Positions 1 to 64,000 of a stretch of DNA of 64,000 nt are shown one piece after another. The stretch's first letter is position 1; each line of letters begins with the position of its first letter. The stretch covers positions 2,319 to 66,318 of the forward strand of contig CAZVYE010000001.1 of the NCBI GenBank assembly GCA_964630895.1, in the 5' to 3' direction. The notes under the pieces are model-generated. The model saw only the letters and a program-made list of their open reading frames with translations. It did no database searches and had not been told where the DNA came from. Made by a program: the position numbers and the translations under genes. The stretch is from an uncultured Gammaproteobacteria bacterium (GTDB taxonomy: Bacteria; Pseudomonadota; Gammaproteobacteria; Xanthomonadales; SZUA-38).

Positions 1-1162
1 TGCTCACAAGAACGCCGTCAGCCACATCAAAGCTACCGTCGTAGGCACCAGACGTAATGCGTTTTACGTCACCATTTTTTGGATTTAGTTGCCATAAAGT
101 CTTGTGGCCCACGTCTTGCGCACTCAAGATCAAACGACCATCCTTTGCATCCCAGGCCATCCCTGAAACTGAATAATCCCAATCCCCAGTTAAGTCACTT
201 ACCTGGCCGCTGAACAGGTCTAATCGTTTAACTCGTAACTGATCGGCTTCAAACCCAGGTCTTGCCATAGCAAGATAGAATAGCCATTTGCCGTTGTGGC
301 TAACCACCGGCAGCGTGTCCCAAGCTTGGTTAGACTCAGTCAAGTTAGACAACTTAAGATCGCCCGCGAGGTTTACGCGATAAATATCAAAATTCGTGGA
401 ATACGGCTCTTCTTCGTTACGCAGGCGGGCCGCAAAGAACAAGGTTTTACTATCGGCACCAAACGCTAACTCTTCCATGCCGCCAAATGGGCGCGATGGA
501 ATGTCTGCGGTTAAGTCTCCTGAAATTAGCCGAGGCTCTCCCTGAGTTTTTCCATTGTCCTGAATCTGTGCAATGTAGATTCGAGACAACTTTTCGTCCA
601 ACCAGTGATCCCAGTGGCGCATAAATAACTGATCGTAACTTTGCGCGCTTATCTTGGAAGACTCTTTCTCGGCATCTCGATCTGCAGTGCATTGCAATGA
701 GTCACAGTCAGCATAAGTAGCGAATATCAGCGCCAGAGATTGGCCATCTGGAGAGATCTTGTAGCCATTAACCGCAATGGGATAGTCCGTAACCTGTACT
801 GCTTCTCCGCCATTCAGAGGTAAGCGCCAAACCTGATTCGAACCACTGCGAGATGCCGTGAAATATAGAAAGTTGCCATCGGGAGACCAAGCGGGACTGC
901 CTTCACTACCGGAGTGACTGGTTAGACGTTTCGGCTCCAATTTGCCGTTGGTATCCACCAACCAAATATCGGATTGGCCTGAGTCTTCGGCCAGGTCAAT
1001 CTCTTTGACGGTATACGCAACCCAATGGCCGTCCGGTGATAACGCTGGTGACCCAACTCGTGGGATCTGCACCATGATCTCTGCATCGAAAGGCTTGGCC
1101 AGGATGGCTGTTGCCTGCAGCGCTGCGGCAAAAACAAATACGCGTTGTAGCAATCTGAACAT
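1..1162 (-). CDS. S9-family serine peptidase-like protein (signal peptide plus N-terminal beta-propeller part); 3' end runs off the window
   Basis: I translated the minus strand from the ATG at 1162. It reads MFRLLQRVFVFAAALQATAILAKPFDAEIMVQIPRVGSPALSPDGHWVAYTVKEIDLAEDSGQSDIWLVD...SPAWSPDGNFLYF...ISPDGQSL and stays open to position 1. The repeated SPDG blades are typical of TolB-like or S9 peptidase propellers. It is missing from the ORF track because it leaves the window. Confidence 0.6.
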   Translation of the reverse strand, partial: MFRLLQRVFVFAAALQATAILAKPFDAEIMVQIPRVGSPALSPDGHWVAYTVKEIDLAEDSGQSDIWLVDTNGKLEPKRLTSHSGSEGSPAWSPDGNFLYFTASRSGSNQVWRLPLNGGEAVQVTDYPIAVNGYKISPDGQSLALIFATYADCDSLQCTADRDAEKESSKISAQSYDQLFMRHWDHWLDEKLSRIYIAQIQDNGKTQGEPRLISGDLTADIPSRPFGGMEELAFGADSKTLFFAARLRNEEEPYSTNFDIYRVNLAGDLKLSNLTESNQAWDTLPVVSHNGKWLFYLAMARPGFEADQLRVKRLDLFSGQVSDLTGDWDYSVSGMAWDAKDGRLILSAQDVGHKTLWQLNPKNGDVKRITSGAYDGSFDVADGVLVS

Positions 1163-1189
1163 GTAGTCACCCTCTAAAATCTGGAGCAG

Positions 1190-1218
1190 AAGTCTAGCAG
1201 ACAGAGCCAGCTAGACTT
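1190..1218 (-). terminator. Possible stem-loop between the cusA stop and the downstream peptidase gene
   Basis: The 9-bp inverted repeat aagtctagc (1190-1198) / gctagactt (1210-1218) has an 11-nt loop. No clean U-tract follows it on the minus strand. Confidence 0.3.
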
Positions 1219-1251
1219 GATCCTTGGAATAAATCCATCGTGCGCCGATAT

Positions 1252-4200
1252 TTAACCCTTCGCCATGCGGCGTTCAATGAGCAAGAAGACCGCGGGAATT
1301 ACTACCAGGGTAAGCACCAGCGCGCTGAAAGTGCCACCCACCATCGGTGCTGCGATACGCTTCATCACTTCAGCGCCCGTGCCGTCAGCAAACATGATCG
1401 GCAATAGCCCAATGAAGATTGTGGCGACCGTCATCATAATTGGTCGAACTCTTAGCAATGCCCCTTCGCGAATGGCCGCTCGCAATCTGGCCTGGTCTTT
1501 TTTCTCCGTCACTTCCAGCTCGGAGAGGGCCTGCTTGAGATAAACCAGCATAACTACGCCAGTTTCTACTGCCACCCCTGCCAACGCAATAAAGCCCACA
1601 CCTACAGCAACTGAGAGATTGAAATCCAGCGCGTAGAGTAACCAGACGCTGCCGCTAAGTGCCATGGGAATAGTGACCATGATAATCGCGACGTCACGCC
1701 AGCGCCGAAAGCTCATGTACAACAGCATCACAATAATGGCTACAGTCGCCGGAACTACCACCTGTAGTCGCTCCTGGGCGCGTTCCAGATATTGGTATTG
1801 CCCGGACCAGGATAAGGAGTACCCGCTGGGCAATGTTAGGTCCTGCTCTAAAGCAGCTCGAGCTCGTCGCACATAGCCGCCAAGATCGGGTGTATCCAGA
1901 TCCACATACACCCAGCCGTTGAGCCGAGCGTTTTCACTCTTCAACATGGGCGGTCCGGCTTCTATCCGAACCTCGGCCACATCTCCCAGATTGATCCAGG
2001 CGCCGCTGGGAGTGTTCAAAGGTAGCTCCCTTATTTCCTGCAAAGAGTCTCGAATATCCCGAGGAAACCGCACAGATATGGGATATCGTTCACGACCTTC
2101 GACTGCGGTAGATAGCTGCATGCCACCGACGCCCAGACGTATGACCTCATGGATGTCGCCGACGTGCAGTCCGTATTGAGCGACAGCCAAGCGGTCAATA
2201 TCTACCGTAAGGTATCGGCCACCCTGGACCTTTTCCGCAAATACGCTTGCCGTTCCGGGCACTTCTGGCAGCAGCGCTTCGATTTGCTCGCCAATCTCCT
2301 GAATGACCGCCATATCTGGACCCGCGATTTTAATCCCAACGGGTGTCTTGATGCCGGTAGCGAGCATGTCTATGCGCGTTTTGATGGGCCAAACCCAGGC
2401 ATTGGTGAGTCCGGGGATTTGTACCACTTCGTTAAGCTCGGCTTTGATGTCCTCAATAGTAAGGCCGGTACGCCACTCGGTTTGTGGTTTCAACCGGATG
2501 ACGCTTTCAATCATTGTGAGCGGTGCCGGATCGGTTGCAGTTTCCGCTCGGCCAATCTTCCCAAACACCTGGGCCACTTCTGGCACCTGCATGATCAATT
2601 TGTCGGTTTGCTGCAGCAGTTGCGCTGCCTCTCCCGCCGAAATGCCGGGATAGGTCGTCGGCATATACATCAAATCGCCTTCGTTTAACTCCGGCATAAA
2701 TTCGGTTCCCAGCGTGCGCCACGCCCATGCGGAGCTCAGAACCACCGCCAGGCTTAGCACAATGACGGTAACAGGCATCTTCAATGCAAAATCCAGAACG
2801 GGCCGATACGCGGTTAACACCAGGCGATTGAGCGGATTGCGGTGCTCAGGCATCACCTTGCCGCGAACAAAATAGCCCATCAACACGGGCACTAGCGTAA
2901 TCGAAAGCGCTGCAGCAGCGGCCATGGCATACGTTTTGGTATACGCCAACGGCGCGAACAGCCGACCTTCCTGGGCCTGCAGCGCAAACACAGGGAGGAA
3001 ACTCAGCGTGATGATCAATAACGAAAAGAATATGGGTGGACCCACATCTTTGGTGGCCGCCAACACGTGCTGCCAGTGACTATCACTGGCGTATTTAGGC
3101 GACTCCATACGCTTGTGCAGCGCTTCAACCATGACAATCGCTGCGTCCACCATCGCCCCGAGAGCAATAGCAATACCACCCAATGACATGATATTGGCAT
3201 TCAAGCCTTGCACGCGCATGATAAGAAATGCCGCCAGCAAACCCAGTGGCAGCGTGATGATGATCACAAGCGAAGATCTAAGGTGGGCCAGAAATACTGC
3301 ACACACCAATAAAACCACCAGCAGCTCTTCAACCAGCTTGCGACTCAATGTGCTCACGGATCGATCAATCAAACCTGAGCGGTCGTAGACAGAAACTAGC
3401 GAAACACCTTCAGGCAAGCTGTGCTTGAGTTCTTCCAATCGCGCTTTCACCGCGTCGATCACCGCCCGAGCATTCTCGCCAAACCGCATAATGACGATAC
3501 CTCCGACGACCTCACCTTCTCCATTGAGTTCAGCAATACCGCGTCGGGAAGTCGGGCCAATGGTGACACGTCCCAGGTCGGATAAATACACCGGCGTGCC
3601 GTCATCGGCGGTTTTGATAGCGACTGAAGAAAAGTCCTCCACGCTATCAATGTAGCCCGTGGCCCGCACCATGTATTCGGCCTCCGCCATCTCGATCACG
3701 GATCCACTCACCTCAGCGTTCGACATGTTTATGGCGGACTTAATTTGCGCCAAAGTCACGTCATATTGCCGTAACGCATCGGGGTCAACTACCAGCTGAT
3801 ACTGTTTCTCCTGACCACCAACGGTGGCCACTTCGGACACACCGGGCACGCTTTGTAGTTCGAACTTTAGAAACCAATCCTGTAGCGCACGCATCTCACT
3901 AATGTCGTGACTACCATCTTCACTAACCAAGGCATATTGATACACCCAACCCACGCCCGTAGCATCCGGTCCTAGCTCCGGTTGCACACCTGCAGGCAAA
4001 GACGAGGAAACCTGGCCCAAGTACTCTTGCACTCGAGCTCTGGCCCAATACATGTCCGTTCCGTCTTCAAAGATCACATAGACGAATGAATCGCCGAAGA
4101 AAGAATAACCTCGGACAGTGGTCGCTCCAGGCACAGATAGCAATGTCGTCGTAAGCGGATAAGTTACCTGATCCTCAACCACCTGAGGCGATTGACCAGG

Positions 4201-4359
4201 AAAGTTGGTGCGAACTATCACCTGCACATCTGATAAGTCAGGGATAGCGTCAACTGGAGTCTGCTTAATCGCCAGTACGCCAGCTACTGCCAGTGCCAGT
4301 GACGCAAGTAACACCAACGCTCTATTGCGCAAGGACCACGCTATGATGGCGCTAATCAT
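1252..4359 (-). CDS. cusA: CusA/CzcA-family heavy-metal efflux RND permease
   Basis: The ORF is over 1000 aa. Its N-terminus, MISAIIAWSLRNRALVLL...TPVDAIPDLSDVQVIVRTNFPGQSPQVVEDQVTYPLTTTLLSVPGATTVRGYSFFGDSFVYVIFEDGTDMYWARARVQEYL, closely parallels E. coli CusA. I prefer the ATG at 4359, which overlaps the cusB stop by 8 nt. The maximal ORF extends to 4392. Confidence 0.93.
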   Translation of the reverse strand: MISAIIAWSLRNRALVLLASLALAVAGVLAIKQTPVDAIPDLSDVQVIVRTNFPGQSPQVVEDQVTYPLTTTLLSVPGATTVRGYSFFGDSFVYVIFEDGTDMYWARARVQEYLGQVSSSLPAGVQPELGPDATGVGWVYQYALVSEDGSHDISEMRALQDWFLKFELQSVPGVSEVATVGGQEKQYQLVVDPDALRQYDVTLAQIKSAINMSNAEVSGSVIEMAEAEYMVRATGYIDSVEDFSSVAIKTADDGTPVYLSDLGRVTIGPTSRRGIAELNGEGEVVGGIVIMRFGENARAVIDAVKARLEELKHSLPEGVSLVSVYDRSGLIDRSVSTLSRKLVEELLVVLLVCAVFLAHLRSSLVIIITLPLGLLAAFLIMRVQGLNANIMSLGGIAIALGAMVDAAIVMVEALHKRMESPKYASDSHWQHVLAATKDVGPPIFFSLLIITLSFLPVFALQAQEGRLFAPLAYTKTYAMAAAAALSITLVPVLMGYFVRGKVMPEHRNPLNRLVLTAYRPVLDFALKMPVTVIVLSLAVVLSSAWAWRTLGTEFMPELNEGDLMYMPTTYPGISAGEAAQLLQQTDKLIMQVPEVAQVFGKIGRAETATDPAPLTMIESVIRLKPQTEWRTGLTIEDIKAELNEVVQIPGLTNAWVWPIKTRIDMLATGIKTPVGIKIAGPDMAVIQEIGEQIEALLPEVPGTASVFAEKVQGGRYLTVDIDRLAVAQYGLHVGDIHEVIRLGVGGMQLSTAVEGRERYPISVRFPRDIRDSLQEIRELPLNTPSGAWINLGDVAEVRIEAGPPMLKSENARLNGWVYVDLDTPDLGGYVRRARAALEQDLTLPSGYSLSWSGQYQYLERAQERLQVVVPATVAIIVMLLYMSFRRWRDVAIIMVTIPMALSGSVWLLYALDFNLSVAVGVGFIALAGVAVETGVVMLVYLKQALSELEVTEKKDQARLRAAIREGALLRVRPIMMTVATIFIGLLPIMFADGTGAEVMKRIAAPMVGGTFSALVLTLVVIPAVFLLIERRMAKG

Positions 4360-5617
4360 GTTGATCGTCACCATGCATGGAATGATCAGCACTACTGGGC
4401 TGCCAATGCCGTAACCGCGTTATTGCACCAGAGGCACTGGCCTCAGAGTCCAATAAAAATTGTCCGGCCACAACCACCTGTTCACCGGGTGATACGCCAG
4501 CAAGAATTTCAGTGTAGTCGCCGCTGCTGATGCCCACTTCAACTTCCCGTATTACAAACGCCCCATCACCTTCCGCGAGAACGATTCGATCAAACTCACT
4601 ACCGAAGATAATGGCGTCTGTTGGCACGATGAGAACATCATCCTTAGCCCCGCCGTATAGACGCACTTTCACCAGCTGATTGGGCTTCAAACTCCGGTCC
4701 GGATTGGGCAATACGATGCGAGCCGACAGCGTGCGTGTAAGCGGATCTACCTGGGCATCTACAAAACTCACTTCGCCCGCTACTTCTAGCTGCCCAATCG
4801 ACGGAATATCAACCTCCGCGGGCATCCCTACCTGAACAATGCTTTGCTTGTTTCCAGCAATTTCTGCTGCGACCCAAACCTGACTCAGGTCCGCAATTGC
4901 AAGTATTTCTGTGGCGGGATCAATCCGCATACCTTCTCTGACCGGCAAACTCATCACCACGCCATCGTGAGGTGCAAAAACGGACACTTCTTCCTGGGCG
5001 TTACCACCTTGACGCAGTCGTTCGATTTGTTCTTTCGATACACCCAGCGCGGCCAGCTTCTTTTCGGCAGCGGTTACCATCGAACGATTTCCAAGCTTCA
5101 TCGCCTGCACCAGTTCTTCCTGGGCGTTTACCATTTCTGGTGCATACACCTTTGCAACAAGCTGGCCCTGCTTTACCTCCTCCCCGGTTGAGTCCACCAA
5201 CAGCTGCGTTATCCAACCGCCGGTGCGCAGATGAAGGTGCGCAATCTGACTTTCGTCGAGCTGCACCTGCCCGGTAGCGCGTACCATTTGCCACAAGCGG
5301 CTGCGCTCGACTGGCACGGATTCTACGCCAAGATTCTGGACAACCTGAGGGGCAATACTGACATTGCCCTGCCCAACCTCGTCTGCGTAGACAGGCACAA
5401 GGTCCATACCCATAGGGGATTTTCCAGGCTCATCCCGACGATAATTTGAATCCATAGGAGCAACCCAATACAAAATCTCCCGCTCGGCGGATTGTGACTG
5501 CTCGCGTTGCTCAGGCGCATCGATTTCATTTTGACCGAAGAACCATCCTAAGAACGCGCCGATTACAAAGAACGCGCCAACCGCCAATATCCATTTACCC
5601 TTATGCATCTTGCTCAC
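4352..5617 (-). CDS. cusB: CusB-type periplasmic adaptor (membrane fusion protein) of the RND metal efflux pump
   Basis: It has an N-terminal anchor and the motif YWVAPMDSNYRRDEPGKSPMGMDLVPVY typical of CusB-like MFPs. The C-terminal tail is His-rich (HSMHGDDQHD). It overlaps both neighbouring genes. Confidence 0.88.
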   Translation of the reverse strand: MSKMHKGKWILAVGAFFVIGAFLGWFFGQNEIDAPEQREQSQSAEREILYWVAPMDSNYRRDEPGKSPMGMDLVPVYADEVGQGNVSIAPQVVQNLGVESVPVERSRLWQMVRATGQVQLDESQIAHLHLRTGGWITQLLVDSTGEEVKQGQLVAKVYAPEMVNAQEELVQAMKLGNRSMVTAAEKKLAALGVSKEQIERLRQGGNAQEEVSVFAPHDGVVMSLPVREGMRIDPATEILAIADLSQVWVAAEIAGNKQSIVQVGMPAEVDIPSIGQLEVAGEVSFVDAQVDPLTRTLSARIVLPNPDRSLKPNQLVKVRLYGGAKDDVLIVPTDAIIFGSEFDRIVLAEGDGAFVIREVEVGISSGDYTEILAGVSPGEQVVVAGQFLLDSEASASGAITRLRHWQPSSADHSMHGDDQHD

Positions 5618-6887
5618 CCATCAAAAAGTATATGTCCGCCAGTAGTAACTGCAGTTCGGTCTCAAGTCGGCGAAGTTCTAACTCGAATTGATTGCTTTGC
5701 TTTCTTGCGTCAATCGGCGCGGTTGCCAATACCAAACCAGACTCATACGCATTTCGCTGTGCGGCAACCAGGTCTCGAGCTTGAGGCATCAACTGATCTT
5801 TATAGAGCTGGATTTGCATAGACAATTGGATGGCCTGTTCGCGCATTCCATGCCACTTGGCACGCAATTTTTGGTAGGTATCTTTTTGCAGAGCAAGCAC
5901 TTGATCTACACCCGCTGCCGCGGCTGCAATACGGTTATCTGTCTTGCGAGGACGCGCCCAGGGTAGATCCATGCGCACAGTCGCACTTAACAAATCAGGC
6001 TTATCGCGCCCCAATGGGCTGTCGCCAAATCGCTTGCCGTAGCCTAACTCCACAGTGTATCCGGATTTCGCTTCTGCCCGTGCCAGTTGGTAGGTCGATT
6101 GCGCGTGTTGCAACTCTGTCTCCACCACCCTCAACTGTGGGTGGTCAAGTAGCTGCTCGTCAGGTAGATCAACCAGCGCGGCTGCGAACGGATCAGGCCA
6201 GACGCTAGAGACGGGACGCAAAGCAGCATCACCTATCCATCGACTCAACCGCGCGCGACTGTCATGCTCCTGGGCCAAGAGCGAACTAAGTTGCGTAGCA
6301 ATCTTTGAACGTTCTAGTTGGGCAGCTAAAAGAGACGCCTGCTGAGCACTGCTGGTTTCAAGCAGAATCTGCCGGGTTTGAATCTCTTCATCGATCAACT
6401 GTTGCCTGGCGGACAATACGGTTTGCGTCATTTCTAGCCCAACAGTCTGCCAGTAAGCTCGGCGCACATCGTGCAGTATTTCTCGACGCTGTAGCTGTTG
6501 CCTGCTTCGCGCAATCTGCCCTTGATTGAGTGCAACCTCGGATCGCAAGGATCTTACGCCGCTGGCGGGAAAGCTTTGCGCCACGCCAACCTGGATACGA
6601 GTCATGTTTTCCTGATCCAGATCAAACGTGTCCAATGGCAAAGCCAGTAGACCGACGCTAGCCATCGGCTCGGGCAATTCTCCTGCCGCCACCGACTGAA
6701 ACTCATGCGTCCTTACTTTAGCGGCCAACGCGTCCAACGCTGCATTGTTATGTAAGGCCAATCGTTCAGCCTGCGCCAACGTCAATATGTTGCCAACGTC
6801 TCCGGCGGCATTTAAATCCAATGACCGGCTCTGCAAGGGGAGCCATAGAAAAATAATCAGTATCGTAAACAGCAACTGCGCACGCAT
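5601..6887 (-). CDS. TolC-family outer membrane efflux protein (CusC-like position)
   Basis: This roughly 428-aa protein has a signal peptide (MRAQLLFTILIIFLWLPLQS) and a long helical, Q/L/A-rich duplicated repeat architecture. It is the first pump gene of the operon. The ATG at 6887 is preceded by GGAG. No lipobox Cys is present. Confidence 0.8.
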   Translation of the reverse strand: MRAQLLFTILIIFLWLPLQSRSLDLNAAGDVGNILTLAQAERLALHNNAALDALAAKVRTHEFQSVAAGELPEPMASVGLLALPLDTFDLDQENMTRIQVGVAQSFPASGVRSLRSEVALNQGQIARSRQQLQRREILHDVRRAYWQTVGLEMTQTVLSARQQLIDEEIQTRQILLETSSAQQASLLAAQLERSKIATQLSSLLAQEHDSRARLSRWIGDAALRPVSSVWPDPFAAALVDLPDEQLLDHPQLRVVETELQHAQSTYQLARAEAKSGYTVELGYGKRFGDSPLGRDKPDLLSATVRMDLPWARPRKTDNRIAAAAAGVDQVLALQKDTYQKLRAKWHGMREQAIQLSMQIQLYKDQLMPQARDLVAAQRNAYESGLVLATAPIDARKQSNQFELELRRLETELQLLLADIYFLMGEQDA

Positions 6888-7009
6888 CGCACACTCCAAA
6901 AGCTCTATATTTCAAAAGATTAGCTGCGAAACGCAGAAACCACACAACATCTACAGTGCGACACTATCGGTGCACTTGATGTGGTTAGCGTTGCAGCGAC
7001 AATTTGAAA

Positions 7010-7354
7010 CTAAGCGATGGGTGGACGAATATCGGGCGGGCTTAAAATTGAATACAGCTGGTGTTGGCCAGAATACTGTTCGCTCCGGCCTCCGCGCAGA
7101 ATATTGGGGGAATCCTGGCTTGGCAGAGCCACACAAACGGTACTGGACAGCCCATGCATGGCTGGACAATCGCGGTCGCACGCATCCTCACTGCAACAGC
7201 CAGGGCTTTGACTTCCTGCAGGTTCGGAGTCGGGGCAACCACCACAGTGTTCCATGGGTGTCGAATTTGACGCTTCCACAGACTGAGCAGCGAAACCTAC
7301 GATCGGTTGCGCCAGGACTAACAAACTCAGTAATAGAAAAAGAAAACGTCGCAT
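7010..7354 (-). CDS. Small secreted Cys/His/Met-rich protein, possibly metal-binding, heading the cus-like operon
   Basis: The signal peptide is MRRFLFLLLSLLVLAQPIVGFAAQ. The mature part contains MEHCGGCPDSEPAGSQSPGCCSEDACDRDCPAMHG. It lies 110 nt upstream of the OMF gene on the same strand. Confidence 0.5.
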   Translation of the reverse strand: MRRFLFLLLSLLVLAQPIVGFAAQSVEASNSTPMEHCGGCPDSEPAGSQSPGCCSEDACDRDCPAMHGLSSTVCVALPSQDSPNILRGGRSEQYSGQHQLYSILSPPDIRPPIA

Positions 7355-7430
7355 CGGTTTAGAATAACACAAAATTGCCTGCTGCTATCTGGCAGCAACC
7401 GCGAGCATTGGTTCCCAATAATGTCACCAC

Positions 7431-8285
7431 TCAGACCGGGGCCTCTTCTGATTCTCGTATCATTATCGCCGGTCGATTGGCACGGGCCAGCTTGCCCAAT
7501 ACGGAATCCAGGTACTCGCTGAGACGCATCTGTGCCGGACCGGCACGTTTGGATTGGATACTCAAAGTGAGGTAGGAAAGACGATCTGCTAACTGCACAG
7601 CTATCTCATCTTCGAACTGCTCTTCCCAGTCGTGCAAATCGGATGGTGCAGGCTGCCCGTTGCGCCGATAAGGGTTGTCGGCATGCACCGCATACCTGTG
7701 AGAGTTGGTACGCACCGCCTCGACCGCTTCGATCAAACTAAGCAGTCGACCGCCTCCACGATATTCTGGTCGCAGCTCGCAAGACAACACGTGCAGCATA
7801 GCTGCAGTGGTATATCGGTATAGACCGATCAGAGTCTCGTTCATGGGATCGTTTGGATCAGCGTCATCTGCATGCCGCTGAATGACGCGCCGGGCGATCA
7901 TTTCGAACGCAGGGCCGGCGTTACGATACATCTGATAAAAATATGAGATCGGAGTCTGACCAATGGCGTCTATGGTTTCGGTGCAATAGAACTTCATGTA
8001 GCCACAGACACCGTCTATTGAATGCTCAAAGAATGCCTCATTCTCGAACACTTGCACCGCAGACCCCAATGGCGTAAGTCGACGAGTGTGCACGCAGGTG
8101 CCAAACTCACCTACGTCTTTGCCTTCCAGCAACTCTTCATAGCCACAATGAAATTCACCACATTGTTCGCGAAGCTTAGCCAGCCGTTCGTCCGGCTTGG
8201 TCATTGCCCAGAGCATGCTTTGGGAGGATTTGTACTCTGACACCCACAACTTTCCACATGAACCCGACTCTATGTTAGCGCCCAT
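7431..8285 (-). CDS. Hypothetical cytoplasmic protein (Cys-rich N-terminal half), family not recognised
   Basis: This is a 284-aa ORF with coding-like composition and no signal peptide or TM. It has several Cys residues (CGEFHCG, GTCVH, GVCGYMKFYC). The start is uncertain. Confidence 0.5.
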   Translation of the reverse strand: MGANIESGSCGKLWVSEYKSSQSMLWAMTKPDERLAKLREQCGEFHCGYEELLEGKDVGEFGTCVHTRRLTPLGSAVQVFENEAFFEHSIDGVCGYMKFYCTETIDAIGQTPISYFYQMYRNAGPAFEMIARRVIQRHADDADPNDPMNETLIGLYRYTTAAMLHVLSCELRPEYRGGGRLLSLIEAVEAVRTNSHRYAVHADNPYRRNGQPAPSDLHDWEEQFEDEIAVQLADRLSYLTLSIQSKRAGPAQMRLSEYLDSVLGKLARANRPAIMIRESEEAPV

Positions 8286-8449
8286 TGCACCGGTTGGCGA
8301 GCGCTAGGTGTTAAGAAAGGTGTCTTTTGGCACTGGTAAGGCCTTACGACAATTTTCACCTAAGCAACCCACGTATAAGCAAAATCTCACGTAGCCGGTC
8401 TACGTCAATTGTCGTAAACTAGAGTCTTTCACGCCTAGAGTCCCAAGCA

Positions 8450-9916
8450 ATGCGTAAATATTTGTCTTCTCTCTTACTCGTGACCACCGCACTGCTCTTC
8501 GGTTGCGCACAGAATCCCGTCTCCAAACGACCTGACCTGGTGTTAATGAGCGAAGAGGCGGAGATAGCCATGGGCGCCAAGTTGCACCCTCAGGTTCTGC
8601 AAACCTATCCGCCAGTTGCGGACCCCGAACTCCAGGCCTACGTGACTCAGCTAGGGGACGAACTTGCTGCTGTCAGCGAGCGCAGCCACCTGGATTTCAC
8701 GTTCACGGTGATTGACGACCCCAATGTCAACGCCTTTGCCATGCCCGGTGGTTATATTTACGTCACAAGAGGCATGCTTACCCATTTGAACTCAGAAGCT
8801 GAACTGGCCGCAGTCATTGGACATGAAATTGGTCACGTTACCGCCCGACACTCTGTAAAACGCGACGCAAACTCCAAGCTGCTGCAGGGTTTGGCAATGG
8901 CGGGCAGTGTGGCAACCGGTACCGGCGTGACCGGACAAGCGGCCCAGATGCTTGGGTCAGCAGCGCTAAGTGGGTACGGGCGCGCACAAGAATTACAGGC
9001 AGATGAACTGGGTGCCCGTTACATGGCAGAAGTTGGATATTCTCCCAACGCCATTTTGCGCACAGTAGAAATGCTCAAGCAACGTGAGCGCTTTGAGATT
9101 GAACGCGCGCGCGCCGAAGGACGCGAACCCCGCACACCGCATGGCCTCTTCGCAACTCACCCAGACAATGACAAACGCTTTGCAGAAGCGCTGGAAACCG
9201 CACGCGCCCATGCGGCCAATACGCCGTCGCGCGAAGACAATGCCGAGCGCTTTTTGGACCATATTGACGGTTTACCCTGGGGGCCGGCGAAGATGCCCGG
9301 CGTGGTACGCAAGAACCACTTCTATAACGGCAAGTTTGGGATGAAGATCAAATTTCCAGAAGATTGGCGTGTGAGCGGTGAGCCTGACCAGGTAATCGCC
9401 ATCTCACCAGAAAACGACGCCATGATGCAGGTGTTTGTTGTGGTCCCAGGTCGCAACATGAGCGCTGAAGAAGTGATAAGACGCAAACTGGGGCTCAATA
9501 AGATTGTTGATGGCCAGGAAATGACAGTGGCTGGATTACCTGCATATATTGCCACCTCTCCGCGCTATGCATCCCCATGGGGACCCCGCCCGGTGCGCGC
9601 GGCGGCCATTATTGATCCTCGCATTCGGCGCGCCTATGTCTTCGCAGGTTTTGGCAAGCGCGACCTGAGCAAGCTGGCTCGTGATGGCGACTATATCGCA
9701 ACCATTTTTACTTTCGACCGCATGGCTCGCGAGGAGCGCGACCTGGCCCGACCACCCCGGGTTAAAATTGTGCGTGCAGAGCCAGGCACTACTATGTCGC
9801 AGCTCGCAGACAACTCAGCCGTAGCGACGTTTGCAGAACAAAACCTTCGCCTCATCAATGGCTTATACCCAGAGGGCGAGCCCCAAGAGGCACAGCTGAT
9901 TAAAACTGTGGATTGA
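8450..9916 (+). CDS. M48-family Zn metalloprotease lipoprotein (BepA/YfgC-like N-domain)
   Basis: It has a lipobox (LLFGCAQ) and the HEIGHVTARH zinc motif (HExxH), with NAFAMPGGYIYVTRGML upstream of it. Confidence 0.85.
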   Translation: MRKYLSSLLLVTTALLFGCAQNPVSKRPDLVLMSEEAEIAMGAKLHPQVLQTYPPVADPELQAYVTQLGDELAAVSERSHLDFTFTVIDDPNVNAFAMPGGYIYVTRGMLTHLNSEAELAAVIGHEIGHVTARHSVKRDANSKLLQGLAMAGSVATGTGVTGQAAQMLGSAALSGYGRAQELQADELGARYMAEVGYSPNAILRTVEMLKQRERFEIERARAEGREPRTPHGLFATHPDNDKRFAEALETARAHAANTPSREDNAERFLDHIDGLPWGPAKMPGVVRKNHFYNGKFGMKIKFPEDWRVSGEPDQVIAISPENDAMMQVFVVVPGRNMSAEEVIRRKLGLNKIVDGQEMTVAGLPAYIATSPRYASPWGPRPVRAAAIIDPRIRRAYVFAGFGKRDLSKLARDGDYIATIFTFDRMAREERDLARPPRVKIVRAEPGTTMSQLADNSAVATFAEQNLRLINGLYPEGEPQEAQLIKTVD

Positions 9917-11206
9917 TTAACGGGACTTGTGCCACTCCACTAGGCGCACCATGAGCAGCGCAGCACGTTCTGCCTGACTAGTGAGTGTGCGCATGTCCGC
10001 GGTTTCGTCAATTGTATGGCCACCGGTGCCCATGAGCCCTAGTCCGTCTAGCGCCATCTGCACATGATTGGCGACAAAAGATATATCCGCAGCGCCTGCT
10101 CGGCGCGGGTCCACTGGGGCAACGTCTCCGCGGCCTAGATCCAGACTGGCTTGGCGATAGAGTGAAAGTAGCTGCCGATTCCCATCACTTGGTGCCATCG
10201 GCGGATATCGATCAATAAACGTTATTTTTGCCGTGGTTCCAGGGAGAGAGTTTGCGGTAATCTCGCGCATGCGGGCGTGCACTTTTTTCAGTTGTTCCAG
10301 ACTAATTACCCGAATATCTCCCCACGCCTGCGCGGTTTGCGCAATCACGTTGTTTTTTCCCATTGCAGACACGGCGCCCTCTTCTGCAGTCAACTCTGTG
10401 CCAGCGGCAACAAGCCCAGGGTTAAATGTCAGCAAATCCTCTCCAGCTAGTTCTTTGCGAAAATCATTCAGGATTCGCGCTAACTCAAAGGCGGCACCGA
10501 AGCCGATATCTTCGCGAAAAATCTGCGAAGAATGCGCAGGCGTCCCTTCGACTTCCAACATCCACGAAGAGGAACTGCGGCGCGCGATAACCGCCGTAGC
10601 TGGGTCCCCGTCACCATCTTCAAAACCAAGTGCTACGTCTGCCCACTTCCCTGCGTCCAACAGTGGCGCGACGGCCAGCTCAAGCGGATCGCCGCGATTC
10701 TCTTCATCTCCGGTGAGTACAACCTGGACTTGCAGATGATCCAGCATTCCGATGTCATTTAGCGCTTGCAAAGCCAGCAACATCACTACATTGCCGCCTT
10801 TCATGTCCGTAATACCGGGCCCGCGTACAAAGTGCGACTCCAACGGCTCATATCGTTGCAGCGGACTATCTGGTTCAAAAACCGTATCCAAATGCCCGAT
10901 CAACAAGATCTTCGGTCCCTGGGTCCCGCGCTTGGCAACCAGGTGACCTGCTCGATTAAATGGGGCGCCGTCAATCCACTGAGTGGTAAAACCCAATTGG
11001 GAAAAGGCAGGCTTCATAAGGTCTCCCACCGCTTTTACGCCTTCAGCATTGAAAGTGCCACTGTTGATATTTACGGACTGCTCCAGCAGCGCAGTGGCGT
11101 TGGACAGATTCGATGCCACGCTGGACTGGATCGCCTTTACCGAATCCTTGGCGCAGAGTGAAAAAGACAGCGCAAGCAGCAGCACACTTACTAAGCTTCT
11201 AGACAT
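9917..11206 (-). CDS. M20-family metallopeptidase (carboxypeptidase G2 / glutamate carboxypeptidase-like), secreted
   Basis: It has a signal peptide and the motifs LLIGHLDTVF, GPGITDMKGG and LTGDEE, which are characteristic of M20/M28 dinuclear zinc peptidases. Confidence 0.8.
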   Translation of the reverse strand: MSRSLVSVLLLALSFSLCAKDSVKAIQSSVASNLSNATALLEQSVNINSGTFNAEGVKAVGDLMKPAFSQLGFTTQWIDGAPFNRAGHLVAKRGTQGPKILLIGHLDTVFEPDSPLQRYEPLESHFVRGPGITDMKGGNVVMLLALQALNDIGMLDHLQVQVVLTGDEENRGDPLELAVAPLLDAGKWADVALGFEDGDGDPATAVIARRSSSSWMLEVEGTPAHSSQIFREDIGFGAAFELARILNDFRKELAGEDLLTFNPGLVAAGTELTAEEGAVSAMGKNNVIAQTAQAWGDIRVISLEQLKKVHARMREITANSLPGTTAKITFIDRYPPMAPSDGNRQLLSLYRQASLDLGRGDVAPVDPRRAGAADISFVANHVQMALDGLGLMGTGGHTIDETADMRTLTSQAERAALLMVRLVEWHKSR

Positions 11207-11298
11207 GACTTCAGAGACTCAGGTTTGGATTTGTGGCGCACCGTAGCAGCCAGGGGACTCCTTGCCAAATGCACCGGACGACAAAAGCGGCTCGCCTA

Positions 11299-12306
11299 TC
11301 AAGGCCTATGAGAATTCAATCCCACAAAAGTGCCACCATTTCGTTCGGTCATCAAACGCATCAAGTTTGCAAAACGTTCAACCGATCTCTGCATGTTGGG
11401 TGGTGCAAGAAAATGCACTGGAAATCCAACCGCGTGGATGCGAACCATGCGCTCGCCTTCCTTGGTCTCTTTGTTAATCGTGTCAATGGTCGCCAAGACT
11501 TGCTCCACCGAGCCCCCAGAAAAATCGTCACCGAACACGTACACACTGATCTTCTTGTCTGGCTGGTAAAACGTCCGAATGGCCTTGTTAATTCCTTCTA
11601 CCGGGCTGGAATTGGAAAACGCATTCCAGGTTCGCATGCGTTCTACGATGGCGCGTCTGCGCCCCGGTGAGTCGGGAATCCAGGTGCCAGAGTAGCGAGA
11701 GAACATATACTGGCCCATGTCGTTCATGACCTGGATGCCCTTGACCTCGGGATACACCTCCAGGGTCTCGATCACTTTGTCCAACAACAACTGCCAGGCA
11801 TAGTTGTACATAGAGCCCGAAGTATCGATTACGAATATGACGTATTCACTGTCAATTGGAATTCCGCCAACTGTTGTGTCGCTCACGGCCCGACGAAAGC
11901 TCATCCGGGCTTGCGCCTCGTTGAGCTCTTGTTGCGCTCGTTTGAGCTGATTTTCTAATTTCGCAACCGCGTCTGGCTGCGGCCCGGCCACATCAAACTC
12001 GGACTTGATGGTTTCCATTAGACGGTTGAGCCGGGCGATCTTATCCTTGATTTGAGACAGTTGCTCCTGCTTACTGACCAAAGTGCGGTTCAGGATCTCG
12101 GTTTCTCCACGGATTTCAAACAGAGTTTCCTGGAGCTGCGCGACTAAACCACTTAGATCTTCCTGGGTCTGCTCCAGGCGCATGGGTTCTGCGGTCTTCG
12201 CCAAAACCAGCAGCAAGATAATTGCGCCAAAGCCACAACAGATACAGTCCAGAAAAGACAGGCTAACCTGCTCTACGCCCCGGCGACCGCGCTTCAGCAC
12301 GCTCAT
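11299..12306 (-). CDS. ExbD/TolR-like TM anchor + coiled coil + vWA-domain protein (paralog 2)
   Basis: The N-terminus is MSVLKRGRRGVEQVSLSFLDCICCGFGAIILLLVL: a basic tail followed by a single TM with an Asp. A heptad-rich segment follows (LVAQLQETLFEIRGETEILNRTLVSKQEQLSQIKDKIARLNRL), then a vWA domain with an intact MIDAS motif, VIFVIDTSGSM. An ATGA overlap joins it to the upstream gene, and GGAGG precedes the ATG. Confidence 0.8.
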   Translation of the reverse strand: MSVLKRGRRGVEQVSLSFLDCICCGFGAIILLLVLAKTAEPMRLEQTQEDLSGLVAQLQETLFEIRGETEILNRTLVSKQEQLSQIKDKIARLNRLMETIKSEFDVAGPQPDAVAKLENQLKRAQQELNEAQARMSFRRAVSDTTVGGIPIDSEYVIFVIDTSGSMYNYAWQLLLDKVIETLEVYPEVKGIQVMNDMGQYMFSRYSGTWIPDSPGRRRAIVERMRTWNAFSNSSPVEGINKAIRTFYQPDKKISVYVFGDDFSGGSVEQVLATIDTINKETKEGERMVRIHAVGFPVHFLAPPNMQRSVERFANLMRLMTERNGGTFVGLNSHRP

Positions 12307-13394
12307 GGCCAGTCCTCCGAGGGACTCATAAACGATCCGCCAGAAACAATCGCAAGCTTCCAATAGCTGCTTGCCGCCAGCGGATCGCCTTCCATGGGAA
12401 ATAAAATGACGTTGATGGGTATACCTGAAGGAATTTGTCGTACTGCCTGCTCCAGGAAATTTTGTCGCTGCTTGCTAGAAACAGCTTCCAGTCGATCAGC
12501 GGGCTCACGACCTTGCGTAGGCAGGCTGTCTATAATCAGAAAAACATTGTCTGGCAATGGATCCATCTCACGAATCTTTTCTGCCACCGCGTAAAACCTG
12601 GTGCCGTCTTGGGGTATAACCTTTCTTAGTGCCAGCACCGACTCATCGAGTAGTCGACCTTGTTCCACTGGTAACCATTGACCATCCGTATCTGGCAAGG
12701 CCGGCCTGGTCTGGGTATTAAACGTGTAAATCTGAAATTTGGAGTCGGTGGGAAACTGAGTAGTGATCCAGTCCACCGTGCGCAGCGCTTTCTGCCACTT
12801 TGCGGAACGCTTCTTTTGCTCATCCGGCAGATTGCGCCGACGGATGATATTTACGATGGTGTTATCAAGCATGGAGGCTGAGGCGTCAACAAACACCGCG
12901 ATATTACGACCGCCAACGCGCAGACCTGTCAAATACTGGCGATCTCCTTCGCCGTAAAATTGACGCACTCCCTGGCCGCCTTCCAGGTCTTCTTCAGATA
13001 ACTTGGCAAGTTGATCTTCTGTAGCCCGCAGTTCAGCTATAAGCTGGTTGATATGCTCCATTTTCGCAGCCGTCTCGTCTTCACGCTCCGATAGCTCTTC
13101 ACGATCGTCTTCATACTCGTTGAGCAGCCGTTCCGCACGGCCGTCCGCTTGGACAATTTCCGTTTCCAGCTCATTGAGCGCATTGAGCAGCTTGGTCTTG
13201 TTCAGCTCCTCAAGTTGCACCTCGGTTTCCAGCAGCGAAACTTCGCCACTAAGATCCGCGCTCATATCATCGGAACGTGTCTCGGTGGCGTGATTGATGA
13301 TGACAAAAAACAGAATAACAGCGCCAAAGCCGCAGGACATGATGTCGAGAAACGACAGGCTAAATATGGAGAAATCACGCTTCTTGCGTGCCAT
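12303..13394 (-). CDS. ExbD/TolR-like TM anchor + coiled coil + vWA-domain protein (paralog 1)
   Basis: The N-terminus is MARKKRDFSIFSLSFLDIMSCGFGAVILFFVI, which shares SLSFLD..CGFGA[IV]IL with the downstream paralog. An acidic coiled coil follows, then a vWA domain with IAVFVDASASM (DxSxS). The ATG at 13394 overlaps the upstream stop by 20 nt. The maximal ORF reaches a TTG at 13412. Confidence 0.8.
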   Translation of the reverse strand: MARKKRDFSIFSLSFLDIMSCGFGAVILFFVIINHATETRSDDMSADLSGEVSLLETEVQLEELNKTKLLNALNELETEIVQADGRAERLLNEYEDDREELSEREDETAAKMEHINQLIAELRATEDQLAKLSEEDLEGGQGVRQFYGEGDRQYLTGLRVGGRNIAVFVDASASMLDNTIVNIIRRRNLPDEQKKRSAKWQKALRTVDWITTQFPTDSKFQIYTFNTQTRPALPDTDGQWLPVEQGRLLDESVLALRKVIPQDGTRFYAVAEKIREMDPLPDNVFLIIDSLPTQGREPADRLEAVSSKQRQNFLEQAVRQIPSGIPINVILFPMEGDPLAASSYWKLAIVSGGSFMSPSEDWP

Positions 13395-14742
13395 GCGCCA
13401 TCTCCACTGCAATCAACATAAGTTCCAACGTTGGTGCAAGTTGCACTCTATCACCAGCCTTGACGTTAACTGCGTCTTCCACGGATTGCTGATTGACCTT
13501 CAACGGTCTGCCTGACGCATTCTCTAATACAATTGTGTCTCCTTTCAGGCTCAAACGCAGGTGCTTTGGTGCCAACACATCGCCATATTGGGACAGGTTT
13601 ACGCCGGGCGGCGCCACGTCGGAACCAACCCAAAGTCCATCTGCTCCTATAGGATAAGCAGTTGCACCATGCAAGACATGGGTCGGTTTCCTACCACCGC
13701 CGTCTTGTATTTGATCGGCATGTTTGACCAAGTCGGGCTGACCAAACCAGGGCAACTTATCGATAAATGCAACGCCTTCATCTTCCTGCTGCCGATCCAG
13801 ATACAGTCGCGACAACCCATGATTCTTTTCGGTGAGTTCGCACGCAATCAGCTCCAACTGGGGCACCTGACTGAGCGCCGCGCTGATACCCGGCAAGCGA
13901 GCGAGTGATTGGGGTAACAGCAAGACGGGCGCATTAGCCCCCGAGACTTCCTGGGCAACAAATGCTTCCAGCCTGCGCAGTACAACCTCACCGGCGCGGG
14001 TGAGACGCTCCGTGTCGATAGTGCTTGCGAACTGCTTGTCACCATTGTCAATCTTGATGGCGATTGAGTCCCAGTCCTGCCCTAGCTGCTCCCACTCCAG
14101 CAGTGCGTCGTATAGAGATTGCTCAGTGCCTGCGTCGTGCATGGGATCAAAGCGAGTTTCGCTGACAAATCTACGGGCCGCTGCGTGACTCCAGGTCTCC
14201 CGCAGTCGGGCCAGGCCCACGTCCCGGTTTGTTGCAATGCGATCCATGCTGAGCCACTGACTCTGATCCAGCCTGGCCAGCACCGCTTTGTGTAAAAACA
14301 AATCCAGACAGAAGATAGTGCGCCCGGGTAATGGTCTGGGTGCCAGCGCCACAGGCTTCGCAAGCACCGCCCTGACCGGCATCTCCAGTCGCTGACACAC
14401 ACCCAATAACAAACTGACTTGCTCATCCGAGAAATCCGCAGGAACTGTGAGCAATAGCGGATCATTCGGACGTTCCAGTCGCTCCCAGATGGATTCCAGG
14501 TGCAGATAGGCCAAATCCGCTTGGGTGGCGGCCGCGCGGTAGGAAGCGGTGAGACCAGTGCGGCCGAATCGATCCCAAAACTGACTTTCTGTGCGGGTTG
14601 GATCAAGCTTTGAAACCGCTTGCGCATCTAGCCCTATCTGCGCATGTCTGCCACGCAAATTGATAAACGCTGGGCTCTCCAGCAAAGTGTTGCCATCTCT
14701 GCGTGCTCGTACCCCTACATCCTGGATATCGATGATGAGCAT
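13375..14742 (-). CDS. Cytoplasmic protein with an Hsp70/actin-like (ASKHA-like) N-terminal region and an FHA-like C-terminal domain
   Basis: The N-terminus, LIIDIQDVGVRARRDGNTLLESPAFINL...IGLDAQAVSKLDPTRTESQFWDRFGR, follows the DnaK N-terminal pattern (GIDLGTTNS...TTPSVV...VG..A...NP.NT....KRLIGR), but the phosphate-1 motif is degenerate. The C-terminus, HVLHGATAYPIGADGLWVGSD...HLRLSLKGDTIVLENASGRPLKVNQQSVEDAVNVKAGDRVQL, resembles FHA. The domain calls were made by eye only. Confidence 0.55.
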   Translation of the reverse strand: MLIIDIQDVGVRARRDGNTLLESPAFINLRGRHAQIGLDAQAVSKLDPTRTESQFWDRFGRTGLTASYRAAATQADLAYLHLESIWERLERPNDPLLLTVPADFSDEQVSLLLGVCQRLEMPVRAVLAKPVALAPRPLPGRTIFCLDLFLHKAVLARLDQSQWLSMDRIATNRDVGLARLRETWSHAAARRFVSETRFDPMHDAGTEQSLYDALLEWEQLGQDWDSIAIKIDNGDKQFASTIDTERLTRAGEVVLRRLEAFVAQEVSGANAPVLLLPQSLARLPGISAALSQVPQLELIACELTEKNHGLSRLYLDRQQEDEGVAFIDKLPWFGQPDLVKHADQIQDGGGRKPTHVLHGATAYPIGADGLWVGSDVAPPGVNLSQYGDVLAPKHLRLSLKGDTIVLENASGRPLKVNQQSVEDAVNVKAGDRVQLAPTLELMLIAVEMAHGTQEA

Positions 14743-14745
14743 GGA

Positions 14746-15576
14746 TCAGTCTTCTCGCAGCTTGGAAATCAAATGAGCGTCTGCGTATTCCTGTGTATCC
14801 AGCACCAGACGTTCCTGCATGAGCTGGAGTTGGTGCATCAGAAACATCAGGAATATGCTCAACACCAAAGCAATAAACGTCGAGTTGAAGGCAACCCCAA
14901 GACTTTGGGTTACGCCAGAAATGTCTCCCTCCACTGCCTTGTGCGCCTGTGCAAGCGCCTCGCCGATACCGCGAACCGTGCCGATAAATCCAATGGATGG
15001 AATGGCCCAGGCAATATAGCGAGTCATGGCGAGCTCAGAGTCCAGTCGTTCGGACTCTGATTCACACAACTCCCGCACTGTGGTTGCCACACTCTGGATA
15101 TCCCGAGTAGACCGAAATCGATGCAGAGCGGTTAGCAACACGCGTGGCAACAAGAAACTGCGCTCGCGTTCGGGCAGCGCCTGAATGGGACGGGCGTATT
15201 CGCGACTGTCTTCTGGAAGTACGCTGATACCCTGCCCCACTGGTACCAACTCGCGTTCTAACAGATTACGCTCTCGATAAGCCTTAACTGCCTTGTAGGT
15301 CATGATCGCTAGCGCCCAAAACAGCAGGATAAAACACGCCTCCTGTTCGAAATCCCGGATCAAGACAAATACCGATCGCTCAGGAACATAATCCGGATCG
15401 GCTGCTACTGCGGCCTGCTGCATCGCAATAATAGCTGCCGCCTGCGGCCGAATGAGAGTCACGTAGACTGTATGCACCGCGACCGTAGAAAACAGCAAAG
15501 CAAAGAGCTGATAGACAAATTCCACTGGGAATCGCTTACTCATCAGTCCTGGGTTCCTTATCGTTGTTGTGTTCAT
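14746..15576 (-). CDS. MotA/TolQ/ExbB-family proton channel protein
   Basis: It has three or four TM segments. The C-terminal core, MTRYIAWAIPSIGFIGTVRGIGEAL...GVAFNSTFIALVLSIFLMFLMHQL, matches the MotA_ExbB signature (..P.lGllGTV.G). An alternative start lies at 15543 (MSKRF, preceded by AAGGAA). Confidence 0.85.
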   Translation of the reverse strand: MNTTTIRNPGLMSKRFPVEFVYQLFALLFSTVAVHTVYVTLIRPQAAAIIAMQQAAVAADPDYVPERSVFVLIRDFEQEACFILLFWALAIMTYKAVKAYRERNLLERELVPVGQGISVLPEDSREYARPIQALPERERSFLLPRVLLTALHRFRSTRDIQSVATTVRELCESESERLDSELAMTRYIAWAIPSIGFIGTVRGIGEALAQAHKAVEGDISGVTQSLGVAFNSTFIALVLSIFLMFLMHQLQLMQERLVLDTQEYADAHLISKLRED

Positions 15577-15578
15577 AA

Positions 15579-16010
15579 TTAAATGTCGTTAGGGAATGAA
15601 ATCGAGCGATCCTCAGAAATCTTCTCCGACGGTTCAAACCGTTCCATGGTGGCCTGCATTTCCTCAGTCAAAGCAGCATCACCATCTAGGTCGCCTTCCG
15701 CCGCGTCTAGCTCCAACCCTTGTTCAGCAGTTGTTTCCTCCACAACCGCCGATTCGTCCGCTGAATCAGCTTCTGACGAGGCTGCAGCAGGAGTAACCGG
15801 ATTTGAATTTGGCGCTGACTCTTGATCGGATTCCGAGGCTACGTCGCGACTTTGCTCTTCCGATTGCGCTTCCGTGGTTTGCGCGTCAGTCTGAGCAAGC
15901 GCCATTCCTATCCATCCAACGCCGCCTGCAATGATCAAGACCATTGACAGCGCTCGCCACGCTTTGCGCATTGCAATGATCTTGTGAATGGTTGGCTGAC
16001 TACTCTGCAT
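15579..16010 (-). CDS. Small anchored or secreted, highly acidic, low-complexity protein
   Basis: A hydrophobic N-terminal segment (WRALSMVLIIAGGVGWIGMALAQ) is followed by about 100 aa rich in E, D, S, A and T. The start is either 16010, which overlaps the upstream stop by 11 nt, or 15971. The gene sits immediately upstream of the ExbB-like gene with a 2-nt gap. Confidence 0.55.
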   Translation of the reverse strand: MQSSQPTIHKIIAMRKAWRALSMVLIIAGGVGWIGMALAQTDAQTTEAQSEEQSRDVASESDQESAPNSNPVTPAAASSEADSADESAVVEETTAEQGLELDAAEGDLDGDAALTEEMQATMERFEPSEKISEDRSISFPNDI

Positions 16011-18117
16011 AACGGGCCACCCGGAATCCAATATCGTCTGCTGGCTCCAGGCCTTCTTCGCGATACGCCCAGCGTAGTTCTGTGATGGTGCCAGAATGCC
16101 AGCTGGAACCACGTACCACGTGGGCTTCTCCACTGGCTACGCCGGTGGGATCAACTTCGATGCTGCCCAACGTCCCAGGGTGAATAACATACACATCATG
16201 CATCCATTCAGAGGCATTGCCGCCCAGGTCATAAAATCCAAGGGCGTCCGGACCAAAACTGCCCACTATGGCGGATGCTGCGTGTGCGTCCTGATAGATA
16301 CTCAGAGGCTGATTGACCAGGCCTGTTGCCTCCCGACCAGCATAGTTGCCAGAGTCTGCGGCTGGCGGCATGGATTTGCCCCATGGGTATCGAGTCGGTT
16401 GTGTCGACGAATTAGCATGATAACGGGCCACTACCGCCCACTCCGCTTCCGTCGGCAGACGATAACCCGTATTGAGTGGCTCAACTGCACGCATATTGCC
16501 ACTAGCATCCGCAGCATAAGCCAGTGGCAGGCCCTCTTTCTCACTTAACCAATTGCAAAACTGGGCTGCTTCATTCCAACTAATTCGCACTACAGGCTGG
16601 GTCTTTAGTGAGAGGGTCGATTTGCCCACAACGCCGCTGTCATGTTCGGCTCGAAATTCGGCAAACTGCTGATTGGTGACCTCATGTGTGCCCAGATAGT
16701 AAGGCCGCTTCAGCTCCACCTGACGCAGAAACTCATTGGCCCTACGCCCCTGTTCCCGACGCCCACTACCCAAGCGGAATATGCCACTTGGTTGAATGAG
16801 CTTGAGCGTATAACCATTTTTTGCGCGCCAGATTTCTGGTGTTTTCTGGGCCCGAACTTCCGCGTCGCTCAACATGGCAACGCGAATTTCCTGCTCATGA
16901 TCCGGTGTCGGTGTAACGGTGGTAATAAATTCTTGATAACCCGGCTTTCGCACCACAATGCGTTGCGGGAATGCGGCGAGGGCCAGCGTATCTCCAGTGC
17001 TGCCTCTTACCGTGCCATTTACAACAATCTCAGCGCCTTCGGGGCCACCTACCACTCGAACACGTCCTAATACAGGCTGCAACGGGATGGATATTTCCTT
17101 GTTATCGCCTTGCGCTACAGCAACGCTGCGCTCGGTACCTCGGTAGCCCGTCTTGTTTAATTGCAGGCGATATGTTTCATCCGGAGGCAGCGCCAGTTCA
17201 ATGGGGGTCTGACCCTGGTAGGTCCCGTTTACCATGACCGTAGCACCGTTAGGTTGGCTACTCACCTGGACCAAAGCATCTGCCACTATCAATTCAATAA
17301 GCGGCAGTTGGCGTGCTTCGCCCGCATTAACGCTCAGCGTTTGCTGCCAGGGCTTGTATCCGTCCAAGCGCACAAGCACTTCTCGCTCGCCTTGCATGAT
17401 GGGAGTCGTTAAGGGTGTTTGCCCAACATTCTGCTGGTCCACATAAACCGTTGCGCCTACTGGTTCTGTAATGATCTGCACATCGGACCAGGCCGGTTCT
17501 AAAGACATAATCAGCGATTGTTCCTCCCCACCTCCCGCAACTTCGAGCATTTGACGGGATTCCAAATAGCGTGGGGATCGCGCAACCAGCTCATATTCGC
17601 CTGGACGCAATTCCAGTCGCTTGATTGGTAGCTGGCCAACGCTTTCACCATCCACCCACAGCGCGACTGGATCTGTTATCGGGCTTTCTACATTGAGGTA
17701 GCCAGGCAACTTGATAAGTTCAAAGATAAACTCCTGGTCAGAGGCGCTGGTAACAGAAATGGACTCACGTAGCGGATAATAGCCCGCTTTGTTGGCTTGT
17801 ACTTCAAACTCGCCCGGTCTGAGCAACCATCGCTCACCCAGTTGTACATTCCAAATGCCGCCTTCTACATCTAGTGTTTCTGCCTGCGGTGTGGTCTGAA
17901 TCAGCACCGGGGTACCAGTGAACAGATACCAAGCAGCCGCCGCCAGGCCAAAAAGCACAAGAAACGTGGCCAAACCAAGGAGTTTAGGAGCTAGATTTCC
18001 TGCTCGTCGCGATCCCGCACTAGGTTCAAAGGGCTCCGGTTGGATACGACGATAATTGCCTTCGCTGGCAGCGTCGCGTTCGGATATTCCTTTTTCTTGA
18101 TCAATCTGTTCGGTCAC
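16000..18117 (-). CDS. Single-pass membrane protein with 4-5 PEGA repeats and a C-terminal FGE-sulfatase (SUMF1)-like domain
   Basis: The TM is LLGLATFLVLFGLAAAAWYLF. The repeats look like ITEPVGATVYVDQQNVGQTPL..., SSQPNGATVMVNGTYQGQTPI... and GGPEGAEIVVNGTVRGST.... The C-terminus has the FGE family motifs YYLGTHEVTNQQFAEF, RISWNEAAQFCNWL, GYRLPTEAEWAVVAR, LGGNASEWMHD and VVRGSSW. Confidence 0.8.
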   Translation of the reverse strand: MTEQIDQEKGISERDAASEGNYRRIQPEPFEPSAGSRRAGNLAPKLLGLATFLVLFGLAAAAWYLFTGTPVLIQTTPQAETLDVEGGIWNVQLGERWLLRPGEFEVQANKAGYYPLRESISVTSASDQEFIFELIKLPGYLNVESPITDPVALWVDGESVGQLPIKRLELRPGEYELVARSPRYLESRQMLEVAGGGEEQSLIMSLEPAWSDVQIITEPVGATVYVDQQNVGQTPLTTPIMQGEREVLVRLDGYKPWQQTLSVNAGEARQLPLIELIVADALVQVSSQPNGATVMVNGTYQGQTPIELALPPDETYRLQLNKTGYRGTERSVAVAQGDNKEISIPLQPVLGRVRVVGGPEGAEIVVNGTVRGSTGDTLALAAFPQRIVVRKPGYQEFITTVTPTPDHEQEIRVAMLSDAEVRAQKTPEIWRAKNGYTLKLIQPSGIFRLGSGRREQGRRANEFLRQVELKRPYYLGTHEVTNQQFAEFRAEHDSGVVGKSTLSLKTQPVVRISWNEAAQFCNWLSEKEGLPLAYAADASGNMRAVEPLNTGYRLPTEAEWAVVARYHANSSTQPTRYPWGKSMPPAADSGNYAGREATGLVNQPLSIYQDAHAASAIVGSFGPDALGFYDLGGNASEWMHDVYVIHPGTLGSIEVDPTGVASGEAHVVRGSSWHSGTITELRWAYREEGLEPADDIGFRVARYAE

Positions 18118-18150
18118 CAGTCGTCTCTTGCCTCTAAGCTAAAACATCGA

Positions 18151-20310
18151 TTAAACAGAATCCTGACATCGCAACTCAATTGGCTGCGTCGGCTGGTCGG
18201 TTCGCACCCAGAATTCCTTGCGCACATCACGATACCCATCGCGAGAAGCTACTACGGTGTAGCGCCCTGGCCGCAGGCTGAGCTGATGTGTGTCAAACTG
18301 CCCCAGACGGCCCACTTTATAGACCACCACATTGCAGCTGCTGTCGGAAATCAACTGCACTGTCTGAGGCTGTCGCGCCAGTTCCAACTCGCGATCAAGC
18401 TTCGCGATTTGTTCCCGAAGTTTAGGCCCTGGATTTGCCACTGACCGCGCCTGCTGCAGAAGCTTACTGGCTTCCCTGCGACCGGTGTCATGCCACCACT
18501 GCTCAGGCTCTCCTACGAACGCGGACAATTTTTTATCTAATTGGGCGCGCCGCTTTGCAATCTTCAACCCGTCCTGGGCAAATTTGAGATTGGGATCTTC
18601 CTGCAAGGCAGCCTGGTACTTACGAATGGCATCGTCCCAGCGTTCCGCAGACACGAGATTGGCTACGGACTGTCCGTGACTACGCACATTGGCTCGCTTG
18701 GCCCGTAGCTGCAACTCAAGAAGGGCCTCTTTCGGGGCGGTTGATTCGGGCCGTAATCGAGCGGCAAGCTGCAGCTGATGTCTGGCCGAAGGCCAATCGT
18801 TTGCGTGCAGTGCTGCCAGCCCTCGGGTCATTGCAGCAGTAAACTTCTGTTCTTCAATTTGCGCCGCCAACTGGTCACGCTGGGATACAAGCCCGGACAT
18901 CTGCGCATCAATTTCTGCGGCCCGGGTAAATGCTTGAAGCGCAGATTCCAGATCCCCCCCCGCAAGCGCCGCATTGGCCTCACTGATAAGTTTTAGAACC
19001 GCCGGCAGGCTTTCCGCTCGCGCCTTACCGCGCGTTGCCATTGGTGACTCTGGATTGATCGCCAACGCCAGGTCGAATGCTTTGTGCGCGGCATCCACGT
19101 TTTTACCGTCAAGTGCAGCAAACCCATTGCTGAGCACTTCCGACAACACGACGTCGGACAGCGCGTCGATCTCTTGAAGTTGCCGTAGCGCCTGGGTGTA
19201 AAACTCGGTGGCTTTTGAAAATTGTTGTGCCCTGAATGGTTCGTCACCCTGGGTCGCTAAAGCTCTGGCGGACTGAAATTGCTCGGGAGCCCACGAATCC
19301 ACCTGTCTGTCTTCCAGGTCAAGCTGCAATTGAATCAGCTCATCCAATACGGTTTCCGCGGCTTTCCGCTGGGCCAGCAAAAGCTCCAGATCGTAGGGTG
19401 TGCGCTCGTCAACCGCAGCTTTAGCCTCGTCGGCCACCACCGGTTCGGTGACAACTACCGCCGGAACCGGACTTGGTGGTTCTATCAGTGGCTGGACTTG
19501 CTGTGGCAGCCACCAAAGCAGTCCCATGCCCAACACCACCGCAAGCAGCAACAGACCGGGCAGCATAAACCAGCTACGACTGCGGTGCTCTCCAGCAGAT
19601 TGTGTTGGCCAAGCGCCGCCATCCTCTAGGTCGGAGGATGCCGCTATCGCAACTGCGTCATCTTCACCACGCTGAAGACGCAAGCGCAAATCTGCAATTT
19701 CCTGCTTACAACGACGAGCGTCCCATGCCTCGTCCTGCACCTTTTCAGCGGCGAGCTGCTGCCACCTGGTCACCATTTCTGGCGTTTCGATGTTACGGAA
19801 GCGATAACTGAGCCAGTCTAGCAAGCCCAACAAATCCGCTTTGGCAGAAATATTCCGGTGCAGACGCGGGTACAGTAAGCGCCAATCGCCACCCCGGCGT
19901 GAGATTAAGCTTTGGTGATCCACGCTACCGTGGGTTAGCCCTTCGGCGTGCATACTGATAAGCGCTTCTGCCACCCGAACGCCGCCAGACAAGATGCTGT
20001 CTACCGACTTCTCTACGCCTTCGTGTGGCTTATCAATCTCCCAGCTCAGCCAAACAAAGTCCGACTCCATCCCGACTTCTGCGGGAGACTTGAGCACCGG
20101 ATGCAATAGACTGGCGTAACTGTCAGCTTGCGATTTGAGTGCTGGCGCATCCGAGCCTTCGCAAGGGAATATCTGCAGCATAAACACTGCGCCATCCGAA
20201 GCGTGTGCCTGCCACAAGTACATACCCGCCTCAGCAAGCTGCTGTTTCCCCAAAACAAAACGCGATGCAAGGGTTTTGCCTTCAACAAGATTTTCCAGCA
20301 GCTTCGACAT
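18151..20310 (-). CDS. Kinase-like (predicted pseudokinase) N-domain + TM + TPR-like helical repeats + C-terminal PEGA-like domain
   Basis: The first 170 aa or so are laid out like a protein kinase but lack the catalytic motifs: AVFMLQIF at the VAIK position, and HAEGLTHGSVDHQSLI where HRDxKxxN is expected. The TM is WFMLPGLLLLAVVLGMGLLWWL. A long A/L/Q-rich repeat region follows. The C-terminus is LSLRPGRYTVVASRDGYRDVRKEFWV. Confidence 0.65.
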   Translation of the reverse strand: MSKLLENLVEGKTLASRFVLGKQQLAEAGMYLWQAHASDGAVFMLQIFPCEGSDAPALKSQADSYASLLHPVLKSPAEVGMESDFVWLSWEIDKPHEGVEKSVDSILSGGVRVAEALISMHAEGLTHGSVDHQSLISRRGGDWRLLYPRLHRNISAKADLLGLLDWLSYRFRNIETPEMVTRWQQLAAEKVQDEAWDARRCKQEIADLRLRLQRGEDDAVAIAASSDLEDGGAWPTQSAGEHRSRSWFMLPGLLLLAVVLGMGLLWWLPQQVQPLIEPPSPVPAVVVTEPVVADEAKAAVDERTPYDLELLLAQRKAAETVLDELIQLQLDLEDRQVDSWAPEQFQSARALATQGDEPFRAQQFSKATEFYTQALRQLQEIDALSDVVLSEVLSNGFAALDGKNVDAAHKAFDLALAINPESPMATRGKARAESLPAVLKLISEANAALAGGDLESALQAFTRAAEIDAQMSGLVSQRDQLAAQIEEQKFTAAMTRGLAALHANDWPSARHQLQLAARLRPESTAPKEALLELQLRAKRANVRSHGQSVANLVSAERWDDAIRKYQAALQEDPNLKFAQDGLKIAKRRAQLDKKLSAFVGEPEQWWHDTGRREASKLLQQARSVANPGPKLREQIAKLDRELELARQPQTVQLISDSSCNVVVYKVGRLGQFDTHQLSLRPGRYTVVASRDGYRDVRKEFWVRTDQPTQPIELRCQDSV

Positions 20311-20370
20311 CGGTTTAGTTCGGTTTCCTTTCGTCCGTAAAGAATAAGTCCAACGCTTTGCCCAGCGAGC

Positions 20371-21600
20371 CTAGCCGTCCTCGTCAGCCAGTGGCAATCC
20401 CACTTCGGCCGCATAAATTTGACGCAACAATTCACGCCATTGTCGATATTGGGCTTCCAGCGAACCATCCAGCTTAACTACTTCGCCCTCTACGTTGACC
20501 ACCAGCGGCTTCACCTCAGAATCAAAGGAAGCAGCTAGTTCGCGAAGCGTTTCACGGTGCAGCGCGGATTCTTTGTACGTGTCATAGCCCTGCTTAATTG
20601 CGCTTAGTCCACCTAACGCAGCTGAGGGTCCCACGACGTTACGCACAATAGGGTTGCTTGACTTAGCAGTGGCTGCCGCACCCCCAAGCACACCCAATAC
20701 GCCTGCCACGGTTCGCGCTCTGGCAGAACGTTTCAAGTCGGCAACCGCAAGCGTTTCCTGGTAACTGTATTGACGCCAGGACTGGTAAGAAGGGTCCATC
20801 TGTCGATAAAACGCACCGTACTGCTGGTCTAATGTGTCAATCACCAGATATTCGCTTTCCCGAATCCGATCGACACGCTGCAGCATCGGGTCGGTGTCGG
20901 CGGGGAGACGGTTAATGGCTACCTGTCCTTTGTCATTGATACTCAGATGATCGCCAAACGCATCAGGAGCAAGCTGAGCTGCGTACTTCAACTCGGAAAT
21001 AGTGCGGATTCTGGCGAGTTCTTGGGTTGTAAAGTCCTGTCTTGCTGCCAGCAGATCGTTCGCGATGCGGTTGTAAATGTCCTGGAAAGGATCGCCGGGG
21101 TAGTCAATGTCATCCCGATAAGCAAACTGTGTCGCAGTATCTTCGTAGGTTTCTTCAAGCCAAACCCGACCTGTCACGTCATAGGCCACCACGTCCAGCT
21201 CCATGGTAAAACCATCGGACTGAAGAATGGTTCCCGTCACTGTAATTTCGGCGGTAGGGTCTGGATCAGGCAATACGCGTACGGCTCCCCACTGATTGGT
21301 TTTCTCCAATGTATTCCGCAACACATAGGGCACATAACGGGCTTCGGCTTTGCGCACCTGTGGAAACACAGCTTCTTCTTCATCGGGTTCTGCTTCTTCA
21401 GTCACGCCCGGATTAAAAACCACTACGTTGACATCCAGCAGGACCTGCTCTTGCAACTGCTCCTCGGCCCGGATCGCCGAAACGGAATTGACCTTCTTGA
21501 CGCTATGAGACGTGCATGCCGCCAGCACCAATAAGAAAGCCACCATTGAGGCCACTCTAAAAGTGTTTGAACGGATGTTTCTATTGAAATAATCAACCAT
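20371..21600 (-). CDS. Lipoprotein of unknown function with a Gly-zipper-like C-proximal segment
   Basis: The lipobox is FLLVLAACTS. The mid region is IRAEEQLQEQVLLDVNVVVFNPG...ITVTGTILQSDGFTMELDVVAYDVTGRVW. The later segment VAGVLGVLGGAAATAKSS...GPSAALGGLSAIKQG looks like a glycine zipper. The start lies 2 nt after the upstream stop. Confidence 0.6.
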   Translation of the reverse strand: MVDYFNRNIRSNTFRVASMVAFLLVLAACTSHSVKKVNSVSAIRAEEQLQEQVLLDVNVVVFNPGVTEEAEPDEEEAVFPQVRKAEARYVPYVLRNTLEKTNQWGAVRVLPDPDPTAEITVTGTILQSDGFTMELDVVAYDVTGRVWLEETYEDTATQFAYRDDIDYPGDPFQDIYNRIANDLLAARQDFTTQELARIRTISELKYAAQLAPDAFGDHLSINDKGQVAINRLPADTDPMLQRVDRIRESEYLVIDTLDQQYGAFYRQMDPSYQSWRQYSYQETLAVADLKRSARARTVAGVLGVLGGAAATAKSSNPIVRNVVGPSAALGGLSAIKQGYDTYKESALHRETLRELAASFDSEVKPLVVNVEGEVVKLDGSLEAQYRQWRELLRQIYAAEVGLPLADEDG

Positions 21601-21602
21601 GA

Positions 21603-22640
21603 TTAGCCTACCGACTCTTTGTATTTACGGTACTCGTCCCACAATTTTTCTCTAAGAACAGGGTCCGACTCTCGCATTGCCGCTTCGCGTAATTGCCTTG
21701 CCACAACATCGTCATCGCTACCATCACCGACATCCTGAGGAACTCTTTGCTTGTCGCGAGTACTGTCACCGCCCTGCGAGATCCAACCAGGTGTACCACT
21801 GGCGTCATCACCTTGACCGGATGCGCCACCACCTGAACTTGACTGGCTATCACCATCTACCATGACGAGGCCGCCATCTTCTCCGGTTTGGTCGGACCCA
21901 CCTTCTAACTCGGATCCTTCGGCGCCGCTTGGAGACTCGGAGCCGCCTTCCATATCTTCAGGGATATCCGCTGAGGCCAGCACCGTGATTTGACGCGCCA
22001 TTTCTCCGTCATGGGTTTGCAGCGTTTCAAGCAAGCGTGCATCAAGTGATGCCACATCGCCTGACTCCGCTTCTTCTCCATCTTCGCCGCCGGCAGGTCC
22101 TCCACCAAGCTCAGCGAGCTCTTCAGATTCAGCGCCACCGCCTGCGGACCCGTCACCGCCGTCTTCACCACCACCCGCAGGTTCTTCAGCACCTTCTTCG
22201 CCTCCTCCACCCGCATCGGCAACTGCATCGCTCTCGGCCTGCGCGCCTGATTCGGGTTCGGGTTCTAGCACTTCTAACTCACTTTCGGCACCACTGGCAC
22301 CGGCCTCAGCACTGGCTGAATCGCTTTCAGAACCACTTGGAATTGGCACTGGGATAGGTTCACCTGTGCCGCTGCTTGGTCGTTGACTGCCCTGGCTGCT
22401 GGAAGAGCTACTCGATGAACTGCTGGAAGACTGTGAGCCACTCTGGGACTGCTGTCCTCGACTCCTTGACTGCGAACTGCTGGAACTACTCGAACTACTG
22501 GAGCTGGAAGAACTGGAGCTAGAGGTCGGAGAAGGTGGTGTTGGCATGCCCGAAGAACTACTCGGTGAACTCATGCATCCACTAAGAACCAGCATGAATG
22601 TGGCCACCATCACAATCAGCCATTGCCCTAAAGTACGCAT
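21603..22640 (-). CDS. Lipoprotein with an extreme poly-Ser tract, a long acidic Gly/Glu/Ser-rich disordered region and a short conserved-looking C-terminal helix
   Basis: The ATG at 22640 is preceded by GGAGG. The lipobox is MLVLSGCMSS. The poly-Ser run is SSSSSSSSSSSSSSSSSQSRSRGQQSQSGSQSSSSSSSSSSSSQ, followed by GGGEEGAEEPAGGGEDGGDGSAGGG.... The C-terminus is DDVVARQLREAAMRESDPVLREKLWDEYRKYKESVG. Confidence 0.6.
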   Translation of the reverse strand: MRTLGQWLIVMVATFMLVLSGCMSSPSSSSGMPTPPSPTSSSSSSSSSSSSSSSSSQSRSRGQQSQSGSQSSSSSSSSSSSSQGSQRPSSGTGEPIPVPIPSGSESDSASAEAGASGAESELEVLEPEPESGAQAESDAVADAGGGGEEGAEEPAGGGEDGGDGSAGGGAESEELAELGGGPAGGEDGEEAESGDVASLDARLLETLQTHDGEMARQITVLASADIPEDMEGGSESPSGAEGSELEGGSDQTGEDGGLVMVDGDSQSSSGGGASGQGDDASGTPGWISQGGDSTRDKQRVPQDVGDGSDDDVVARQLREAAMRESDPVLREKLWDEYRKYKESVG

Positions 22641-22916
22641 TTTTCTACCTCCAGCTCTTTTCAGGTCAGAAACTTGGGCTACCAGATTAGTCTTACTTAG
22701 ATAGACCCTCAAGAGTCAACATTGGTTGCACAAGCTTGAATTTGATTATGTACTATATTTTTCGTATATCAAGAATGCGCAGACAAATGCGCACTTTGGG
22801 CAGCGTGGTCGGAGCGACTATATTCATTCCTTAAAAACACCATTCGCTGCAACGAAAATGGTTTTTTGACGGTCTACGCGTATGATGATACGGCAAACAA
22901 TGTGAGGGGATTTTGC
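22641..22916. promoter_or_regulatory. Divergent intergenic region, presumed to hold promoters for the nine-gene operon (leftward) and the lipoprotein pair (rightward)
   Basis: This 276-bp non-coding gap separates divergent genes. It contains an AT-rich stretch, ttgaatttgattatgtactatatttttcgtatatcaag. I did not map specific -35/-10 boxes with any confidence. Confidence 0.4.
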
Positions 22917-23522
22917 ATGCTCCAATTTCGCCATTGTGGAATTGCACTTTTTCTACTGCTACTACTTGCAGGCTGCGGCGGCAAAGTAATTATCGACGAC
23001 CACTTTCCTCAGCCTGTGGTTGCGCCATTGCCCTACCGCGTTGGAATCTACTACCCACCAGAGTTCTCCAATTATCAATACCAGGACGAAGAGTCGCGCC
23101 TGACTTTTCAGCTAGGCCAGCGGCAAAAAATGCTGTTCGAGCAGGTCTTTGAGGCGATGTTTCTGCAGAAGGTGGTGTTAACCAGTGCCGTGGCGGACGC
23201 GGACGACCTTGATTTGATTCTAAGTCCAAAGCTTACGCAATATGCCTTCTTAACACCTACCGAGACCGCTACCGAGTTTTTTGCGGTCTCAATTAAGTAC
23301 CAAATACAGCTGTTTAATCCAGAGGGCGAGATGATCGCGTTTTGGCCCATGGTCGCTTACGGCAAGAGCCGCACCAAAATGATCAACAAGAATGAGTCTC
23401 TGGGTGAGGCCACCAGCGTTGCATTACGTGATGCGGCGGCAGCCATGGTGTCTCAGTTTCATACCGTATTAGCAAAAGAAGAATGGCGCAGCGCCAGCGC
23501 TGATCAACCGGAGGCATTATGA
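22917..23522 (+). CDS. Lipoprotein, unknown function
   Basis: The signal and lipobox are MLQFRHCGIALFLLLLLAGCGG. A 4-nt overlap with the next gene suggests translational coupling. The maximal ORF starts at 22866. Confidence 0.55.
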   Translation: MLQFRHCGIALFLLLLLAGCGGKVIIDDHFPQPVVAPLPYRVGIYYPPEFSNYQYQDEESRLTFQLGQRQKMLFEQVFEAMFLQKVVLTSAVADADDLDLILSPKLTQYAFLTPTETATEFFAVSIKYQIQLFNPEGEMIAFWPMVAYGKSRTKMINKNESLGEATSVALRDAAAAMVSQFHTVLAKEEWRSASADQPEAL

Positions 23523-24166
23523 GAACTATATTGGCATTATTGGCGGTGGCCATTCTATCCGGCTGTGTCACCTCCAGAGTGGAAGAATTTTTGGTGGAGC
23601 AACCTGTGCTAACCGGTGAAGACGCCATCGTTATTCTTACAAACAGGCAAGACGCCGTGGTTGAAACGGAGCGGACTTTCTCGGACTGCTTATATTCCGA
23701 ACTGCAAAAAACTAATGGCGATGTGGAAATAGTCTCGGAACGCGCATTCAAAGACGCTTTATTCCCCTGGTTTGAGCCTCGCCTCGCGCCGGCTCGCGCT
23801 GATGCCATTCCTGACCTTTTGAAGCGAGACGGGCTGTCACAACGAGTCGATGAGCTCAACGTGCGTTATCTGGTGTGGATTCACGGAGAATCTGAAGCGC
23901 GCAACAAACAAGGCATGATGTCGTGTACGTTAAGCCCAGCTGGCGGAGGCTGCGTGGGGGTCTTGAGCTGGGATAATGCATCCAATTATGAGGCATCTAT
24001 TTGGGATTTACGTAAAGGCGAATCCATGGGCGTGATTACCAGTGAAGCAACCGGAACGTCAGTGGTGCCGGCAATCGGCGTACCCATCCCCTTGATCGCC
24101 CGTACCAAGAATGCCTCGTGCAAGACTTTGGCTGATCAGCTCAGCTCCTCGCTATTTGGCGCTTAA
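23519..24166 (+). CDS. Lipoprotein, unknown function
   Basis: The signal and lipobox are MRTILALLAVAILSGCVTS. Its ATG overlaps the upstream stop (ATGA). Confidence 0.55.
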   Translation: MRTILALLAVAILSGCVTSRVEEFLVEQPVLTGEDAIVILTNRQDAVVETERTFSDCLYSELQKTNGDVEIVSERAFKDALFPWFEPRLAPARADAIPDLLKRDGLSQRVDELNVRYLVWIHGESEARNKQGMMSCTLSPAGGGCVGVLSWDNASNYEASIWDLRKGESMGVITSEATGTSVVPAIGVPIPLIARTKNASCKTLADQLSSSLFGA

Positions 24167-24258
24167 TGCCCTGACTGGCTGGACTTGCAAGTCTCTCCCA
24201 GGGGCAATGTGCTAATGCCTCTGACGATCACTGCCTTAAACGTTATCAGGGATTTGCG

Positions 24259-25743
24259 CTAGCGACTGTCCAATCCTCCCACCGCAATGCTGCCATAGTC
24301 TGGCGGCGGATCAGTGGGATAAACTCGACGTACGAGAAAGCTCTCTGTGGCAACAGCTTGCCCGTCGATAATTCTGGGTCGGAATCTGGCTTTTCTGAAG
24401 TTTTGCAGCGCGGCGGTTCTCAGGCTGGAGTTCAAATTACTGCCAACCACGCGAATGTCTTTTGGTCGACCGGTATCCAAAATATCAAACTCAAAGTCAA
24501 AATATACGTACCTACCGACGGTGGAGTAACCCATATATTCAACCGACAAATCCTGACCGGGGTCTATAAGCTGGGGTTCAGCAAAACGAACCTGCCAATC
24601 TACAGTAGCGTTGGCCGCTTCTTCACTATTGGCCAATTCCCAGGCCAACCGGTAATACCCCCAGGCATCCTGAATTTCGTTGAACAAAATGTACCAGTCA
24701 CCCATTTCCAAATGGGCCTGAATCTTCTCATCAACGGCTAGATCCGGATTAGCCTCCACGATCTCAATCAGCTCTTGCTGTGCCTGTAAGCCCTTGAGAC
24801 GGTCGAAGGGTTGCTCCATGAGGTAAGCGTTCGCGATGCCTCTGAGTCCATCAATCAGAAGGGGCGACTTGGGGCCCAACTCCTCCCGAATTACATCGTT
24901 TGACTTTCGATACAGAATCCTTCCCTGGCGATAGTTCTTTGTCGAAGTGTAATATTCCGCCAGTCGATGGATCGCAGGTACGGTCTCCACCGTGCCACGG
25001 CCAAATTCCATCTTGTGAATACGCATTGCCAGCAGCTGCAGGTCTTCCGCTTGCTCCCATTCTTCCTTGGCCGTGAAACTATCGGTCAACATCTCGATAA
25101 TGGGCAGCTGATCCAGACTGCTAACGCCATTTTGGCGATGGGTGATGTGCTGCGCACGCTGAAATGTCACAATGGCCTCGTCATGCAGATCGAGCTGCTG
25201 CAAGGATTGCCCCAAACCCACCAAGGGTTCGATCAAGCTAGGCGCAAATACACCTTCCACTGCTTCCAAAATCTCTACACTGTCTTCAAACTTTAAGCGC
25301 GCTTGAGCCGGTTCATTGTTGCTCAGAAACGCGCGGCCCCAGTCCTGCAGAATCTGCCCCGTTAATACCGCATCATTGTCTTCGGTTAATGCCGCTGCGC
25401 TGGCTGCCAATTCAATAGATTGCAGAGCCTCTTCATATTGGCCGTTCGCCATGTGCACGTCGTACATGCGCTTTGCTTCCAAGGCGTCAACGTGCTCGAC
25501 ACCAAGCGTTTCGCCAGCGAAAGGAGCCTGCAAATCCAAACCTTCAGGAGGTGGCTCAACCTCAACTTCTACATCTACTGCGGGCTCCGCATCGAATCCG
25601 GTTTGCGCACTGTCTTCCTGCGCATTTGCAAAGGAGAACGACACGCTAAATGCAATTGCGAGAGCCAGCGCAGAATGACGCGGCATTCGACTCGCTGCGT
25701 CAGTCTTTACTGGTAGAAACTGGGTGCCAGCGTTTTGTGCCAT
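24259..25743 (-). CDS. Secreted TPR-like repeat protein with a TonB C-terminal-like domain
   Basis: The signal peptide is ...ALALAIAFSVSFSFANAQ, followed by a helical repeat region. The C-terminus, VYFDFEFDILDTGRPKDIRVVGSNLNSSLRTAALQNFRKARFRPRIIDGQAVATESFLVRRVY, resembles TonB_C. The ATG at 25743 is preceded by GGAGGG. The track's maximal ORF starts with a TTG at 25761. Confidence 0.6.
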   Translation of the reverse strand: MAQNAGTQFLPVKTDAASRMPRHSALALAIAFSVSFSFANAQEDSAQTGFDAEPAVDVEVEVEPPPEGLDLQAPFAGETLGVEHVDALEAKRMYDVHMANGQYEEALQSIELAASAAALTEDNDAVLTGQILQDWGRAFLSNNEPAQARLKFEDSVEILEAVEGVFAPSLIEPLVGLGQSLQQLDLHDEAIVTFQRAQHITHRQNGVSSLDQLPIIEMLTDSFTAKEEWEQAEDLQLLAMRIHKMEFGRGTVETVPAIHRLAEYYTSTKNYRQGRILYRKSNDVIREELGPKSPLLIDGLRGIANAYLMEQPFDRLKGLQAQQELIEIVEANPDLAVDEKIQAHLEMGDWYILFNEIQDAWGYYRLAWELANSEEAANATVDWQVRFAEPQLIDPGQDLSVEYMGYSTVGRYVYFDFEFDILDTGRPKDIRVVGSNLNSSLRTAALQNFRKARFRPRIIDGQAVATESFLVRRVYPTDPPPDYGSIAVGGLDSR

Positions 25744-25888
25744 CAACACATATCCCTCCAATTCATGATTTTTTGTTAGGGCGTGAGCATAACAGTATAA
25801 ACAGCGCCTTCGTACGAATGTTGCCGTGCCCGCTTATGTCTTACTCCGTCAACTCCACACTAAAGAAAATTGCCATGAGACACCAATA

Positions 25889-26701
25889 CTAGGGACTAAA
25901 AAGCTCGTCAATAACAGCCGCCAGACGTCGGCCAGCCAGGCACACTCGCTCGGCGGCCAGATGCGAATTTAGTCTAAAGTATTCTAGTGAAATTTCCTGT
26001 GATCTTGGATACACGGTATTGACCACTAGTGACCTTGACTCCAACATCCACCTTTCAATGGCAGCTGTTTCAGTTCCATGTAAAGCAGTACTGGCACAGG
26101 CTTTGCGTATTGCAGCACGCTGCGCCGTCTGATCTCCCAGGTAACGCAGCAGTAAATCATCCCACAGTGCATGCAGGTTCATGCGCTCATCTGATCCGCG
26201 AGTGTCAATAGATTTCGGAACGCTAACCAGAAAATTGTTGCCACCTCGATCATCCGCATACCCCACGTGTAAAGGCTGGTGCAGGTCTCCCACAAAATGG
26301 CAGACAAACTTAACTGCCTCCTGGCGAACAGAAGTATCTGCACCTGCGTCTCGCAGTCGTGCAATTTGTACATTCAGAGCACCAATGACGCAGTTATCTT
26401 CACGACAATCACGTTCTGCGTCGAATACCATTTCATTGCGCGGCATATTGATGTAATGCCAGGGTTTGCTTAACTTCCAGGGGCTTTCGGACCGAATCAC
26501 GTCGGGCCATACACATCCCTCAACAAAATTCGCGCTGGAGTCACCAAACAAAGATAACAGTTGATTTCTTGTGTCCTCGGGCAGCGTCTCCAGCGCCAAC
26601 TCGCCTACGTAGCGGTGCCCCTGGGCACTCCACCCTGCGGCAGTGTAGGGAACCATGAGAAAACCAAGGCAAACCAGCGCGGTGCAAATTTTTACGATCA
26701 T
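25889..26701 (-). CDS. S1/P1-family nuclease (secreted)
   Basis: The signal peptide is followed by the mature N-terminus WSAQGHRYVGELALETL, and by FVCHFVGDLHQPLHVGY, GGN and NLHALWD, the zinc ligand motifs of S1/P1 nucleases. Confidence 0.8.
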   Translation of the reverse strand: MIVKICTALVCLGFLMVPYTAAGWSAQGHRYVGELALETLPEDTRNQLLSLFGDSSANFVEGCVWPDVIRSESPWKLSKPWHYINMPRNEMVFDAERDCREDNCVIGALNVQIARLRDAGADTSVRQEAVKFVCHFVGDLHQPLHVGYADDRGGNNFLVSVPKSIDTRGSDERMNLHALWDDLLLRYLGDQTAQRAAIRKACASTALHGTETAAIERWMLESRSLVVNTVYPRSQEISLEYFRLNSHLAAERVCLAGRRLAAVIDELFSP

Positions 26702-26742
26702 ATTGGATGCATTTTTTGACAATGATGGGAATAATACCCGGA

Positions 26743-27708
26743 ATGAGAGACAAAATTCTTTCACCTGATACAAAATTGGGATTGGCGCTGGCCGGCGGTG
26801 GCGCCAGAGGTATTGCGCATATCGGTGTCATCGAAGGATTGGTGGAGATCGGCGTTGAACCTACCCACATAGCGGGTACCAGCGCAGGAGCCATCATTGC
26901 TGCAATGTATGCGTACTCGCTGGATCCGAAATGGGTGCATGATCAGTTCAGGGCATTCCTGGACAGTCCTGAGTTCCGCGCGCTGGGCACTCAAAAACTG
27001 GCCAGGCGCTATGAGCAGGATGCGGATCAAACACCATTCAGTCGGCGGGTTCAGGACCACGTCGTAATCCACTTATCCTTGTACAAGCAGCACATGATCG
27101 ACCGCTCCAAACTCCGGGCGGCCATGGAGTTTTTAGTACCGGCATCAGACTTCAAACAGTTGCAGATACCACTAATAATATCCGCCGCAGATCTGCAGTC
27201 AGGATTACCCATCCGATATCGAGAAGGCGACCTGCACAATGCTTTGTGCAACAGTGCAAGCATCCCTGGCGTTCTGGAGCCGGAACTCAACGGTTCTACG
27301 GTAATCAGTGATGGTGGCGTTCTAGAACCCGTTCCGGTGGAACCTCTGCGGGAGCATTGTCGTTTTGTGATCGCCTCTGAGATTAGTCGGCACGGTCTAC
27401 CGCCCATGGACGAGATTAATATCAACTCCCTGATGATTCGAGCTGAACAGCTCACCCAGATGACGCTGGCCAAGCTCCAGGCCCAGCAAGCCAACTACGT
27501 CTTATCGCCCGACGTCATGGCATTGCACTGGTCCCAGTTCGGCGCTTTTGATGACCTGTATGCCAACGGACTGGCCTGCGTGCGGGACCATTCAGACCAG
27601 CTAATAAAAACAATTCGCAAGGCATCAGGCTGGCGTGGCCGCCTGGCCTGGAAGCTTCGCCAGCTAGGAAAAGGTCAGCAACCCATTTACCCAGCGGGCG
27701 TGGAGTAG
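26743..27708 (+). CDS. Patatin-like phospholipase
   Basis: It has the oxyanion motif GLALAGGGARGIAHIGV and the nucleophile motif GTSAGA (GxSxG), with a later DGG. An alternative start lies at 26707. Confidence 0.8.
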   Translation: MRDKILSPDTKLGLALAGGGARGIAHIGVIEGLVEIGVEPTHIAGTSAGAIIAAMYAYSLDPKWVHDQFRAFLDSPEFRALGTQKLARRYEQDADQTPFSRRVQDHVVIHLSLYKQHMIDRSKLRAAMEFLVPASDFKQLQIPLIISAADLQSGLPIRYREGDLHNALCNSASIPGVLEPELNGSTVISDGGVLEPVPVEPLREHCRFVIASEISRHGLPPMDEININSLMIRAEQLTQMTLAKLQAQQANYVLSPDVMALHWSQFGAFDDLYANGLACVRDHSDQLIKTIRKASGWRGRLAWKLRQLGKGQQPIYPAGVE

Positions 27709-27724
27709 GAAAAACCTGCCGAGT

Positions 27725-29539
27725 TTAAGATGCCCGCGCCGCGCGCTTGCGTTCGTGCTCCAGCAAATGCTTCTTCCGAATCCGCAAGCTTTGTGGCGTG
27801 ACCTCGACCAACTCATCTGAGTCGATAAACTCCATCGCCTGCTCCAATGTCATCTTAACTGGCGGCGTCAGCAGCAAAGCATCATCCTTGCCAGCTGCAC
27901 GGACGTTGGTGAGCTGCTTGGCTTTAAGTGGATTGACGGTCAGATCGTTTGCTCGAGCGTGAATACCAATTACCTGCCCTTCGTACACATCGACATTGGC
28001 TTCGATAATGAGGCGACCACGTTCTTGCAGGTTAAAGAGAGCGTAAGCGAGTGCTTTGCCGGTGCCGTTGGATATAAGAACGCCGTTTTGGCGCTCTGCG
28101 ATGGTGTCGGTAACTTCTGGACCATAGTGATCAAACACATGGAACAGCAGGCCAGTGCCAGCAGTCACAGTGCGAAATTCGTTCTGGAAGCCAATCAGCC
28201 CACGCGCTGGAATAATATAATCTAAACGCACTCGTCCTTTGCCATCTGGGACCATATTGGTTAATTCGCCTTTGCGCGTTCCCAGACGCTCCATCACAGC
28301 ACCCTGGTACTGATCATCCAGATCAACCACCAACTGCTCGTAGGGCTCTTCCCGGACACCGTCCACTTCCCGCACTACCACTTCAGGGCGAGATACCGCC
28401 AATTCATATCCTTCCCGCCGCATGGTCTCGATCAGGACTGCCAGGTGGAGTTCACCACGACCGGATACCTTAAACTTTTCTGGATCAGGGGTATCGTCTA
28501 CGCGCAGCGCCACGTTGTGGACTAACTCTCGCTCCAGACGCTCTCGGATTTGGCGGCTGGTTAGGTATTTCCCTTCCTTTCCAGCAAACGGTGAATTATT
28601 CACACAGAACGTCATGCTGATGGTCGGTTCGTCCACGGACAGCACCGGCAAAGCCTCCGGCGCTTCTCGATCTGCCACAGTCTCGGAGATGCTCAAGCCC
28701 TCAATACCGGTAATGGCAATGATGTCGCCAGCCTGGGCTTGATCCACTTCATATCGCTGCAGACCCTTAAAACCAAGCACCTGCAGAATGCGACCATTGC
28801 GAGTTTTGCCTTCGCGGTCAATCACGGTCACCGGGGTATTGGTTTTGACCGTACCGCGTTGAACACGACCCACGCCGATGACGCCTACGTAGCTGGAATA
28901 ATCCAGCGAAGAAATACGCATCTGAAACGGGCCGTCCACGTTAACATCAGGCGCCGGGACTTGTTCCACGATCAAATCCAGCAGCGCATGCATATCTGCG
29001 TCCATGTTTGCCGCATCCATCCCGGCAATACCTTGCAGCGCCGAGGCATAGACTGTTTGAAAGTCTAATTGATCATCAGTGGCTCCGAGGCGATCAAACA
29101 AGTCGAAGGTTTGATCGATAACCCAATCTGGCCTGGCACCATCACGATCCACTTTATTTACTACCACAATAGGTTTGAGGCCAAGTTCAAATGCCTTTTG
29201 GGTCACAAAACGGGTTTGCGGCATAGGCCCTTCTACCGCGTCTACCAGTAGTAACACTGAATCCACCATGGAGAGCACCCGCTCTACCTCGCCACCAAAA
29301 TCGGCGTGACCCGGGGTGTCCACAATATTGATTCGAGTATCTTTCCAATCAATAGCAGTATTCTTGGACAGAATGGTGATACCGCGCTCGCGCTCGAGAT
29401 CATTGGAGTCCATCACCCGCTCCGGAGACTCGGTCCGAGCGTCCAGTGTGCCAGACTGACGCAAAAGGCAATCTACCAGGGTCGTTTTCCCGTGGTCGAC
29501 GTGGGCGATGATGGCGATATTTCGGATATTGCTGCTCAT
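27725..29539 (-). CDS. typA: Translational GTPase TypA/BipA
   Basis: The N-terminus is [26 protein letters not shown]. It also has [14 protein letters not shown] and NKVD. The length of about 604 aa fits. The maximal ORF adds 12 unlikely residues. Confidence 0.95.
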
Positions 29540-29583
29540 GAAAACTGCTGAAAACCAGACAAAATGGGCGCGCACGCTAACAC

Positions 29584-29606
29584 AACCCTTGCCGAATGCA
29601 AGGGTT
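29584..29606. terminator. Stem-loop between the secreted hypothetical gene and typA
   Basis: The repeat aacccttgc / gcaagggtt is a 9-bp perfect stem with a 5-nt loop. It is flanked by an A-run and a T-run on opposite sides (tcaaaa...tttt reading either strand). Confidence 0.35.
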
Positions 29607-29663
29607 TTGAGTCTATTAGGAAAGAATGTTTGACCGAAGGCTTAAACTTTAGTCATCAGCCCG

Positions 29664-30470
29664 TCATTGGAGCGGCTCGCAATTATCTCTTGGGATCAGC
29701 CGTTGCAACGACGCAGTTGCTGTAGATCCCTCGTCAAACGCATAGTGCAGCATCACCGAATTGCAGTGGATAAACTCCAACTCCGCGGTACCCACAGACT
29801 GCGTATCAACCGGACTTGGCTGGGCCAATCGACCACCTGTGGTGGCAAAAATGGTTAAGGCATCGTCAACTTGCTGCAGCGTATACCAGCGCTGTTCACT
29901 GGTCACATCATCCTGGTCCGAAAACGTAAACCATGCTGCAAACAAATTTCCGCTGTCATCAAGTATGTCTAAAAATACACCTTGCCCGCTGGCCGCGGGA
30001 TCAAACCATGCGCCTTCGTCCAGGGCAGTGACGCCATACTCGAGTGGCGACTCTAACTCAGCGGTGACTGTGTACCCCCAGAAGCACAGCTGGCCATTCG
30101 TATTGGCAATAAATGCTTCTACGTCTTCCTCCACAAATCCAGGCCAGCCATCACATATCTCGATGGCAAAGTCTGCAAACCCATCAAATCTAACGATATG
30201 CCAAGACCATAGTGGTTGCTCTTTATGCAACCAGTCGCGGTTAAACCCATCGGTACCAGCGGCAATCTGAACACTGGCAATGCTGCCCACTGACCCGCCA
30301 GGCCCCTCTTCTATCAGCATTCTTGCCTGTTCGATGTCGGTGGGATCGCTAAGTGGCAGCAAGTACGACTCACCTCGGTTGGGCACAATTTCTGACATGA
30401 CAAACCATCGTGTTTCTGCCTGTACGAACGAAACCCACAGCGAGGCAATCAGCAGTAAGCCGTAGCGCAT
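29664..30470 (-). CDS. Secreted hypothetical protein
   Basis: The signal peptide is MRYGLLLIASLWVSFVQAE. The 268-aa ORF has coding-like composition. It contains the segment GAWFDPAASGQGVFLDILDDSGNLFAAWFTFSDQ...RWYTLQ. I recognise no family. Confidence 0.5.
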   Translation of the reverse strand: MRYGLLLIASLWVSFVQAETRWFVMSEIVPNRGESYLLPLSDPTDIEQARMLIEEGPGGSVGSIASVQIAAGTDGFNRDWLHKEQPLWSWHIVRFDGFADFAIEICDGWPGFVEEDVEAFIANTNGQLCFWGYTVTAELESPLEYGVTALDEGAWFDPAASGQGVFLDILDDSGNLFAAWFTFSDQDDVTSEQRWYTLQQVDDALTIFATTGGRLAQPSPVDTQSVGTAELEFIHCNSVMLHYAFDEGSTATASLQRLIPRDNCEPLQ

Positions 30471-30579
30471 AAAGTTTTTCCCTGATCCAAAAATTTAGCC
30501 ACGCATTGTGCCGCAACTGTGCACCGCGTGAAAAGAATACGTTACCATGGCTGAACACATACTTGGTTAAGGAAACATT

Positions 30580-31089
30580 GTGAGCAATTTAAAAGCAACA
30601 ATTCACACAAACAAAGGCCCCATTAATATCAATCTGCAAGCAGATAAAGCACCCATGACGGTGGCCAACTTTGTTAACTTAGCACAGCGTGGGTTTTACG
30701 ATGATTTGAAATTTCATCGCGTGATTTCCGACTTCATGATTCAGGGTGGCTGCCCCTTAGGAACTGGCACCGGCGGGCCGGGCTATCGCTTTGGAGACGA
30801 GTTTGACCCAACCCTCAAGCACGACAAGCCCGGCATCTTGTCCATGGCCAACGCCGGACCGGGAACCAATGGAAGTCAGTTTTTTATCACCCATGGCGCC
30901 ACGCCATGGTTAGATGGAAAACATTCTGTATTCGGCGAAGTAGTTAGCTCTGACGATCAGGATGTAGTGAACAGCATTCAGCAGGGCGACGATATTGAAA
31001 AAATTGAGATCACCGGCGATGCGGGAGCGTTGTTAGAGTCGCAACAGGATCATGTCAATCAGTGGAATGCCACTCTGGATGCCAGCTAA
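30580..31089 (+). CDS. ppiB: Cyclophilin-type peptidyl-prolyl cis-trans isomerase
   Basis: It has [44 protein letters not shown] and [12 protein letters not shown]. The start codon is GTG. Confidence 0.9.
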
Positions 31090-31130
31090 AGGCACACGCC
31101 AAACGCGTAATCCATGCTAGAAATTGTGGC

Positions 31131-31163
31131 TCACTTGCCTGGTTCATTGGGCCAGGCAAGTGA
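31131..31163. terminator. Stem-loop between the convergent ppiB and ispB genes
   Basis: The 12-bp perfect inverted repeat tcacttgcctgg (31131-31142) / ccaggcaagtga (31152-31163) has a 9-nt loop. The U-tracts are weak. Confidence 0.4.
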
Positions 31164-31187
31164 CACTGTCACGCTCAGGAATTGCGA

Positions 31188-32198
31188 CTAATATGTCCGG
31201 GAGGACGCGTAGTGCGCAAGCGTGACCATCGCGTCTTTGTATTCGCTGGTGGGTATAGCCGCCAGCGAATCGATTGCTGCTTCGGATTCCCGTCGTGCAG
31301 CCTGTTCGGTATAGCGCAGTGCGTCGCTACCTCTGATTGCGTACACCACCTCATCCAAGGCTGACCGGTCTCCTGTCTCCAAAACCCGTTTGATCAGCGT
31401 GCGATCAGCGGGCTGACCATTCTCCAATAAGTAAATCAGCGGCAGCGTAGGTTTACCTTCCGCCAGATCGTCGCCCAAATTCTTTCCCAGCTCGCCAACG
31501 TCGCCGGTGTAGTCCAGCAGATCATCAGTGAGCTGAAATGCAACGCCTAAATGGTGTCCATAGTCGCGTAAGGCAGATTCCCAATCAGGCCCCTTATCAG
31601 CTAACACTGCCGCCAATTCGCTGGCTGACTGGAATAGACATGCGGTCTTGCTGCAAATAATGTCGCGATACGCAGCCTCATTGGTATCCGGATTGCCCAT
31701 ATTCAAAAGCTGCATGACTTCACCTTCCGCAATGGTATTGGTGGTCTGAGCCAGGATATCCATGACGCGCATGGAATCCACCTTCACCATTAGCTGAAAC
31801 GCACGTGAATATAGGAAATCGCCCACCAGCACGCTCGCGGCATTGCCCCATACCGCATTTGCGGTTTCTTGGCCACGTCGCAAATCAGATTCATCCACCA
31901 CGTCGTCGTGGAGCAATGTTGCGGTATGTATGAACTCAATAATGGCGGCCACCACCACATTTCGCTCAACCACTTCGCCACAAGCACCGGCGCTGAGCAA
32001 ATGAATTACCGGCCGCATGCGCTTTCCGCCGCTGGCGATAATGTACTCAGACACTTGATTAATCAGCGCCACTTCCGAACCTAAACTGGAACGGATGGCT
32101 GAATCAACGAGCCGCATGTCGCCTGAAACCAGCGCCTGAACGTGCTCCAGAGACAAAGAATTACTTGCGGCTTGGACCGTTTTTTCGGTCGCAGACAT
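31188..32198 (-). CDS. ispB: Octaprenyl-diphosphate synthase (long-chain polyprenyl diphosphate synthase)
   Basis: It has the two Asp-rich motifs LLHDDVVDESDLRRG and QLTDDLLDYTGD. The ATG at 32198 (MSATEKT) gives about 336 aa. Confidence 0.88.
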   Translation of the reverse strand: MSATEKTVQAASNSLSLEHVQALVSGDMRLVDSAIRSSLGSEVALINQVSEYIIASGGKRMRPVIHLLSAGACGEVVERNVVVAAIIEFIHTATLLHDDVVDESDLRRGQETANAVWGNAASVLVGDFLYSRAFQLMVKVDSMRVMDILAQTTNTIAEGEVMQLLNMGNPDTNEAAYRDIICSKTACLFQSASELAAVLADKGPDWESALRDYGHHLGVAFQLTDDLLDYTGDVGELGKNLGDDLAEGKPTLPLIYLLENGQPADRTLIKRVLETGDRSALDEVVYAIRGSDALRYTEQAARRESEAAIDSLAAIPTSEYKDAMVTLAHYASSRTY

Positions 32199-32420
32199 GC
32201 TGAATGAACATCCTTGCGTAAGTGGAAGCGCAATTATAACGTGTTTGCCGCCGGGCGATAGCTTTCCCGTATTCTTACGGCCTTCGACAGTACTATTTTG
32301 TGCCGATGTTGGTTCAACCATCTAAAGCGGCCGGTTTGCCCACTTATCATGAACCAAATGGCCTGCTAAACTTGCCCGCCGCGCGACGCGCAATTTGCTG
32401 ATATCTTCAAGGAGTAAGGG

Positions 32421-32903
32421 ATGGCTCGAGGCGTAAACAAAGTAATTCTGTTAGGCAATCTGGGCGCTGACCCCGAAACGCGATATACCGCTGGCGGCGC
32501 TGCAGTCACTAATTTGAGTATTGCGACAACGCGACAGTGGCGCGACCGCAACACCAACGAGAATAAAGAAGAAACCGAATGGCATCGGGTGGTCTTCTTT
32601 GGACGCCAGGCCGAAGTAGCGGGCGAATATCTGAGCAAGGGCTCACAGTGCTACGTGGAGGGCCGCCTGCGAACCCGTAAATGGCAGGACAACAACGGCA
32701 ATGATAAATGGACCACTGAAATCGTTGGAGATGATTTGCAGCTGCTGGGTGGCCGCGGCGGTGGCGGTGGCAGCGCGCCATTTGGCCAGTCGGGAGGCGG
32801 CCGCTCCCAGCAAAACCCCAACCAGAATAGCAACCAGAACAATCAAAATAACCAGGGCATGCCGCCCATGGACGATGACTTCGACGACGATATCCCGTTC
32901 TAA
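32421..32903 (+). CDS. ssb: Single-stranded DNA-binding protein
   Basis: The N-terminus is [23 protein letters not shown] and [14 protein letters not shown] is present. The tail is Gly/Gln/Asn-rich and ends in DDDIPF. Confidence 0.97.
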
Positions 32904-32983
32904 ATCTTGGTATTTTCGAACTGCATCAAGTCTTGGTGCAGTTCATCTCTAAACATCACCTGAAACAGAAGAAACATATACGC

Positions 32984-34063
32984 ATGAATGCATTACCAAC
33001 ATGGATCGTAACCGGGGGAGCCGGATTTATCGGTGGCAATTTCGTGCTGGACGCCGTCACCCAAGCTCGGGCAAATATCATCAATCTCGACAAACTTACC
33101 TATGCGGGAAATTTGGACACGCTTGCAAGCGTTGCAGATGATCCTAAGCACACGTTTGTTCACGGTGATATCTGCGATAGCGAACTGCTGCAAAACCTGA
33201 TGACGGAGCACCAACCGGAGTGCATCATAAATTTTGCCGCGGAAAGCCACGTAGATCGTTCAATCGACGGTCCCGCCGCATTTGTGGAAACCAATGTCGT
33301 TGGCACCCTGAAATTACTCGAAGCGGCCCTCGCATACTGGAAATCTTGTGATGATGAGACGAAAGAGTCGTTTCGGTTTTTGCATGTTTCCACCGACGAG
33401 GTGTACGGGACGCTGGGAGAGACTGGGAAATTTAGAGAAACCACACCGTATGCGCCGAATTCGCCCTACTCTGCTTCCAAGGCTGGGTCAGACCATTTGG
33501 TAAGAGCCTTTCATCACACCTATGGCTTGCCGGTATTAACCACCAATTGCTCAAATAACTACGGTCCCTATCAGTTTCCGGAAAAACTCATTCCGCTGAT
33601 TATTCAAAAAGCACTGGATGAGGAGCCGCTCCCAATTTACGGCGATGGCCTGAACGTCCGAGACTGGCTGTTTGTCAGCGATCACTGTGCTGCGATACGT
33701 GCCGTGCTGTCGAACGGTAGACCCGGCGAAGTCTATAACGTAGGTGGTGATGCAGAAATGACCAACATCGATGTGGTCAAAACCATCTGCGGTATCCTGG
33801 ATGAACGACGACCAAGGTCAAGCGGTAAGTACGCCGATCTGATTACCTTTGTAAAAGATCGACCCGGACATGATCGTCGCTATGCCATAGACGCAAGTAA
33901 ACTCAAATCAGAACTAAGCTGGGAACCCGCGCATAGCTTCGCTGAAGGTATTGCGGCGACAGTAGACTGGTATTTGCGAGAGCGCCAATGGTGTGAGCGA
34001 GTACTGGATGGCAGCTATCGCGGGCAGCGCCTGGGTACCGACTCCAAGGAGTCAGCCGCATGA
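32984..34063 (+). CDS. rfbB: dTDP-glucose 4,6-dehydratase
   Basis: It has [21 protein letters not shown] and [14 protein letters not shown] (YxxxK). I prefer the start at 32984 (MNALPTW). Confidence 0.93.
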
Positions 34064-34944
34064 GTCGCAAGGGCATCATACTTGCTGGCGGCTCTGGCAC
34101 GCGGCTATACCCAATAACCATGACCGTGAGCAAGCAGTTGCTCCCGATCTATGACAAACCGATGATCTACTATCCTCTGAGCACGCTGATGCTTGCCGGA
34201 ATTCGTGAAATTTTGATCATCACAACGCCGCAGGACCAAGATCAGTTTATCCGCTTGTTGGGTGATGGCAGCCAATGGGGCCTGGACATTCAATATGCGG
34301 TACAGCCAGAGCCTAATGGATTGGCGCAGGCTTACATCATTGGTGAAGAATTTATCAATGGTGATCCATCGTGTCTGATTCTAGGCGACAACATCTTCTA
34401 TGGGCATGGATTGGTTGATCTGCTAAACCGAGCCACCGATCGCAAGTCTGGTGCCACAGTATTTGGCTATTGGGTAGCCGATCCAGAGCGCTATGGCGTT
34501 GCGGAAGTGGACAGCAAAGGCACTGTTCTGAGCTTGGAAGAAAAGCCAGCCAAGCCCAAATCAAATTACGCCGTTACCGGCCTGTATTTCTACGACGGGA
34601 ACGCCAGCGCAAAAGCGAAGGAGCTTACTCCATCAGCTCGCGGCGAATTAGAAATCACCGATCTAAACAAAGCGTATCTGGCAAGCGGCGAACTCACACT
34701 TGAGACCATGGGTCGTGGCTATGCCTGGCTGGACACAGGAACACACGCTTCACTGCTGCAGGCAAGTGAGTATGTGGAAACTATCGAACAACGTCAGGGC
34801 TTACGCATTGCCTGCCCTGAAGAAATTGCCTACCGTCGAAACTGGATTTCTGCCGAAGATCTGCTAAAGCTCGCTAAACCGCTCGCTAAGAATGGTTACG
34901 GCAGATATCTAAAATCCCTAGTGAAAACTGCAGCACCCCTGTGA
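34060..34944 (+). CDS. rfbA: Glucose-1-phosphate thymidylyltransferase
   Basis: The N-terminus is [17 protein letters not shown]...[36 protein letters not shown]. Confidence 0.95.
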
Positions 34945-35495
34945 AAATAGTTGAACAAGCACTCAACGGTGTAGCCTTGATTGAACCGCAAGTATTCGGG
35001 GATGATCGAGGCTACTTTTTGGAAACCTGGAATGCTGGCCGGTATGGACACCTGGGTCTGCCCGACCGATTTGTACAATCCAACGTATCCCGATCTCGCT
35101 ATGGTGTACTTAGGGGGCTGCATTTTCAGAACCCAAAGCCCCAAGGCAAATTGGTCTACGTCTTAGAAGGTGAGGTTTTCGACGTAGCCGTTGACCTCAG
35201 GCGCGGGTCAGATACGTTTGGCCAGTGGTACGGCGCGCAGTTAAGCGCCAGCAACCATCGCCAACTCTATGTACCCGAGGGTTTTGGTCATGGCTTTTGC
35301 GTAACTTCTGAGACGGCACTTTTTTGCTACCTGTGCACCAATCTTTACGACGCCGAGGCTGATGCAGCGGTTGCCTGGGATGACCCTGATATCGGTATCG
35401 ATTGGCCTATTCAGGGACCCGAGTTGTCTGCCAAGGACGCAGCAGCCCCTGCCCTAAAAGACATTCCTGCCGACCGCTTATTTCAGGTCGTATGA
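34941..35495 (+). CDS. rfbC: dTDP-4-dehydrorhamnose 3,5-epimerase
   Basis: It has [36 protein letters not shown] and VPEGFGHGF. The start codon is GTG, overlapping the rfbA stop. Confidence 0.93.
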
Positions 35496-36397
35496 AAATC
35501 TTACTTACTGGCGCGCAGGGACAGCTTGGCAGCTATCTTCGCGACGATCTGGGGCGCATTGGCAAAGTCTTTGCTTTTGATCGCCAAACGCTGGACCTTT
35601 GCGACAAAGCCGAAATTTCCAGCGTGCTCCAACGCGTCTCTCCGCGGCTTATAGTGAATGCGGCGGCGTACACCCAGGTTGATTTGGCGGAAACTGAAGT
35701 TGAATCTGCTCGGGCGGTCAACACAACGGCTGTGGGTCAAATGGCTGATTACGCAGCGGAGCATAGCGCCGACCTGGTCCATTTCTCAACGGACTATGTT
35801 TTTCCAGGCAACGCCACGAGGCCTATCGTGGAAACCGACCAGACCAAGCCCCTGGGCATTTACGGCAAAACAAAGCTTGCCGGTGAAAACGCGGTTATAC
35901 AATCGGGCTGCAAGCATCTGGTTTTGCGCACCAGCTGGGTTTTTTCTGCGCGAGGAAAGAACTTTCTCAAAACCATACTGAAACTGGCACAAACGCGCGA
36001 CAAATTGACCATTGTGAACGATCAGATAGGCACACCCACGAATGCGGCCACGCTTTCACAGCTCACTACGGCCGCGCTCGGTCGATGGCTTGGCCGACCA
36101 GGCAAAGTCGGTATTTTTAATTTGAGCAGTACCGGACCAGCCATCAGCTGGTATGAATTTGCCAGTTACTTTTTGCAGCAAGCCTATAAATTTGGAATCG
36201 TTAGCAAATTGCCAACGGTAGAACCTGTACCCAGCACAGCGTATCCAACCCCGGCACAGCGACCCGCCTATTCGGTGCTGGACAACTCGCACTTCAGCAA
36301 AACTTTTTCAATAGACGTACCGGACTGGCGTACCCAAACCGATGCATGCATTGCCGAAATCGCACAACTTAAAGAATTAGAGAAAAGCGATGGATAA
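35492..36397 (+). CDS. rfbD: dTDP-4-dehydrorhamnose reductase
   Basis: It has [19 protein letters not shown] and YGKTKLAGE. The ATGA overlap with rfbC sets the start at 35492. The track ORF begins earlier, at 35402. Confidence 0.92.
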   Translation: MKILLTGAQGQLGSYLRDDLGRIGKVFAFDRQTLDLCDKAEISSVLQRVSPRLIVNAAAYTQVDLAETEVESARAVNTTAVGQMADYAAEHSADLVHFSTDYVFPGNATRPIVETDQTKPLGIYGKTKLAGENAVIQSGCKHLVLRTSWVFSARGKNFLKTILKLAQTRDKLTIVNDQIGTPTNAATLSQLTTAALGRWLGRPGKVGIFNLSSTGPAISWYEFASYFLQQAYKFGIVSKLPTVEPVPSTAYPTPAQRPAYSVLDNSHFSKTFSIDVPDWRTQTDACIAEIAQLKELEKSDG

Positions 36398-37832
36398 ACT
36401 TACAACTGTCATACTTTCCGGCGGTTCCGGCACACGATTGTGGCCGGTCTCGCGTCGCGCCTATCCCAAGCCGTTTATGCGTATGAGCGATGGTCAAACA
36501 CTGGCCGAAAAGACTTTAAATCGCGCGTTAAGCCTGGGCGGCGATAACATTCTTACCGTTACGGGCAGAGACTATTACTTCATTACGCGTGATGAGTATT
36601 TGCGTGTCGATGAAAGGCACGCCAACCGCTACAAATATTTGCTTGAGCCCATGGGTCGTAACACTGCGCCAGCAATTGCGATGGCGGCTCTCTACATCAA
36701 ACATTTGTCTGGGCCAGACGAGAAAATGCTGGTTTTGCCTGCGGACCACGTAATACGCGACGAAGATTCATTCAGACAAGCCGTGACCAGCGCCTGTGCA
36801 TTGGCTGATGACCAATATTTAGTGACATTTGGGATCACCCCAACGCATGCGGAAACCGGCTACGGCTATATCCGCGCTGGCAATTCGCTGGACCATAATG
36901 GCCAAAGCATATCTGAGTTTGTAGAGAAGCCCGACTTGGCAACGGCCAAAGACTATATCGCCGACGGGGACTATTACTGGAACTCCGGGATGTTTTGCTT
37001 TACCGCTGGCCGCTTCCTGGATGCCTTGGCCAAACACGCCCCCGACGTGCTCACCTGTGCTGAAAACTGTTGGGCAACCATGCAGGCAGACGAAGAAGTA
37101 GACAAGGAAATTCAACCCCGGGAACTGCCTGCTGACATGTTTGCCCGCATGCCGGACATTTCGGTAGATTATGCCGTAATGGAACATGCGGAAAATGCGG
37201 CTGTCGTTCCTGGCGACTTTGGCTGGAGTGATGTGGGCTCCTGGAAGGCAATGAGCGAAATCAACGACGCGGATGCCTCCGGAAATCACGTGACCGGCAA
37301 AGCAGTCACCGTGGACACTGAGAACTGTTACTTACAGGGTGAGCAGCGGCTGATTGCAACAGTGGGCGTCCAGAACCTCGTCATAGTAGACACAGGCGAC
37401 GCAGTACTGGTTGCGGACCGAGAGCGAGCGCAAGATGTGAAAGCAGTGGTTGAGCAGCTTCGCGATGCCAATGATGAGAAAGCCACATTTCACCAGACTG
37501 TGCACCGTCCCTGGGGCAGCTATACCATTTTGGAAGACGCGGACGATTGCAAGGTCAAACGCTTAATCGTCAAACCTGGGCAAGTGCTTTCGCTGCAAAA
37601 GCACTTCCGCCGCAGCGAGCATTGGACCGTCGTGACTGGTACTGCCAAAGTTCGCGTGGGAGACCGAGAGTTCCTCCTGCACCGAAACGAATCTGCCTAT
37701 ATTCCCATGGGCGCATTACACCGATTGGAAAACACCACAGACACGGATATTGCTCTGATTGAAGTGCAGTGTGGTGACTATTTTGGCGAAGACGACATCG
37801 TCCGCCTGGAAGATGTTTACGGCCGCACTTAA
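36390..37832 (+). CDS. manC: Bifunctional mannose-1-phosphate guanylyltransferase / mannose-6-phosphate isomerase
   Basis: It has ILSGGSGTRLWPVSR, EPMGRNTAPAI, GYGYI and the C-terminal cupin motif RPWGSYTILEDADDCKVKRLIVKPGQVLSLQKHFRRSEHW. Confidence 0.92.
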   Translation: MDKLTTVILSGGSGTRLWPVSRRAYPKPFMRMSDGQTLAEKTLNRALSLGGDNILTVTGRDYYFITRDEYLRVDERHANRYKYLLEPMGRNTAPAIAMAALYIKHLSGPDEKMLVLPADHVIRDEDSFRQAVTSACALADDQYLVTFGITPTHAETGYGYIRAGNSLDHNGQSISEFVEKPDLATAKDYIADGDYYWNSGMFCFTAGRFLDALAKHAPDVLTCAENCWATMQADEEVDKEIQPRELPADMFARMPDISVDYAVMEHAENAAVVPGDFGWSDVGSWKAMSEINDADASGNHVTGKAVTVDTENCYLQGEQRLIATVGVQNLVIVDTGDAVLVADRERAQDVKAVVEQLRDANDEKATFHQTVHRPWGSYTILEDADDCKVKRLIVKPGQVLSLQKHFRRSEHWTVVTGTAKVRVGDREFLLHRNESAYIPMGALHRLENTTDTDIALIEVQCGDYFGEDDIVRLEDVYGRT

Positions 37833-38104
37833 GCGGCCTGACTACCTGCAGCCAGATTCACGGCAGGAAACAGTCACTACTTCAACGAGGCATGAAGCAT
37901 GGCGGCTCAGGGGCAGGAGCTGCCATCTTGTCGCCACCGTGCATCAATAGCTCAAACAGCCACTGAGCGCCTTTTTTCTGGCGTTTACTCTGATCCAACC
38001 ATATACACTCGTCATACACTAGCCAAGCCCATAAACGAGCCCTTATAATGCCCGGTTACCTCGCGCCACCTGTGCGGGCAATTTGGAATTGGAAACAACG
38101 AGCT

Positions 38105-39451
38105 ATGGCTGGAAAACTTTATATAAAAACCAACGGATGCCAGATGAACGAGTACGACTCGACCAAAATGGCCGACGTTCTGGCGCAGTCGCATGGTTTA
38201 GAGTTGACGGATTCCGAAGCTGATGCGGATGTCATTCTGATCAATACCTGTTCCATTCGGGAAAAAGCCCAGGAAAAGGTATTCTCCCAGTTGGGCAGGT
38301 GGAAAAAACTCAAGCAGCAGGATGGGCGTCAGGTGGTGATAGGCGTTGGCGGTTGTGTCGCCAGCCAGGAAGGCGACGCCATCATAAAGCGCGCACCCTT
38401 CGTCGACATGGTGTTTGGTCCACAGACCCTGCATCGTCTACCAAAGATGTTGGAAGATGTGCGCTCTGGATCAAAAGCTGCTGTGGATATTTCATTTCCG
38501 GAGATCGAAAAATTCGACGCCCTGCCGGAGCCTCGCAAAGAAGGGCCTACGGCATTTGTTTCCGTGATGGAAGGCTGCAGCAAGTATTGTACTTTCTGTG
38601 TCGTCCCCTATACACGCGGCGAAGAAATTTCCCGGCCATTTGATGATGTAATTGCCGAGGTGGCCAGCTTAGCCGACCAGGGCGTGCGAGAAATCAATCT
38701 GCTTGGACAGAATGTCAACGCCTACAGAGGTCCGATGCACGACGGTAGCCACGCAGATCTGGCCCTGTTAATCGAGTACGTTGCAGCTATCGACGGCGTT
38801 GACCGAATTCGCTTTACCACATCGCATCCGGTGGAGTTCTCTGATCGATTGATTGAGGCCTATGCGAATGTGCCTGAGCTGGCGGATTACTTGCATCTAC
38901 CGGTGCAAAGTGGATCAGATCGCATCCTGAGCCAGATGAAGCGCGGCCACACAGCGATTGAATACAAACAGAAACTGCGCAAACTCCGGGAAGTCAGACC
39001 AAATATATCTCTGTCGTCTGATTTCATTATCGGATTTCCCGGAGAAACAGAGCGCGACTTTAATGACACAATGAAGCTGATCGAGGACATTCGCTTTGAC
39101 CAGTCATTTAGCTTCATCTACAGCCGTCGACCAGGCACTCCTGCTTCTAACCTGCCAGATGATGTGCCACTGGCAGAGAAAAAGCGTCGCCTGCAGCATT
39201 TGCAAACAACCATAAACGGGTTTGCGGCAGAAATTTCACAGAATATGGTTGGCACTACGCAGCGCATTTTGGTTGAGGGCACCTCTCGCAAGGATGAGCA
39301 GGAGTTGGCCGGACGAACCGAGAACAATCGGGTCGTCAACTTCGCCGGAAATGCTCGCTTGATCGGCGAGTTTGTAGACGTAGAAATCACCGAGGCGATG
39401 CCAAATTCGCTGCGCGGCCGAATTATCACGCGCGAATCCAGCGCGGCATAA
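38105..39451 (+). CDS. miaB: tRNA (N6-isopentenyl-A37) methylthiotransferase
   Basis: It has [19 protein letters not shown] and the radical-SAM motif [19 protein letters not shown], plus a C-terminal TRAM domain. The start at 38105 gives 448 aa. Confidence 0.95.
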
Positions 39452-39460
39452 AGGACTATT

Positions 39461-40462
39461 TTGAGCGAACAAGCAAAACGGGTAGAAGAGTTTTCTCTGG
39501 AACCCGAAAACAACGAACGGCTGGCAAATTTGAGTGGCCAGTTTGACGAGCACCTGCGTCAGATAGAGCAAAGACTGGGCGTCAACGTGGTAGCGCGAGG
39601 CGGCGTCTTTCGCATAAGCGGAGACGACAAACCGGTCCGCTCTGCGCGTCGTGTAGTGGAAGCAATGTACGCGGCAACAGCCAAGGAAGTGCTGACACCA
39701 GCGGAAGTTAATTTACACCTGCAGCAATCCGGCGTGGATGCTTTAGAGGATGCTGAGCAAGACGTCGACTCGGTAATAATCAAGACCAAGCGCGGGTTTA
39801 TCAAGGGTCGCGGGCCTAATCAAATTAGCTATCTGCAGCGCATCGCAGACAACGATATCAACTTTGGCATCGGGCCGGCTGGAACCGGCAAGACCTATTT
39901 GGCAGTGGCCTCTGCGGTTGCCGCGCTGCACGCAGAGCGCGTACAAAGACTGGTGCTGGTTCGACCGGCGGTAGAGGCCGGCGAAAGGCTTGGCTTTCTA
40001 CCTGGCGATTTGGCGCAAAAGGTAGATCCTTATTTGCGACCGCTGTATGACGCGCTGTACGAAATGCTCGGCTTCGACCAAGTGATGCGCCTAATCGATC
40101 GCAACGTAATTGAAATCGCGCCATTGGCGTTTATGCGTGGTCGCACCTTGAATGACGCATTTGTCATTCTTGATGAAGGTCAGAACACGTCCATCGAGCA
40201 GATGAAGATGTTCCTTACCCGTATTGGATTCGGGTCCACAGCGGTAATCACCGGCGACATAACGCAGGTAGACTTACCGCGTAATCAGACATCTGGTTTA
40301 AAGAATGCCATTGAAGTACTTAAAGACGTAGACGGCATCAGTTTCAGTTTCTTTTCTGCTCATGACGTAGTACGCCATCGGCTGGTCCAACGCGTAATTC
40401 AAGCGTACGACGCACATAGCAGCAGCGAGCGCAACAACAGTAAAGAGCATGACCAAAGCTGA
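39461..40462 (+). CDS. ybeZ: PhoH-family ATPase (YbeZ)
   Basis: It has the Walker A motif GPAGTGKTYLAV, plus FLPGDL..KVDPYLRPLYDAL, ILDEGQNT and ITGDITQVDLP. The start codon is TTG. Confidence 0.92.
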   Translation: MSEQAKRVEEFSLEPENNERLANLSGQFDEHLRQIEQRLGVNVVARGGVFRISGDDKPVRSARRVVEAMYAATAKEVLTPAEVNLHLQQSGVDALEDAEQDVDSVIIKTKRGFIKGRGPNQISYLQRIADNDINFGIGPAGTGKTYLAVASAVAALHAERVQRLVLVRPAVEAGERLGFLPGDLAQKVDPYLRPLYDALYEMLGFDQVMRLIDRNVIEIAPLAFMRGRTLNDAFVILDEGQNTSIEQMKMFLTRIGFGSTAVITGDITQVDLPRNQTSGLKNAIEVLKDVDGISFSFFSAHDVVRHRLVQRVIQAYDAHSSSERNNSKEHDQS

Positions 40463-40946
40463 TCCGCAAGAACCGGCTGATATCACTGTTCATGTGGATC
40501 GGGCAACACAAACTGAAACGCCAGATGATGCCCAGTTTCAACAATGGGTGGAAGCGGCTGTACGTGCGTTCCGGGCCTCAGCTCATGTGGACATTCGTAT
40601 CGTTGACAGGGATGAGTCGCAGAGCTTAAACGCGACGTATCGGGATAAAGACTATCCCACCAACGTGCTTTCTTTTCCCGCAGAATTAGCGCCGGAAGTA
40701 GAGCTACCTTTGCTGGGAGATTTGGCTTTGTGTGCCCCCGTGGTGACCTCAGAAGCGATAGCCCAGGAAAAGCAGGTAATGGACCATTGGGCGCATCTAA
40801 CGGTGCATGGCACGCTCCATCTTTTGGGCATGGATCATCAGCAGGATGAAGAAGCCAATGTGATGGAGGCTTTGGAAATCAAAATCCTATCTGGCCTGGG
40901 TATTGCAAACCCCTACTCAGACATCAGCGCACAAGGCGATATTTAG
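40449..40946 (+). CDS. ybeY: rRNA maturation endoribonuclease YbeY
   Basis: It has the zinc motif HLTVHGTLHLLGMDH, and its position after ybeZ is the conserved one. Confidence 0.93.
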   Translation: MTKADPQEPADITVHVDRATQTETPDDAQFQQWVEAAVRAFRASAHVDIRIVDRDESQSLNATYRDKDYPTNVLSFPAELAPEVELPLLGDLALCAPVVTSEAIAQEKQVMDHWAHLTVHGTLHLLGMDHQQDEEANVMEALEIKILSGLGIANPYSDISAQGDI

Positions 40947-41030
40947 GCATGGGCCACAAAATCCGTTACAATTCGCCACCAGTCTGTCGCCCGTGAATAA
41001 CGGCAAAGACAACATTCTAATTTACCATCT

Positions 41031-41879
41031 ATGAACGACGACAATGCGAGTACCAGCGGTTCCGACCGCTCGTGGATTGGTCGCCTGACTCAGGCACTGT
41101 CCAGTAACGAGTTGCGGAACCGGGAAGAACTTCTGGAAACCTTACAAGCGGCCCTGCAAAACGATTTGTTGGACGCAGATACCTTCGGCATGATTGAGGG
41201 CGCTTTAGAAGTGTCCGAAATGCAGGTTCGGGACGCGATGATTCCCCGCGGCCAGATGGTCGTACTTGACCACGACGCACCGCTGGACGACATCCTTCCG
41301 ACTATCGTAGAAACGGGTCATTCCCGCTTTCCTGTAGTAAAAGATGATCGCGATGAGGTCGTCGGCATTCTCTTGGCAAAAGATTTGCTGCGCTTCTTCT
41401 TAGACGAAGAAAGAGAGCGTTTTCAGCTTACCGAAGTGATCAGACCTCCGGTCTTTATTCCGGAGAGCAAGCGCTTGAATGTATTGCTCAAAGACTTTCG
41501 ATCCAGTCGCAACCATATGGCGATAGTTGTCGATGAATTTGGTGGGGTAGCTGGTCTAATCACCATCGAAGACGTTTTGGAGGAAATTGTTGGGGAAATC
41601 GACGATGAGCACGATTTGCGCACCGCCGCCCATATTGTCAAGCACGACGGCAATCGGTTTACGGTAAACGCGCTTACGCCTATTGATGAGTTTAATCGCT
41701 ACTTTGACTCTACGTTTGACGATGAAGCCTTCGATACGATTGGCGGTCTGGTGACTGGTGAACTCGGCCGAGTTCCCGAACTGGGAGAGCGTCTGGAGTT
41801 GGAAAACTTTGCCATTGAGATTCTTCGCTCCGACACCCGTCGATTACAGCTCTTAGGCATTTCCAGATTGGATAAATAA
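41031..41879 (+). CDS. corC: CorC/HlyC-family magnesium/cobalt efflux-associated protein (CBS pair + CorC_HlyC)
   Basis: It has GALEVSEMQVRDAMIPRGQMV, the HSRFPV CBS pair, NHMAIVVDEFGGVAGLITIEDVLEEIVGEIDDEHD and a C-terminal transporter-associated domain. Confidence 0.92.
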   Translation: MNDDNASTSGSDRSWIGRLTQALSSNELRNREELLETLQAALQNDLLDADTFGMIEGALEVSEMQVRDAMIPRGQMVVLDHDAPLDDILPTIVETGHSRFPVVKDDRDEVVGILLAKDLLRFFLDEERERFQLTEVIRPPVFIPESKRLNVLLKDFRSSRNHMAIVVDEFGGVAGLITIEDVLEEIVGEIDDEHDLRTAAHIVKHDGNRFTVNALTPIDEFNRYFDSTFDDEAFDTIGGLVTGELGRVPELGERLELENFAIEILRSDTRRLQLLGISRLDK

Positions 41880-41883
41880 CTGC

Positions 41884-43044
41884 ATGCGCCACCAGCTGGT
41901 TATCGTTCTTTGGGCGCTTTTTCTGTTCGGGCATAGCACTTGGGCCCGCGCTGAGCTTCGCGCTGAGCTACTTACTATTGGCCCTGGGCCTGCATATTTC
42001 GAGCGCTTTGGCCATAATGCCATCGTGATTCGCAACACCGATACCGGTCAGGCCTTTTCCTATAACTTTGGCATTTTTGATTTTGAGCAGGAAAATTTCT
42101 TCGTCAATTTTCTTCGCGGCCATATGCTGTACAAACTTGCGGTATTCGATGCCGATAGAGAACTGGCGTTCTACCGATCCCAAGGCCGGGATATCACCCG
42201 GCAAAAGCTCAACCTGACAAACGATCAGGTACGTGCGCTTTTCAATGATCTGGCAAATCGCGCCAAACCAGAAAACGCTGAGTATCGCTACGACTACTTT
42301 CTGTCCAACTGCTCTACCCAGGTACGCGACGCGCTTGACCGAGCTACCGGCGGTCAGATTGCCCAGCAGTCTGAATTACCTGCGAGGCTTTCATTAAGAG
42401 ACCACACCCGTAGATTGACCGCACCGGTCCCATGGATGCATTACGGGATTCAGTTTGGCCTGGGACCAAAAGTCGATCAACCCACATCAAGATGGGATGA
42501 CTTCTTCGTTCCCATGGAATTACAACGAGCCGCTGAAACGATGATCTTGCGACGAGAGACGGGCGAAACTGTGCCGTTCGTGGCAGCCCAGGAGCAGCTG
42601 TTTACCGGCTCCAAATACCAAGAACAGATGCTGCCAGAGCCCAACTACTGGCTAGGATGGTTGATTGGTCTGCTGGTATTTGGCGCACTGTGGCTGCTCC
42701 CCCCGCGCCCAGCTAACTGGCTTGCTAACGGCATCCTGGTAGTTTGGGCAGTCGCCGGAACTTTTATGTTGGGTCTGTGGCTGTTTACCGAACACTGGCC
42801 TGCTGCGCGGAACGCCCACTTGCTGTTGGCATCCCCCCTGCTCTTAGCATTCTTCTCTACTAACCGGCTACTAAAGACAACTATTTTTGCGGCAATGTTA
42901 GCTGCCAGCATTTGGTTAGCCTTACCTTGGAACGAACAATCTGCGCCGGTTATTGCACCAATTTTGGGGACCACTATACTTAGCGCCGCTTGGAGGAAGA
43001 TTCGTGTGTCAACTTCTGACACTGTTGTCACGACATCGTCTTAA
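41884..43044 (+). CDS. DUF4105 (Lnb N-terminal periplasmic domain)-like membrane protein
   Basis: After the signal peptide comes LLTIGPGPAYFERFGHNAIVIRN...SYNFGIFDF...FLRGHMLYKLAVFD, which I recognise as the DUF4105 pattern. The C-terminal third has about 4-5 hydrophobic helices (WLGWLIGLLVFGALWLL, ILVVWAVAGTFMLGLWLF, ...). Confidence 0.6.
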   Translation: MRHQLVIVLWALFLFGHSTWARAELRAELLTIGPGPAYFERFGHNAIVIRNTDTGQAFSYNFGIFDFEQENFFVNFLRGHMLYKLAVFDADRELAFYRSQGRDITRQKLNLTNDQVRALFNDLANRAKPENAEYRYDYFLSNCSTQVRDALDRATGGQIAQQSELPARLSLRDHTRRLTAPVPWMHYGIQFGLGPKVDQPTSRWDDFFVPMELQRAAETMILRRETGETVPFVAAQEQLFTGSKYQEQMLPEPNYWLGWLIGLLVFGALWLLPPRPANWLANGILVVWAVAGTFMLGLWLFTEHWPAARNAHLLLASPLLLAFFSTNRLLKTTIFAAMLAASIWLALPWNEQSAPVIAPILGTTILSAAWRKIRVSTSDTVVTTSS

Positions 43045-43079
43045 TCACACTATACGCTTCGTCTCTTAAGGAGAGTCTT

Positions 43080-43823
43080 TTGAAGTCGTCCAGTCCATCC
43101 CGTGAACACACGCTAAAGAATAAAACGATATGGCATACGTTGAGGAACAGTTCTGTTTTTCAAATGGCCCTGTTTTTCACGCTTATTATGGCGACCCGAT
43201 CCAGTTTTGCAGATTGGAATCCCGTACCCACAGGCTCCATGAAGCCGACAATTCTGGAAGGCGATCTGATCTTTGTAAATCGCGCCGCTTATGATCTGAA
43301 GCTACCGTTTACGACCAAACATATTGCACGCTGGAGCGATCCGGAAAATGGCGATGTAGTAGTCGCATATTCGCCAGAGGACGGGCAACGCATCGTCAAG
43401 CGAGTCGTGGCGGGACCAGGAGATATGCTTTACGTAGACGGAAACCGGCTGGTAGTAAACGGAGCCAGACCAGACTATCAAGAGTATTCTCTCCCCGAGT
43501 TGGTCAATGAGCCACAGCACTGGCTATTTGAAGAGCACTGGGGCAGCCGAACGAATTTAATCATGCTGGGCACCCAGCCACGCAGCATTGCACCTAGAAT
43601 CTCCATGAAAGTCCCGGACAATCAATTTTTCCTGATGGGGGACCATCGCGATAATAGCTTTGATTCCCGCTTTTATGGCACCGTAGAACGCCAGCAAATT
43701 TTAGGCGAAGCCGTCGGCGTGATCGGATCTTTGGATATTAAGCAAAACTGGCAGCCGCGGTGGCGCCGCTTTTTCTCAGATTTAGAGTTTGAATCGGCCC
43801 GGTCAGGAGCACAGGATGGCTGA
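43080..43823 (+). CDS. lepB: Signal peptidase I (S26 family), short form
   Basis: The catalytic Ser box is PTGSMKPTILEGDLIFV, the Lys box is IVKRVVAGPGD and box E is GDHRDNSFDSRFYG. The start is a TTG 6 nt after AGGAG. This may be a second lepB paralog. Confidence 0.8.
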   Translation: MKSSSPSREHTLKNKTIWHTLRNSSVFQMALFFTLIMATRSSFADWNPVPTGSMKPTILEGDLIFVNRAAYDLKLPFTTKHIARWSDPENGDVVVAYSPEDGQRIVKRVVAGPGDMLYVDGNRLVVNGARPDYQEYSLPELVNEPQHWLFEEHWGSRTNLIMLGTQPRSIAPRISMKVPDNQFFLMGDHRDNSFDSRFYGTVERQQILGEAVGVIGSLDIKQNWQPRWRRFFSDLEFESARSGAQDG

Positions 43824-44769
43824 TCACATAAAGGTTGGGCTGGCACAGTGCTCGCCAGTGTATCTGGATCGGGAAAAGACCATCGCAAAAGCAACCAGAT
43901 GGATTGAGTCAGCGGGAGACAAGTCTTGCAATCTGGTAGTCTTCGGTGAAGCGTTCCTCCCTGCTTATCCATTTTGGCTCAGCGAAACCGGAGGAAGTCA
44001 GTTCGAGAACGCCGCGCAAAAACAGATGCATGGCCTGTACGCGGAGCAGTCCGTCAGCATTGCAGCAGGCCACCTGAAAGAGATACAAGCTGCCTGCGCT
44101 GATCATGAAATCGCTTGTTACCTGGGGTTTGTTGAGCGTGCCGACAATCGAGGCGGTCACTCACTATATTGTTCACTAACTTATATCGATCCCAAGGGAA
44201 ACATTCAATCCGTACACCGTAAACTGATGCCGACCTACGAAGAAAGGCTATGCTGGTCGATTGGCGACGGCCACGGGCTCAGAGTGCATCCGCTGGCAGG
44301 ATTTAATGTTGGCGGGTTGAACTGCTGGGAGAACTGGATGCCCATGGCAAGATCTGCATTGTATGGTCTGGGCGAGAATCTGCACGTGGCAGTCTGGCCT
44401 GGCAGTGAGCGTAATACTCGTGATATTACGCAATTTATGGCTAAAGAATCCCGTAGCTTTGTTGTATCCGTTTCCAATGTCATGAAGCGCGCTGACTTGC
44501 CCGCTATCGACCTCTTAGACGGCATGCGAGACACTGGCGACGAGTGGCTGAGTGACGGCGGTTCCTGCGTGGCAGCCCCCGACGGTAGTTGGATCATTGA
44601 GCCAACAATGCACTGCGAGGAGCTGTTTACCGCTGATCTAGATCTTGCTCAAGTGCGACGAGAACGACAAAATTTTGATCCCGCAGGACACTATGCGCGC
44701 GCCGATGTGATGCAGCTTCATGTTGATCGAACACGTCAAGCCACTGTGCGATACTCCGAAATTGACTAA
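43816..44769 (+). CDS. Nitrilase-family carbon-nitrogen hydrolase
   Basis: It has VVFGEAFLP (Glu), HRKLMPT (Lys) and GGLNCWENWMP (nucleophile Cys in the nitrilase-branch CWE motif). I prefer the start at 43816 (MADHIKVGLAQ). Confidence 0.85.
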   Translation: MADHIKVGLAQCSPVYLDREKTIAKATRWIESAGDKSCNLVVFGEAFLPAYPFWLSETGGSQFENAAQKQMHGLYAEQSVSIAAGHLKEIQAACADHEIACYLGFVERADNRGGHSLYCSLTYIDPKGNIQSVHRKLMPTYEERLCWSIGDGHGLRVHPLAGFNVGGLNCWENWMPMARSALYGLGENLHVAVWPGSERNTRDITQFMAKESRSFVVSVSNVMKRADLPAIDLLDGMRDTGDEWLSDGGSCVAAPDGSWIIEPTMHCEELFTADLDLAQVRRERQNFDPAGHYARADVMQLHVDRTRQATVRYSEID

Positions 44770-44796
44770 CCGAGCATATTCTCGTGAGAACTCACC

Positions 44797-47127
44797 GTGA
44801 TTAGAGATCTTCTAGAACGACGCGTCATTCAGATAGTTGGTGTCTATTTAGGCGCTATTTTCGCTATGTTTGAGTTCACCGGGCTCATCGTCGAACGTTA
44901 CGCGCTTTCCGACAACTTAATTGACATGGTGCTTGTTGGCATGCTCTCGTTTCTGCCAACAGTGATACTGATTGCCTATTTTCACGGTAAGCCTGGGAAA
45001 GACCAATGGCACCGCAGCGAGAAGATCGCAATCCCACTGAACGTGGTAGTTTCTGCGGTACTACTGGGCGTGCTGTTCCGCGGCGAGGCAGTAGAAGCCG
45101 TAGCGCACAAAGTCGAAGTCACCGACCTGGACGGTTCCCAAGTTGTGGTGGAAATCCCCAAGGAAGCTTATGTCCGGCATTTGACCCTGTTCTTCTTTGA
45201 ACCCACCGAAAGCACGGAGAAATGGTTGGGATACGCGATCCCTGATCTCATCGGTACCCATTTGAATCGAGACCCCTCGGTAGATGCCGATAATCCGTTT
45301 AATGGCTATGGCCAGGGCTTCATGTGGCGACTAGAGCGGGCAGGATTCCCAGATGGTTTCGGCGTGGATATACCCACCATGCAGGCGCTGGCCCGAGAAA
45401 GAAGACAAGATTACTTTATCCATGGGGAAGTCTCCGGCACCGCCTCTGACGCCAGAATAACCGCTCGAATTTATCGCGTTGACCCGTTTCACCTGGTTGC
45501 AGAGCAGGTAGTGACCGGGGGCGACATCTTTGAAGAATCCGACGAACTGATTGACTTCATTAAACAGGAGACAGATGTCCAACGGGGGGCCAGCGGTCTC
45601 ATAGAGAACTTCTCTGTGGCTGAATTGCTCACAGACTCCATTCCGGCATACCGATCCTATATTGCCGGTCGCGCTGCCATGCTTTTTGGCAATCGCTACC
45701 ATGAGGCAATCGACCATTGGCTTGCTGCCATCGAGCAGGACTCGCGATTTCTTCACGCTTACACGCAAGCAGCATATGCCTATATCCAGCTTGGTCATAC
45801 CGACACAGCGATGACCATGTTTAGAGACGCGCAGCCCATGATGAACAAGCTGCCCCATCGTCAGCGCCTTGCAATCCAGGCACAAATGGAAATGATTCGA
45901 GAAAACCCCGAGCGCGCTCTGGCGATTTATGAAAGCTGGGTGGAGCAGTATCCAAATGATGTGGATGCCAGGGTATCTGCTGGCTTTGCCAATATGTACA
46001 ACTTCCAGAACCTGGAAGCCAGCGCGGAGCATTTTGAACGAGCCTTGGAAATGGATCCGCAGCGTGATTTTCTTTACCAGCACATTGTCAATATTTTCCG
46101 AGCCACTGATCAACCCGATCGTGCGAAGCACTTTATCGAAGAGTATATCGCACAGCGACCGGATGAATATGAAGGGTGGGTTACGCTCGGCGATATTGCT
46201 TTAACCCAAGGTGCGCTGGACGAAGCCCAGACGCACTACGAGGCCGGTGCACTCGCGGAGAACGATATGGTCACTCCGGAACTGCGTCTGGCCAAACTTG
46301 CGTTGAAGCGCGGCGACTTTGACGAGATGCGATTGCATTTCCAGAATGCAGCGTTTATTGCACAAGCACCCATTCAAGAAGCAACCATTCACGCAGAAAG
46401 AGCTTTCGTACACCGCACGCTTGGTCAGCCCAGCCAAGCCCTGGCTGCCCTGGAAGATTGGCATGCGATAACGGCCCAGTATCGCCAGAGCCTGGACACC
46501 TATTTTATGCTGTTCATGGAATTTGACCTGTACGTGCTGGCGGGAGAAGCAGACAAAGCCAAGGCAATTTTGCAAGACGTTGACTCCCAATTGGAAGCCG
46601 GTGGCTTTGGCTTTGTTGCCGATCACGGCCGAATGATCCTAGCCATAGCTCAAAACGATCCGCAGGTCGCGCAGATGGCGTTTGAACGCCTTAACTCTGC
46701 CGTACGTGATCGAGGCCGTGTGGACTTGTTTTATCTGGTTGAATGGGCAGAAGGAATAATCGCAGCGCTTCGCGACGACCATGATCTGGCCATTGCTTTG
46801 TTTCAAAAGGCTCTGGCAACCAATTCTGGTTCAATCCAGGCGGTTAACGACCTGGAATCACGTCCGGAGATATTGCGCGCCCTGGCCCAATCGTTGCTGA
46901 AATCCGGTCGACGTGACGAAGCGATTCTAGCCGCGCGAGAAGCGCTCATCTCCTGGCCAGCAGATCCGGATACAAACCTGATCCTCGCTCAGGCGTATTT
47001 TGAGGACAATCAAAAAACGTCCGCCCGGGATGCACTGAAGATAGCGCTTCAGGCTTGGTCAGAGGCAGAACCGGGTTATCCCCCACGCGAGGCAGCACTG
47101 CAGTTAGCGCAAAAGCTAGAGCTCTAA
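44797..47127 (+). CDS. Membrane-anchored TPR-repeat protein
   Basis: About 3 TM helices sit at the N-terminus (IQIVGVYLGAIFAMFEFTGLIV, MVLVGMLSFLPTVILIAYF, VVVSAVLLGVLF). A large helical-repeat region follows, with many TPR-like A..Y/W/F..A patterns. The start codon is GTG. Confidence 0.65.
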   Translation: MIRDLLERRVIQIVGVYLGAIFAMFEFTGLIVERYALSDNLIDMVLVGMLSFLPTVILIAYFHGKPGKDQWHRSEKIAIPLNVVVSAVLLGVLFRGEAVEAVAHKVEVTDLDGSQVVVEIPKEAYVRHLTLFFFEPTESTEKWLGYAIPDLIGTHLNRDPSVDADNPFNGYGQGFMWRLERAGFPDGFGVDIPTMQALARERRQDYFIHGEVSGTASDARITARIYRVDPFHLVAEQVVTGGDIFEESDELIDFIKQETDVQRGASGLIENFSVAELLTDSIPAYRSYIAGRAAMLFGNRYHEAIDHWLAAIEQDSRFLHAYTQAAYAYIQLGHTDTAMTMFRDAQPMMNKLPHRQRLAIQAQMEMIRENPERALAIYESWVEQYPNDVDARVSAGFANMYNFQNLEASAEHFERALEMDPQRDFLYQHIVNIFRATDQPDRAKHFIEEYIAQRPDEYEGWVTLGDIALTQGALDEAQTHYEAGALAENDMVTPELRLAKLALKRGDFDEMRLHFQNAAFIAQAPIQEATIHAERAFVHRTLGQPSQALAALEDWHAITAQYRQSLDTYFMLFMEFDLYVLAGEADKAKAILQDVDSQLEAGGFGFVADHGRMILAIAQNDPQVAQMAFERLNSAVRDRGRVDLFYLVEWAEGIIAALRDDHDLAIALFQKALATNSGSIQAVNDLESRPEILRALAQSLLKSGRRDEAILAAREALISWPADPDTNLILAQAYFEDNQKTSARDALKIALQAWSEAEPGYPPREAALQLAQKLEL

Positions 47128-47305
47128 ATTCGAGCTACTTCAGGCACCTTAGCGGGCGCTGCACACATTCTGTTAACGAGCCCGGAAAACTTGTTAAATT
47201 CCTGCCGCGGAATTTTTACGCTTTATAAATCCGACCTGCGTAGAATGCGTTCTCGAGAAGCCCAAGCAACATACCTGACGGCAAGAGCGTCGAAAGGTGT
47301 AGCAC

Positions 47306-47355
47306 TAGCCCGGGACCGCACCTCACCCCCCTATCATCCCCCTGGTCCCGGGCTA
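47306..47355 (+). terminator. Strong stem-loop followed by AATTTT; candidate intrinsic terminator (of the TPR gene or of an unannotated small transcript)
   Basis: The 12-bp perfect inverted repeat tagcccgggacc (47306-47317) / ggtcccgggcta (47344-47355) encloses a 26-nt C-rich loop, gcacctcacccccctatcatccccct, and is followed by attttgg. Confidence 0.4.
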
Positions 47356-47374
47356 ATTTTGGCGCTAACAGCGC

Positions 47375-48745
47375 CTATTTCTTAATCACATAACAGGGCT
47401 CGTAGCGAGTACCTGGAAGCTTCATACGATGCTGGCTCACAAACCGCTGTAGCAGCGCATCCATTCGTTCCATAATTTCCGCATCGCCTTGCAGCTCGAA
47501 CTTCCCGCGCGCAGCAATTCTGGCAATACCTTCTTCCTTCACGTTACCAGCAACAATGCCGGAGAAAGCCCTGCGTAAATCCGCTGCCAGTTTGTGGGGC
47601 GGTCGATCGCGCTCAAGCTGCAGCGCAGCCATATTGTCGTGACTTGGAATAAACGGTTCTTGAAACTCAGGGCGAATTGTTAATCCCCAATTGAAGAAGA
47701 ACGCGTCTTTTGTTTCACGACGATAGGCGCGAACATCGTCCATTCCCGCAGCCATAACGCGGGCCACAGCATCTGGATCTTCGACGATAATCTGATATCG
47801 CTTCGTAGCCTCATCCCCAAGGGCGAACTGCAGAAATTCATCAATCTGTTCGAAGTAATCTGCCGATTCGGCCGGCCCGGTAAATACCAGCGGGAACGGC
47901 ATGTTCTCGTTCTTTGGATGCATCAAGATGCCAAGCAGATAAAGAATTTCTTCTGCGGTACCTACGCCCCCCGGAAAAACCACGATACCGTGACCAACCC
48001 GAACAAAGGCCTCAAGGCGCTTCTCTATGTCCGGCATAATGACCAGGCGGTTGACGATAGGATTGGGTGACTCAGCGGCAATAATTCCTGGTTCAGAGAT
48101 GCCAATGTAGTCGCCATCTTCAATACGCTGTTTGCTATGGGCGATGGTTGCCCCCTTCATGGGGCCTTTCATTGCGCCGGGACCGCAACCAGTGCAAATA
48201 TTCAATCCACGCAGCCCCATCGCATAACCGACTTCTTTGGTGTAATCGTATTCTTCTCGAGAAATTGAATGCCCACCCCAGCAAACCACCAGTTTAGGAT
48301 CAGTTCCAGTTCTTAGAATCTCTGCATTGCGAAGGATGGAGAACACAAAGTCTGTGGTTTGCGTTTCGCCAATACCGCCATCATCTGCTGGCTGCAGATG
48401 CGTGTGCACGTAGACGATGTCGCGAAGGACGTCAAATAGCAGTTCGCGGACACCCTCAATAATCTTGCCATCAACAAATGCATTGTTGGGCGCATTGGTC
48501 AGTTCCAGCTTAATTCCTCGATCCTGCTGGATAACCTCGATCTTAAAATCTTCATAGGTTTCCAGCACCGCGCGCGCATCGTCCTGCTCCGAACCTGTAT
48601 TTAATACTGCCAACGCACATTTTCTGAGCAAATCGTGCATTCCCCCATGACCAGCCTGGCGCAGTGCGGCTACTTCCTGCTGGGACAAAAGAGCCAGTCC
48701 CCCTGTGGGTGATATGGACACCGTATTTGTATTCTTTCCTGTCAT
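47375..48745 (-). CDS. ppnN: Pyrimidine/purine nucleotide 5'-monophosphate nucleosidase (LOG-family, YgdH)
   Basis: The 456-aa protein is collinear with E. coli PpnN as I remember it: VVCWGGHSI, LNICTGCGPGAMKGPMKGA, PNPIVNRLVIMPDIEKRLEAFVR, FPGGVGTAEEILYLLGILM, LAADLRRAFSGIVAGNVKE and QHRMKLPG. Confidence 0.9.
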   Translation of the reverse strand: MTGKNTNTVSISPTGGLALLSQQEVAALRQAGHGGMHDLLRKCALAVLNTGSEQDDARAVLETYEDFKIEVIQQDRGIKLELTNAPNNAFVDGKIIEGVRELLFDVLRDIVYVHTHLQPADDGGIGETQTTDFVFSILRNAEILRTGTDPKLVVCWGGHSISREEYDYTKEVGYAMGLRGLNICTGCGPGAMKGPMKGATIAHSKQRIEDGDYIGISEPGIIAAESPNPIVNRLVIMPDIEKRLEAFVRVGHGIVVFPGGVGTAEEILYLLGILMHPKNENMPFPLVFTGPAESADYFEQIDEFLQFALGDEATKRYQIIVEDPDAVARVMAAGMDDVRAYRRETKDAFFFNWGLTIRPEFQEPFIPSHDNMAALQLERDRPPHKLAADLRRAFSGIVAGNVKEEGIARIAARGKFELQGDAEIMERMDALLQRFVSQHRMKLPGTRYEPCYVIKK

Positions 48746-48960
48746 ATATGTTCCTTTCTAATTGTTTTTATTTGGCGGCCCTGAAGGTATAGCAACCGGC
48801 GCCACAGCTTGTGTGACGGTATGGAGTGACTTTCAAGGAAATCAGACCAGATCAGGGCCGCTCGCTCTTTCAAGCAGAAAGAGCGGGGCTGGTCTTACTC
48901 TATGCAATATCGATACGGGGGTCCAGCATTTAACATGATTTTTCTTGCCCTCTAAACGAC

Positions 48961-48985
48961 AAAGGCCGGCAAGATGCCGGCCTTT
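48961..48985 (-). terminator. Rho-independent terminator downstream of the TonB-dependent receptor gene
   Basis: aaaggccggc-aagat-gccggccttt forms a GC-rich 10-11 bp stem. On the minus strand the hairpin is followed by TTTGTCGTTT. It lies 25 nt past the receptor stop at 49010. Confidence 0.7.
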
Positions 48986-49009
48986 GAAGTAACGCTTTGT
49001 ACGAATGGA

Positions 49010-52000
49010 TTAGAACTTGAACTTCAAACCCATCTGGATCTGCCAGCGCGACTGAGCCACACCGTCCTGACGACGGAAGAAGCTGTCGCGACGCAGGTCG
49101 TAGATATAACGACCATCTTCGGTCAGACCTTCGTAGTCTACGATCTCAGCAACGTACTCAAAGCCAACCTGGTCAATGTGACCCCAATCGTCGTCGATCA
49201 GGTTACCCAGATTCAAGACGTTGAAGATAAATTCACCTTTCACGTCACCAAACGTTGGGAATTCCTGCGTAAAGCGCAGGTCCAGAGACTTGGTGTTCGG
49301 GCTCTTACAGTGATTACGGGTAACCACGGTGCCCTGGAACTGACGCAGACAAGAGTACTCGTTCACAATTTCAAAGAACTGCGCTTCTTCTGCAGGATCT
49401 GTGAATACTACGTCACCTGGGTTTGGCACGAACAACAGGTCGTTGTCGAAGATGCGGTCACCGTTGGCATCGTTGTCAAAGGTAAAGCTGAACGGACGAC
49501 CTGAACGTGATTCAAAGAACAGACCCACGCTGGTGTTGTAGTTGCCAAACAGCTGGTTGTTCCACTGCAACGCTGCGATCAAACGCTCTTGAACTTCTTG
49601 GTTAGAGGTCGAAGAAACGTTTTCATTCGGGTTGAATACTGCACGGTTATTCCAGTTAGAAATAGCACGCGAAGAAGTACCAGGGTTCACATCATCAGCT
49701 CGGCCGGTGGTATACGCCAAAGTAGCGTTCAGACCATTCTGCCAAGCCTTCGAAAACTCAACGGTGAAGTTGGTCGCTGAACCCTTGCCGGTGTTGCTGA
49801 GCAACAGCACGTCATTAAACGCTTCGTCAGAGTTGCAGCGGAAACCACTGGCATTAGCCGGATCGCAGTAGTAGGTGAAACGGCCATCCGGAAGAATACC
49901 GGTAGGTGCACCCAGGTTCAGATGCTCGTACTGAATCGCTTCGTTAACTTCTGAATGCAGTGCTTCAACAGTCATGTTGATGCCATACCACGGCAGCTCA
50001 CGATCGTATGCCAGGTTGGCACGCCAAACAGAAGGCTGCTCGAAGTTGGGGTTGATTACGTCCACGTCCTGGGTCGCAGAAAGCGCGCCGCCGGCCGGAA
50101 TGGGCTGGTTGTCAGGATCGGCACTGAAAGACAACTCACCGTCGTCAAACGAGAACTCGCGGTACACATCAACGTTGCCACCCGGGTTGGTGAACGGGTT
50201 AGACAGCCATACGCCAGCAGCTGAGCCCTGGAACAGGCCTACACCACCGCGAATCTGCTGTGCGTAATCGCCGCCCAGATCCCAGTTGAATCCAATGCGA
50301 GGCTGGAACAACTCGTTGCCATCGATAGTACCGTCGTTACGGAAACCGAAGGTTTGCTCAAACAGCGGGTTGTACAGCGGGCTATCGTCAACGCTGGGGA
50401 TGTCGTAACGGAAACCATAGGTAACGGTCAGGTTGTAGCTGATATCCCATGTGTCCTGGATAAAGAAGCCCAGGTTGTCATACGCCCAGTCCGCAGCTGG
50501 GAACGGATCGCTCGGATCGCTACCGATACGATATTGATAGAAGCTGGGATTGCCCGCTACGAAGTCAGCAACAGTGTCAAACTCATACGTACCCAGGCTG
50601 CCGAATACGAAGGTATTGAAGAAATCGTTTTCTTTGTAATCGAAACCAAACTTCAGGGTGTGGTTACCCCACAGGTACTCTGCCGCACCAAAAGCGGTCA
50701 TGGTTTCAGATGCCAGACGGTTCGCGTGACGGAATTCTTCAGTACCGAAAACAACTTCGCCACTGGTGCCGCCAACGCCTTCCACGTCCAGGATTGTTAC
50801 CTGGGGCAGACGCTGCTGGAATGTAGGCAGCTTGTCGAATTCGCTGTATGAAATATTGAACTCAGTGGTCAGGTTTGGCGTCCAGTCTGAGTACAAGTGC
50901 GCAACATATGCGTCACGATCAAAATCGTTGTTGAACCAGTAGCTACCAAATGAGAAGCCAGAACCAAAGCGGCCGCCGATTTGCACGTCGTTGCCTTCAG
51001 TCTTGGTGTACTGGAAGCTGGCGCGGTGGTTGTTAGATACGTTCCAATCCAACTTAACCAACAGCTCGTCGTCTTCTTCAATCAGGTCGCTTGGTGATTG
51101 GATCGCACCTGGATCAAATCCATAACCATTAGCAGCACTGATGATTTGCTGCAGTGCCGCGTCAGACGGCATGAAAAAGTCTGAAGGGCCCGGCTGGTTG
51201 CGCTCAAAGTGCTCGTAACTGGTGAAGAAGAACAGCTTGTCTTTCAGGATTGGGCCACCAAAGGTGAAGCCATAGATGTCTTCTTCGAACTCGCGGAAGT
51301 CATTGCCGTCTTCATCTTCGCCGATGAAGTCGTCATCGCGGAACAGGTAGTAAACACTGCCGTCAAATTCGTTGGTACCGCTCTTGGTTACTGCGTTGAT
51401 ACCTGCACCAACGAAGTTAGCCTGCGATACGTCATAGGGAGCGATGTTGATCTGGAACTCGTCGATGGCCTCGATCGAGATCACCTGATTCCGAGCTGGC
51501 AAGCCACTGCTTTCCAGGCCGAATTCGTCATTGCTTGGCACCGAATCGATAGTAATGTTGTTGTAGCGACCATTCTGACCAGCCACTGAGAGCTCAACAA
51601 AGTCATCATCCAGAACCGTTACGCGGGGGTCTAATCGAGCGTAATCGTTCAGTGAACGTGAAATGGTTGGCAGGGTGTCGATAGACTCACGCGTTACCGT
51701 GGTTTGGGTGCCCTTGTAATCTGGGCTGAAGATGCCAGCAGTTTGCGCCGTACCTACCACTTCCAGCGCGTCCAACTGTGCGGTGCCTTCGGCCATCTGC
51801 ACGTTGAGCTCGTAATCTTCTTGCAGCGCGATATAAACTTCTTCGAAGCGATCGCCCTGAAAGTCGTTCTTAGTGACTGTTACAGTGTAGGGGCCACCTA
51901 CGCGCAAACCAGAAGCGCGATACCGGCCGTTATCCTGGCTGGTGGTCTCGCGGCGTGTGCCGGTGGGCTCGTGTACGACAACAACTGTCGCGTTAGATAC

Positions 52001-52132
52001 AGGGTTGCCAGCATCGTCTGTGACTACACCAGAAATGGAAGAAGTAGTGTACTGCGCGAATGCAGGACTACTTATTAACCCACCCAGCATGACACAAAGC
52101 AAGATGCCAAGACCTTTGCGAATGTCCATCAT
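49010..52132 (-). CDS. TonB-dependent outer membrane receptor with an N-terminal carboxypeptidase-regulatory-like domain
   Basis: The signal peptide ends ...SSPAFAQ. It is followed by SISGVVTDDAGNPVSNATVVVVHEPTGTRRETTSQDNGRYRASGLRVGGPYTVTV (CarboxypepD_reg-like), then a plug and a roughly 800-aa barrel. The protein ends in the aromatic terminus GLKFKF. Confidence 0.85.
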   Translation of the reverse strand: MMDIRKGLGILLCVMLGGLISSPAFAQYTTSSISGVVTDDAGNPVSNATVVVVHEPTGTRRETTSQDNGRYRASGLRVGGPYTVTVTKNDFQGDRFEEVYIALQEDYELNVQMAEGTAQLDALEVVGTAQTAGIFSPDYKGTQTTVTRESIDTLPTISRSLNDYARLDPRVTVLDDDFVELSVAGQNGRYNNITIDSVPSNDEFGLESSGLPARNQVISIEAIDEFQINIAPYDVSQANFVGAGINAVTKSGTNEFDGSVYYLFRDDDFIGEDEDGNDFREFEEDIYGFTFGGPILKDKLFFFTSYEHFERNQPGPSDFFMPSDAALQQIISAANGYGFDPGAIQSPSDLIEEDDELLVKLDWNVSNNHRASFQYTKTEGNDVQIGGRFGSGFSFGSYWFNNDFDRDAYVAHLYSDWTPNLTTEFNISYSEFDKLPTFQQRLPQVTILDVEGVGGTSGEVVFGTEEFRHANRLASETMTAFGAAEYLWGNHTLKFGFDYKENDFFNTFVFGSLGTYEFDTVADFVAGNPSFYQYRIGSDPSDPFPAADWAYDNLGFFIQDTWDISYNLTVTYGFRYDIPSVDDSPLYNPLFEQTFGFRNDGTIDGNELFQPRIGFNWDLGGDYAQQIRGGVGLFQGSAAGVWLSNPFTNPGGNVDVYREFSFDDGELSFSADPDNQPIPAGGALSATQDVDVINPNFEQPSVWRANLAYDRELPWYGINMTVEALHSEVNEAIQYEHLNLGAPTGILPDGRFTYYCDPANASGFRCNSDEAFNDVLLLSNTGKGSATNFTVEFSKAWQNGLNATLAYTTGRADDVNPGTSSRAISNWNNRAVFNPNENVSSTSNQEVQERLIAALQWNNQLFGNYNTSVGLFFESRSGRPFSFTFDNDANGDRIFDNDLLFVPNPGDVVFTDPAEEAQFFEIVNEYSCLRQFQGTVVTRNHCKSPNTKSLDLRFTQEFPTFGDVKGEFIFNVLNLGNLIDDDWGHIDQVGFEYVAEIVDYEGLTEDGRYIYDLRRDSFFRRQDGVAQSRWQIQMGLKFKF

Positions 52133-52160
52133 TAATTGCCTTTCTCTTTTCGTTTCCGAA

Positions 52161-52191
52161 TATCACTGAAAAAATTTAAAAGTATCAGTGA
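52161..52191. promoter_or_regulatory. Inverted repeat TCACTGA-N15-TCAGTGA upstream of the receptor gene (possible operator)
   Basis: The sequence is tatcactgaaaaaatttaaaagtatcagtga. It lies 30-60 nt upstream of the receptor start (52132, minus strand) and has an AT-rich spacer. I did not recognise a Fur-box match. Confidence 0.25.
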
Positions 52192-52381
52192 CACAAATTC
52201 AGGTTTCTGGCAGCTCGTTGCTTTTCACCACTACGTCAAAGGACGTTGCAGATATTGACCCCTCAAAACAGCAAGTGCCGGCCGAACCTTAGCCTGCGTA
52301 TTCTACCAAGAAATATAAAAGTTTTGTTAAGGAATGAAATAAATTGTTTGCAAACTTTGAAGAATGTTTGCGATGGGTGTC

Positions 52382-55120
<2,739 letters not shown>

Positions 55121-55124
<4 letters not shown>

Positions 55125-58100
55125 GATGCGTTGGCTAAGCGCTCCGCTTCTGCTACATCCACTGAGACCATACGCGATACGCCCGGTTCACGCATGGTCA
55201 CGCCACTGAGCTGGTGTGCTATCTCCATAGTGATTTTATTGTGTGTCACAAATAAAAACTGCACCGTTTCAGACATCTCTTGAACCAGATTGGAGAAACG
55301 TCCTACGTTAGCATCATCCAGAGGTGCGTCCACTTCGTCCAGCATACAGAACGGAGCCGGATTGAGCTGGAAAATGGAAAACACGAATGACACGGCAGTC
55401 AACGCTTTTTCCCCGCCCGAAAGCAAGTGGATATTTGACACGCGTTTGCCTGGTGGGCGCGCCATGATGGCAACTCCAGCAGACAGCAAATCATCACCAA
55501 CCAATTCCAGATAGGCGTGGCCGCCGCCGAATAACCGGGGAAACAGCTCCTGCACCCCTGTATTGACCCGGTCAAAGGTTTCCTTGAACTGAGTTCTGGT
55601 TTGTCGATCAATCTTACCAATTGCCGCCTCTAAGGTCGTGAGTGCGGTCTCAAGATCTTCGTTCTGCGCGTCCAGGTAAGACTTACGTTCTTCCTGTTCT
55701 TTAAATTCGTCGATAGCGGCCATGTTTACCGGCTCTAGTCGCACGATCTTGCGATCCAAGTCCTCAAGATCACGCTGCCACTTATCGGGACTAGCGCCAT
55801 CTTCCAGATCACCCAACAGTGCGTTTGCGTCGGCCTCTACTTCTGCCAGCCGTTCTTCCACACTTTGCAGGCGTACTTTGAAGCTTCGTTCGCCAATTTG
55901 GGCTTTTCCAGGCTCTCGCGCAGATTCTGCAGTCCACCATCAATTTGCTGGCGCTGCTGTTCGGATTGACGCAGACCTGCATTGATTTGATCTTGCTTGC
56001 CCCGCGCTTCGGTAAGCCGCTCTTCCACGGCAATTTTCTGTTCCAACAGGGCTTTCAGACGCTGTTGCTCACCTTCCATGGGCTCATCGGACTGATTCAA
56101 TGAATCCAGCAGCTGCGCTCGCTTCGATTCAATCTGCGCAATCTGGCTTTGCATGCGCTGCAGTCCTTGTTCGGTTGAACGCAATGAAGCCTTCCGGGAC
56201 TCCAGCTCGATAGCCTGCTTTTGCGCCGCTTCCCTCGCTTCTCTTGCTTTGCCGCGCACTTGATCTCGTTGCGCCACCAAATAACGGCGCTGTTGCTCCA
56301 GCTCAGCTCGCTGACGCTCCAGATTAGCCATCTTGTCAACTGATTCTTCCAAGCGCAGTCTGGATGCTTTGACTGTCTCAGACTCTGCGGCAATTTGTTC
56401 TTGCAGCGCAGCTGACTCTTCGGCAATACGCTTATTGCGCTGGGACAGCTGTTCTATGCGTGCTTTCTTGTTTGCCAACTGGCCCGCCAGTTCGGTAACG
56501 CGACGGTGCTGCATATTGACCTGGGCCAAAGCTTCTTCGCGCTGCTTTTCTGACTCGGCGAGTTCCTTTTCGGCAGTTTGCAGCGTTTCCGCCAGTGATT
56601 CGCCCTGCTCGCGCAGTTCATCTACCGACTCAGCCAGCTGCGCAATTTCTCGTTCACGAGCAAGCACACTGTCCTGACCCTCACCGCTCGGGCGCAGGCG
56701 CAGCCATCCGTTACCCACACAGATACCTTCCGGCGTGATGTAATATTCATGCGCTGCAAGTTGATTTGTTTGGCTAAGCGCCGCATCAACGTTTGCTACG
56801 GGAATAATGCCAGTAAGACGATCAACGATCGCCTTTGGCGCCTCTACCTTCGCAGCCAATCCCGAATCGCCCCGCACTTGCGCCCCGGCAGCTACCAAAC
56901 TCAAATCGAGATCGGGGGGAAGCGTTGCTCCAGCCAATAGCTTGTCCGGACTTTCTACTACCAGCGCCTCCAGCAAACCGGCCAAAGCGGTTTCTACCGC
57001 AATTTCCCAACCGCCATCGACTTTCATGCTGTTTGCCAGACGTTTGGCCTTCTCCAGATCGTGCTCAGAAATCCAGGCACCGGTGGTGTCTGACCCCGAC
57101 TCCAGCGCCGCTTGCTGCAACGCCTGCAGAGAACTTAATCGGCCCTTCGCCTGTTGGTACTGTTCCCGCAGGCCGTTCAATGTTTCCCGTTGATTACGCA
57201 CCGTTTCGTTTTGCGTGATCAACCCCGACTTGACGTCGGCCAGCTGTCGATCCAGCTCATCAGCTTTGCTTTGCTCTATCTCGTGGGTCTCCGACAGCGC
57301 GACCTCTTGCTCCCGCAGCTGCGCCAACTCTGATTCAGGCGTTTCCTGCTTAAGCCTCTCCAGACGCGTATTTTGCTCATTGAGTTGGCGATCCAGGTGA
57401 TCAATCTTTGTTTTTTCGACTTCCGCGGTGCGCTGGTAATTACCCGTTTCACTAGAAAATGCGTCCCAACGCTCCTGCCAATCCGCCAGCGCCTGCTCAG
57501 CATCTTGCAGCGTATCTGCGGTAATGGTTTCTTCTTCTCGCGCCAACTCTACGTTGGGCGTGAGCGTTTCAATGGCCTGACGTAGCTCTTCGGATTGCAC
57601 GCGATCCAGGGCGATATGTTCTTGTAGTTCTTGCCAGTGCTGATCCGCTTCGCGATGCTCTCGCTCTTTCTGTTCACGCATATCGCGGCGATGGGCAATG
57701 TCCTGCTCAATACGCGCAATGTCACCGCCTACCGCATACAACTCGGACTGAATGGCATTGACCACTTCGGTGGCCTCCACCTGCTGACTGCGCTGATCTT
57801 CCAGTTCTGCTTCCAATGCTCGCAGTTTCGAAACCTGCGCTTCCAGGTCATTTTCAGCACGGGCAACTTCGCGATCGTGCTGTTCCAGGGTTTCTTTGAG
57901 CGCACGCCACTTGAGCGCCAGAAGCTGGGATTCTTTGAGCCGGTACTCGGTCTTTAATAGCTTGTAACGTTCCGCCTGTTTGGCTTGTCGATTCAAATGG
58001 GCAAGCTGCTTTTCTACTTCTTCGCGCAGATCACTCAATCGATCCAGGTTTTCTCTGGTGTGGCGAATTCGATGCTCTGTCTCGCGTCGACGCTCTTTGT

Positions 58101-58617
58101 ATTTAGAGATACCGGCAGCTTCTTCCAGGTGGTGTCGCAAATCTTCCGGCTTGGCTTCCACGATCTGGGAAATCATGCCCTGCTCAATAATGGAGTAACT
58201 GCGAGGTCCTAATCCGGTGCCTAAAAAGATATCGGTGATATCTCGCCGCCGACAGCGTGTGCCGTTCAGGAAATAAGCAGATTGACCATCTCGGCTGACC
58301 TGCCGCTTAATGGATATTTCTGAAAAGCTGGCAAACTCCCCCTGCACGGTCCCATCGGAATTGTCGAATATCAACTCCACCGTAGCAGTGCCAACTGGTT
58401 TGCGCGCGCTGGATCCGCTAAAAATAACGTCAGACATGGATTCGCCACGCAGTAGTCGCGCAGACGACTCGCCCATAACCCAACGTACGGCGTCAATAAT
58501 ATTGGACTTTCCACAGCCGTTTGGTCCCACCACACCAATTAGATTGCTTGGCATGTGAAACGTAGTTGGGTCGACAAAGGACTTAAATCCCGCCAGTTTT
58601 ATGGTTTTCAGACGCAT
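55121..58617 (-). pseudogene. smc: Chromosome segregation protein SMC, reading frame broken once (apparent 1-nt deletion in a homopolymer)
   Basis: The N-part ORF (55837-58617) starts MRLKTIKLAGFKSFVDPT...GPNGCGKSNIIDA (Walker A). The C-part ORF (55121-55861) carries [10 protein letters not shown] (signature) and [13 protein letters not shown] (Walker B). The two frames overlap at 55837-55861. Adding one T to the T4 run at 55904-55907 yields the continuous sequence ...[32 protein letters not shown].... Confidence 0.85.
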
Positions 58618-58821
58618 TTATTATCGGGCTTAGTGTTTAACGTGGCATGGTCTGCAGACCAACCGACGCGATTGGGACAGCAGAAGATAGTGGAGCGCAT
58701 TGCAAGGCGCAAGCAAATCGTGCAGAAATCCCACTTTCTTTCATCTCAAAAACCACCGAACCGTTGCCTGATTGGGTGATTTGCGCTATTTTCCGCCGCC
58801 CTGTCAGCATAATGAAGCATC

Positions 58822-59211
58822 ATGTCTAGCGTACCTTCCAAGGATTTAGAAACATTTCCCAATCCACAGCCCGAACGTGACTACACCATTCGTATCACGA
58901 TTCCGGAGTTTACCTGCCTGTGCCCCAAAACCGGCCAGCCAGATTTTGCTACTTTGGAACTGGAATATATTCCGGAGGCGCATTGCGTGGAGCTTAAAGC
59001 GCTAAAGATGTACGTATGGGCATTTCGTGATCAGGGCGCATTCCATGAGAAAGTGACCAACGAAATCCTGGGCGACCTGGTTGCGGCCACGCAGCCTCGC
59101 TTTATGCGCCTGACCGCAGAATTTAATGTGCGTGGTGGTATTTACACCACCGTGGTAGCTGAGCACCGTGCCGACGACTGGCAGCCACCGGTTAAAGTCG
59201 AGCTACCCTAG
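58822..59211 (+). CDS. queF: NADPH-dependent 7-cyano-7-deazaguanine reductase (unimodular type)
   Basis: It has [25 protein letters not shown] (catalytic Cys) and the QueF motif E(L)KALKMY....F.E. The length is 129 aa. Confidence 0.9.
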
Positions 59212-59267
59212 AGACTTTTTGACATAGCCCAGCAGCGGCTTGCTTACTGCTGGGCTGCAAAAAGCGT

Positions 59268-60125
59268 TTAACCCAATGGCTGCTGTTGCATGCCTGCTGC
59301 AGGTTCTATTTCCACAGTGGCTTCTGCACGTAATGATTCTACGTGTTCCTGGACTCGCTCTCGAAATAGATTATCCCGAATACCCTGACTGACCTCTTCC
59401 ATGGATGGTGGATCAAACTCCCGGGTTTCTACCATTTGCACAACGTGCCAGCCATATTCACTGGACAGCGGTGTCGGAGAAATTGCCCCAGGCTCCATCG
59501 AGGCAACTACGCTAAAGCTATCCGGCACCTGGGCCAGGTTTAACCATCCTATGTCGCCAGCGTTTGCCGGCCCCACTTTGGGCTGATACTCGGCAATCAG
59601 GTTTTCAAACGATTCGCCTTCCTGGGCACGCTGCGCGAGCGCCAGCGCGGTTGCTTCTTCTCGGACCAAGATGTGTCGCAGGTGGTATTCTTTTTCGCCG
59701 GTTTTTTTCACCTGCTCTTGATACGCAGCAGCAACCTCACTCTCGGAAATTTCACTGTTCTGTGCAAAGCGACTCATGGCCTCCGCAAATAGCGCGTCCA
59801 ATTCCTGCAAGGCCAATCGCGCCTGCAGCGTAGAACTGGTCACCCGGCCCTGGTCGGTAGCGGACTCCGCCATCAGAATCAGATCAACCAGATCACGTAT
59901 CGCTGCTTCCCGTTGGGCAGGCTCGGTAATTTGCAATCCGCGCTTATTCAAATAGGCGTAAAGCAAATCCTCGCTTACCACCTGATCGTTGATGGTTGCA
60001 ATTTCTTCACCCTCTAAGGCGCGCCAGGTGAGCTGTTCCGTCGCATCATTCGTGTCGTCACTACTGCATGCTGACAACAACAAGGCAGATAGAACTACGA
60101 AGCCAAATGAAGTTTGGTTAATCAT
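59268..60125 (-). CDS. Parvulin-type peptidyl-prolyl isomerase lipoprotein
   Basis: The lipobox is VLSALLLSACSS. A SurA-N-like helical region is followed by the PpiC domain YHLRHILV...GDIGWLNLAQVPDSF...SEYGWHVVQMVETRE. I prefer the start at 60125. Confidence 0.8.
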   Translation of the reverse strand: MINQTSFGFVVLSALLLSACSSDDTNDATEQLTWRALEGEEIATINDQVVSEDLLYAYLNKRGLQITEPAQREAAIRDLVDLILMAESATDQGRVTSSTLQARLALQELDALFAEAMSRFAQNSEISESEVAAAYQEQVKKTGEKEYHLRHILVREEATALALAQRAQEGESFENLIAEYQPKVGPANAGDIGWLNLAQVPDSFSVVASMEPGAISPTPLSSEYGWHVVQMVETREFDPPSMEEVSQGIRDNLFRERVQEHVESLRAEATVEIEPAAGMQQQPLG

Positions 60126-60408
60126 GGGTACTCTCGGGTTGATGGGTTGGCATGGCATGTATGGCCAATGCATGAATCTCTGTTTGCATGAGCTCGCCTA
60201 AGGCGGCATAAATTGCTCTGTGTACTTGCATTTTTCGGCGTCCGGCAAAGGCATCGGCACGAATCGTCACTCGGAAATGCCCGCGACCATCTCTGGCACC
60301 TACGTGCCCCTTGTGCAAATGTCCCTCATCGATAACTTCCAGTTCGCTGGGCTCAAAGGCATCCGTTAACCGGTTTCGAATCGCCTGGAGTCGCTCTTCC
60401 GTATTCAA
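60118..60408 (-). CDS. BolA-family protein
   Basis: The sequence is ERLQAIRNRLTDAFEPSELEVIDEGHLHKGH...HFRVTIRADAFAGRRKMQVHRAIYAALGELMQTEIHALAIHA. The start is probably the TTG at 60408, overlapping the yciI stop (cTTGA). The maximal ORF to 60486 would lie inside yciI. Confidence 0.75.
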   Translation of the reverse strand: MNTEERLQAIRNRLTDAFEPSELEVIDEGHLHKGHVGARDGRGHFRVTIRADAFAGRRKMQVHRAIYAALGELMQTEIHALAIHAMPTHQPESTHD

Positions 60409-60704
60409 GGTAGCACCTGAATAAACGGCTTTACTTCTACCGAGTCGTACACGCCACTTTGCTGATAAGGATCCGCGTCGGCCCAAGCTTGCGCCGCCTG
60501 CTGCGAATCAAATTCTGCGACAATCAGGCTGCCAGTCACGCCAGCACCCATTGCATCGGGCATTGCCGTTTTGGGAAATGGACCGGCCAGTATCAATTTG
60601 CCCGCGGCTTTCAGCTCTTGCAAGCGCTGCAGGTGATTCGGCCGTGCTTTGATTCTAGACTCCATACTATTGGGATGATCGGACGCGATTATTGCAAACA
60701 ACAT
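60405..60704 (-). CDS. yciI: YciI-family protein
   Basis: The 99-aa sequence is MLFAIIASDHPNSMESRIKARPNHLQRLQELKAAGKLILAGPF...GSLIVAEFDSQQAAQAWADADPY.... Confidence 0.8.
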   Translation of the reverse strand: MLFAIIASDHPNSMESRIKARPNHLQRLQELKAAGKLILAGPFPKTAMPDAMGAGVTGSLIVAEFDSQQAAQAWADADPYQQSGVYDSVEVKPFIQVLP

Positions 60705-60894
60705 ACCAGTGCCCCTGAGATTGTCGCACAAAATGTTTCGTAATTGGTGGGCACTGGGTTAAGCTGCGCGGTTCTGCGCGCAGGATGTTGTACCAAAAAT
60801 TCACCAGCACCCCTGCCGGGCCGCAGATAATACCCATAAACCGTTACAAAAGCTGCCAATTGGTCACATTCTTTCTTTTACGGAAACCATATTA

Positions 60895-61512
60895 ATGAGC
60901 ACCACCGTCCATTTGCACCCTGAAGACCCCCAGGCCAGGTTGTGCAAACAGATATCAGAACACCTAAATAACGGTGAACTAGCCATAGTCCCAACAGACT
61001 CGGGCTATGCTTACGTATGGGCAACAGACCAGGCAGCACCACGGGCGCAAATTGAGCGAATCCGTGAACTGGACAAACACCATCGATTTAGCTTGCTCTG
61101 CCGCTCACTCTCTGATCTGGCTGATGCAGCAATTATCGACAACCCTCAATTCCGGCTTATTAAAAGGCTCACCCCTGGTCCCTTTACCTTTGTGGTGGAA
61201 GCGGCCCGGAGACTACCCAAAGAATTGCTTCCCAATCGCCAACGCGCCATCGGACTACGCATACCCGACAACAAGGCCCTGCAAGCAATTCTTGAGGCGC
61301 ATGGTGCGGCGCTGGCCAGCGCAAGCATCAAGTTTTCTGATGCGGATATGGAAACCATGGAACCGTGGGAAATAGCCGACCGCACCGACAATTTGGTTGA
61401 ACTGTTTGTCGATGCCGGATATTGTCCGCGCAAGCCTACAACGGTTTTGGACTTACGCCAGGACCCTCCTCTGCTGGTGCGACAAGGCGCTGGCGAAATC
61501 GACTTTTTATAG
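60895..61512 (+). CDS. yciO: YciO (TsaC/YrdC/Sua5-family threonylcarbamoyl-AMP synthase-like protein)
   Basis: The 205-aa protein is collinear with E. coli YciO as I remember it: HPEDPQARL, VPTDSGYA, RIRELDKHHRFSLLCRSLSDL, FRLIK..TPGPFTFV, IGLRIPDN and KPTTVLDL......LVRQGAGEI. Confidence 0.8.
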   Translation: MSTTVHLHPEDPQARLCKQISEHLNNGELAIVPTDSGYAYVWATDQAAPRAQIERIRELDKHHRFSLLCRSLSDLADAAIIDNPQFRLIKRLTPGPFTFVVEAARRLPKELLPNRQRAIGLRIPDNKALQAILEAHGAALASASIKFSDADMETMEPWEIADRTDNLVELFVDAGYCPRKPTTVLDLRQDPPLLVRQGAGEIDFL

Positions 61513-61551
61513 TTGGCTGCTTTGCTTAACCATAGAGACTGACCCCTTATT

Positions 61552-62409
61552 GTGACCGAACCAACCAACCAATCAGGCAAACCCGCACAGGAAGAAATGC
61601 CGTTTGCGGTCGTTATGGGTCAGCCAGTTGCCGAGCTGCCTACAGATTTATACATTCCGCCCGATGCGCTGGAAGTGTTTCTTGAGGCTTTCGAGGGTCC
61701 TCTGGACTTACTGTTGTATCTCATTCGGCGCCAAAATCTGGATATTCTGGACATTCCAATTGCGCAAATAACCGACCAGTACATTGAGTACATCGAGTTA
61801 ATGCAGGAAATGCGGTTCGAGTTAGCAGCAGAATACTTACTGATGGCGGCCATACTGGCCGAAATTAAGTCTCGAATGCTGCTGCCAAAGCCAAAACAGG
61901 ATCAGGAAGAAGAAGGCGATCCGCGCGCCGAATTGGTTAGAAGATTACAAGAATACGAGCGCTACAAGAAGGCCGCACAGGATTTAGATGAGCTGCCCCG
62001 GCACGAACGCGACTTTACGCTGGTAGATGCGTTTGTAACTGACCGCTCAACCGTTACCGTGCCTCCCGAAGTGGATCTAAAGGAATTGCTGATCGCATTT
62101 CGTGACGTTCTCAGTCGAGCTGAGCTTTACACCCATCACGCCGTGGAAATGGAGCCGTTGTCGGTACGAGAACGAATGAGCCGAATCATGAAGATGCTGG
62201 CACCGGGCAAATTCGTGTCCTTTAGCGAGCTGTTTGACCCCGAAGAAGGCCGCATGGGCGTCGTGGTTTCATTTTTGGCAATATTGGAAATGATCAAAGA
62301 GCGCATCGTTGAAGTTGCCCAAAACGAACCTTTTGCCCCAATCTATATAAAAACGCTGGCTGGTGACGAACCAGACGCAGATACGGACGTAAATCTGGTA
62401 ACAAGTTGA
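61552..62409 (+). CDS. scpA: Segregation and condensation protein A (kleisin)
   Basis: It has FEGPLDLLLYLIRRQNLDILDIPIAQITDQYIEYI and LAAEYLLMAAILAEIKSRMLLP. The start codon is GTG. Confidence 0.9.
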   Translation: MTEPTNQSGKPAQEEMPFAVVMGQPVAELPTDLYIPPDALEVFLEAFEGPLDLLLYLIRRQNLDILDIPIAQITDQYIEYIELMQEMRFELAAEYLLMAAILAEIKSRMLLPKPKQDQEEEGDPRAELVRRLQEYERYKKAAQDLDELPRHERDFTLVDAFVTDRSTVTVPPEVDLKELLIAFRDVLSRAELYTHHAVEMEPLSVRERMSRIMKMLAPGKFVSFSELFDPEEGRMGVVVSFLAILEMIKERIVEVAQNEPFAPIYIKTLAGDEPDADTDVNLVTS

Positions 62410-62410
62410 T

Positions 62411-63217
62411 ATGGAAATCGGAGCGTTAAAAAACATCCTCGAAGCGGCCCTGCTGGCAGCAGACGAACCATTGAACTTGAATCAAATGGAAGGCCTCTTT
62501 GCAGAAGATGCGACGCCAGGACATAAGAACCTAAGGTCTGCGCTAGCCAAGTTGGAAGCAGACTACGAGGGCCGTGGCATTGAATTGAAAGAAGTGGCCA
62601 GCGGCTGGCGTATTCAGGTCCGGGAAAGTATCCATCCCTGGGTGTCCAAACTGTGGCAACAGCGGCCGCCTCGGTATTCCCGCGCACTGTTGGAGACTCT
62701 GGCTATCATCGCATATCGCCAGCCCATAACCCGCGGCGAAATCGAAGAAATCCGCGGCGTTGCCGTAAGCACCAACATCATGCGGGTGCTGCAAGAGCGT
62801 GAGTGGGTGCGCGTGGTTGGTCAGCGAGACGTACCCGGTAAGCCTTCGTTATTTGGCACCACCAAAAAGTTCCTGGACTATTTTAATTTGCGGCGACTGG
62901 ATGAGTTACCCACGCTCGCGGAAATCCGTGAAATCGGCGACATTGATCCAGAGCTACGCTTTGCAGACGAAGCGAGCAAAACCCAGCCCCCCGTGACCGC
63001 CAGCGCAGACGCCGGCAATGCAACAGAAGAAAACGAACATGACGCAGCAGAGCGACAATCCGTGGACGAATCGCAAGACGAAGTCCAGCACCAAGAAGAA
63101 CGAAAGCAATCCGAAGACAACCGAGAAAAAGAAGAGTCCCAGCGACAAACGGGGGAAGGACTCAAGGCCGACAAATCAGCGCAGCAAGTACAAGCCGCGG
63201 GGTCCGAAGAAGAGTAA
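62411..63217 (+). CDS. scpB: Segregation and condensation protein B, with a long acidic C-terminal tail
   Basis: It has LKNILEAALLAADEPL, SGWRIQVRE, RYSRALLETLAIIAYRQPITRGEIEEIRGV and GRRDVPGKPSLFGTTKKFLDYFNL. The final 75 aa or so are E/Q/D/K-rich. Confidence 0.9.
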   Translation: MEIGALKNILEAALLAADEPLNLNQMEGLFAEDATPGHKNLRSALAKLEADYEGRGIELKEVASGWRIQVRESIHPWVSKLWQQRPPRYSRALLETLAIIAYRQPITRGEIEEIRGVAVSTNIMRVLQEREWVRVVGQRDVPGKPSLFGTTKKFLDYFNLRRLDELPTLAEIREIGDIDPELRFADEASKTQPPVTASADAGNATEENEHDAAERQSVDESQDEVQHQEERKQSEDNREKEESQRQTGEGLKADKSAQQVQAAGSEEE

Positions 63218-64000
63218 GGCTGCAACAGTCGGCCTGGATAAACCCAGTCAAAAGGATGGTGAGCGCCTGCAAAAACTCATGGCGGGCATGGGGCTTGGTT
63301 CGCGCAGGGGTCTAGAAACCGAAATTGCCGCGGGCAATGTCTACCTGAACGGCGAAAAAGCCACTCTCGGCACCCGTGGAGACGAAGGCGACTTGGTGGA
63401 ATTCAAGGGCTCCCGCTATCAAGTGGTGAGCGACGCCAGCACCAGCAGCCAAGTCATTCTTTATAACAAGCCCGAAGGTGAAATTTGCACCCGCAATGAC
63501 CCGGAAGGTCGAAAAACGGTGTTCGAGAAGCTACCCCCTCTGCGCTCACAGCGCTGGATAGCGATTGGCCGGCTGGACATCAACACTGCCGGTCTGCTGC
63601 TATTTACCACGGATGGCGAATTGGCAAACGCCATGATGCACCCCAGCACCGGAGTGGACCGCGAGTACGCCTGCCGGGTGCACGGCGAGGTCACTGACGA
63701 AATTGTTGAAAAACTCAAAAGCGGTGTGGAGTTAGAAGACGGCCCAGCTCATTTTACCGACGTGGTGGATTCGGGTGGCAGCGGCCAGAATCGCTGGTTC
63801 CACGTGGTGCTCATGGAAGGTAGAAATCGCGAAGTACGGCGGCTATGGCAGGCTGTGGGCCTCGAGGTCTCCCGCCTTAAGCGGGTGCGGTATGGCGCAG
63901 TATTCATGCCCTCTCGGCTCAAACGAGGCCAATGGGAGAATATGTCACCCCGGGACATTCGCATCTTACGCGAGGACGCGGGCTTGAAGGCGCGCACCGA
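63018..64000 (+). CDS. rluB: 23S rRNA pseudouridine synthase RluB (partial; 3' end beyond the window), with a Lys/Arg-rich N-terminal extension overlapping scpB
   Basis: I translated this frame myself. The S4 domain is GERLQKLMAGMGLGSRRGLETEIAAGNVYLNGEKATLG. It also has VILYNKPEGEICTRNDPEGRKTVFE, the catalytic motif IAIGRLDINTAGLLLFTTDGELAN, and REYACRVHG. The frame opens after the TGA at 62994. The only in-frame ATGs upstream of the S4 domain are at 63018 and 63039, and there is no GTG or TTG in between. Confidence 0.8.
   Translation, partial: MQQKKTNMTQQSDNPWTNRKTKSSTKKNESNPKTTEKKKSPSDKRGKDSRPTNQRSKYKPRGPKKSKAATVGLDKPSQKDGERLQKLMAGMGLGSRRGLETEIAAGNVYLNGEKATLGTRGDEGDLVEFKGSRYQVVSDASTSSQVILYNKPEGEICTRNDPEGRKTVFEKLPPLRSQRWIAIGRLDINTAGLLLFTTDGELANAMMHPSTGVDREYACRVHGEVTDEIVEKLKSGVELEDGPAHFTDVVDSGGSGQNRWFHVVLMEGRNREVRRLWQAVGLEVSRLKRVRYGAVFMPSRLKRGQWENMSPRDIRILREDAGLKART

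What the first reader, a model, noticed from the sequence alone, without database searches (positions are those of the whole stretch)
11299..15576. Putative stator-like core: ExbB/MotA-like channel plus TWO diverged partners whose ExbD/TolR periplasmic domain is replaced by coiled coil + vWA
The two vWA proteins share a distinctive N-terminus: MARKKRDFSIFSLSFLDIMSCGFGAVILFFVI versus MSVLKRGRRGVEQVSLSFLDCICCGFGAIILLLVL. Each has a short basic cytoplasmic tail followed by one TM helix with an Asp near its cytoplasmic end. That is the ExbD/TolR/MotB arrangement, in which this Asp (D25 in E. coli ExbD, D23 in TolR) is the protonatable residue inserted into the ExbB/TolQ/MotA pentamer. After the TM comes about 100 aa of heptad-rich sequence, then a vWA domain with an intact DxSxS MIDAS motif (DTSGSM; DASASM). 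No canonical exbD, tolR or motB gene lies next to the channel gene. Because MotA/ExbB-family complexes are 5:2 assemblies, two different partner genes suggest a heterodimeric inner pair. In that model, channel activity would be transmitted through a coiled-coil stalk to metal-dependent adhesion (vWA) heads in the periplasm.
Basis: partly seen in the sequence, partly recalled or inferred. Interest (0 to 1): 0.8.

Follow-up and report, generated by a model that had tools for sequence, protein, structure and literature searches.

The report
Proton motor with vWA-tipped axle
A TolQ/ExbB-like proton channel gene sits beside two paralogous genes whose proteins pair a TolR/ExbD-style aspartate-bearing membrane helix with a coiled-coil stalk and a metal-binding adhesion (vWA) head; the arrangement is real and widespread, but a 2025 paper already proposed this motor from computer models, and nobody has tested what it does.

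Summary
Window 11299-15576 (minus strand) encodes a MotA/TolQ/ExbB-family channel (F), a cytoplasmic Hsp70-fold/FHA protein (G), and two paralogues (H, I). H and I each have a basic tail, one TM helix with an invariant Asp (SFLD), a heptad stalk of about 110 residues, and a vWA domain with a MIDAS motif. No exbD, tolR or motB gene was found in the 64-kb window or in 83 related loci. F keeps both pore threonines of TolQ (T145/T178 equivalents) and models as an ExbB/TolQ fold.

PMC12204202 (Mol Biol Evol 2025, Fig. 4c-d) describes TolQ-like genes with heterologous pairs of vWA proteins that have a "transpore helix". It includes AF3 models showing the Asp pair inside a threonine ring.

H and I are not ExbD/TolR family members by sequence. 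They may work like them, but that is inferred.

What this analysis adds:
- The trio is the core of a cassette of 11-12 genes, conserved in order across at least 590 species. It contains four lipoproteins, a TPR (± kinase) protein, a PEGA/FGE-sulfatase-like protein and a small secreted protein with an invariant C-terminal peptide.
- The kinase and the FHA phosphothreonine-binding residues were lost together in many lineages.

The function is unknown.

The parts
14746..15576 (-). F: MotA/TolQ/ExbB-family channel subunit (276 aa; possibly 265 aa from Met12). T200 (codon 14977-14979) and T233 (14878-14880) correspond to TolQ T145 and T178.
   Evidence: Pfam PF01618 E = 7.4e-15. There are >= 8000 homologues, and the 120 listed are 65-80% identical. 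Both Thr are invariant in 28 sequences. The AF2 model has pLDDT 86, and its best Foldseek hits are ExbB and TolQ, with TM-score up to 0.72. Four TM helices are predicted, with an extra N-terminal one and an invariant periplasmic loop YVPERSxYVLIRDFEQE.
12303..13394 (-). H (vWA-1): basic tail, transpore-type TM helix (13296-13364; Asp17 codon 13344-13346), coiled-coil stalk (about residues 39-140), and vWA domain with MIDAS DASAS (12873-12887).
   Evidence: Of 16 homologues, 14 hit VWA_2 (best E = 9.4e-9). There are 517 clusters (50% identity) at E <= 1e-30.
11299..12306 (-). I (vWA-2): paralogue of H. It has a basic tail, a TM helix (12199-12267; Asp20 codon 12247-12249), a coiled-coil stalk 12 residues shorter than that of H, and a vWA-like domain with DTSGS (11812-11826).
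   Evidence: BLASTP against H gives E = 4e-13. Asp-to-MIDAS spacing is 141-144 in I against 154-156 in H, with a difference of 12 in 53 of 79 loci. Heptad periodicity z = 4.9.
13375..14742 (-). G: cytoplasmic protein with an Hsp70/actin-like nucleotide-binding-domain fold (residues 1-345) and a C-terminal FHA domain. In this window the FHA phosphothreonine-binding residues are degenerate.
   Evidence: The AF2 model has pLDDT 89.8. Foldseek matches DnaK, Ssb and Hsp110 nucleotide-binding domains at E ~ 1e-17. FHA Pfam hits occur in homologues. G is absent from one reduced cassette (L084) and lacks the FHA domain in another (L085).
15579..15971 (-). E: small secreted protein with a signal peptide, a variable acidic linker and an invariant extreme C-terminal peptide (here ERFEPSEKISEDRSISFPNDI-COOH).
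   Evidence: The ORF between D and F in most of ~60 loci examined ends in ...PSE.IS.D..VsFP(V/N)DI. A minimal 50-aa version occurs in distant locus L084.
16000..18117 (-). D: bitopic inner-membrane protein with periplasmic PEGA repeats and an FGE-sulfatase-like domain. The domain lacks the catalytic Cys pair.
   Evidence: Pfam PEGA E = 4.7e-47 and FGE-sulfatase E = 1.1e-37. D is present in every cassette, including the reduced ones. There is no Cys in the RGSSWHSG... region (read).
18151..20310 (-). C: pseudokinase domain (HGS in place of HRD), TM helix, periplasmic TPR repeats and a C-terminal beta-sandwich.
   Evidence: Pfam TPR hits. Orthologues in Acidobacteriota and some Gammaproteobacteria keep HRDxKxxN and DFG. 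In many other lineages the kinase region does not align with the C orthologue, and one orthologue examined directly (L003, 513 aa) has no Pkinase hit.
20371..21600 (-). B: predicted lipoprotein of 409 aa with no known domain.
   Evidence: Lipobox LAAC. Conserved in 57 loci and in the distant loci L084 and L085 (E ~ 1e-59).
21603..22640 (-). A: predicted lipoprotein with a poly-Ser/acidic low-complexity region and a conserved C-terminal helix. It is the first gene of the operon. A promoter-like site lies at 22745-22772 (minus strand).
   Evidence: Lipobox LSGC. Conserved in 49 loci. TTGATA-16-CATAAT matches 10/12. This is a consensus match only and is not enriched over shuffles.
22866..24166 (+). 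J (22866/22917-23522) and K (23519-24166): two small predicted lipoproteins. They are divergent from the operon here, but follow I on the same strand in about 45 gammaproteobacterial loci.
   Evidence: the dn2 and dn3 columns. Lipoboxes LAGC and LSGC with no Asp at +2. No Pfam match.
24259..25761 (-). Periplasmic TPR + TonB_C-domain protein. It lies upstream of A in at least 22 gammaproteobacterial loci and is a lineage-specific accessory of the cassette.
   Evidence: Pfam TPR_12 E = 8.5e-18 and TonB_C E = 5.3e-8. Homologues sit at the 5' edge of 22 loci.

Best explanation
F, H and I most likely form the inner-membrane core of a proton-driven 5:2-type motor.

**Proposed mechanism.**
- A pentamer of the TolQ/ExbB-like F surrounds the two Asp-bearing helices of H and I.
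- Protonation and deprotonation of Asp17(H) and Asp20(I) against the T200/T233 ring of F drives relative rotation or a conformational change.
- The H/I coiled coil (about 110 residues, roughly 15 nm) carries that movement across the periplasm to two vWA/MIDAS heads.

**Larger system.** The motor is the energising part of a conserved trans-envelope system:
- D and C, both anchored in the inner membrane;
- the small secreted protein E;
- four lipoproteins (A, B, J, K) that lack an inner-membrane retention signal.

In the ancestral form, the C kinase and the FHA domain of G provide cytoplasmic control. In this window both are degenerate.

**Shown here:** family membership of F, the architecture and conservation of H and I, the absence of ExbD/TolR/MotB genes, and the conserved cassette.

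**Inferred:** helix insertion, 1:1 H:I pairing, proton coupling, what the vWA heads bind, and the physiological output.
For: - F belongs to MotA_ExbB, models as an ExbB/TolQ fold, and keeps both pore Thr invariant.
- H and I are the only cassette proteins with an Asp in their TM helix (read).
- That Asp is invariant in all ~160 H and I sequences from 83 loci and in 18 distant homologues. Several of those distant homologues have lost the first MIDAS Asp.
- The helix is 67% identical between paralogues that are 25% identical overall.
- No ExbD, TolR or MotB gene occurs in the window or in 83 loci.
- In a reduced cassette, F is directly followed by H and I.
- H and I always co-occur, are translationally coupled, and keep a fixed 12-residue difference in stalk length.
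- Both stalks show heptad periodicity.
- Gene order is conserved across at least 590 species and three phyla.
- Published AF3 models of this architecture place the Asp pair within the Thr ring (PMC12204202).
Against: - No physical or modelling evidence for the complex was obtained here.
- The helix shows no detectable sequence homology to ExbD, TolR or MotB.
- F is predicted to have four TM helices rather than the three of TolQ/ExbB, so pentamer geometry may differ.
- The genome outside the window surely encodes TolQR and ExbBD systems, which I could not inspect.
- The vWA fold of I rests on paralogy and a motif, not on a structure.
- I could not verify that the published exemplar (Idiomarina loihiensis) is an orthologue of this cassette.
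Confidence: 0.6

Rival explanations
1. H and I do insert into F pentamers, but as homodimers. This would give two kinds of motor (F5H2 and F5I2) rather than one heterodimeric axle.
For: All structurally solved 5:2 motors have homodimeric B subunits (established knowledge; the PDB hits are ExbBD, TolQR and MotAB). Both paralogues keep the Asp and the full helix motif.
Against: H and I co-occur strictly, with an ATGA overlap. The 12-residue stalk offset is fixed across lineages, as expected if the two stalks pair. The published AF3 model uses a heterologous pair. AglQ/AglS of Myxococcus offer a precedent for two different TolR-like partners (my own knowledge, not checked here).
Confidence: 0.12
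2. H and I are ordinary membrane-anchored periplasmic vWA scaffolds of the BatA/BatB type. In this reading, F works with a TolR/ExbD encoded elsewhere or acts alone as a channel or sensor.
For: The helix has no significant sequence similarity to ExbD/TolR. The rest of the genome is unseen.
Against: A passive anchor would not be the most conserved segment of the protein, with an invariant charged residue, across phyla and between paralogues. F is very diverged from TolQ (phmmer E = 0.003), which makes cross-pairing with housekeeping TolR/ExbD unlikely. No locus out of 83 carries a TolR-like gene.
Confidence: 0.1
3. The cassette is primarily a Ser/Thr-kinase/FHA signalling module. The vWA proteins would act as periplasmic sensors and F as an accessory channel, not as a force-generating machine.
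For: Orthologues in Acidobacteriota and some Gammaproteobacteria have an intact kinase together with an intact FHA signature (GISRxHC). The two degenerate together elsewhere, which shows they are functionally linked.
Against: The kinase domain is lost or dead in most lineages, including this window. G is missing altogether in L084. Meanwhile F, H, I, D and E stay highly conserved. Signalling is therefore an accessory layer, not the core.
Confidence: 0.08
4. It is an anti-phage defence system of the Zorya type, that is, a MotA-like motor that senses envelope perturbation.
For: F gives weak hits to ZorA models (PADLOC ZorA2 E = 5.5e-4; NCBIfam ZorA_4 E = 0.066). Like Zorya, the channel lacks a conventional partner from the flagellar, Ton or Tol systems.
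Against: The hits cover only the shared MotA/ExbB core. There is no ZorB, no ZorC/D and no nuclease or other effector. GC content matches the neighbouring DNA. The cassette is fixed in gene order across whole families such as Halieaceae and across phyla, unlike patchy defence islands. Its other genes are periplasmic and lipoprotein components.
Confidence: 0.04

Closest known systems
TolQ-like + transpore-helix vWA pairs ("TPH-vWA") proposed in Mol Biol Evol 2025, msaf138 (PMC12204202), Fig. 4c-d; exemplar Idiomarina loihiensis
   Same: A TolQ-like gene lies next to two different vWA genes. There is no tolR, exbD or motB. Each vWA protein has an N-terminal helix with a conserved Asp, and the TonB/TolA SHLS motif is absent. 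The channel has a conserved Thr ring. The taxonomic spread is wide and centred on Proteobacteria.
   Different: That paper gives one paragraph, AF3 models and no experiments. The text and supplements I could read do not describe the 11-12 gene cassette, the Hsp70-fold/FHA protein between the channel and the vWA genes, the kinase link or the small secreted protein. I could not obtain the I. loihiensis sequences, so orthology with this cassette is untested. The reduced cassette L084 (F directly followed by H and I) matches the paper's drawing most closely.
TolQ-TolR(-TolA) and ExbB-ExbD(-TonB) 5:2 motors
   Same: F has the ExbB/TolQ fold and both pore threonines. The partner has a basic tail and an N-in TM helix, with an Asp about six residues into the helix.
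   Different: The partners are two paralogues rather than a homodimer. The periplasmic TolR/ExbD domain is replaced by a coiled coil plus a vWA domain. There is no TolA/TonB-type third subunit, so the axle itself would reach across the periplasm. F has an additional predicted N-terminal TM helix. The helix sequence (SFLDxxxCGFGA) is not recognisably ExbD/TolR.
GldLM/PorLM motor with PorK/GldK of the type IX secretion/gliding system
   Same: It is a 5:2 motor whose axle protein extends far into the periplasm. It is associated with an FGE-sulfatase-fold protein: D gives a partial GldK hit, TIGR03525 E = 1.7e-22.
   Different: The GldK score is 80 bits against a cutoff of 350. No GldL, GldM, GldN or SprA homologues are present. 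D is anchored in the inner membrane by a TM helix and carries PEGA repeats, whereas PorK/GldK is a lipoprotein. The charge-bearing residues differ from those of GldLM.
Zorya ZorAB
   Same: It is a MotA-family pentamer with a non-canonical partner, outside the flagellar, Ton and Tol systems.
   Different: There is no ZorB with a peptidoglycan-binding domain, no long ZorA tail and no ZorC/D. The genomic distribution looks vertical rather than island-like.

Membership tests
MotA/TolQ/ExbB proton channel family (PF01618), tested for F | Profile HMM match above the curated threshold | tested here: met
   E = 7.4e-15, 55.3 bits against a cutoff of 22.9.
MotA/TolQ/ExbB proton channel family (PF01618), tested for F | Two pore-lining threonines (TolQ T145/T178; ExbB T148/T181) | tested here: met
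   F T200 and T233 align to them and are invariant in 28 homologues.
MotA/TolQ/ExbB proton channel family (PF01618), tested for F | ExbB/TolQ/MotA subunit fold | tested here: met
   The AF2 model has pLDDT 86. Top Foldseek PDB hits are ExbB and TolQ, with TM-score up to 0.72. MotA, PomA and ZorA score lower.
TolQ/ExbB subfamily, tested for F | Three TM helices with the N-terminus in the periplasm | tested here: inconclusive
   Hydropathy and the model suggest four TM helices, with a basic N-terminus on the cytoplasmic side. This is a prediction only.
TolQ/ExbB/MotA systems | Adjacent gene for a TolR/ExbD/MotB partner | tested here: not met
   None in the 64-kb window and none in 83 related loci.
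ExbD/TolR family (PF02472), tested for H and I | Profile HMM match | tested here: not met
   There is no ExbD hit for the full proteins at E <= 0.1 or for the N-terminal 60 residues at E <= 10. A profile of the helix finds no ExbD, TolR or MotB chain in the PDB.
ExbD/TolR family (PF02472), tested for H and I | Short basic cytoplasmic tail and a single N-in TM helix with a conserved Asp near the cytoplasmic end | tested here: met
   Asp17 (H) and Asp20 (I) are invariant. hhalign places the Asp on TolR D23, but without significance: probability 1.35%, P = 0.038.
ExbD/TolR family (PF02472), tested for H and I | Periplasmic ExbD/TolR alpha/beta domain | tested here: not met
   A coiled coil plus a vWA domain occupies the periplasmic part.
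von Willebrand A domain with MIDAS, tested for H and I | vWA profile match | tested here: inconclusive
   The window proteins score below the cutoffs: H VWA_3 22 bits and I VWA_2 19.4 bits, against 27. However, 14 of 16 H homologues match VWA_2 (best E = 9.4e-9), 13 match VWA_3 and 5 match VWA. I is linked through paralogy to H. No PDB sequence hit was found.
von Willebrand A domain with MIDAS, tested for H and I | MIDAS residues DxSxS...T...D | tested here: met
   In H, D170/S172/S174/T265/D289 are invariant. In I, D161/S163/S165 and G259-D260 are conserved, with the Thr position occupied by a conserved Ser-rich loop. Some distant H homologues replace the first Asp.
von Willebrand A domain with MIDAS, tested for H and I | Rossmann-like vWA fold | not tested
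TPH-vWA/TolQ-like motors of PMC12204202 | TolQ-like gene with a heterologous vWA pair, no tolR/exbD, a helix with conserved Asp and no SHLS motif, and a Thr ring | tested here: met
   There is no His or SHLS motif in either helix (read).
TPH-vWA/TolQ-like motors of PMC12204202 | Orthology with the published I. loihiensis exemplar, and insertion of the helices in a modelled complex | not testable with these tools
   The sequences are not in the paper's text supplements. The genome-collection scan and the structure jobs were exhausted, and no multimer modelling was available.
Zorya (ZorAB + ZorC/D/E) | ZorA and ZorB profile matches plus effector genes | tested here: not met
   There are only weak hits to the ZorA core: E = 5.5e-4 in PADLOC, and E = 0.066 at 12 bits against a cutoff of 500 in NCBIfam. 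No other Zor component is present.
T9SS/gliding GldKLMN | GldK/L/M/N equivalog matches | tested here: not met
   D scores 80 bits against TIGR03525 GldK, whose cutoff is 350. There are no hits to GldL, GldM or GldN.

The most novel reading that the evidence does not exclude
This would be an uncharacterised class of envelope machine. The rotating or pistoning axle of a 5:2 proton motor is itself a heterodimeric coiled coil tipped with two MIDAS heads.

- The heads would capture an acidic linear motif. The best candidate is the invariant C-terminal ...SFPVDI-COOH peptide of the co-encoded secreted protein E, or a motif on one of the outer-membrane lipoproteins.
- The motor would do mechanical work at the outer membrane without any TonB/TolA-type adaptor.
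- An FGE-sulfatase-fold/PEGA protein would act as the periplasmic scaffold.
- An Hsp70-fold/FHA protein under kinase control would act as an optional cytoplasmic clutch.
Probability: 0.3. Interest if true: 0.8.

Novelty: new member of a known kind. Interest (0 to 1): 0.55.

Why it matters
Only a handful of ion-driven 5:2 motor systems are understood: flagellar MotAB, Ton, Tol, GldLM, AglRQS and Zorya. Here the proton-coupled helix is fused directly to a long stalk and an adhesion-type head, which would be a distinct way to deliver inner-membrane energy to the outer envelope.

The cassette is common. At least 590 species representatives carry it, and H has 517 protein clusters (50% identity) at E <= 1e-30. 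It occurs in abundant marine and sediment Gammaproteobacteria (Halieaceae/OM60, Woeseiaceae, Lysobacterales) and in Acidobacteriota. No phenotype is known.

Several cultured carriers make it directly testable: Congregibacter variabilis, Pseudohaliea rubra, Kineobactrum sediminis and Exilibacterium tricleocarpae. The full parts list assembled here gives concrete partners and mutations to test.

Tried and rejected
1. **Sequence homology of the H/I helix to ExbD/TolR/MotB.** The Pfam scan of the first 60 residues at E <= 10 gave nothing. A PDB-wide search with a 37-sequence helix profile gave only an irrelevant NDUFB4 TM match. hhalign against E. coli TolR/ExbD gave probability 1.35%. I therefore rejected family membership and kept the functional analogy.

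2. **A vWA structure relative by sequence.** The H family profile found nothing relevant in the PDB.

3. **Defence-system reading.** PADLOC gave only coiled-coil noise and a weak ZorA core hit. Rejected.

4. **Aravind-type vWA-MoxR/ternary conflict systems.** I checked eLife 2020. It has no MotA-like component and no match to this cassette. Rejected.

5. **T9SS kinship via GldK.** The match is at domain level only. Rejected as membership.

6. **Identifying the source organism or names.** Exact look-ups returned unnamed singleton clusters from one 68-kb NCBI contig. No contig record was found.

7. **Linking to the published I. loihiensis exemplar.** The sequences are not in the supplements, and no Idiomarina name appears among the cluster members.

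8. **Multimer modelling.** Not possible.

9. **Promoter and terminator scan.** Counts were not above shuffles. Only the position of the best minus-strand site, upstream of A, is suggestive.

Full report
**What is there**

Window 11299-24166 holds a compact minus-strand operon. The gene order is A (21603-22640), B (20371-21600), C (18151-20310), D (16000-18117), E (15579-15971), F (14746-15576), G (13375-14742), H (12303-13394) and I (11299-12306). Gaps between genes are 2-60 nt, G and H overlap by 20 nt, and H and I overlap by ATGA. Base composition is uniform with the surrounding DNA. The finding covers F, G, H and I.

**The channel (F)**

- F matches Pfam MotA_ExbB above threshold: E = 7.4e-15, 55.3 bits against a cutoff of 22.9.
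- It has at least 8000 homologues; the 120 best listed are 65-80% identical.
- An AF2 model (pLDDT 86) is closest to solved ExbB and TolQ chains, with TM-score up to 0.72 to A. baumannii TolQ. MotA, PomA and ZorA score lower.
Both are invariant in 28 homologues.
- Unlike TolQ/ExbB, F is predicted to have an extra N-terminal TM helix, giving four in total with a basic N-terminus inside. It also has an invariant periplasmic loop, YVPERSxYVLIRDFEQE.

**The two partners (H and I)**

- H and I are paralogues (BLASTP E = 4e-13, 25% identity).
- Each has a short basic tail and a TM helix: FSLSFLDIMSCGFGAVILFFVII in H and VSLSFLDCICCGFGAIILLLVLA in I. These helices are 14/21 identical.
- In a 16-sequence alignment of H, the invariant residues in the N-terminal part (tail, helix and stalk) cluster in this helix: S14, F15, L16, D17, C21, G22, F23, G24, A25, L28 and F30.
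- The Asp is present in every H and every complete I from 83 related loci. It is also present in all 18 more distant homologues inspected.
- Several of those distant homologues have lost the first MIDAS Asp. The helix Asp is therefore more strongly conserved than the adhesion site.
- After the helix, family-averaged hydrophobicity peaks at a period of 3.5 residues (z = 10.9 for H and 4.9 for I). This confirms a coiled-coil stalk of about 100-110 residues.
- The distance from the helix Asp to the MIDAS Asp is nearly fixed: 154-156 residues in H and 141-144 in I. The difference is 12 in 53 of 79 loci.
- The C-terminal domains carry DxSxS. In H this is D170/S172/S174 plus T265 and D289, all invariant. 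In I it is D161/S163/S165 plus G259-D260.
- The window proteins score just below the Pfam vWA cutoffs. At family level the assignment holds, because 14 of 16 H homologues match VWA_2 (best E = 9.4e-9).

**No canonical partner**

phmmer with E. coli TolR, ExbD and MotB found nothing in any six-frame ORF of the window. It also found nothing in about 1.3 Mb of related loci. The TolQ probe did retrieve F, so the search works.

**Is the helix an ExbD/TolR helix?**

By arrangement, yes. By detectable sequence homology, no.
- The Pfam ExbD model gives no hit, even at E <= 10, on the N-terminal 60 residues.
- A profile of the helix finds no ExbD, TolR or MotB chain in the PDB.
- hhalign against TolR/ExbD puts Asp on Asp, but with probability 1.35%.

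H and I should therefore not be filed as ExbD/TolR family members. The claim that they work like them stands on other evidence: the invariant charged residue, the extreme conservation of the helix, the intact Thr pair in F, and the universal absence of any other partner.

**Prior art**

A full-text search found one relevant paper: Mol Biol Evol 2025, msaf138 (PMC12204202). [quoted passage not shown] 4c-d make these points:
- TM-tethered vWA proteins co-occur tightly with tolQ homologues and without tolR/exbD.
- They are mostly found as heterologous pairs.
- AF3 models surround that Asp with the conserved Thr ring of the pentamer.

The paper states that function is unknown and reports no experiments. 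I could not get its exemplar sequences, so orthology is untested. One distant member of the present family has F directly followed by H and I (L084), which matches the paper's description.

**What this analysis adds: the cassette**

- Two look-ups showed the same gene order in an Acidobacteriota MAG and a gammaproteobacterial MAG.
- In every locus long enough, the order A-B-C-D-(E)-F-G-H-I is kept.
- Two small lipoprotein genes (J, K) follow I in about 45 gammaproteobacterial loci. In this window they sit divergently at 22866-24166.
- A TPR + TonB_C protein (24259-25761) precedes A in at least 22 loci.
- A, B, J and K have lipoboxes without Asp at +2.
- D has a TM helix, PEGA repeats and an FGE-sulfatase-like domain without the catalytic cysteines.
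- E is a signal peptide, a variable acidic linker and an invariant C-terminal peptide ...PSE.IS.D..VsFP(V/N)DI. In a distant locus it is reduced to 50 residues but keeps that peptide.
- In the representative library, H has 517 clusters at E <= 1e-30 and 2677 at E <= 0.001.

**The cytoplasmic layer**

- G models confidently (pLDDT 89.8) as an Hsp70-type nucleotide-binding-domain fold (Foldseek E ~ 1e-17 to DnaK and Hsp110) plus a C-terminal FHA domain.
- The glycine-rich phosphate loops of Hsp70 are not evident in the family consensus. It may be a scaffold rather than an ATPase. This is inference.
- C carries an intact kinase (HRDxKxxN...DFG) in Acidobacteriota and some Gammaproteobacteria. It is a pseudokinase here (HGS). 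In many other lineages the kinase region does not align, and one such orthologue (L003, 513 aa) has no Pkinase hit.
- The FHA phosphothreonine-binding signature (G[IV]SRxHC) survives almost only where the kinase is intact.
- The two are therefore coupled, but dispensable. G is absent in L084 and lacks its FHA domain in L085.

**Mechanism**

The best-supported model (confidence about 0.6) is a proton-driven motor.
- Five F subunits surround the H and I helices.
- Asp17 and Asp20 cycle protons against the Thr ring.
- The paired stalk, roughly 15 nm long, transmits movement to two MIDAS heads near the outer membrane.
- There the heads engage a partner from the cassette. The E C-terminal acidic peptide is an attractive but untested candidate.

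Shown here: the parts, their conservation and their linkage. Inferred: assembly, stoichiometry, coupling and output.

The rivals are all weaker, for reasons given in their entries: homodimeric axles, passive vWA anchors, a purely signalling module, and Zorya-like defence.

**Verdict**

- The instance is a new member of a kind known only in silico.
- The extended cassette, the kinase/FHA co-degeneration and the conserved E peptide are useful additions.
- Interest is moderate (0.55). This is a widespread, experimentally untouched envelope machine, but it is no longer a new idea.

Noticed in passing
window 15579-15971 (-); between D and F in loci L001-L083; L084 about 9040-9190: The small secreted protein E has an invariant extreme C-terminal peptide ([FY]xP[ST]Ex[IV]S.D..[VI]sFP[VN]DI-COOH) behind a variable acidic linker. 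In L084 the whole protein is only 50 aa and is unannotated. It could be a ligand for the MIDAS heads (an LDV-like acidic motif) or a beta-strand docking peptide.
   Followed up: partly
window 18151-20310 (C) and 13375-14742 (G); loci: The kinase catalytic motifs in C and the phosphothreonine-binding residues of the FHA domain in G are retained together (Acidobacteriota and some Gammaproteobacteria) or lost together (this window and most Halieaceae). This is evidence of a kinase-to-FHA link that is dispensable for the core machine.
   Followed up: yes
window 22866-24166 (+) and 24259-25761 (-): Lipoprotein genes J and K lie downstream of I in about 45 related loci. Here they have been moved and inverted to sit between gene A and a TPR + TonB_C gene, which itself precedes A in at least 22 loci. 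This is a local rearrangement of the cassette.
   Followed up: partly
window 14971-14991 (F residues 196-202): The pore-helix motif is GTVRGI, with an invariant Arg where TolQ and ExbB have Trp (GTVWGI). A buried Arg two residues from the pore Thr might pair with the H/I Asp or sit at a subunit interface. This cannot be resolved without a model of the complex.
   Followed up: no
proteins P0411, P0424, P0427, P0430, P0436: A distant subfamily of H homologues replaces the first MIDAS Asp (giving EASGG, RASGS, EGSGG or EVSGG) while keeping the TM Asp and the CGFGA motif. Metal-dependent binding by that head may not be universal.
   Followed up: no
L084 (ERZ22157276 ctg13826c) and L085 (ERZ25069296): Reduced cassettes exist. 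L084 lacks G entirely, so F is directly followed by H and I. L085 has a 308-aa G without the FHA domain and a short C-like gene (259 aa). A-like or B-like, D, E, F, H and I genes persist, which defines the minimal core.
   Followed up: partly
window 21603-22712 (-): Lipoprotein A contains long poly-Ser tracts and a Gly/Glu/Asp-rich low-complexity region, followed by a conserved C-terminal helix (...LREKLWDEYRKYKE). The same C-terminal motif is present in the distant L084 homologue.
   Followed up: no
window 13375-14742 (G), alignment A2: The Hsp70-fold domain of G lacks recognisable DxGTT and DxGGGT phosphate-binding loops. Its most conserved motif is TRFDPLH...TEQ (R197, F198, P200, E207, Q208). 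It is probably a non-catalytic actin-fold scaffold, comparable in role to PilM or the GspL cytoplasmic domain. This is my inference.
   Followed up: no

Follow-up and report, generated by a model that had tools for sequence, protein, structure and literature searches.

A degenerate kinase and a cysteine-less FGE-fold protein as probable adaptor subunits of an envelope machine with a TolQ/ExbB-like channel

Two adjacent genes in the window, the whole 64,000-nucleotide stretch of DNA analyzed here, encode bitopic proteins that probably lack catalytic activity and serve, anchored in the inner membrane, as structural or adaptor subunits of a conserved envelope machine. This machine would be powered by a TolQ/ExbB-like proton channel with two vWA "B" subunits, and in the window it would keep the remains of a phospho-signaling layer. 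The proteins span 719 aa (18151..20310, (-)) and 705 aa (16000..18117, (-)), as given in an earlier note on this DNA, with gene starts taken as the longest ORFs. As also proposed there, both are predicted to be single-pass with beta-sandwich repeats in the periplasm. The note had seen in them a sensor-like module of two silent enzyme folds, suggestive of ligand sensing or scaffolding. Catalytic residues are indeed absent from both folds, but the pair does not stand alone as a sensor: it forms the invariant upstream part of an operon whose core is a TolQ/ExbB-like channel with two vWA proteins.

A conserved operon around a TolQ/ExbB-like channel

Synteny places the pair in an operon of ~10-12 genes that is conserved in about 60 species genomes. 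The two genes are adjacent in every case and share one operon with channel and vWA genes, and across ~60 loci the gene order is kept as lipoprotein, TPR protein, PEGA-FGE, MotA-like, (Hsp70-like/FHA), vWA, vWA. The loci span Pseudomonadales, Woeseiaceae, Steroidobacteraceae, Arenicellales, Desulfobacterales, Acidobacteriota, Opitutales, and others. Related genomes have the locus at an unchanged chromosomal place, with BipA, patatin, and M48 peptidase genes at its flanks.

The first gene of the operon, as judged from ORFs and synteny, encodes a Ser-rich acidic low-complexity lipoprotein-like protein (21603..22712, (-)). It is followed, directly upstream of the pair, by a gene for a conserved 409-aa lipoprotein-like protein (20371..21600, (-)) that is syntenic in ~60 loci and falls in no Pfam family. 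A secreted protein with TPR and TonB_C domains (24259..25761, (-); TPR_12 E 8e-18, TonB_C E 5e-8) is syntenic in Pseudomonadales-type loci. On the other side of the pair lies an ORF for a small acidic transmembrane or secreted protein (15579..16133, (-)), with a small gene at the equal position in loci L002, L003, L084, and L085; because the ORF as listed shares sequence with the 3' end of the FGE gene, its true start is probably internal. The next gene encodes a MotA/TolQ/ExbB-family channel subunit (14746..15576, (-); Pfam MotA_ExbB E 7e-15, TolQ E 2.5e-6) that is ~79% identical among three related loci. At one locus (L042), the FGE and MotA genes are separated by a 4.5-kb insertion, which was considered as a possible phosphatase and rejected, its content being ppk/ppx and unrelated.

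A cytoplasmic 455-aa protein (13375..14742, (-)) joins a weakly Hsp70-NBD-like N-terminal part to a degenerate FHA domain, as indicated by profile searches against the PDB (EmbR FHA E 2.7e-6; SSB1 E 7e-4) and by a motif comparison in which the SR.H/YGT..N signature of the FHA domain is lost. The last two genes of the conserved order encode vWA paralogues of the same architecture (12303..13412, (-) and 11299..12363, (-)), in which alignment identifies a TolR/ExbD-like helix with an invariant Asp (SFLDIMSCGFGA), a coiled coil, and a vWA domain with the MIDAS motif DxSxS. In both paralogues, the Asp of the transmembrane helix (SFLD..CGFGA) and the MIDAS are invariant over 32 sequences.

This gene content agrees with the TPH-vWA/TolQ-like family of predicted 5:2 motors as described in Mol Biol Evol 2025 (PMC12204202), the match being to the description given there, its Idiomarina example aside. 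According to that description, the family has a tolQ-like gene, no tolR/exbD, and two heterologous vWA genes whose products each have a TolR-like transpore helix with a conserved Asp, and it occurs in Proteobacteria and Verrucomicrobia. Term searches of the main text of PMC12204202 returned no mention of PEGA, FGE/sulfatase-fold, or kinase components, so the pair and its kinase/FHA layer appear, as far as that main text goes, to be an undescribed part of the TPH-vWA gene cluster. A full-text literature search for PEGA together with FGE-sulfatase and MotA likewise found no paper on this cluster.

The TPR protein and its degenerate kinase domain

The ORF and a full-length AF2 model divide the 719-aa protein into a pseudokinase, a transmembrane helix, a TPR solenoid, and a PEGA-like beta-sandwich. 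The cytoplasmic part is a degenerate Ser/Thr-kinase domain (aa 1-225; 19636..20310, (-)), supported by hhalign and a MAFFT alignment, and is followed by a predicted transmembrane helix (aa 247-268; 19507..19572, (-)) with the hydrophobic sequence WFMLPGLLLLAVVLGMGLLWWL, modeled by AF2 as a helix at 251-266. The bulk of the periplasmic part, overlooked in the earlier note, is an all-alpha TPR-type solenoid of ~340 aa (aa 305-646; 18373..19398, (-)), supported by Pfam (TPR_2 E 1e-12) and by an AF2 pLDDT of about 90, with the TPR domains of OGT and P58IPK as Foldseek matches. The protein ends in a seven-strand beta-sandwich (aa 649-713; 18172..18366, (-)) that is strongly conserved in the family alignment and has an AF2 pLDDT of 85-90. 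It had been counted as one PEGA repeat; the sandwich is PEGA-like, but the profile matches are to CarboxypepD_reg (E 1.7e-4) and, below the cut-off of 20.8 bits, to PEGA (E 0.012, 16 bits).

Homologues retrieved through the TPR and C-terminal part often carry Pkinase. The N-domain of the window protein is itself far diverged: it has no Pfam match up to E 10, BLASTP against one orthologous kinase and phmmer against the PDB were both empty, and phmmer against 1.8e9 representatives returned a lone relative, P0133. This relative matches Pfam Pkinase (E 2e-5), and the orthologue from L003 matches the kinase StkP (E 0.002). A profile of the three pseudokinase domains, searched against 5.8e9 proteins, matched a single protein, a bona fide Ser/Thr kinase (E 1.7e-5). 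When aligned by hhalign to 12 orthologous kinases, the window N-domain alone reached a probability of 76% (E 2e-5), and together with P0133 and the L003 orthologue 98.9% (E 4e-17), with an unchanged register. Homology to Hanks-type Ser/Thr kinases (PF00069) is thus well supported by profile-profile comparison rather than by a direct Pfam match. Of the three, the window domain has degenerated furthest, and because an HMM of the orthologous kinases misses it at default thresholds, its assignment leans on the two intermediates. An AF2 model of the N-domain only (pLDDT 56) matches nothing but kinases, a result that is partly circular because kinases sat in the input alignment, and the full-length model gives the domain no confident prediction.

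All four catalytic residues of an active kinase are replaced. The VAIK Lys of beta3 is Q46 (AVFMLQ), where the relatives have Arg; the HRD Asp is S129 (H127-G128-S129) and the catalytic-loop Asn is S134 (HGSVDHQS); in the hhalign alignment, the DFG position reads Y147-P-R. The glycine-rich loop is degenerate or gone (LAEAGMYLW), and the MAFFT alignment shows a gap of ~30 residues relative to the orthologues where the activation segment is deleted. In the orthologous kinases, the Lys, the HRD Asp, the Asn, and the DF are invariant or nearly so. These are the positions that the earlier note had picked by eye, and its description of a kinase-like N-domain stripped of catalytic signatures survives alignment to the orthologous kinases, with no intact Lys, Asp, or DFG recovered. 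Descent of this domain from the Ser/Thr kinase of the orthologues, with loss of every catalytic residue, is well supported by these alignments.

The same losses of the VAIK Lys, the HRD Asp, and the DFG Asp from a Hanks-type fold are found among bacterial pseudokinases (Atlas of bacterial STKs, bioRxiv 10.1101/2025.01.12.632604), in which deletions of the activation loop also occur, as in ActPs3. A catalogue of Pkinase-homologous sequences would probably miss the window domain, since it is too diverged for Pfam Pkinase. The group to which it belongs is a small gammaproteobacterial clade with three lineages found, and it adds to the bacterial pseudokinases a clade beyond the reach of standard Pkinase profiles.

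The PEGA stalk and FGE-fold head of the 705-aa protein

The 705-aa protein consists, by ORF and Pfam analysis, of a short cytoplasmic tail, a transmembrane helix, five PEGA-type repeats, and a Cys-less FGE-sulfatase-fold domain. The predicted helix (aa 46-66; 17920..17982, (-)) has the sequence LLGLATFLVLFGLAAAAWYLF and is followed by the PEGA region (aa 70-418; 16864..17910, (-)). PEGA (PF08308) matches the protein as a whole with E 5e-47, well within the family. In a per-segment Pfam scan, three repeats are clear (E 3e-16, 3e-15, and 2e-9; 59, 56, and 38 bits against the cut-off of 20.8) and two are weak (E 0.002 and 0.075; 18 and 13 bits), so that only three of the four to five copies counted before pass the threshold. 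The motifs quoted in the earlier note were all located: GGPEGAEIVV at aa 357, RLPTEAEWAVVAR at aa 553, GGNASEWMHD at aa 632, VVRGSSW at aa 667, and the C-terminal segment beginning HSGTITELRW at aa 674.

The FGE-sulfatase-fold domain (aa 443-702; 16003..16791, (-)) belongs to PF03781 by a wide margin (E 1e-37; 130 bits against a cut-off of 23). Like SUMF1/FGE, it has the fold (human FGE, E 2e-14) and keeps the NxxGNxxEW-type motif; unlike SUMF1/FGE, it is carried on a membrane-anchored PEGA stalk and lacks both catalytic cysteines. Aligned to human SUMF1, the domain has a 2-residue gap at Cys336 and an Ile at Cys341, and the only Cys of the 705-aa protein is C521. The claimed absence of the cysteine pair is therefore borne out, and it extends to 25 of 25 aligned family members; being common to the whole family, the loss is no peculiarity of the window locus. 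PF03781 also includes non-FGE members, among them PorK/GldK and PvdO, that are generally taken to be without FGE chemistry, and the catalytic inertness of the domain is by itself ordinary for the fold.

Apart from true FGE, the best named relative in both NCBIfam and the PDB is T9SS PorK/GldK, a non-catalytic FGE fold with a structural role in the periplasm, as a subunit of an envelope machine driven by the PMF. The domain falls short of membership in that family (GldK 80 bits, cut-off 350), other T9SS genes are absent here, and PorK, unlike the 705-aa protein, is a lipoprotein without PEGA repeats. Further NCBIfam matches are weak, to PvdO (47 bits, cut-off 500), EgtB, and SenA.

A kinase/FHA layer and the role of the pair

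The kinase domain is absent from ~42 of the ~64 loci, and in most relatives the region is reduced to a tail of 30-60 residues. Because most family members do without it, kinase signaling appears to be an accessory layer and the window form a decayed version. In kinase-bearing loci, the TPR protein has an intact kinase, the downstream Hsp70-like protein has a canonical FHA domain, and the PEGA-FGE protein has a cytoplasmic tail with an FHA-like domain, its N-terminal extension in related loci being FHA-like. Kinase and FHA on the PEGA-FGE protein are associated across loci (counts 14/1 versus 4/42; Fisher p 2e-9, a statistic that ignores phylogenetic non-independence). The canonical FHA signature of the Hsp70-like protein is found in 10 of 11 kinase loci, 1 of 34 kinase-less loci, and none of three pseudokinase loci (p 4e-8, kinship again ignored), an apparent regex match in L003 being a false positive on an upstream SPTH motif. 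In an NJ tree without support values, the three pseudokinase loci (window, L003, L085) form a monophyletic group within the kinase/FHA-bearing systems; this clade has a dead kinase, no FHA on the PEGA-FGE protein, and an Hsp70-like protein whose FHA signature is lost. The series from a live kinase with two canonical FHA readers, through a dead kinase whose readers are degenerate, to the absence of a kinase predicts which proteins are partners and offers a handle on the regulation of the predicted motor.

The kinase-bearing relatives resemble the TagQRST-PpkA-PppA-Fha1 pathway of the P. aeruginosa H1-T6SS in having a bitopic Hanks kinase, one or more FHA readers, a periplasmic FGE-fold protein, vWA domains, and lipoproteins. 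TagR has an FGE fold, and PpkA carries a vWA domain. The shared logic with H1-T6SS threonine phosphorylation is that of an envelope signal that gates a machine through pThr-FHA. The two differ in that here the motor subunits, not the kinase, have the vWA domains, TPR takes their place on the kinase protein, and the window has a dead kinase and FHA readers that have degenerated or disappeared. The analogy to PpkA/TagR that had been drawn is thus a fair one, given the kinase, the FHA-like domain, and the canonical FHA in orthologous loci, but it does not extend to T6SS itself: membership was rejected, as neither the 12 cluster genes nor the genes that flank them include a T6SS component or a PP2C.

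If the pair does consist of structural or adaptor subunits, the ancestor of the clade may have gated the machine with a PpkA/Fha-like threonine-phosphorylation switch that is fossilized here, and the pseudokinase fold may be retained as a cytoplasmic docking or dimerization module. The working parts would then be periplasmic. The PEGA stalk might span or bind the cell wall, in line with general knowledge on peptidoglycan binding, the FGE-fold head might, again on general grounds, bind a ligand rather than modify it, and the TPR solenoid might organize the lipoproteins of the operon; together, these three parts could couple a rotary TolQ-like/vWA motor to the outer envelope. More tentatively, the PEGA-FGE and TPR proteins may be the periplasmic stator or adaptor of a proton-driven rotary force transducer of a new class, made of a TolQ-like pentamer and a vWA heterodimer and switched on and off in many lineages by a eukaryote-like Ser/Thr kinase via two FHA readers. 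If true, this would be the first case of a 5:2 motor under the control of threonine phosphorylation, and the window's clade would amount to a natural "kinase-dead" experiment, with the pseudokinase kept as a constitutive scaffold. The present findings connect bacterial Hanks-type kinase/FHA signaling with the newly predicted TolQ-like/vWA proton-driven motors, hitherto described separately.

We consider it somewhat doubtful that the N-domain is instead a functionless relic heading for deletion, of which the window has an intermediate still untrimmed. Its loss from most loci would fit, as would its being the fastest-evolving part of the operon (25-30% identity over >200 aligned residues versus 50% for the PEGA-FGE protein), the erosion of the window copy below the orthologue-kinase HMM threshold, and the degeneration or absence of both FHA partners. 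However, a reading frame of ~245 codons is intact in three lineages in which even the well-conserved neighbor is only 50% identical, and the pseudokinases share core structural positions (an HP motif, an AEAL..H helix, HG, and a D..G..W helix), whereas unconstrained sequence at such divergence would presumably be interrupted and unalignable. Because the domain stays open and alignable at this distance, we favor retention of the fold for a role. That role is very unlikely to be non-canonical chemistry, such as atypical phosphotransfer or AMPylation, by a still-active receptor that responds to periplasmic ligand binding by the FGE-like or TPR parts. AMPylation is known for some eukaryotic "pseudokinases." The protein is built like a receptor kinase, the orthologues are live kinases by sequence, and some pseudokinases keep activity (general knowledge; bioRxiv 10.1101/2025.01.12.632604), but here no catalytic residue, glycine-rich loop, or activation segment is left, and the FHA readers that accompany live kinases are missing or degenerate.

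Other readings concern the machine or its FGE-fold head. A weak ZorA match of the MotA-like protein (E 5e-4) might point to Zorya-type anti-phage defense, with the channel coupled to effectors and the pair as sensor, and we give this almost no credence: PADLOC returned nothing beyond that match and does not place the cluster among defense systems, nuclease or other effector genes are absent from it, and it is present in single copy across ~60 species with a vertical-looking phylogeny and a fixed chromosomal place. It is improbable, to a lesser degree, that the FGE-fold domain is an enzyme of other chemistry, such as PvdO-like oxidation or glycan/peptide modification, that acts on an envelope substrate brought by the machine. 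Relatives are named "SUMF1/EgtB/PvdO family nonheme iron enzyme" in sources, and the family alignment has ~40 invariant positions in this domain. Nevertheless, the NCBIfam matches lie far under their cut-offs, the iron site of EgtB-type enzymes is in a DinB domain (general knowledge) that is absent here, and the closest named relative, PorK/GldK, is a structural ring protein of the T9SS.

Two enzyme-like folds without catalytic residues

The 719-aa protein (18151-20310, minus strand) and the 705-aa protein (16000-18117, minus strand) are encoded by tightly spaced ORFs separated by 33 nt. An earlier note, made from the sequence alone, had proposed that they form a catalytically inert, sensor-like pair of a kinase-like and an FGE-like protein; the strings that it quoted were all found at the expected positions. 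In Pfam searches, the 705-aa protein matched PEGA repeats (E 5e-47) and FGE-sulfatase (aa 443-702, E 1e-37), while the 719-aa protein matched only TPR repeats and, weakly, a C-terminal CarboxypepD_reg-like domain. Scanning the 705-aa protein in segments resolved five PEGA repeats, three of them clear (E 3e-16, 3e-15 and 2e-9) and two degenerate (E 0.002 and 0.075), where the note had counted four to five copies; the single copy that it placed in the 719-aa protein is a PEGA-like C-terminus that stays below threshold (CarboxypepD_reg E 1.7e-4, PEGA E 0.012). A putative stalk role of the repeats fits the treatment of PEGA as a peptidoglycan-associating module (PMC7159879). The AF2 model of the full-length 719-aa protein contains three confident elements: a TM helix (aa 251-266), an all-alpha solenoid that matches TPR superhelices (aa 305-646, pLDDT ~90) and a seven-strand sandwich (aa 649-713). 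Most of the periplasmic part consists of the solenoid, which the note overlooked.

Aligned with human SUMF1 (E 2e-14), the 705-aa protein leaves both catalytic cysteines unmatched: Cys336 is opposite a two-residue gap, and Ile stands in the place of Cys341, C521 being the only cysteine of the protein. The FGE cysteines are missing in all 25 aligned family members, which share ~40 invariant positions elsewhere in the domain. Their absence is therefore no local oddity; it characterises a large family, of which species-representative genomes yielded at least 584 matches and which forms at least 120 clusters at 90% identity. Besides true FGE, the named proteins that come nearest are PvdO and the T9SS ring protein PorK/GldK, both far under the family cut-offs. 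On the cytoplasmic tail (aa 1-45, window 17983-18117), the motif IxPxxFxP (RIQPEPFEP) is almost unchanged throughout the family, in FHA-bearing and FHA-less forms alike, and is a candidate docking site.

The kinase descent of the N-domain of the 719-aa protein emerged from its relatives. The domain gave no Pfam match up to E 10, nothing in BLASTP against one orthologous kinase and nothing against the PDB. In relatives retrieved with the TPR/C-terminal part, the equivalent N-terminal place is often taken by a genuine Pkinase domain. A phmmer search of 1.8 billion representatives with the N-domain returned a single relative, P0133 from the related locus L085 (E 2.8e-4), which itself matches APH and, at E 2e-5 but below the gathering score, Pfam Pkinase. 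The orthologue in another related locus, L003, matches the kinase StkP (E 0.002) and retains VVHGNLGPQ...LLADFAI. A profile of the three domains matched a profile of 12 intact orthologous kinases with a probability of 98.9% (E 4e-17), and the window domain alone did so at 76% (E 2e-5) in unchanged register; searched against 5.8 billion proteins, the three-sequence profile found a bona fide Ser/Thr kinase (E 1.7e-5). The AF2 model of the N-domain, with a confident kinase-type N-lobe and a low-confidence C-lobe, matches protein kinases only; it lends weak support, because kinases were present in its alignment and the C-lobe is poorly modeled.

In the register of the profile alignment, the VAIK Lys is replaced by Q46, HRD by H127-G-S129, the catalytic Asn by S134 and DFG by Y147-P-R; the glycine-rich loop reads LAEAGMYLW, and ~30 residues of the activation segment are deleted. 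The same residues are invariant or nearly so in the orthologous kinases. The inert reading thus holds for both proteins, with catalytic residues replaced in one and the FGE cysteines missing in the other, and we conclude with high confidence that the pair is catalytically dead. Pseudokinase families have been documented in bacteria (bioRxiv 10.1101/2025.01.12.632604); the clade of the window, L003 and L085 is too diverged for Pkinase profiles.

A conserved operon with a TolQ-like channel and two vWA proteins

The window's proteins served as queries against ORFs extracted from 80 related loci. In ~60 of these loci the gene order is kept: a Ser-rich lipoprotein, a 400-aa lipoprotein, the TPR protein, the PEGA-FGE protein, a small protein, a MotA/TolQ/ExbB-like protein, usually a ~450-aa protein, and two vWA proteins. 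Many loci encode, in addition, a TPR-TonB_C protein and two small lipoproteins. The cluster occurs in Pseudomonadales/Cellvibrionales, Woeseiaceae, Steroidobacteraceae, Arenicellales, Desulfobacterales, Thermoanaerobaculales, Opitutales, Nitrosomonadaceae and Sneathiella; Microbulbifer, Gilvimarinus and Spectribacter are carriers that can be cultured. The locus is chromosomal, with the same flanking genes (BipA, patatin, M48 peptidase) in related genomes, and PADLOC found no defence system. That the pair belongs to this operon can be stated with high confidence.

In the window, the TolQ/ExbB-like gene lies at 14746-15576 and the two paralogous vWA genes at 11299-13412, all on the minus strand; the cluster contains no TolR/ExbD gene. 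Both the N-terminal helix SFLD..CGFGA of the vWA paralogues, with its invariant Asp, and their MIDAS motif DxSxS are invariant. Between the TolQ/ExbB-like and the vWA genes, a gene for a 455-aa cytoplasmic protein (13375-14742, minus strand) is present; its product combines a weakly Hsp70-NBD-like N-terminal part with a C-terminal FHA domain; against the PDB, the profile of this ~450-aa family matched the FHA domain of EmbR (E 2.7e-6) and SSB1 (E 7e-4). A TolQ-like/"transpore-helix"-vWA (TPH-vWA) motor of unassigned function was predicted in 2025 (PMC12204202), and the window cluster agrees with that family, as described there, in its TolQ-like protein without TolR/ExbD, its two vWA proteins and its helix Asp. 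Neither PEGA nor sulfatase-fold or kinase components turned up in searches of that paper's main text.

The notion of a sensor module was therefore only partly right, since the pair sits in this conserved operon; the most fitting view is that it serves a predicted proton-driven TolQ-like/vWA machine as a non-catalytic adaptor with periplasmic and cytoplasmic parts, and our confidence in its exact mechanical role is low.

Several neighboring genes deserve mention. A secreted TPR protein with a terminal TonB_C domain (24259-25761, minus strand; E 5e-8) is syntenic in Pseudomonadales-type loci, a hint of TonB-like contact between the machine and an outer-membrane partner. The product of operon gene 1 (21603-22712, minus strand) is lipoprotein-like and almost wholly low-complexity, with long poly-Ser runs ahead of a strongly acidic region rich in Gly, Glu, Asp and Ser. 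Two small lipoprotein genes (22866-24166, plus strand) are divergent and upstream of the operon; in most other genomes their homologues follow the second vWA gene, on the strand of the operon, and the two genes have thus been relocated within the cluster. A 184-aa ORF (15579-16133, minus strand) shares 134 nt with the 3' end of the PEGA-FGE gene; its true start is probably an internal Met (MRKAWRALS...), giving a small acidic TM/secreted protein, and other loci have comparable genes of 88-143 aa here. Downstream of the cluster and unrelated to it is a CusCBA-type heavy-metal RND efflux operon (1252-6899, minus strand) with an AcrB-family pump, an HlyD_D23/HMBD adaptor and an OEP.

A kinase-FHA layer and its proposed decay

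The TPR partner exists in three forms, with a short cytoplasmic tail (~42 loci), an intact kinase (15, the L022 and L054 types being examples) or a degenerate kinase (the window, L003 and L085). Where the kinase is intact, the PEGA-FGE protein usually has an additional N-terminal domain (~110 aa), which is FHA-like (Pfam E 0.003; profile against the PDB, Ki-67 FHA, E 8e-4). This extension is present in 14 loci with an intact kinase and absent from one, against 4 and 42 among the short-tailed, kinase-less loci (Fisher's exact p 2e-9, phylogeny not corrected for). The FHA domain of the Hsp70-like protein carries the canonical phosphothreonine-binding signature SR.H...YGT..N in 10/11 kinase loci, 1/34 kinase-less loci and 0/3 pseudokinase loci (p 4e-8, again uncorrected for phylogeny); a regex match in L003 was false. 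In a neighbor-joining tree of PEGA-FGE proteins, drawn without support values, the three pseudokinase loci form one clade amid kinase/FHA-bearing systems. These limits of the statistics and the tree notwithstanding, the pattern of kinase, FHA-like extension and FHA signature across loci is coherent.

In one large branch, the machine may be regulated by a kinase-FHA layer. None of the three elements of this layer survives in the window's clade, where each is dead or gone. With moderate confidence, we propose that a Thr-phosphorylation switch persists in the pair as a fossil.

No part evolves faster among the three pseudokinase lineages than the N-domain, which keeps 25-30% identity over more than 200 aligned residues, compared with 37-46% for the periplasmic part of the same protein, 50% for the PEGA-FGE protein and 79% for the MotA-like protein. 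That the domain is a pure relic heading for deletion is a serious rival to a retained scaffold. Its frame is still open, and core positions (HP, AEAL..H, HG, D..G..W) are conserved, from which we infer residual constraint on the fold, possibly for docking or dimerisation.

The kinase-bearing relatives combine kinase, FHA, an FGE-fold periplasmic protein, vWA and lipoproteins, a set that parallels TagQRST-PpkA-Fha1 of the P. aeruginosa H1-T6SS, so the PpkA/TagR analogy drawn earlier is reasonable as a description of how such a system works. Membership of the T6SS pathway fails, because T6SS genes and PP2C are absent among the 12 cluster genes and the flanking genes, and the vWA domains are on motor subunits.

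One kinase-bearing relative, L042, has an insertion of a ppx/ppk pair (exopolyphosphatase, polyphosphate kinase; L042 12335-16645) between the PEGA-FGE and MotA-like genes. Another locus, L059, has the kinase/FHA form of the cluster on a 10-kb high-GC contig in a "Nostoc favosum" assembly; it groups with proteobacterial loci in the tree and is probably a contaminant contig in this cyanobacterial assembly.

Follow-up and report, generated by a model that had tools for sequence, protein, structure and literature searches.

Which gene takes the place of lnt when a gammaproteobacterial corC is followed by an unrelated reading frame, and does its product do the work of Lnt? Lipoprotein N-acylation controls Lol sorting to the outer membrane and TLR2 recognition, and Lnt has been pursued as an antibiotic target. 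The initial annotation of the DNA considered here had noted a DUF4105/Lnb-like gene in the slot usually held by lnt, and had suggested either a non-orthologous displacement or a second route of lipoprotein acylation. We analyzed the whole 64-kb stretch, referred to below as the window, and its relatives. The reading that we consider likely is that the gene at 41884-43044 codes for a full-length, distantly related homologue of Lnb, which in this lineage took over the Lnt slot and, most likely, the Lnt job. The genes concerned are as follows:

38048..39451, + strand: miaB (tRNA methylthiotransferase), which opens the conserved run; TIGR01574, 7.6e-188, 624.9 bits, above cut-off
39461..40462, + strand: phoH/ybeZ-like ATPase; PF02562 PhoH, 1.7e-93
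40449..40946, + strand: ybeY (rRNA maturation RNase); TIGR00043, 3.4e-42, above cut-off
41031..41879, + strand: corC/ybeX (CBS pair and CorC_HlyC domain); PF03471, PF00571, PF21917; NF011675 CorC, 2.1e-82
41884..43044, + strand: Lnb-like protein of 386 aa in the lnt position, predicted lipoprotein N-acyltransferase; PF13387, NF051878, AF2 model, TseH fold match
43080..43823, + strand: signal peptidase I (S26), short form; PF10502, TIGR02227, Ser53/Lys107 motifs
43816..44769, + strand: soluble nitrilase-type CN_hydrolase, a neighbor outside the system; PF00795, 4.3e-32; TIGR04048, 1.3e-48

Position and family of the Lnb-like gene

The open reading frames are as the initial annotation gave them, and miaB, phoH/ybeZ, ybeY and corC were each identified by both Pfam and NCBIfam profiles. 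The Lnb-like reading frame starts 4 nt past the corC stop codon and closes the miaB-phoH/ybeZ-ybeY-corC run. Neither Rfam families nor tRNAs were found in the window, and a promoter and terminator scan gave results no better than those for shuffled sequence.

The Lnb-like protein matches Pfam PF13387 'Lnb_N' over residues 27-167 (2e-21, 76.8 bits, cut-off 22.2). It also matches the NCBIfam model NF051878 'lipoprotein N-acyltransferase Lnb' (3.2e-50, 171.1 bits), with residues 18-324 aligned to profile positions 22-332 of 394. The profile similarity to Lnb and DUF4105 that the displacement idea presupposes is thus present. The link between DUF4105 and Lnb made in the initial annotation also holds: PF13387 now bears the name 'Lnb N-terminal periplasmic domain', and BT_4364 is described with a DUF4105 domain in the Lnb paper. 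The NF051878 score does not reach the equivalog cut-off of 550 bits, and the nine corC-linked relatives tested against the same model scored 119-165 bits. Because 171 bits is far below that cut-off, we regard the protein as belonging to a divergent subfamily whose specificity could differ. As anticipated, nitrilase-fold Lnt features are absent: Pfam, NCBIfam and tblastn returned no CN_hydrolase (PF00795) or Lnt (TIGR00546) match in the protein. Nor was lnt found elsewhere in the window, either by Pfam scans of all large open reading frames or by tblastn with three Lnt sequences.

Architecture, fold and predicted catalytic residues

The AlphaFold (AF2) model of the Lnb-like protein has a pLDDT of 93.2 and a pTM of 0.88. 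The protein falls into three parts:

41884..41952, + strand: hydrophobic helix at the N-terminus, residues 1-23, a signal peptide or a signal anchor; model helix 2-18, Kyte-Doolittle scan
41956..42603, + strand: periplasmic α/β domain, residues 25-240 (Lnb_N/DUF4105, permuted NlpC/P60 fold); PF13387, model
42646..43029, + strand: C-terminal membrane domain, residues 255-382, five helices; AF2 model

The signal-like N-terminus, the DUF4105 periplasmic domain and the polytopic C-terminal region that had been read from the translation all reappear here, as the hydrophobic helix 2-18, the PF13387 match and the five helices, respectively. A possible cleavage site between TWA and RA in the N-terminal helix was read from the sequence alone. 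The C-terminal helices span residues 255-271, 274-301, 311-324, 328-346 and 357-382, and the invariant polar residues of the membrane domain in the homologue alignments are His304, Asn310, Pro318 and Gln352. The profile for this domain, PF25221 5TMH_Lnb, aligns at the right place (residues 253-346) with an E-value of 0.27 and 11.7 bits, below its cut-off of 25.2; it is clearly matched by homologues that align with the Lnb-like protein over their full length.

A Foldseek search of the PDB returned TseH (6v98) as the first match (probability 1.00, E 8.6e-3, target-normalized TM-score 0.47) and CLN5 as the second. TseH is also the top structural match reported for Lnb (PMC11573676). A sequence-profile search of the PDB with the protein yielded only chance matches to membrane proteins.

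The predicted catalytic triad consists of His44 (codon 42013-42015), Asn61 (42064-42066) and Cys143 (42310-42312). H44 and C143 are invariant in both the 24- and the 50-homologue alignments; N61 is invariant in the 50-homologue alignment and is Ser in Wenzhouxiangella. The spacing from His to Asn (17) and from His to Cys (99) is the same as that of H49, N66 and C148 in BT_4364, and it is on spacing and invariance that the correspondence between the two sets of residues rests. C148 of BT_4364 is needed for N-acylation (PMC11573676).

The Bacteroides enzyme (BT_4364 / BF9343_0945) consists of a DUF4105 periplasmic domain and five transmembrane helices (Armbruster et al. 2024, PMC11573676). The window protein shares with it the Lnb_N domain, a C-terminal membrane domain that the model shows with five helices, a length of about 390 aa, the identical His/Asn/Cys spacing and TseH as the best structural neighbor. 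It differs in being distant in sequence (171 bits against a 550-bit cut-off) and in barely matching PF25221. Its host is a gammaproteobacterium, its gene lies in a miaB-phoH-ybeY-corC operon, and its activity is predicted. TseH and Tox-Act1, which are type VI secretion effectors of the permuted NlpC/P60 kind, have the same catalytic fold and His/Cys core; however, these are soluble toxins found in T6SS, Rhs or PAAR contexts, whereas the window protein has a membrane domain and is encoded in a housekeeping operon.

Lnt and Lnb-like genes behind corC

Our survey took in 80 corC loci of other gammaproteobacteria. Of these, 69 contain Lnt, mostly right behind corC, with one or more genes separating the two in several loci. 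Nine carry an Lnb-like gene behind corC, either directly or at a distance of up to about 900 nt; no locus among the 80 has both. Two loci (L028 and L040) lack both genes within 10 kb of corC. In five further contexts, among them Tahibacter, Dokdonella, Pseudoxanthomonas and a sediment contig, corC is again followed by an Lnb-like gene, and Lnt was not found within 6-10 kb. Over the combined set of 80 + 6 loci, the two genes never occur together within 6-10 kb. The positional replacement of lnt proposed in the initial annotation is therefore real and recurrent, and the Lnb-like gene recurs downstream of corC in relatives of the source organism.

Lnb-like genes were seen in Pseudoxanthomonas, Lysobacter, Dyella and other Xanthomonadaceae; a search for named Xanthomonas orthologues with the Pseudoxanthomonas homologue gave only Pseudoxanthomonas-like proteins among the 120 matches listed. 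The corC-linked DUF4105 genes of Xanthomonadales (PMC12994826) encode proteins that are 37-43% identical to the window protein over the full alignment and are annotated as 'DUF4105 domain-containing protein' or 'Lnb domain-containing protein'. They share with the window gene the position after corC and membership of a clade in the flanking-gene tree, but most lack the S26 and nitrilase genes that follow it in the window. The closest CorC in the species-representative collection is 60% identical to the window CorC.

In a neighbor-joining tree of the flanking genes (PhoH, YbeY and CorC), the window and eight of the nine Lnb-bearing loci form one clade with a bootstrap value of 92/100. The window lineage is sister to the other eight, and no other member seen is as divergent as its Lnb-like protein. 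The ninth locus, from Algiphilus, is placed outside this clade. Monophyly of all nine loci together with the window received a bootstrap value of 1/100, and we reject it because Algiphilus branches elsewhere; Algiphilus appears to have acquired its Lnb-like gene separately. When a Salinisphaerales Lnt served as the query, the matches were Lnts of Nevskiales and Salinisphaera, with none from Algiphilus; this agrees with displacement but is weak negative evidence. The clade with the same arrangement as the window comprises Lysobacterales/Xanthomonadales-type MAGs and Wenzhouxiangellaceae, and the swap is thus not one made in the source organism alone.

Published genome analyses bear on the wider clade. 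Lnt has been reported absent from X. campestris B100, and diacyl anchors were therefore modelled for Xcc (PMC10368991); the BUSCO for Lnt is lacking from Xylella fastidiosa, X. vasicola and X. albilineans (PMC7828034). A further study states that DUF4105 and Lnt replace one another in three conserved genomic contexts and lists PhoH-YbeY-CorC-DUF4105 loci in its S3/S4 tables; its authors inferred an acyltransferase role for DUF4105 from this pattern of contexts (PMC12994826). The displacement idea is accordingly not new, the general pattern having already been inferred computationally in print (PMC12994826), and the window gene is one more, unusually divergent, example of it. Non-orthologous displacement of Lnt by an Lnb-like gene in this lineage is well supported. 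Our search of the literature found no experimentally tested Lnb-family protein from a proteobacterium.

Proposed function and the downstream genes

We propose that, after export, the five C-terminal helices anchor the Lnb-like protein in the inner membrane with its papain-like domain facing the periplasm. There, Cys143 would be activated by His44, itself oriented by Asn61, and would accept an acyl chain, as a thioester, from a membrane phospholipid. The chain would then pass to the free α-amino group of the S-diacylglyceryl cysteine that Lgt and LspA have produced, giving triacylated lipoproteins for the Lol pathway. Lnt presumably carries out the same reaction via a cysteine thioester intermediate and occupies the same slot after corC; however, its fold and topology (TIGR00546; eight TM helices and a CN_hydrolase domain) are unrelated to those of the window protein, and the two have no sequence similarity. 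LnsA/LnsB of Staphylococcus aureus likewise employs an NlpC/P60-type enzyme for lipoprotein N-acylation (PMC11573676), but is by description a two-protein system without detectable sequence homology.

We consider it unlikely that the proteobacterial DUF4105 proteins instead target a different envelope lipid, working as phospholipases or as acyltransferases for lysophospholipids or other acceptors, while the lipoproteins of the clade stay diacylated. The sister clades Tox-Act1 and TseH, which are lipid-targeting or toxic and have the same His/Cys core (PMC12994826), and the low score against the Bacteroidota equivalog model (171 against 550 bits) are compatible with such a chemistry, as are the diacyl anchors modelled for Xcc for want of Lnt and the tolerance of some bacteria to Lnt loss (PMC10368991). 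Against this stand the precise substitution for lnt within a conserved operon, with co-occurrence never seen among the surveyed loci, and the apparent retention of the full-length Lnb architecture, including the modelled membrane domain. Moreover, Pfam scans of the window revealed no secretion-system or toxin/immunity context, and the authors of PMC12994826 arrived at an acyltransferase from the same context.

That a canonical lnt lies outside the window, with the Lnb-like protein serving as an auxiliary or specialized enzyme, restricted for instance to some lipoproteins or to particular conditions, seems quite improbable to us. The genome was examined over 64 kb, and lnt is not obligatorily beside corC, as the two surveyed loci with neither gene and the several loci with a displaced lnt illustrate. 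However, the swap occurs at exactly the same slot, and the two genes were not found together in any locus of the combined set. Lnb is the sole N-acyltransferase in Bacteroides (PMC11573676). Because Lnt is reported absent from Xanthomonas and Xylella genomes, genome-wide in these members of the wider clade (PMC10368991, PMC7828034), we favor displacement over a second route, and lnt is probably missing from the rest of the source genome as well.

Extending the displacement reading to the clade, we lean towards an Lnb-type enzyme as the sole lipoprotein N-acyltransferase from the deep-branching lineage of the window, via Wenzhouxiangellaceae, to Xanthomonadales including the plant pathogens Xanthomonas and Xylella, with triacylated lipoproteins throughout and a swap made at least twice at the corC slot. 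If this is true, the lipoproteins of X. campestris would be triacylated, contrary to the diacyl anchors assumed when Lnt was not found, and Lol-protein models that assume diacyl anchors would have to be revised. Inhibitors aimed at Lnt would spare this clade, to which relatives of major plant pathogens belong, and a role for the Lnb family outside Bacteroidota would be established.

Signal peptidase I acts on non-lipoprotein signal peptides. The S26 gene behind the Lnb-like gene had been taken as a further pointer to protein export and maturation. It does encode a genuine signal peptidase I (TIGR02227, 130.8 bits, cut-off 47; PF10502, 7e-34) with the motifs SMKPT (Ser53), KRV (Lys107) and GDHRDNS. 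As described in the initial annotation, it has an AGGAG-TTG start: the TTG at 43080 is 6 nt past AAGGAG at 43068-43073, and the gene lies 35 nt downstream of the Lnb-like gene. As a pointer to lipoprotein maturation it is weak supporting evidence, because its substrates are non-lipoproteins and it is a neighbor in only one other locus (L058), a Wenzhouxiangellaceae chromosome in which the S26 protein behind the Lnb-like gene is 47% identical to that of the window. A dedicated export and maturation cassette made up of the Lnb-like gene, signal peptidase I and the nitrilase is highly improbable. All three genes run in one direction, spaced by 35 nt and -8 nt, and L058 keeps the orthologous S26. 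However, among the 14 other corC-linked Lnb-like loci S26 follows in one, and none has the nitrilase there; lipoproteins are not substrates of signal peptidase I, and a hydrophobicity scan found no export signal in the nitrilase.

The free-standing CN_hydrolase gene at 43816-44769 behind S26 had gone unmentioned in the initial annotation. Its product has no hydrophobic segment and no tblastn similarity to the three Lnt queries. We considered whether it might be a remnant of Lnt and ruled this out, as it is a soluble, full-length nitrilase-family protein without Lnt similarity. The gene probably starts at the ATG at 43816 and would then share 8 nt with the end of the S26 gene, stop codon included.

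An Lnb-like gene in the lnt position

The genes miaB, phoH/ybeZ, ybeY and corC form one co-directional run, and, as the initial annotation had proposed, a DUF4105 gene lies directly behind it. This 386-aa ORF starts 4 nt past the corC stop codon and matches PF13387, currently named 'Lnb N-terminal periplasmic domain' in Pfam, at 2e-21, which exceeds the gathering score. Searches of Pfam and NCBIfam revealed no CN_hydrolase or Lnt signature in the protein, in agreement with the earlier view that it lacks Lnt features.

Genes of the corC region and their assignment
38048-39451, + strand, miaB (Pfam and NCBIfam models)
39461-40462, + strand, phoH/ybeZ (Pfam and NCBIfam models)
40449-40946, + strand, ybeY (Pfam and NCBIfam models)
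41031-41879, + strand, corC (Pfam and NCBIfam models)
41884-43044, + strand, Lnb-like ORF, 386 aa (PF13387, NF051878)
43080-43823, + strand, S26 signal peptidase I, 247 aa (TIGR02227, Ser53/Lys107 motifs)
43816-44769, + strand, free-standing nitrilase-type CN_hydrolase (PF00795, 4.3e-32)

The suspected similarity to Lnb was borne out in profile searches. The NCBIfam model NF051878, 'lipoprotein N-acyltransferase Lnb', aligns ORF residues 18-324 with profile positions 22-332 of 394 at 3.2e-50, although the score of 171 bits is far under the equivalog cut-off of 550 bits; all corC-linked relatives tested likewise fall under it (119-165 bits). PF25221, the Lnb membrane domain, matches the window protein weakly (E 0.27) but at the right position, and is clearly matched by its homologues, several of which are labelled 'lipoprotein N-acyltransferase Lnb domain-containing protein' in UniRef.

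An AlphaFold2 model built from 50 homologues was confident (mean pLDDT 93.2, pTM 0.88) and predicts a helix at the N-terminus (residues 2-18), followed by an alpha/beta domain (25-240) and, at the C-terminal end, by five helices (255-271, 274-301, 311-324, 328-346 and 357-382). Foldseek returned the type VI effector TseH (6v98) as the first PDB match of the model, with a probability of 1.00, and CLN5 as the second; TseH is also the reported top structural neighbour of Lnb. The Bacteroides enzyme BT_4364 has a putative Asn66-His49-Cys148 triad, of which C148 is needed for N-acylation (PMC11573676). In the window protein, too, His lies 17 residues from Asn and 99 from Cys. Neither His44 nor Cys143 varies across alignments of 24 and of 50 family members, and the polar or structural membrane-domain residues His304, Asn310, Pro318 and Gln352 are likewise invariant; Asn61 is invariant in the 50-sequence alignment, with Ser found only in Wenzhouxiangella. 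The protein belongs to a divergent but full-length Lnb subfamily. A different lipid-directed activity is an unlikely reading.

Occupancy of the corC-downstream slot

Using the window CorC as query against species-representative genomes, we collected 80 corC loci, each with flanks of up to 10 kb. Canonical Lnt was present in 69, mostly directly after corC (one was confirmed with TIGR00546 at 293 bits), and an Lnb-like gene followed corC in nine, directly or within about 900 nt. Two loci had neither gene, and none of the 80 had both. The nine Lnb-bearing loci derive from two Lysobacterales MAGs, four Wenzhouxiangella, one complete Wenzhouxiangellaceae chromosome, one unclassified proteobacterium and one complete Algiphilus chromosome. 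Context look-ups of database homologues revealed the same gene order in Tahibacter amnicola, a Dokdonella MAG, a marine-sediment contig and Pseudoxanthomonas, the last with the complete miaB-phoH-ybeY-corC run ahead of the Lnb-like gene; no Lnt was found nearby in these four contexts. A Gemmatimonadota homologue has a different gene context. The Pseudoxanthomonas homologue, used as query, had 2,889 relatives at E <= 1e-20, and the 120 listed were all Pseudoxanthomonas-like.

Furlanetto and Divne, who found no Lnt gene in X. campestris B100, modelled it with diacyl anchors for that reason (PMC10368991), and Table 1 of PMC7828034 lists the Lnt BUSCO marker as missing in Xylella fastidiosa, X. 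vasicola and X. albilineans. Because the slot follows a strict either/or pattern and Lnt absence has been published for members of the wider clade, we favour true non-orthologous displacement of lnt, one of the two options raised in the initial annotation, as the probable explanation. No Lnt is encoded within the 64-kb window, and it is improbable that a relocated lnt coexists with the Lnb-like gene elsewhere in the genome.

The displacement idea is already in print in general form (PMC12994826), for DUF4105 and Lnt replacing one another in three genomic contexts, with supplementary tables that contain Xanthomonadales/Xanthomonadaceae contigs carrying PhoH-YbeY-CBS/CorC-DUF4105 and DUF4105 proteins of Lysobacter and Dyella. 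The papers retrieved on Lnb, Lnt and DUF4105 contain neither an experimental test of a proteobacterial Lnb-family protein nor an explicit statement that 'Lnt-less' Xanthomonadales use Lnb. Our data support the window gene as a new, unusually divergent case of predicted Lnb-type N-acyltransferase genes replacing lnt in a conserved operon. Interest would be higher only if the whole clade, including important plant pathogens, proved to triacylate its lipoproteins via this enzyme.

Evolutionary placement

Proteins of the source genome are singletons at 90%-identity clustering, and the nearest CorC among species representatives shares 60% identity. A neighbour-joining tree was built from the concatenated PhoH, YbeY and CorC sequences of 72 loci and the window. 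Of the nine Lnb-bearing loci, eight form a cluster with the window (bootstrap 92/100); the eight by themselves have 94/100, and the window is their sister. Despite its corC-to-Lnb-like arrangement, Algiphilus (NZ_OZ252280.1) branches beside an Lnt-bearing Salinisphaerales genome; this grouping suggests a second, independent swap at this slot, perhaps through transfer of the Lnb-like gene into the operon. With the Salinisphaerales Lnt as query, named Lnts were retrieved from Solimonas, Stenotrophobium and Panacagrimonas, Nevskiales relatives of Algiphilus, and none from Algiphilus itself, a weak negative result in line with an independent swap. Read most simply, the data imply a single old swap, passed on within a large clade to which the window lineage belongs, and one or more independent swaps.

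Neighbouring genes and other features

The initial annotation's signal peptidase I with a TTG start was also verified. This ORF begins 35 nt after the Lnb-like gene, with AAGGAG 6 nt ahead of the start, scores 130.8 bits against TIGR02227 (cut-off 47) and carries Ser53 and Lys107 motifs; these sequence features mark it as a genuine S26 signal peptidase I. In the Wenzhouxiangellaceae chromosome, a counterpart with 47% identity lies about 280 nt behind the Lnb-like gene. Since none of the other 13 corC-linked Lnb-like loci examined has the gene there, and the substrates of signal peptidase I are non-lipoprotein precursors, the adjacency is weak and probably incidental. Other envelope-biogenesis neighbours, neither conserved across loci, are a DsbA-family gene after the Lnb-like gene in the Dokdonella MAG (positions 9307-9969 of that locus) and lolB about 5 kb downstream of the Lnb-like gene in the sediment contig (positions 7796-8413 of that locus).

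With ATG 43816 as its start, preceded by AGGAG at 6 nt, the nitrilase gene, unmentioned in the initial annotation, would overlap the end of the S26 gene by 8 nt. A CN_hydrolase near a gene replacing the CN_hydrolase enzyme Lnt is striking. We rejected it as an Lnt remnant: the protein is full-length and soluble, has no similarity to Lnt and matches a Nit6803-type nitrilase family model (1.3e-48, under its equivalog cut-off). The co-directional run closes with the gene of a 776-aa protein that combines many TPR repeats with a hydrophobic N-terminal region (44797-47127, +), and the sole convincing terminator-like hairpin on the + strand (47361-47375) lies between this gene and the convergent ppnN.

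Further features of the window
1252-6899, - strand, CusCBA-like heavy-metal RND efflux operon (AcrB-family pump, HlyD_D23 adaptor with heavy-metal-binding domain, outer-membrane factor)
11299-22712, - strand, long cluster
14746-15576, - strand, MotA/ExbB-type channel protein
16000-18117, - strand, PEGA-repeat and FGE-sulfatase-domain protein
18151-20310, - strand, TPR protein
55837-58617, - strand, SMC_N-type ATPase ORF, only 926 aa, adjoining ligA

The channel, PEGA-repeat and TPR genes lie within the long minus-strand cluster, interleaved with five ORFs lacking a Pfam match at 1e-5 (11299-12363, 12303-13412, 13375-14742, 20371-21600 and 21603-22712, all -). A strong AT-skew excursion (-0.23) at 56001-58000 coincides with the SMC_N-type ORF, and a second (+0.19) occurs at 62001-64000.
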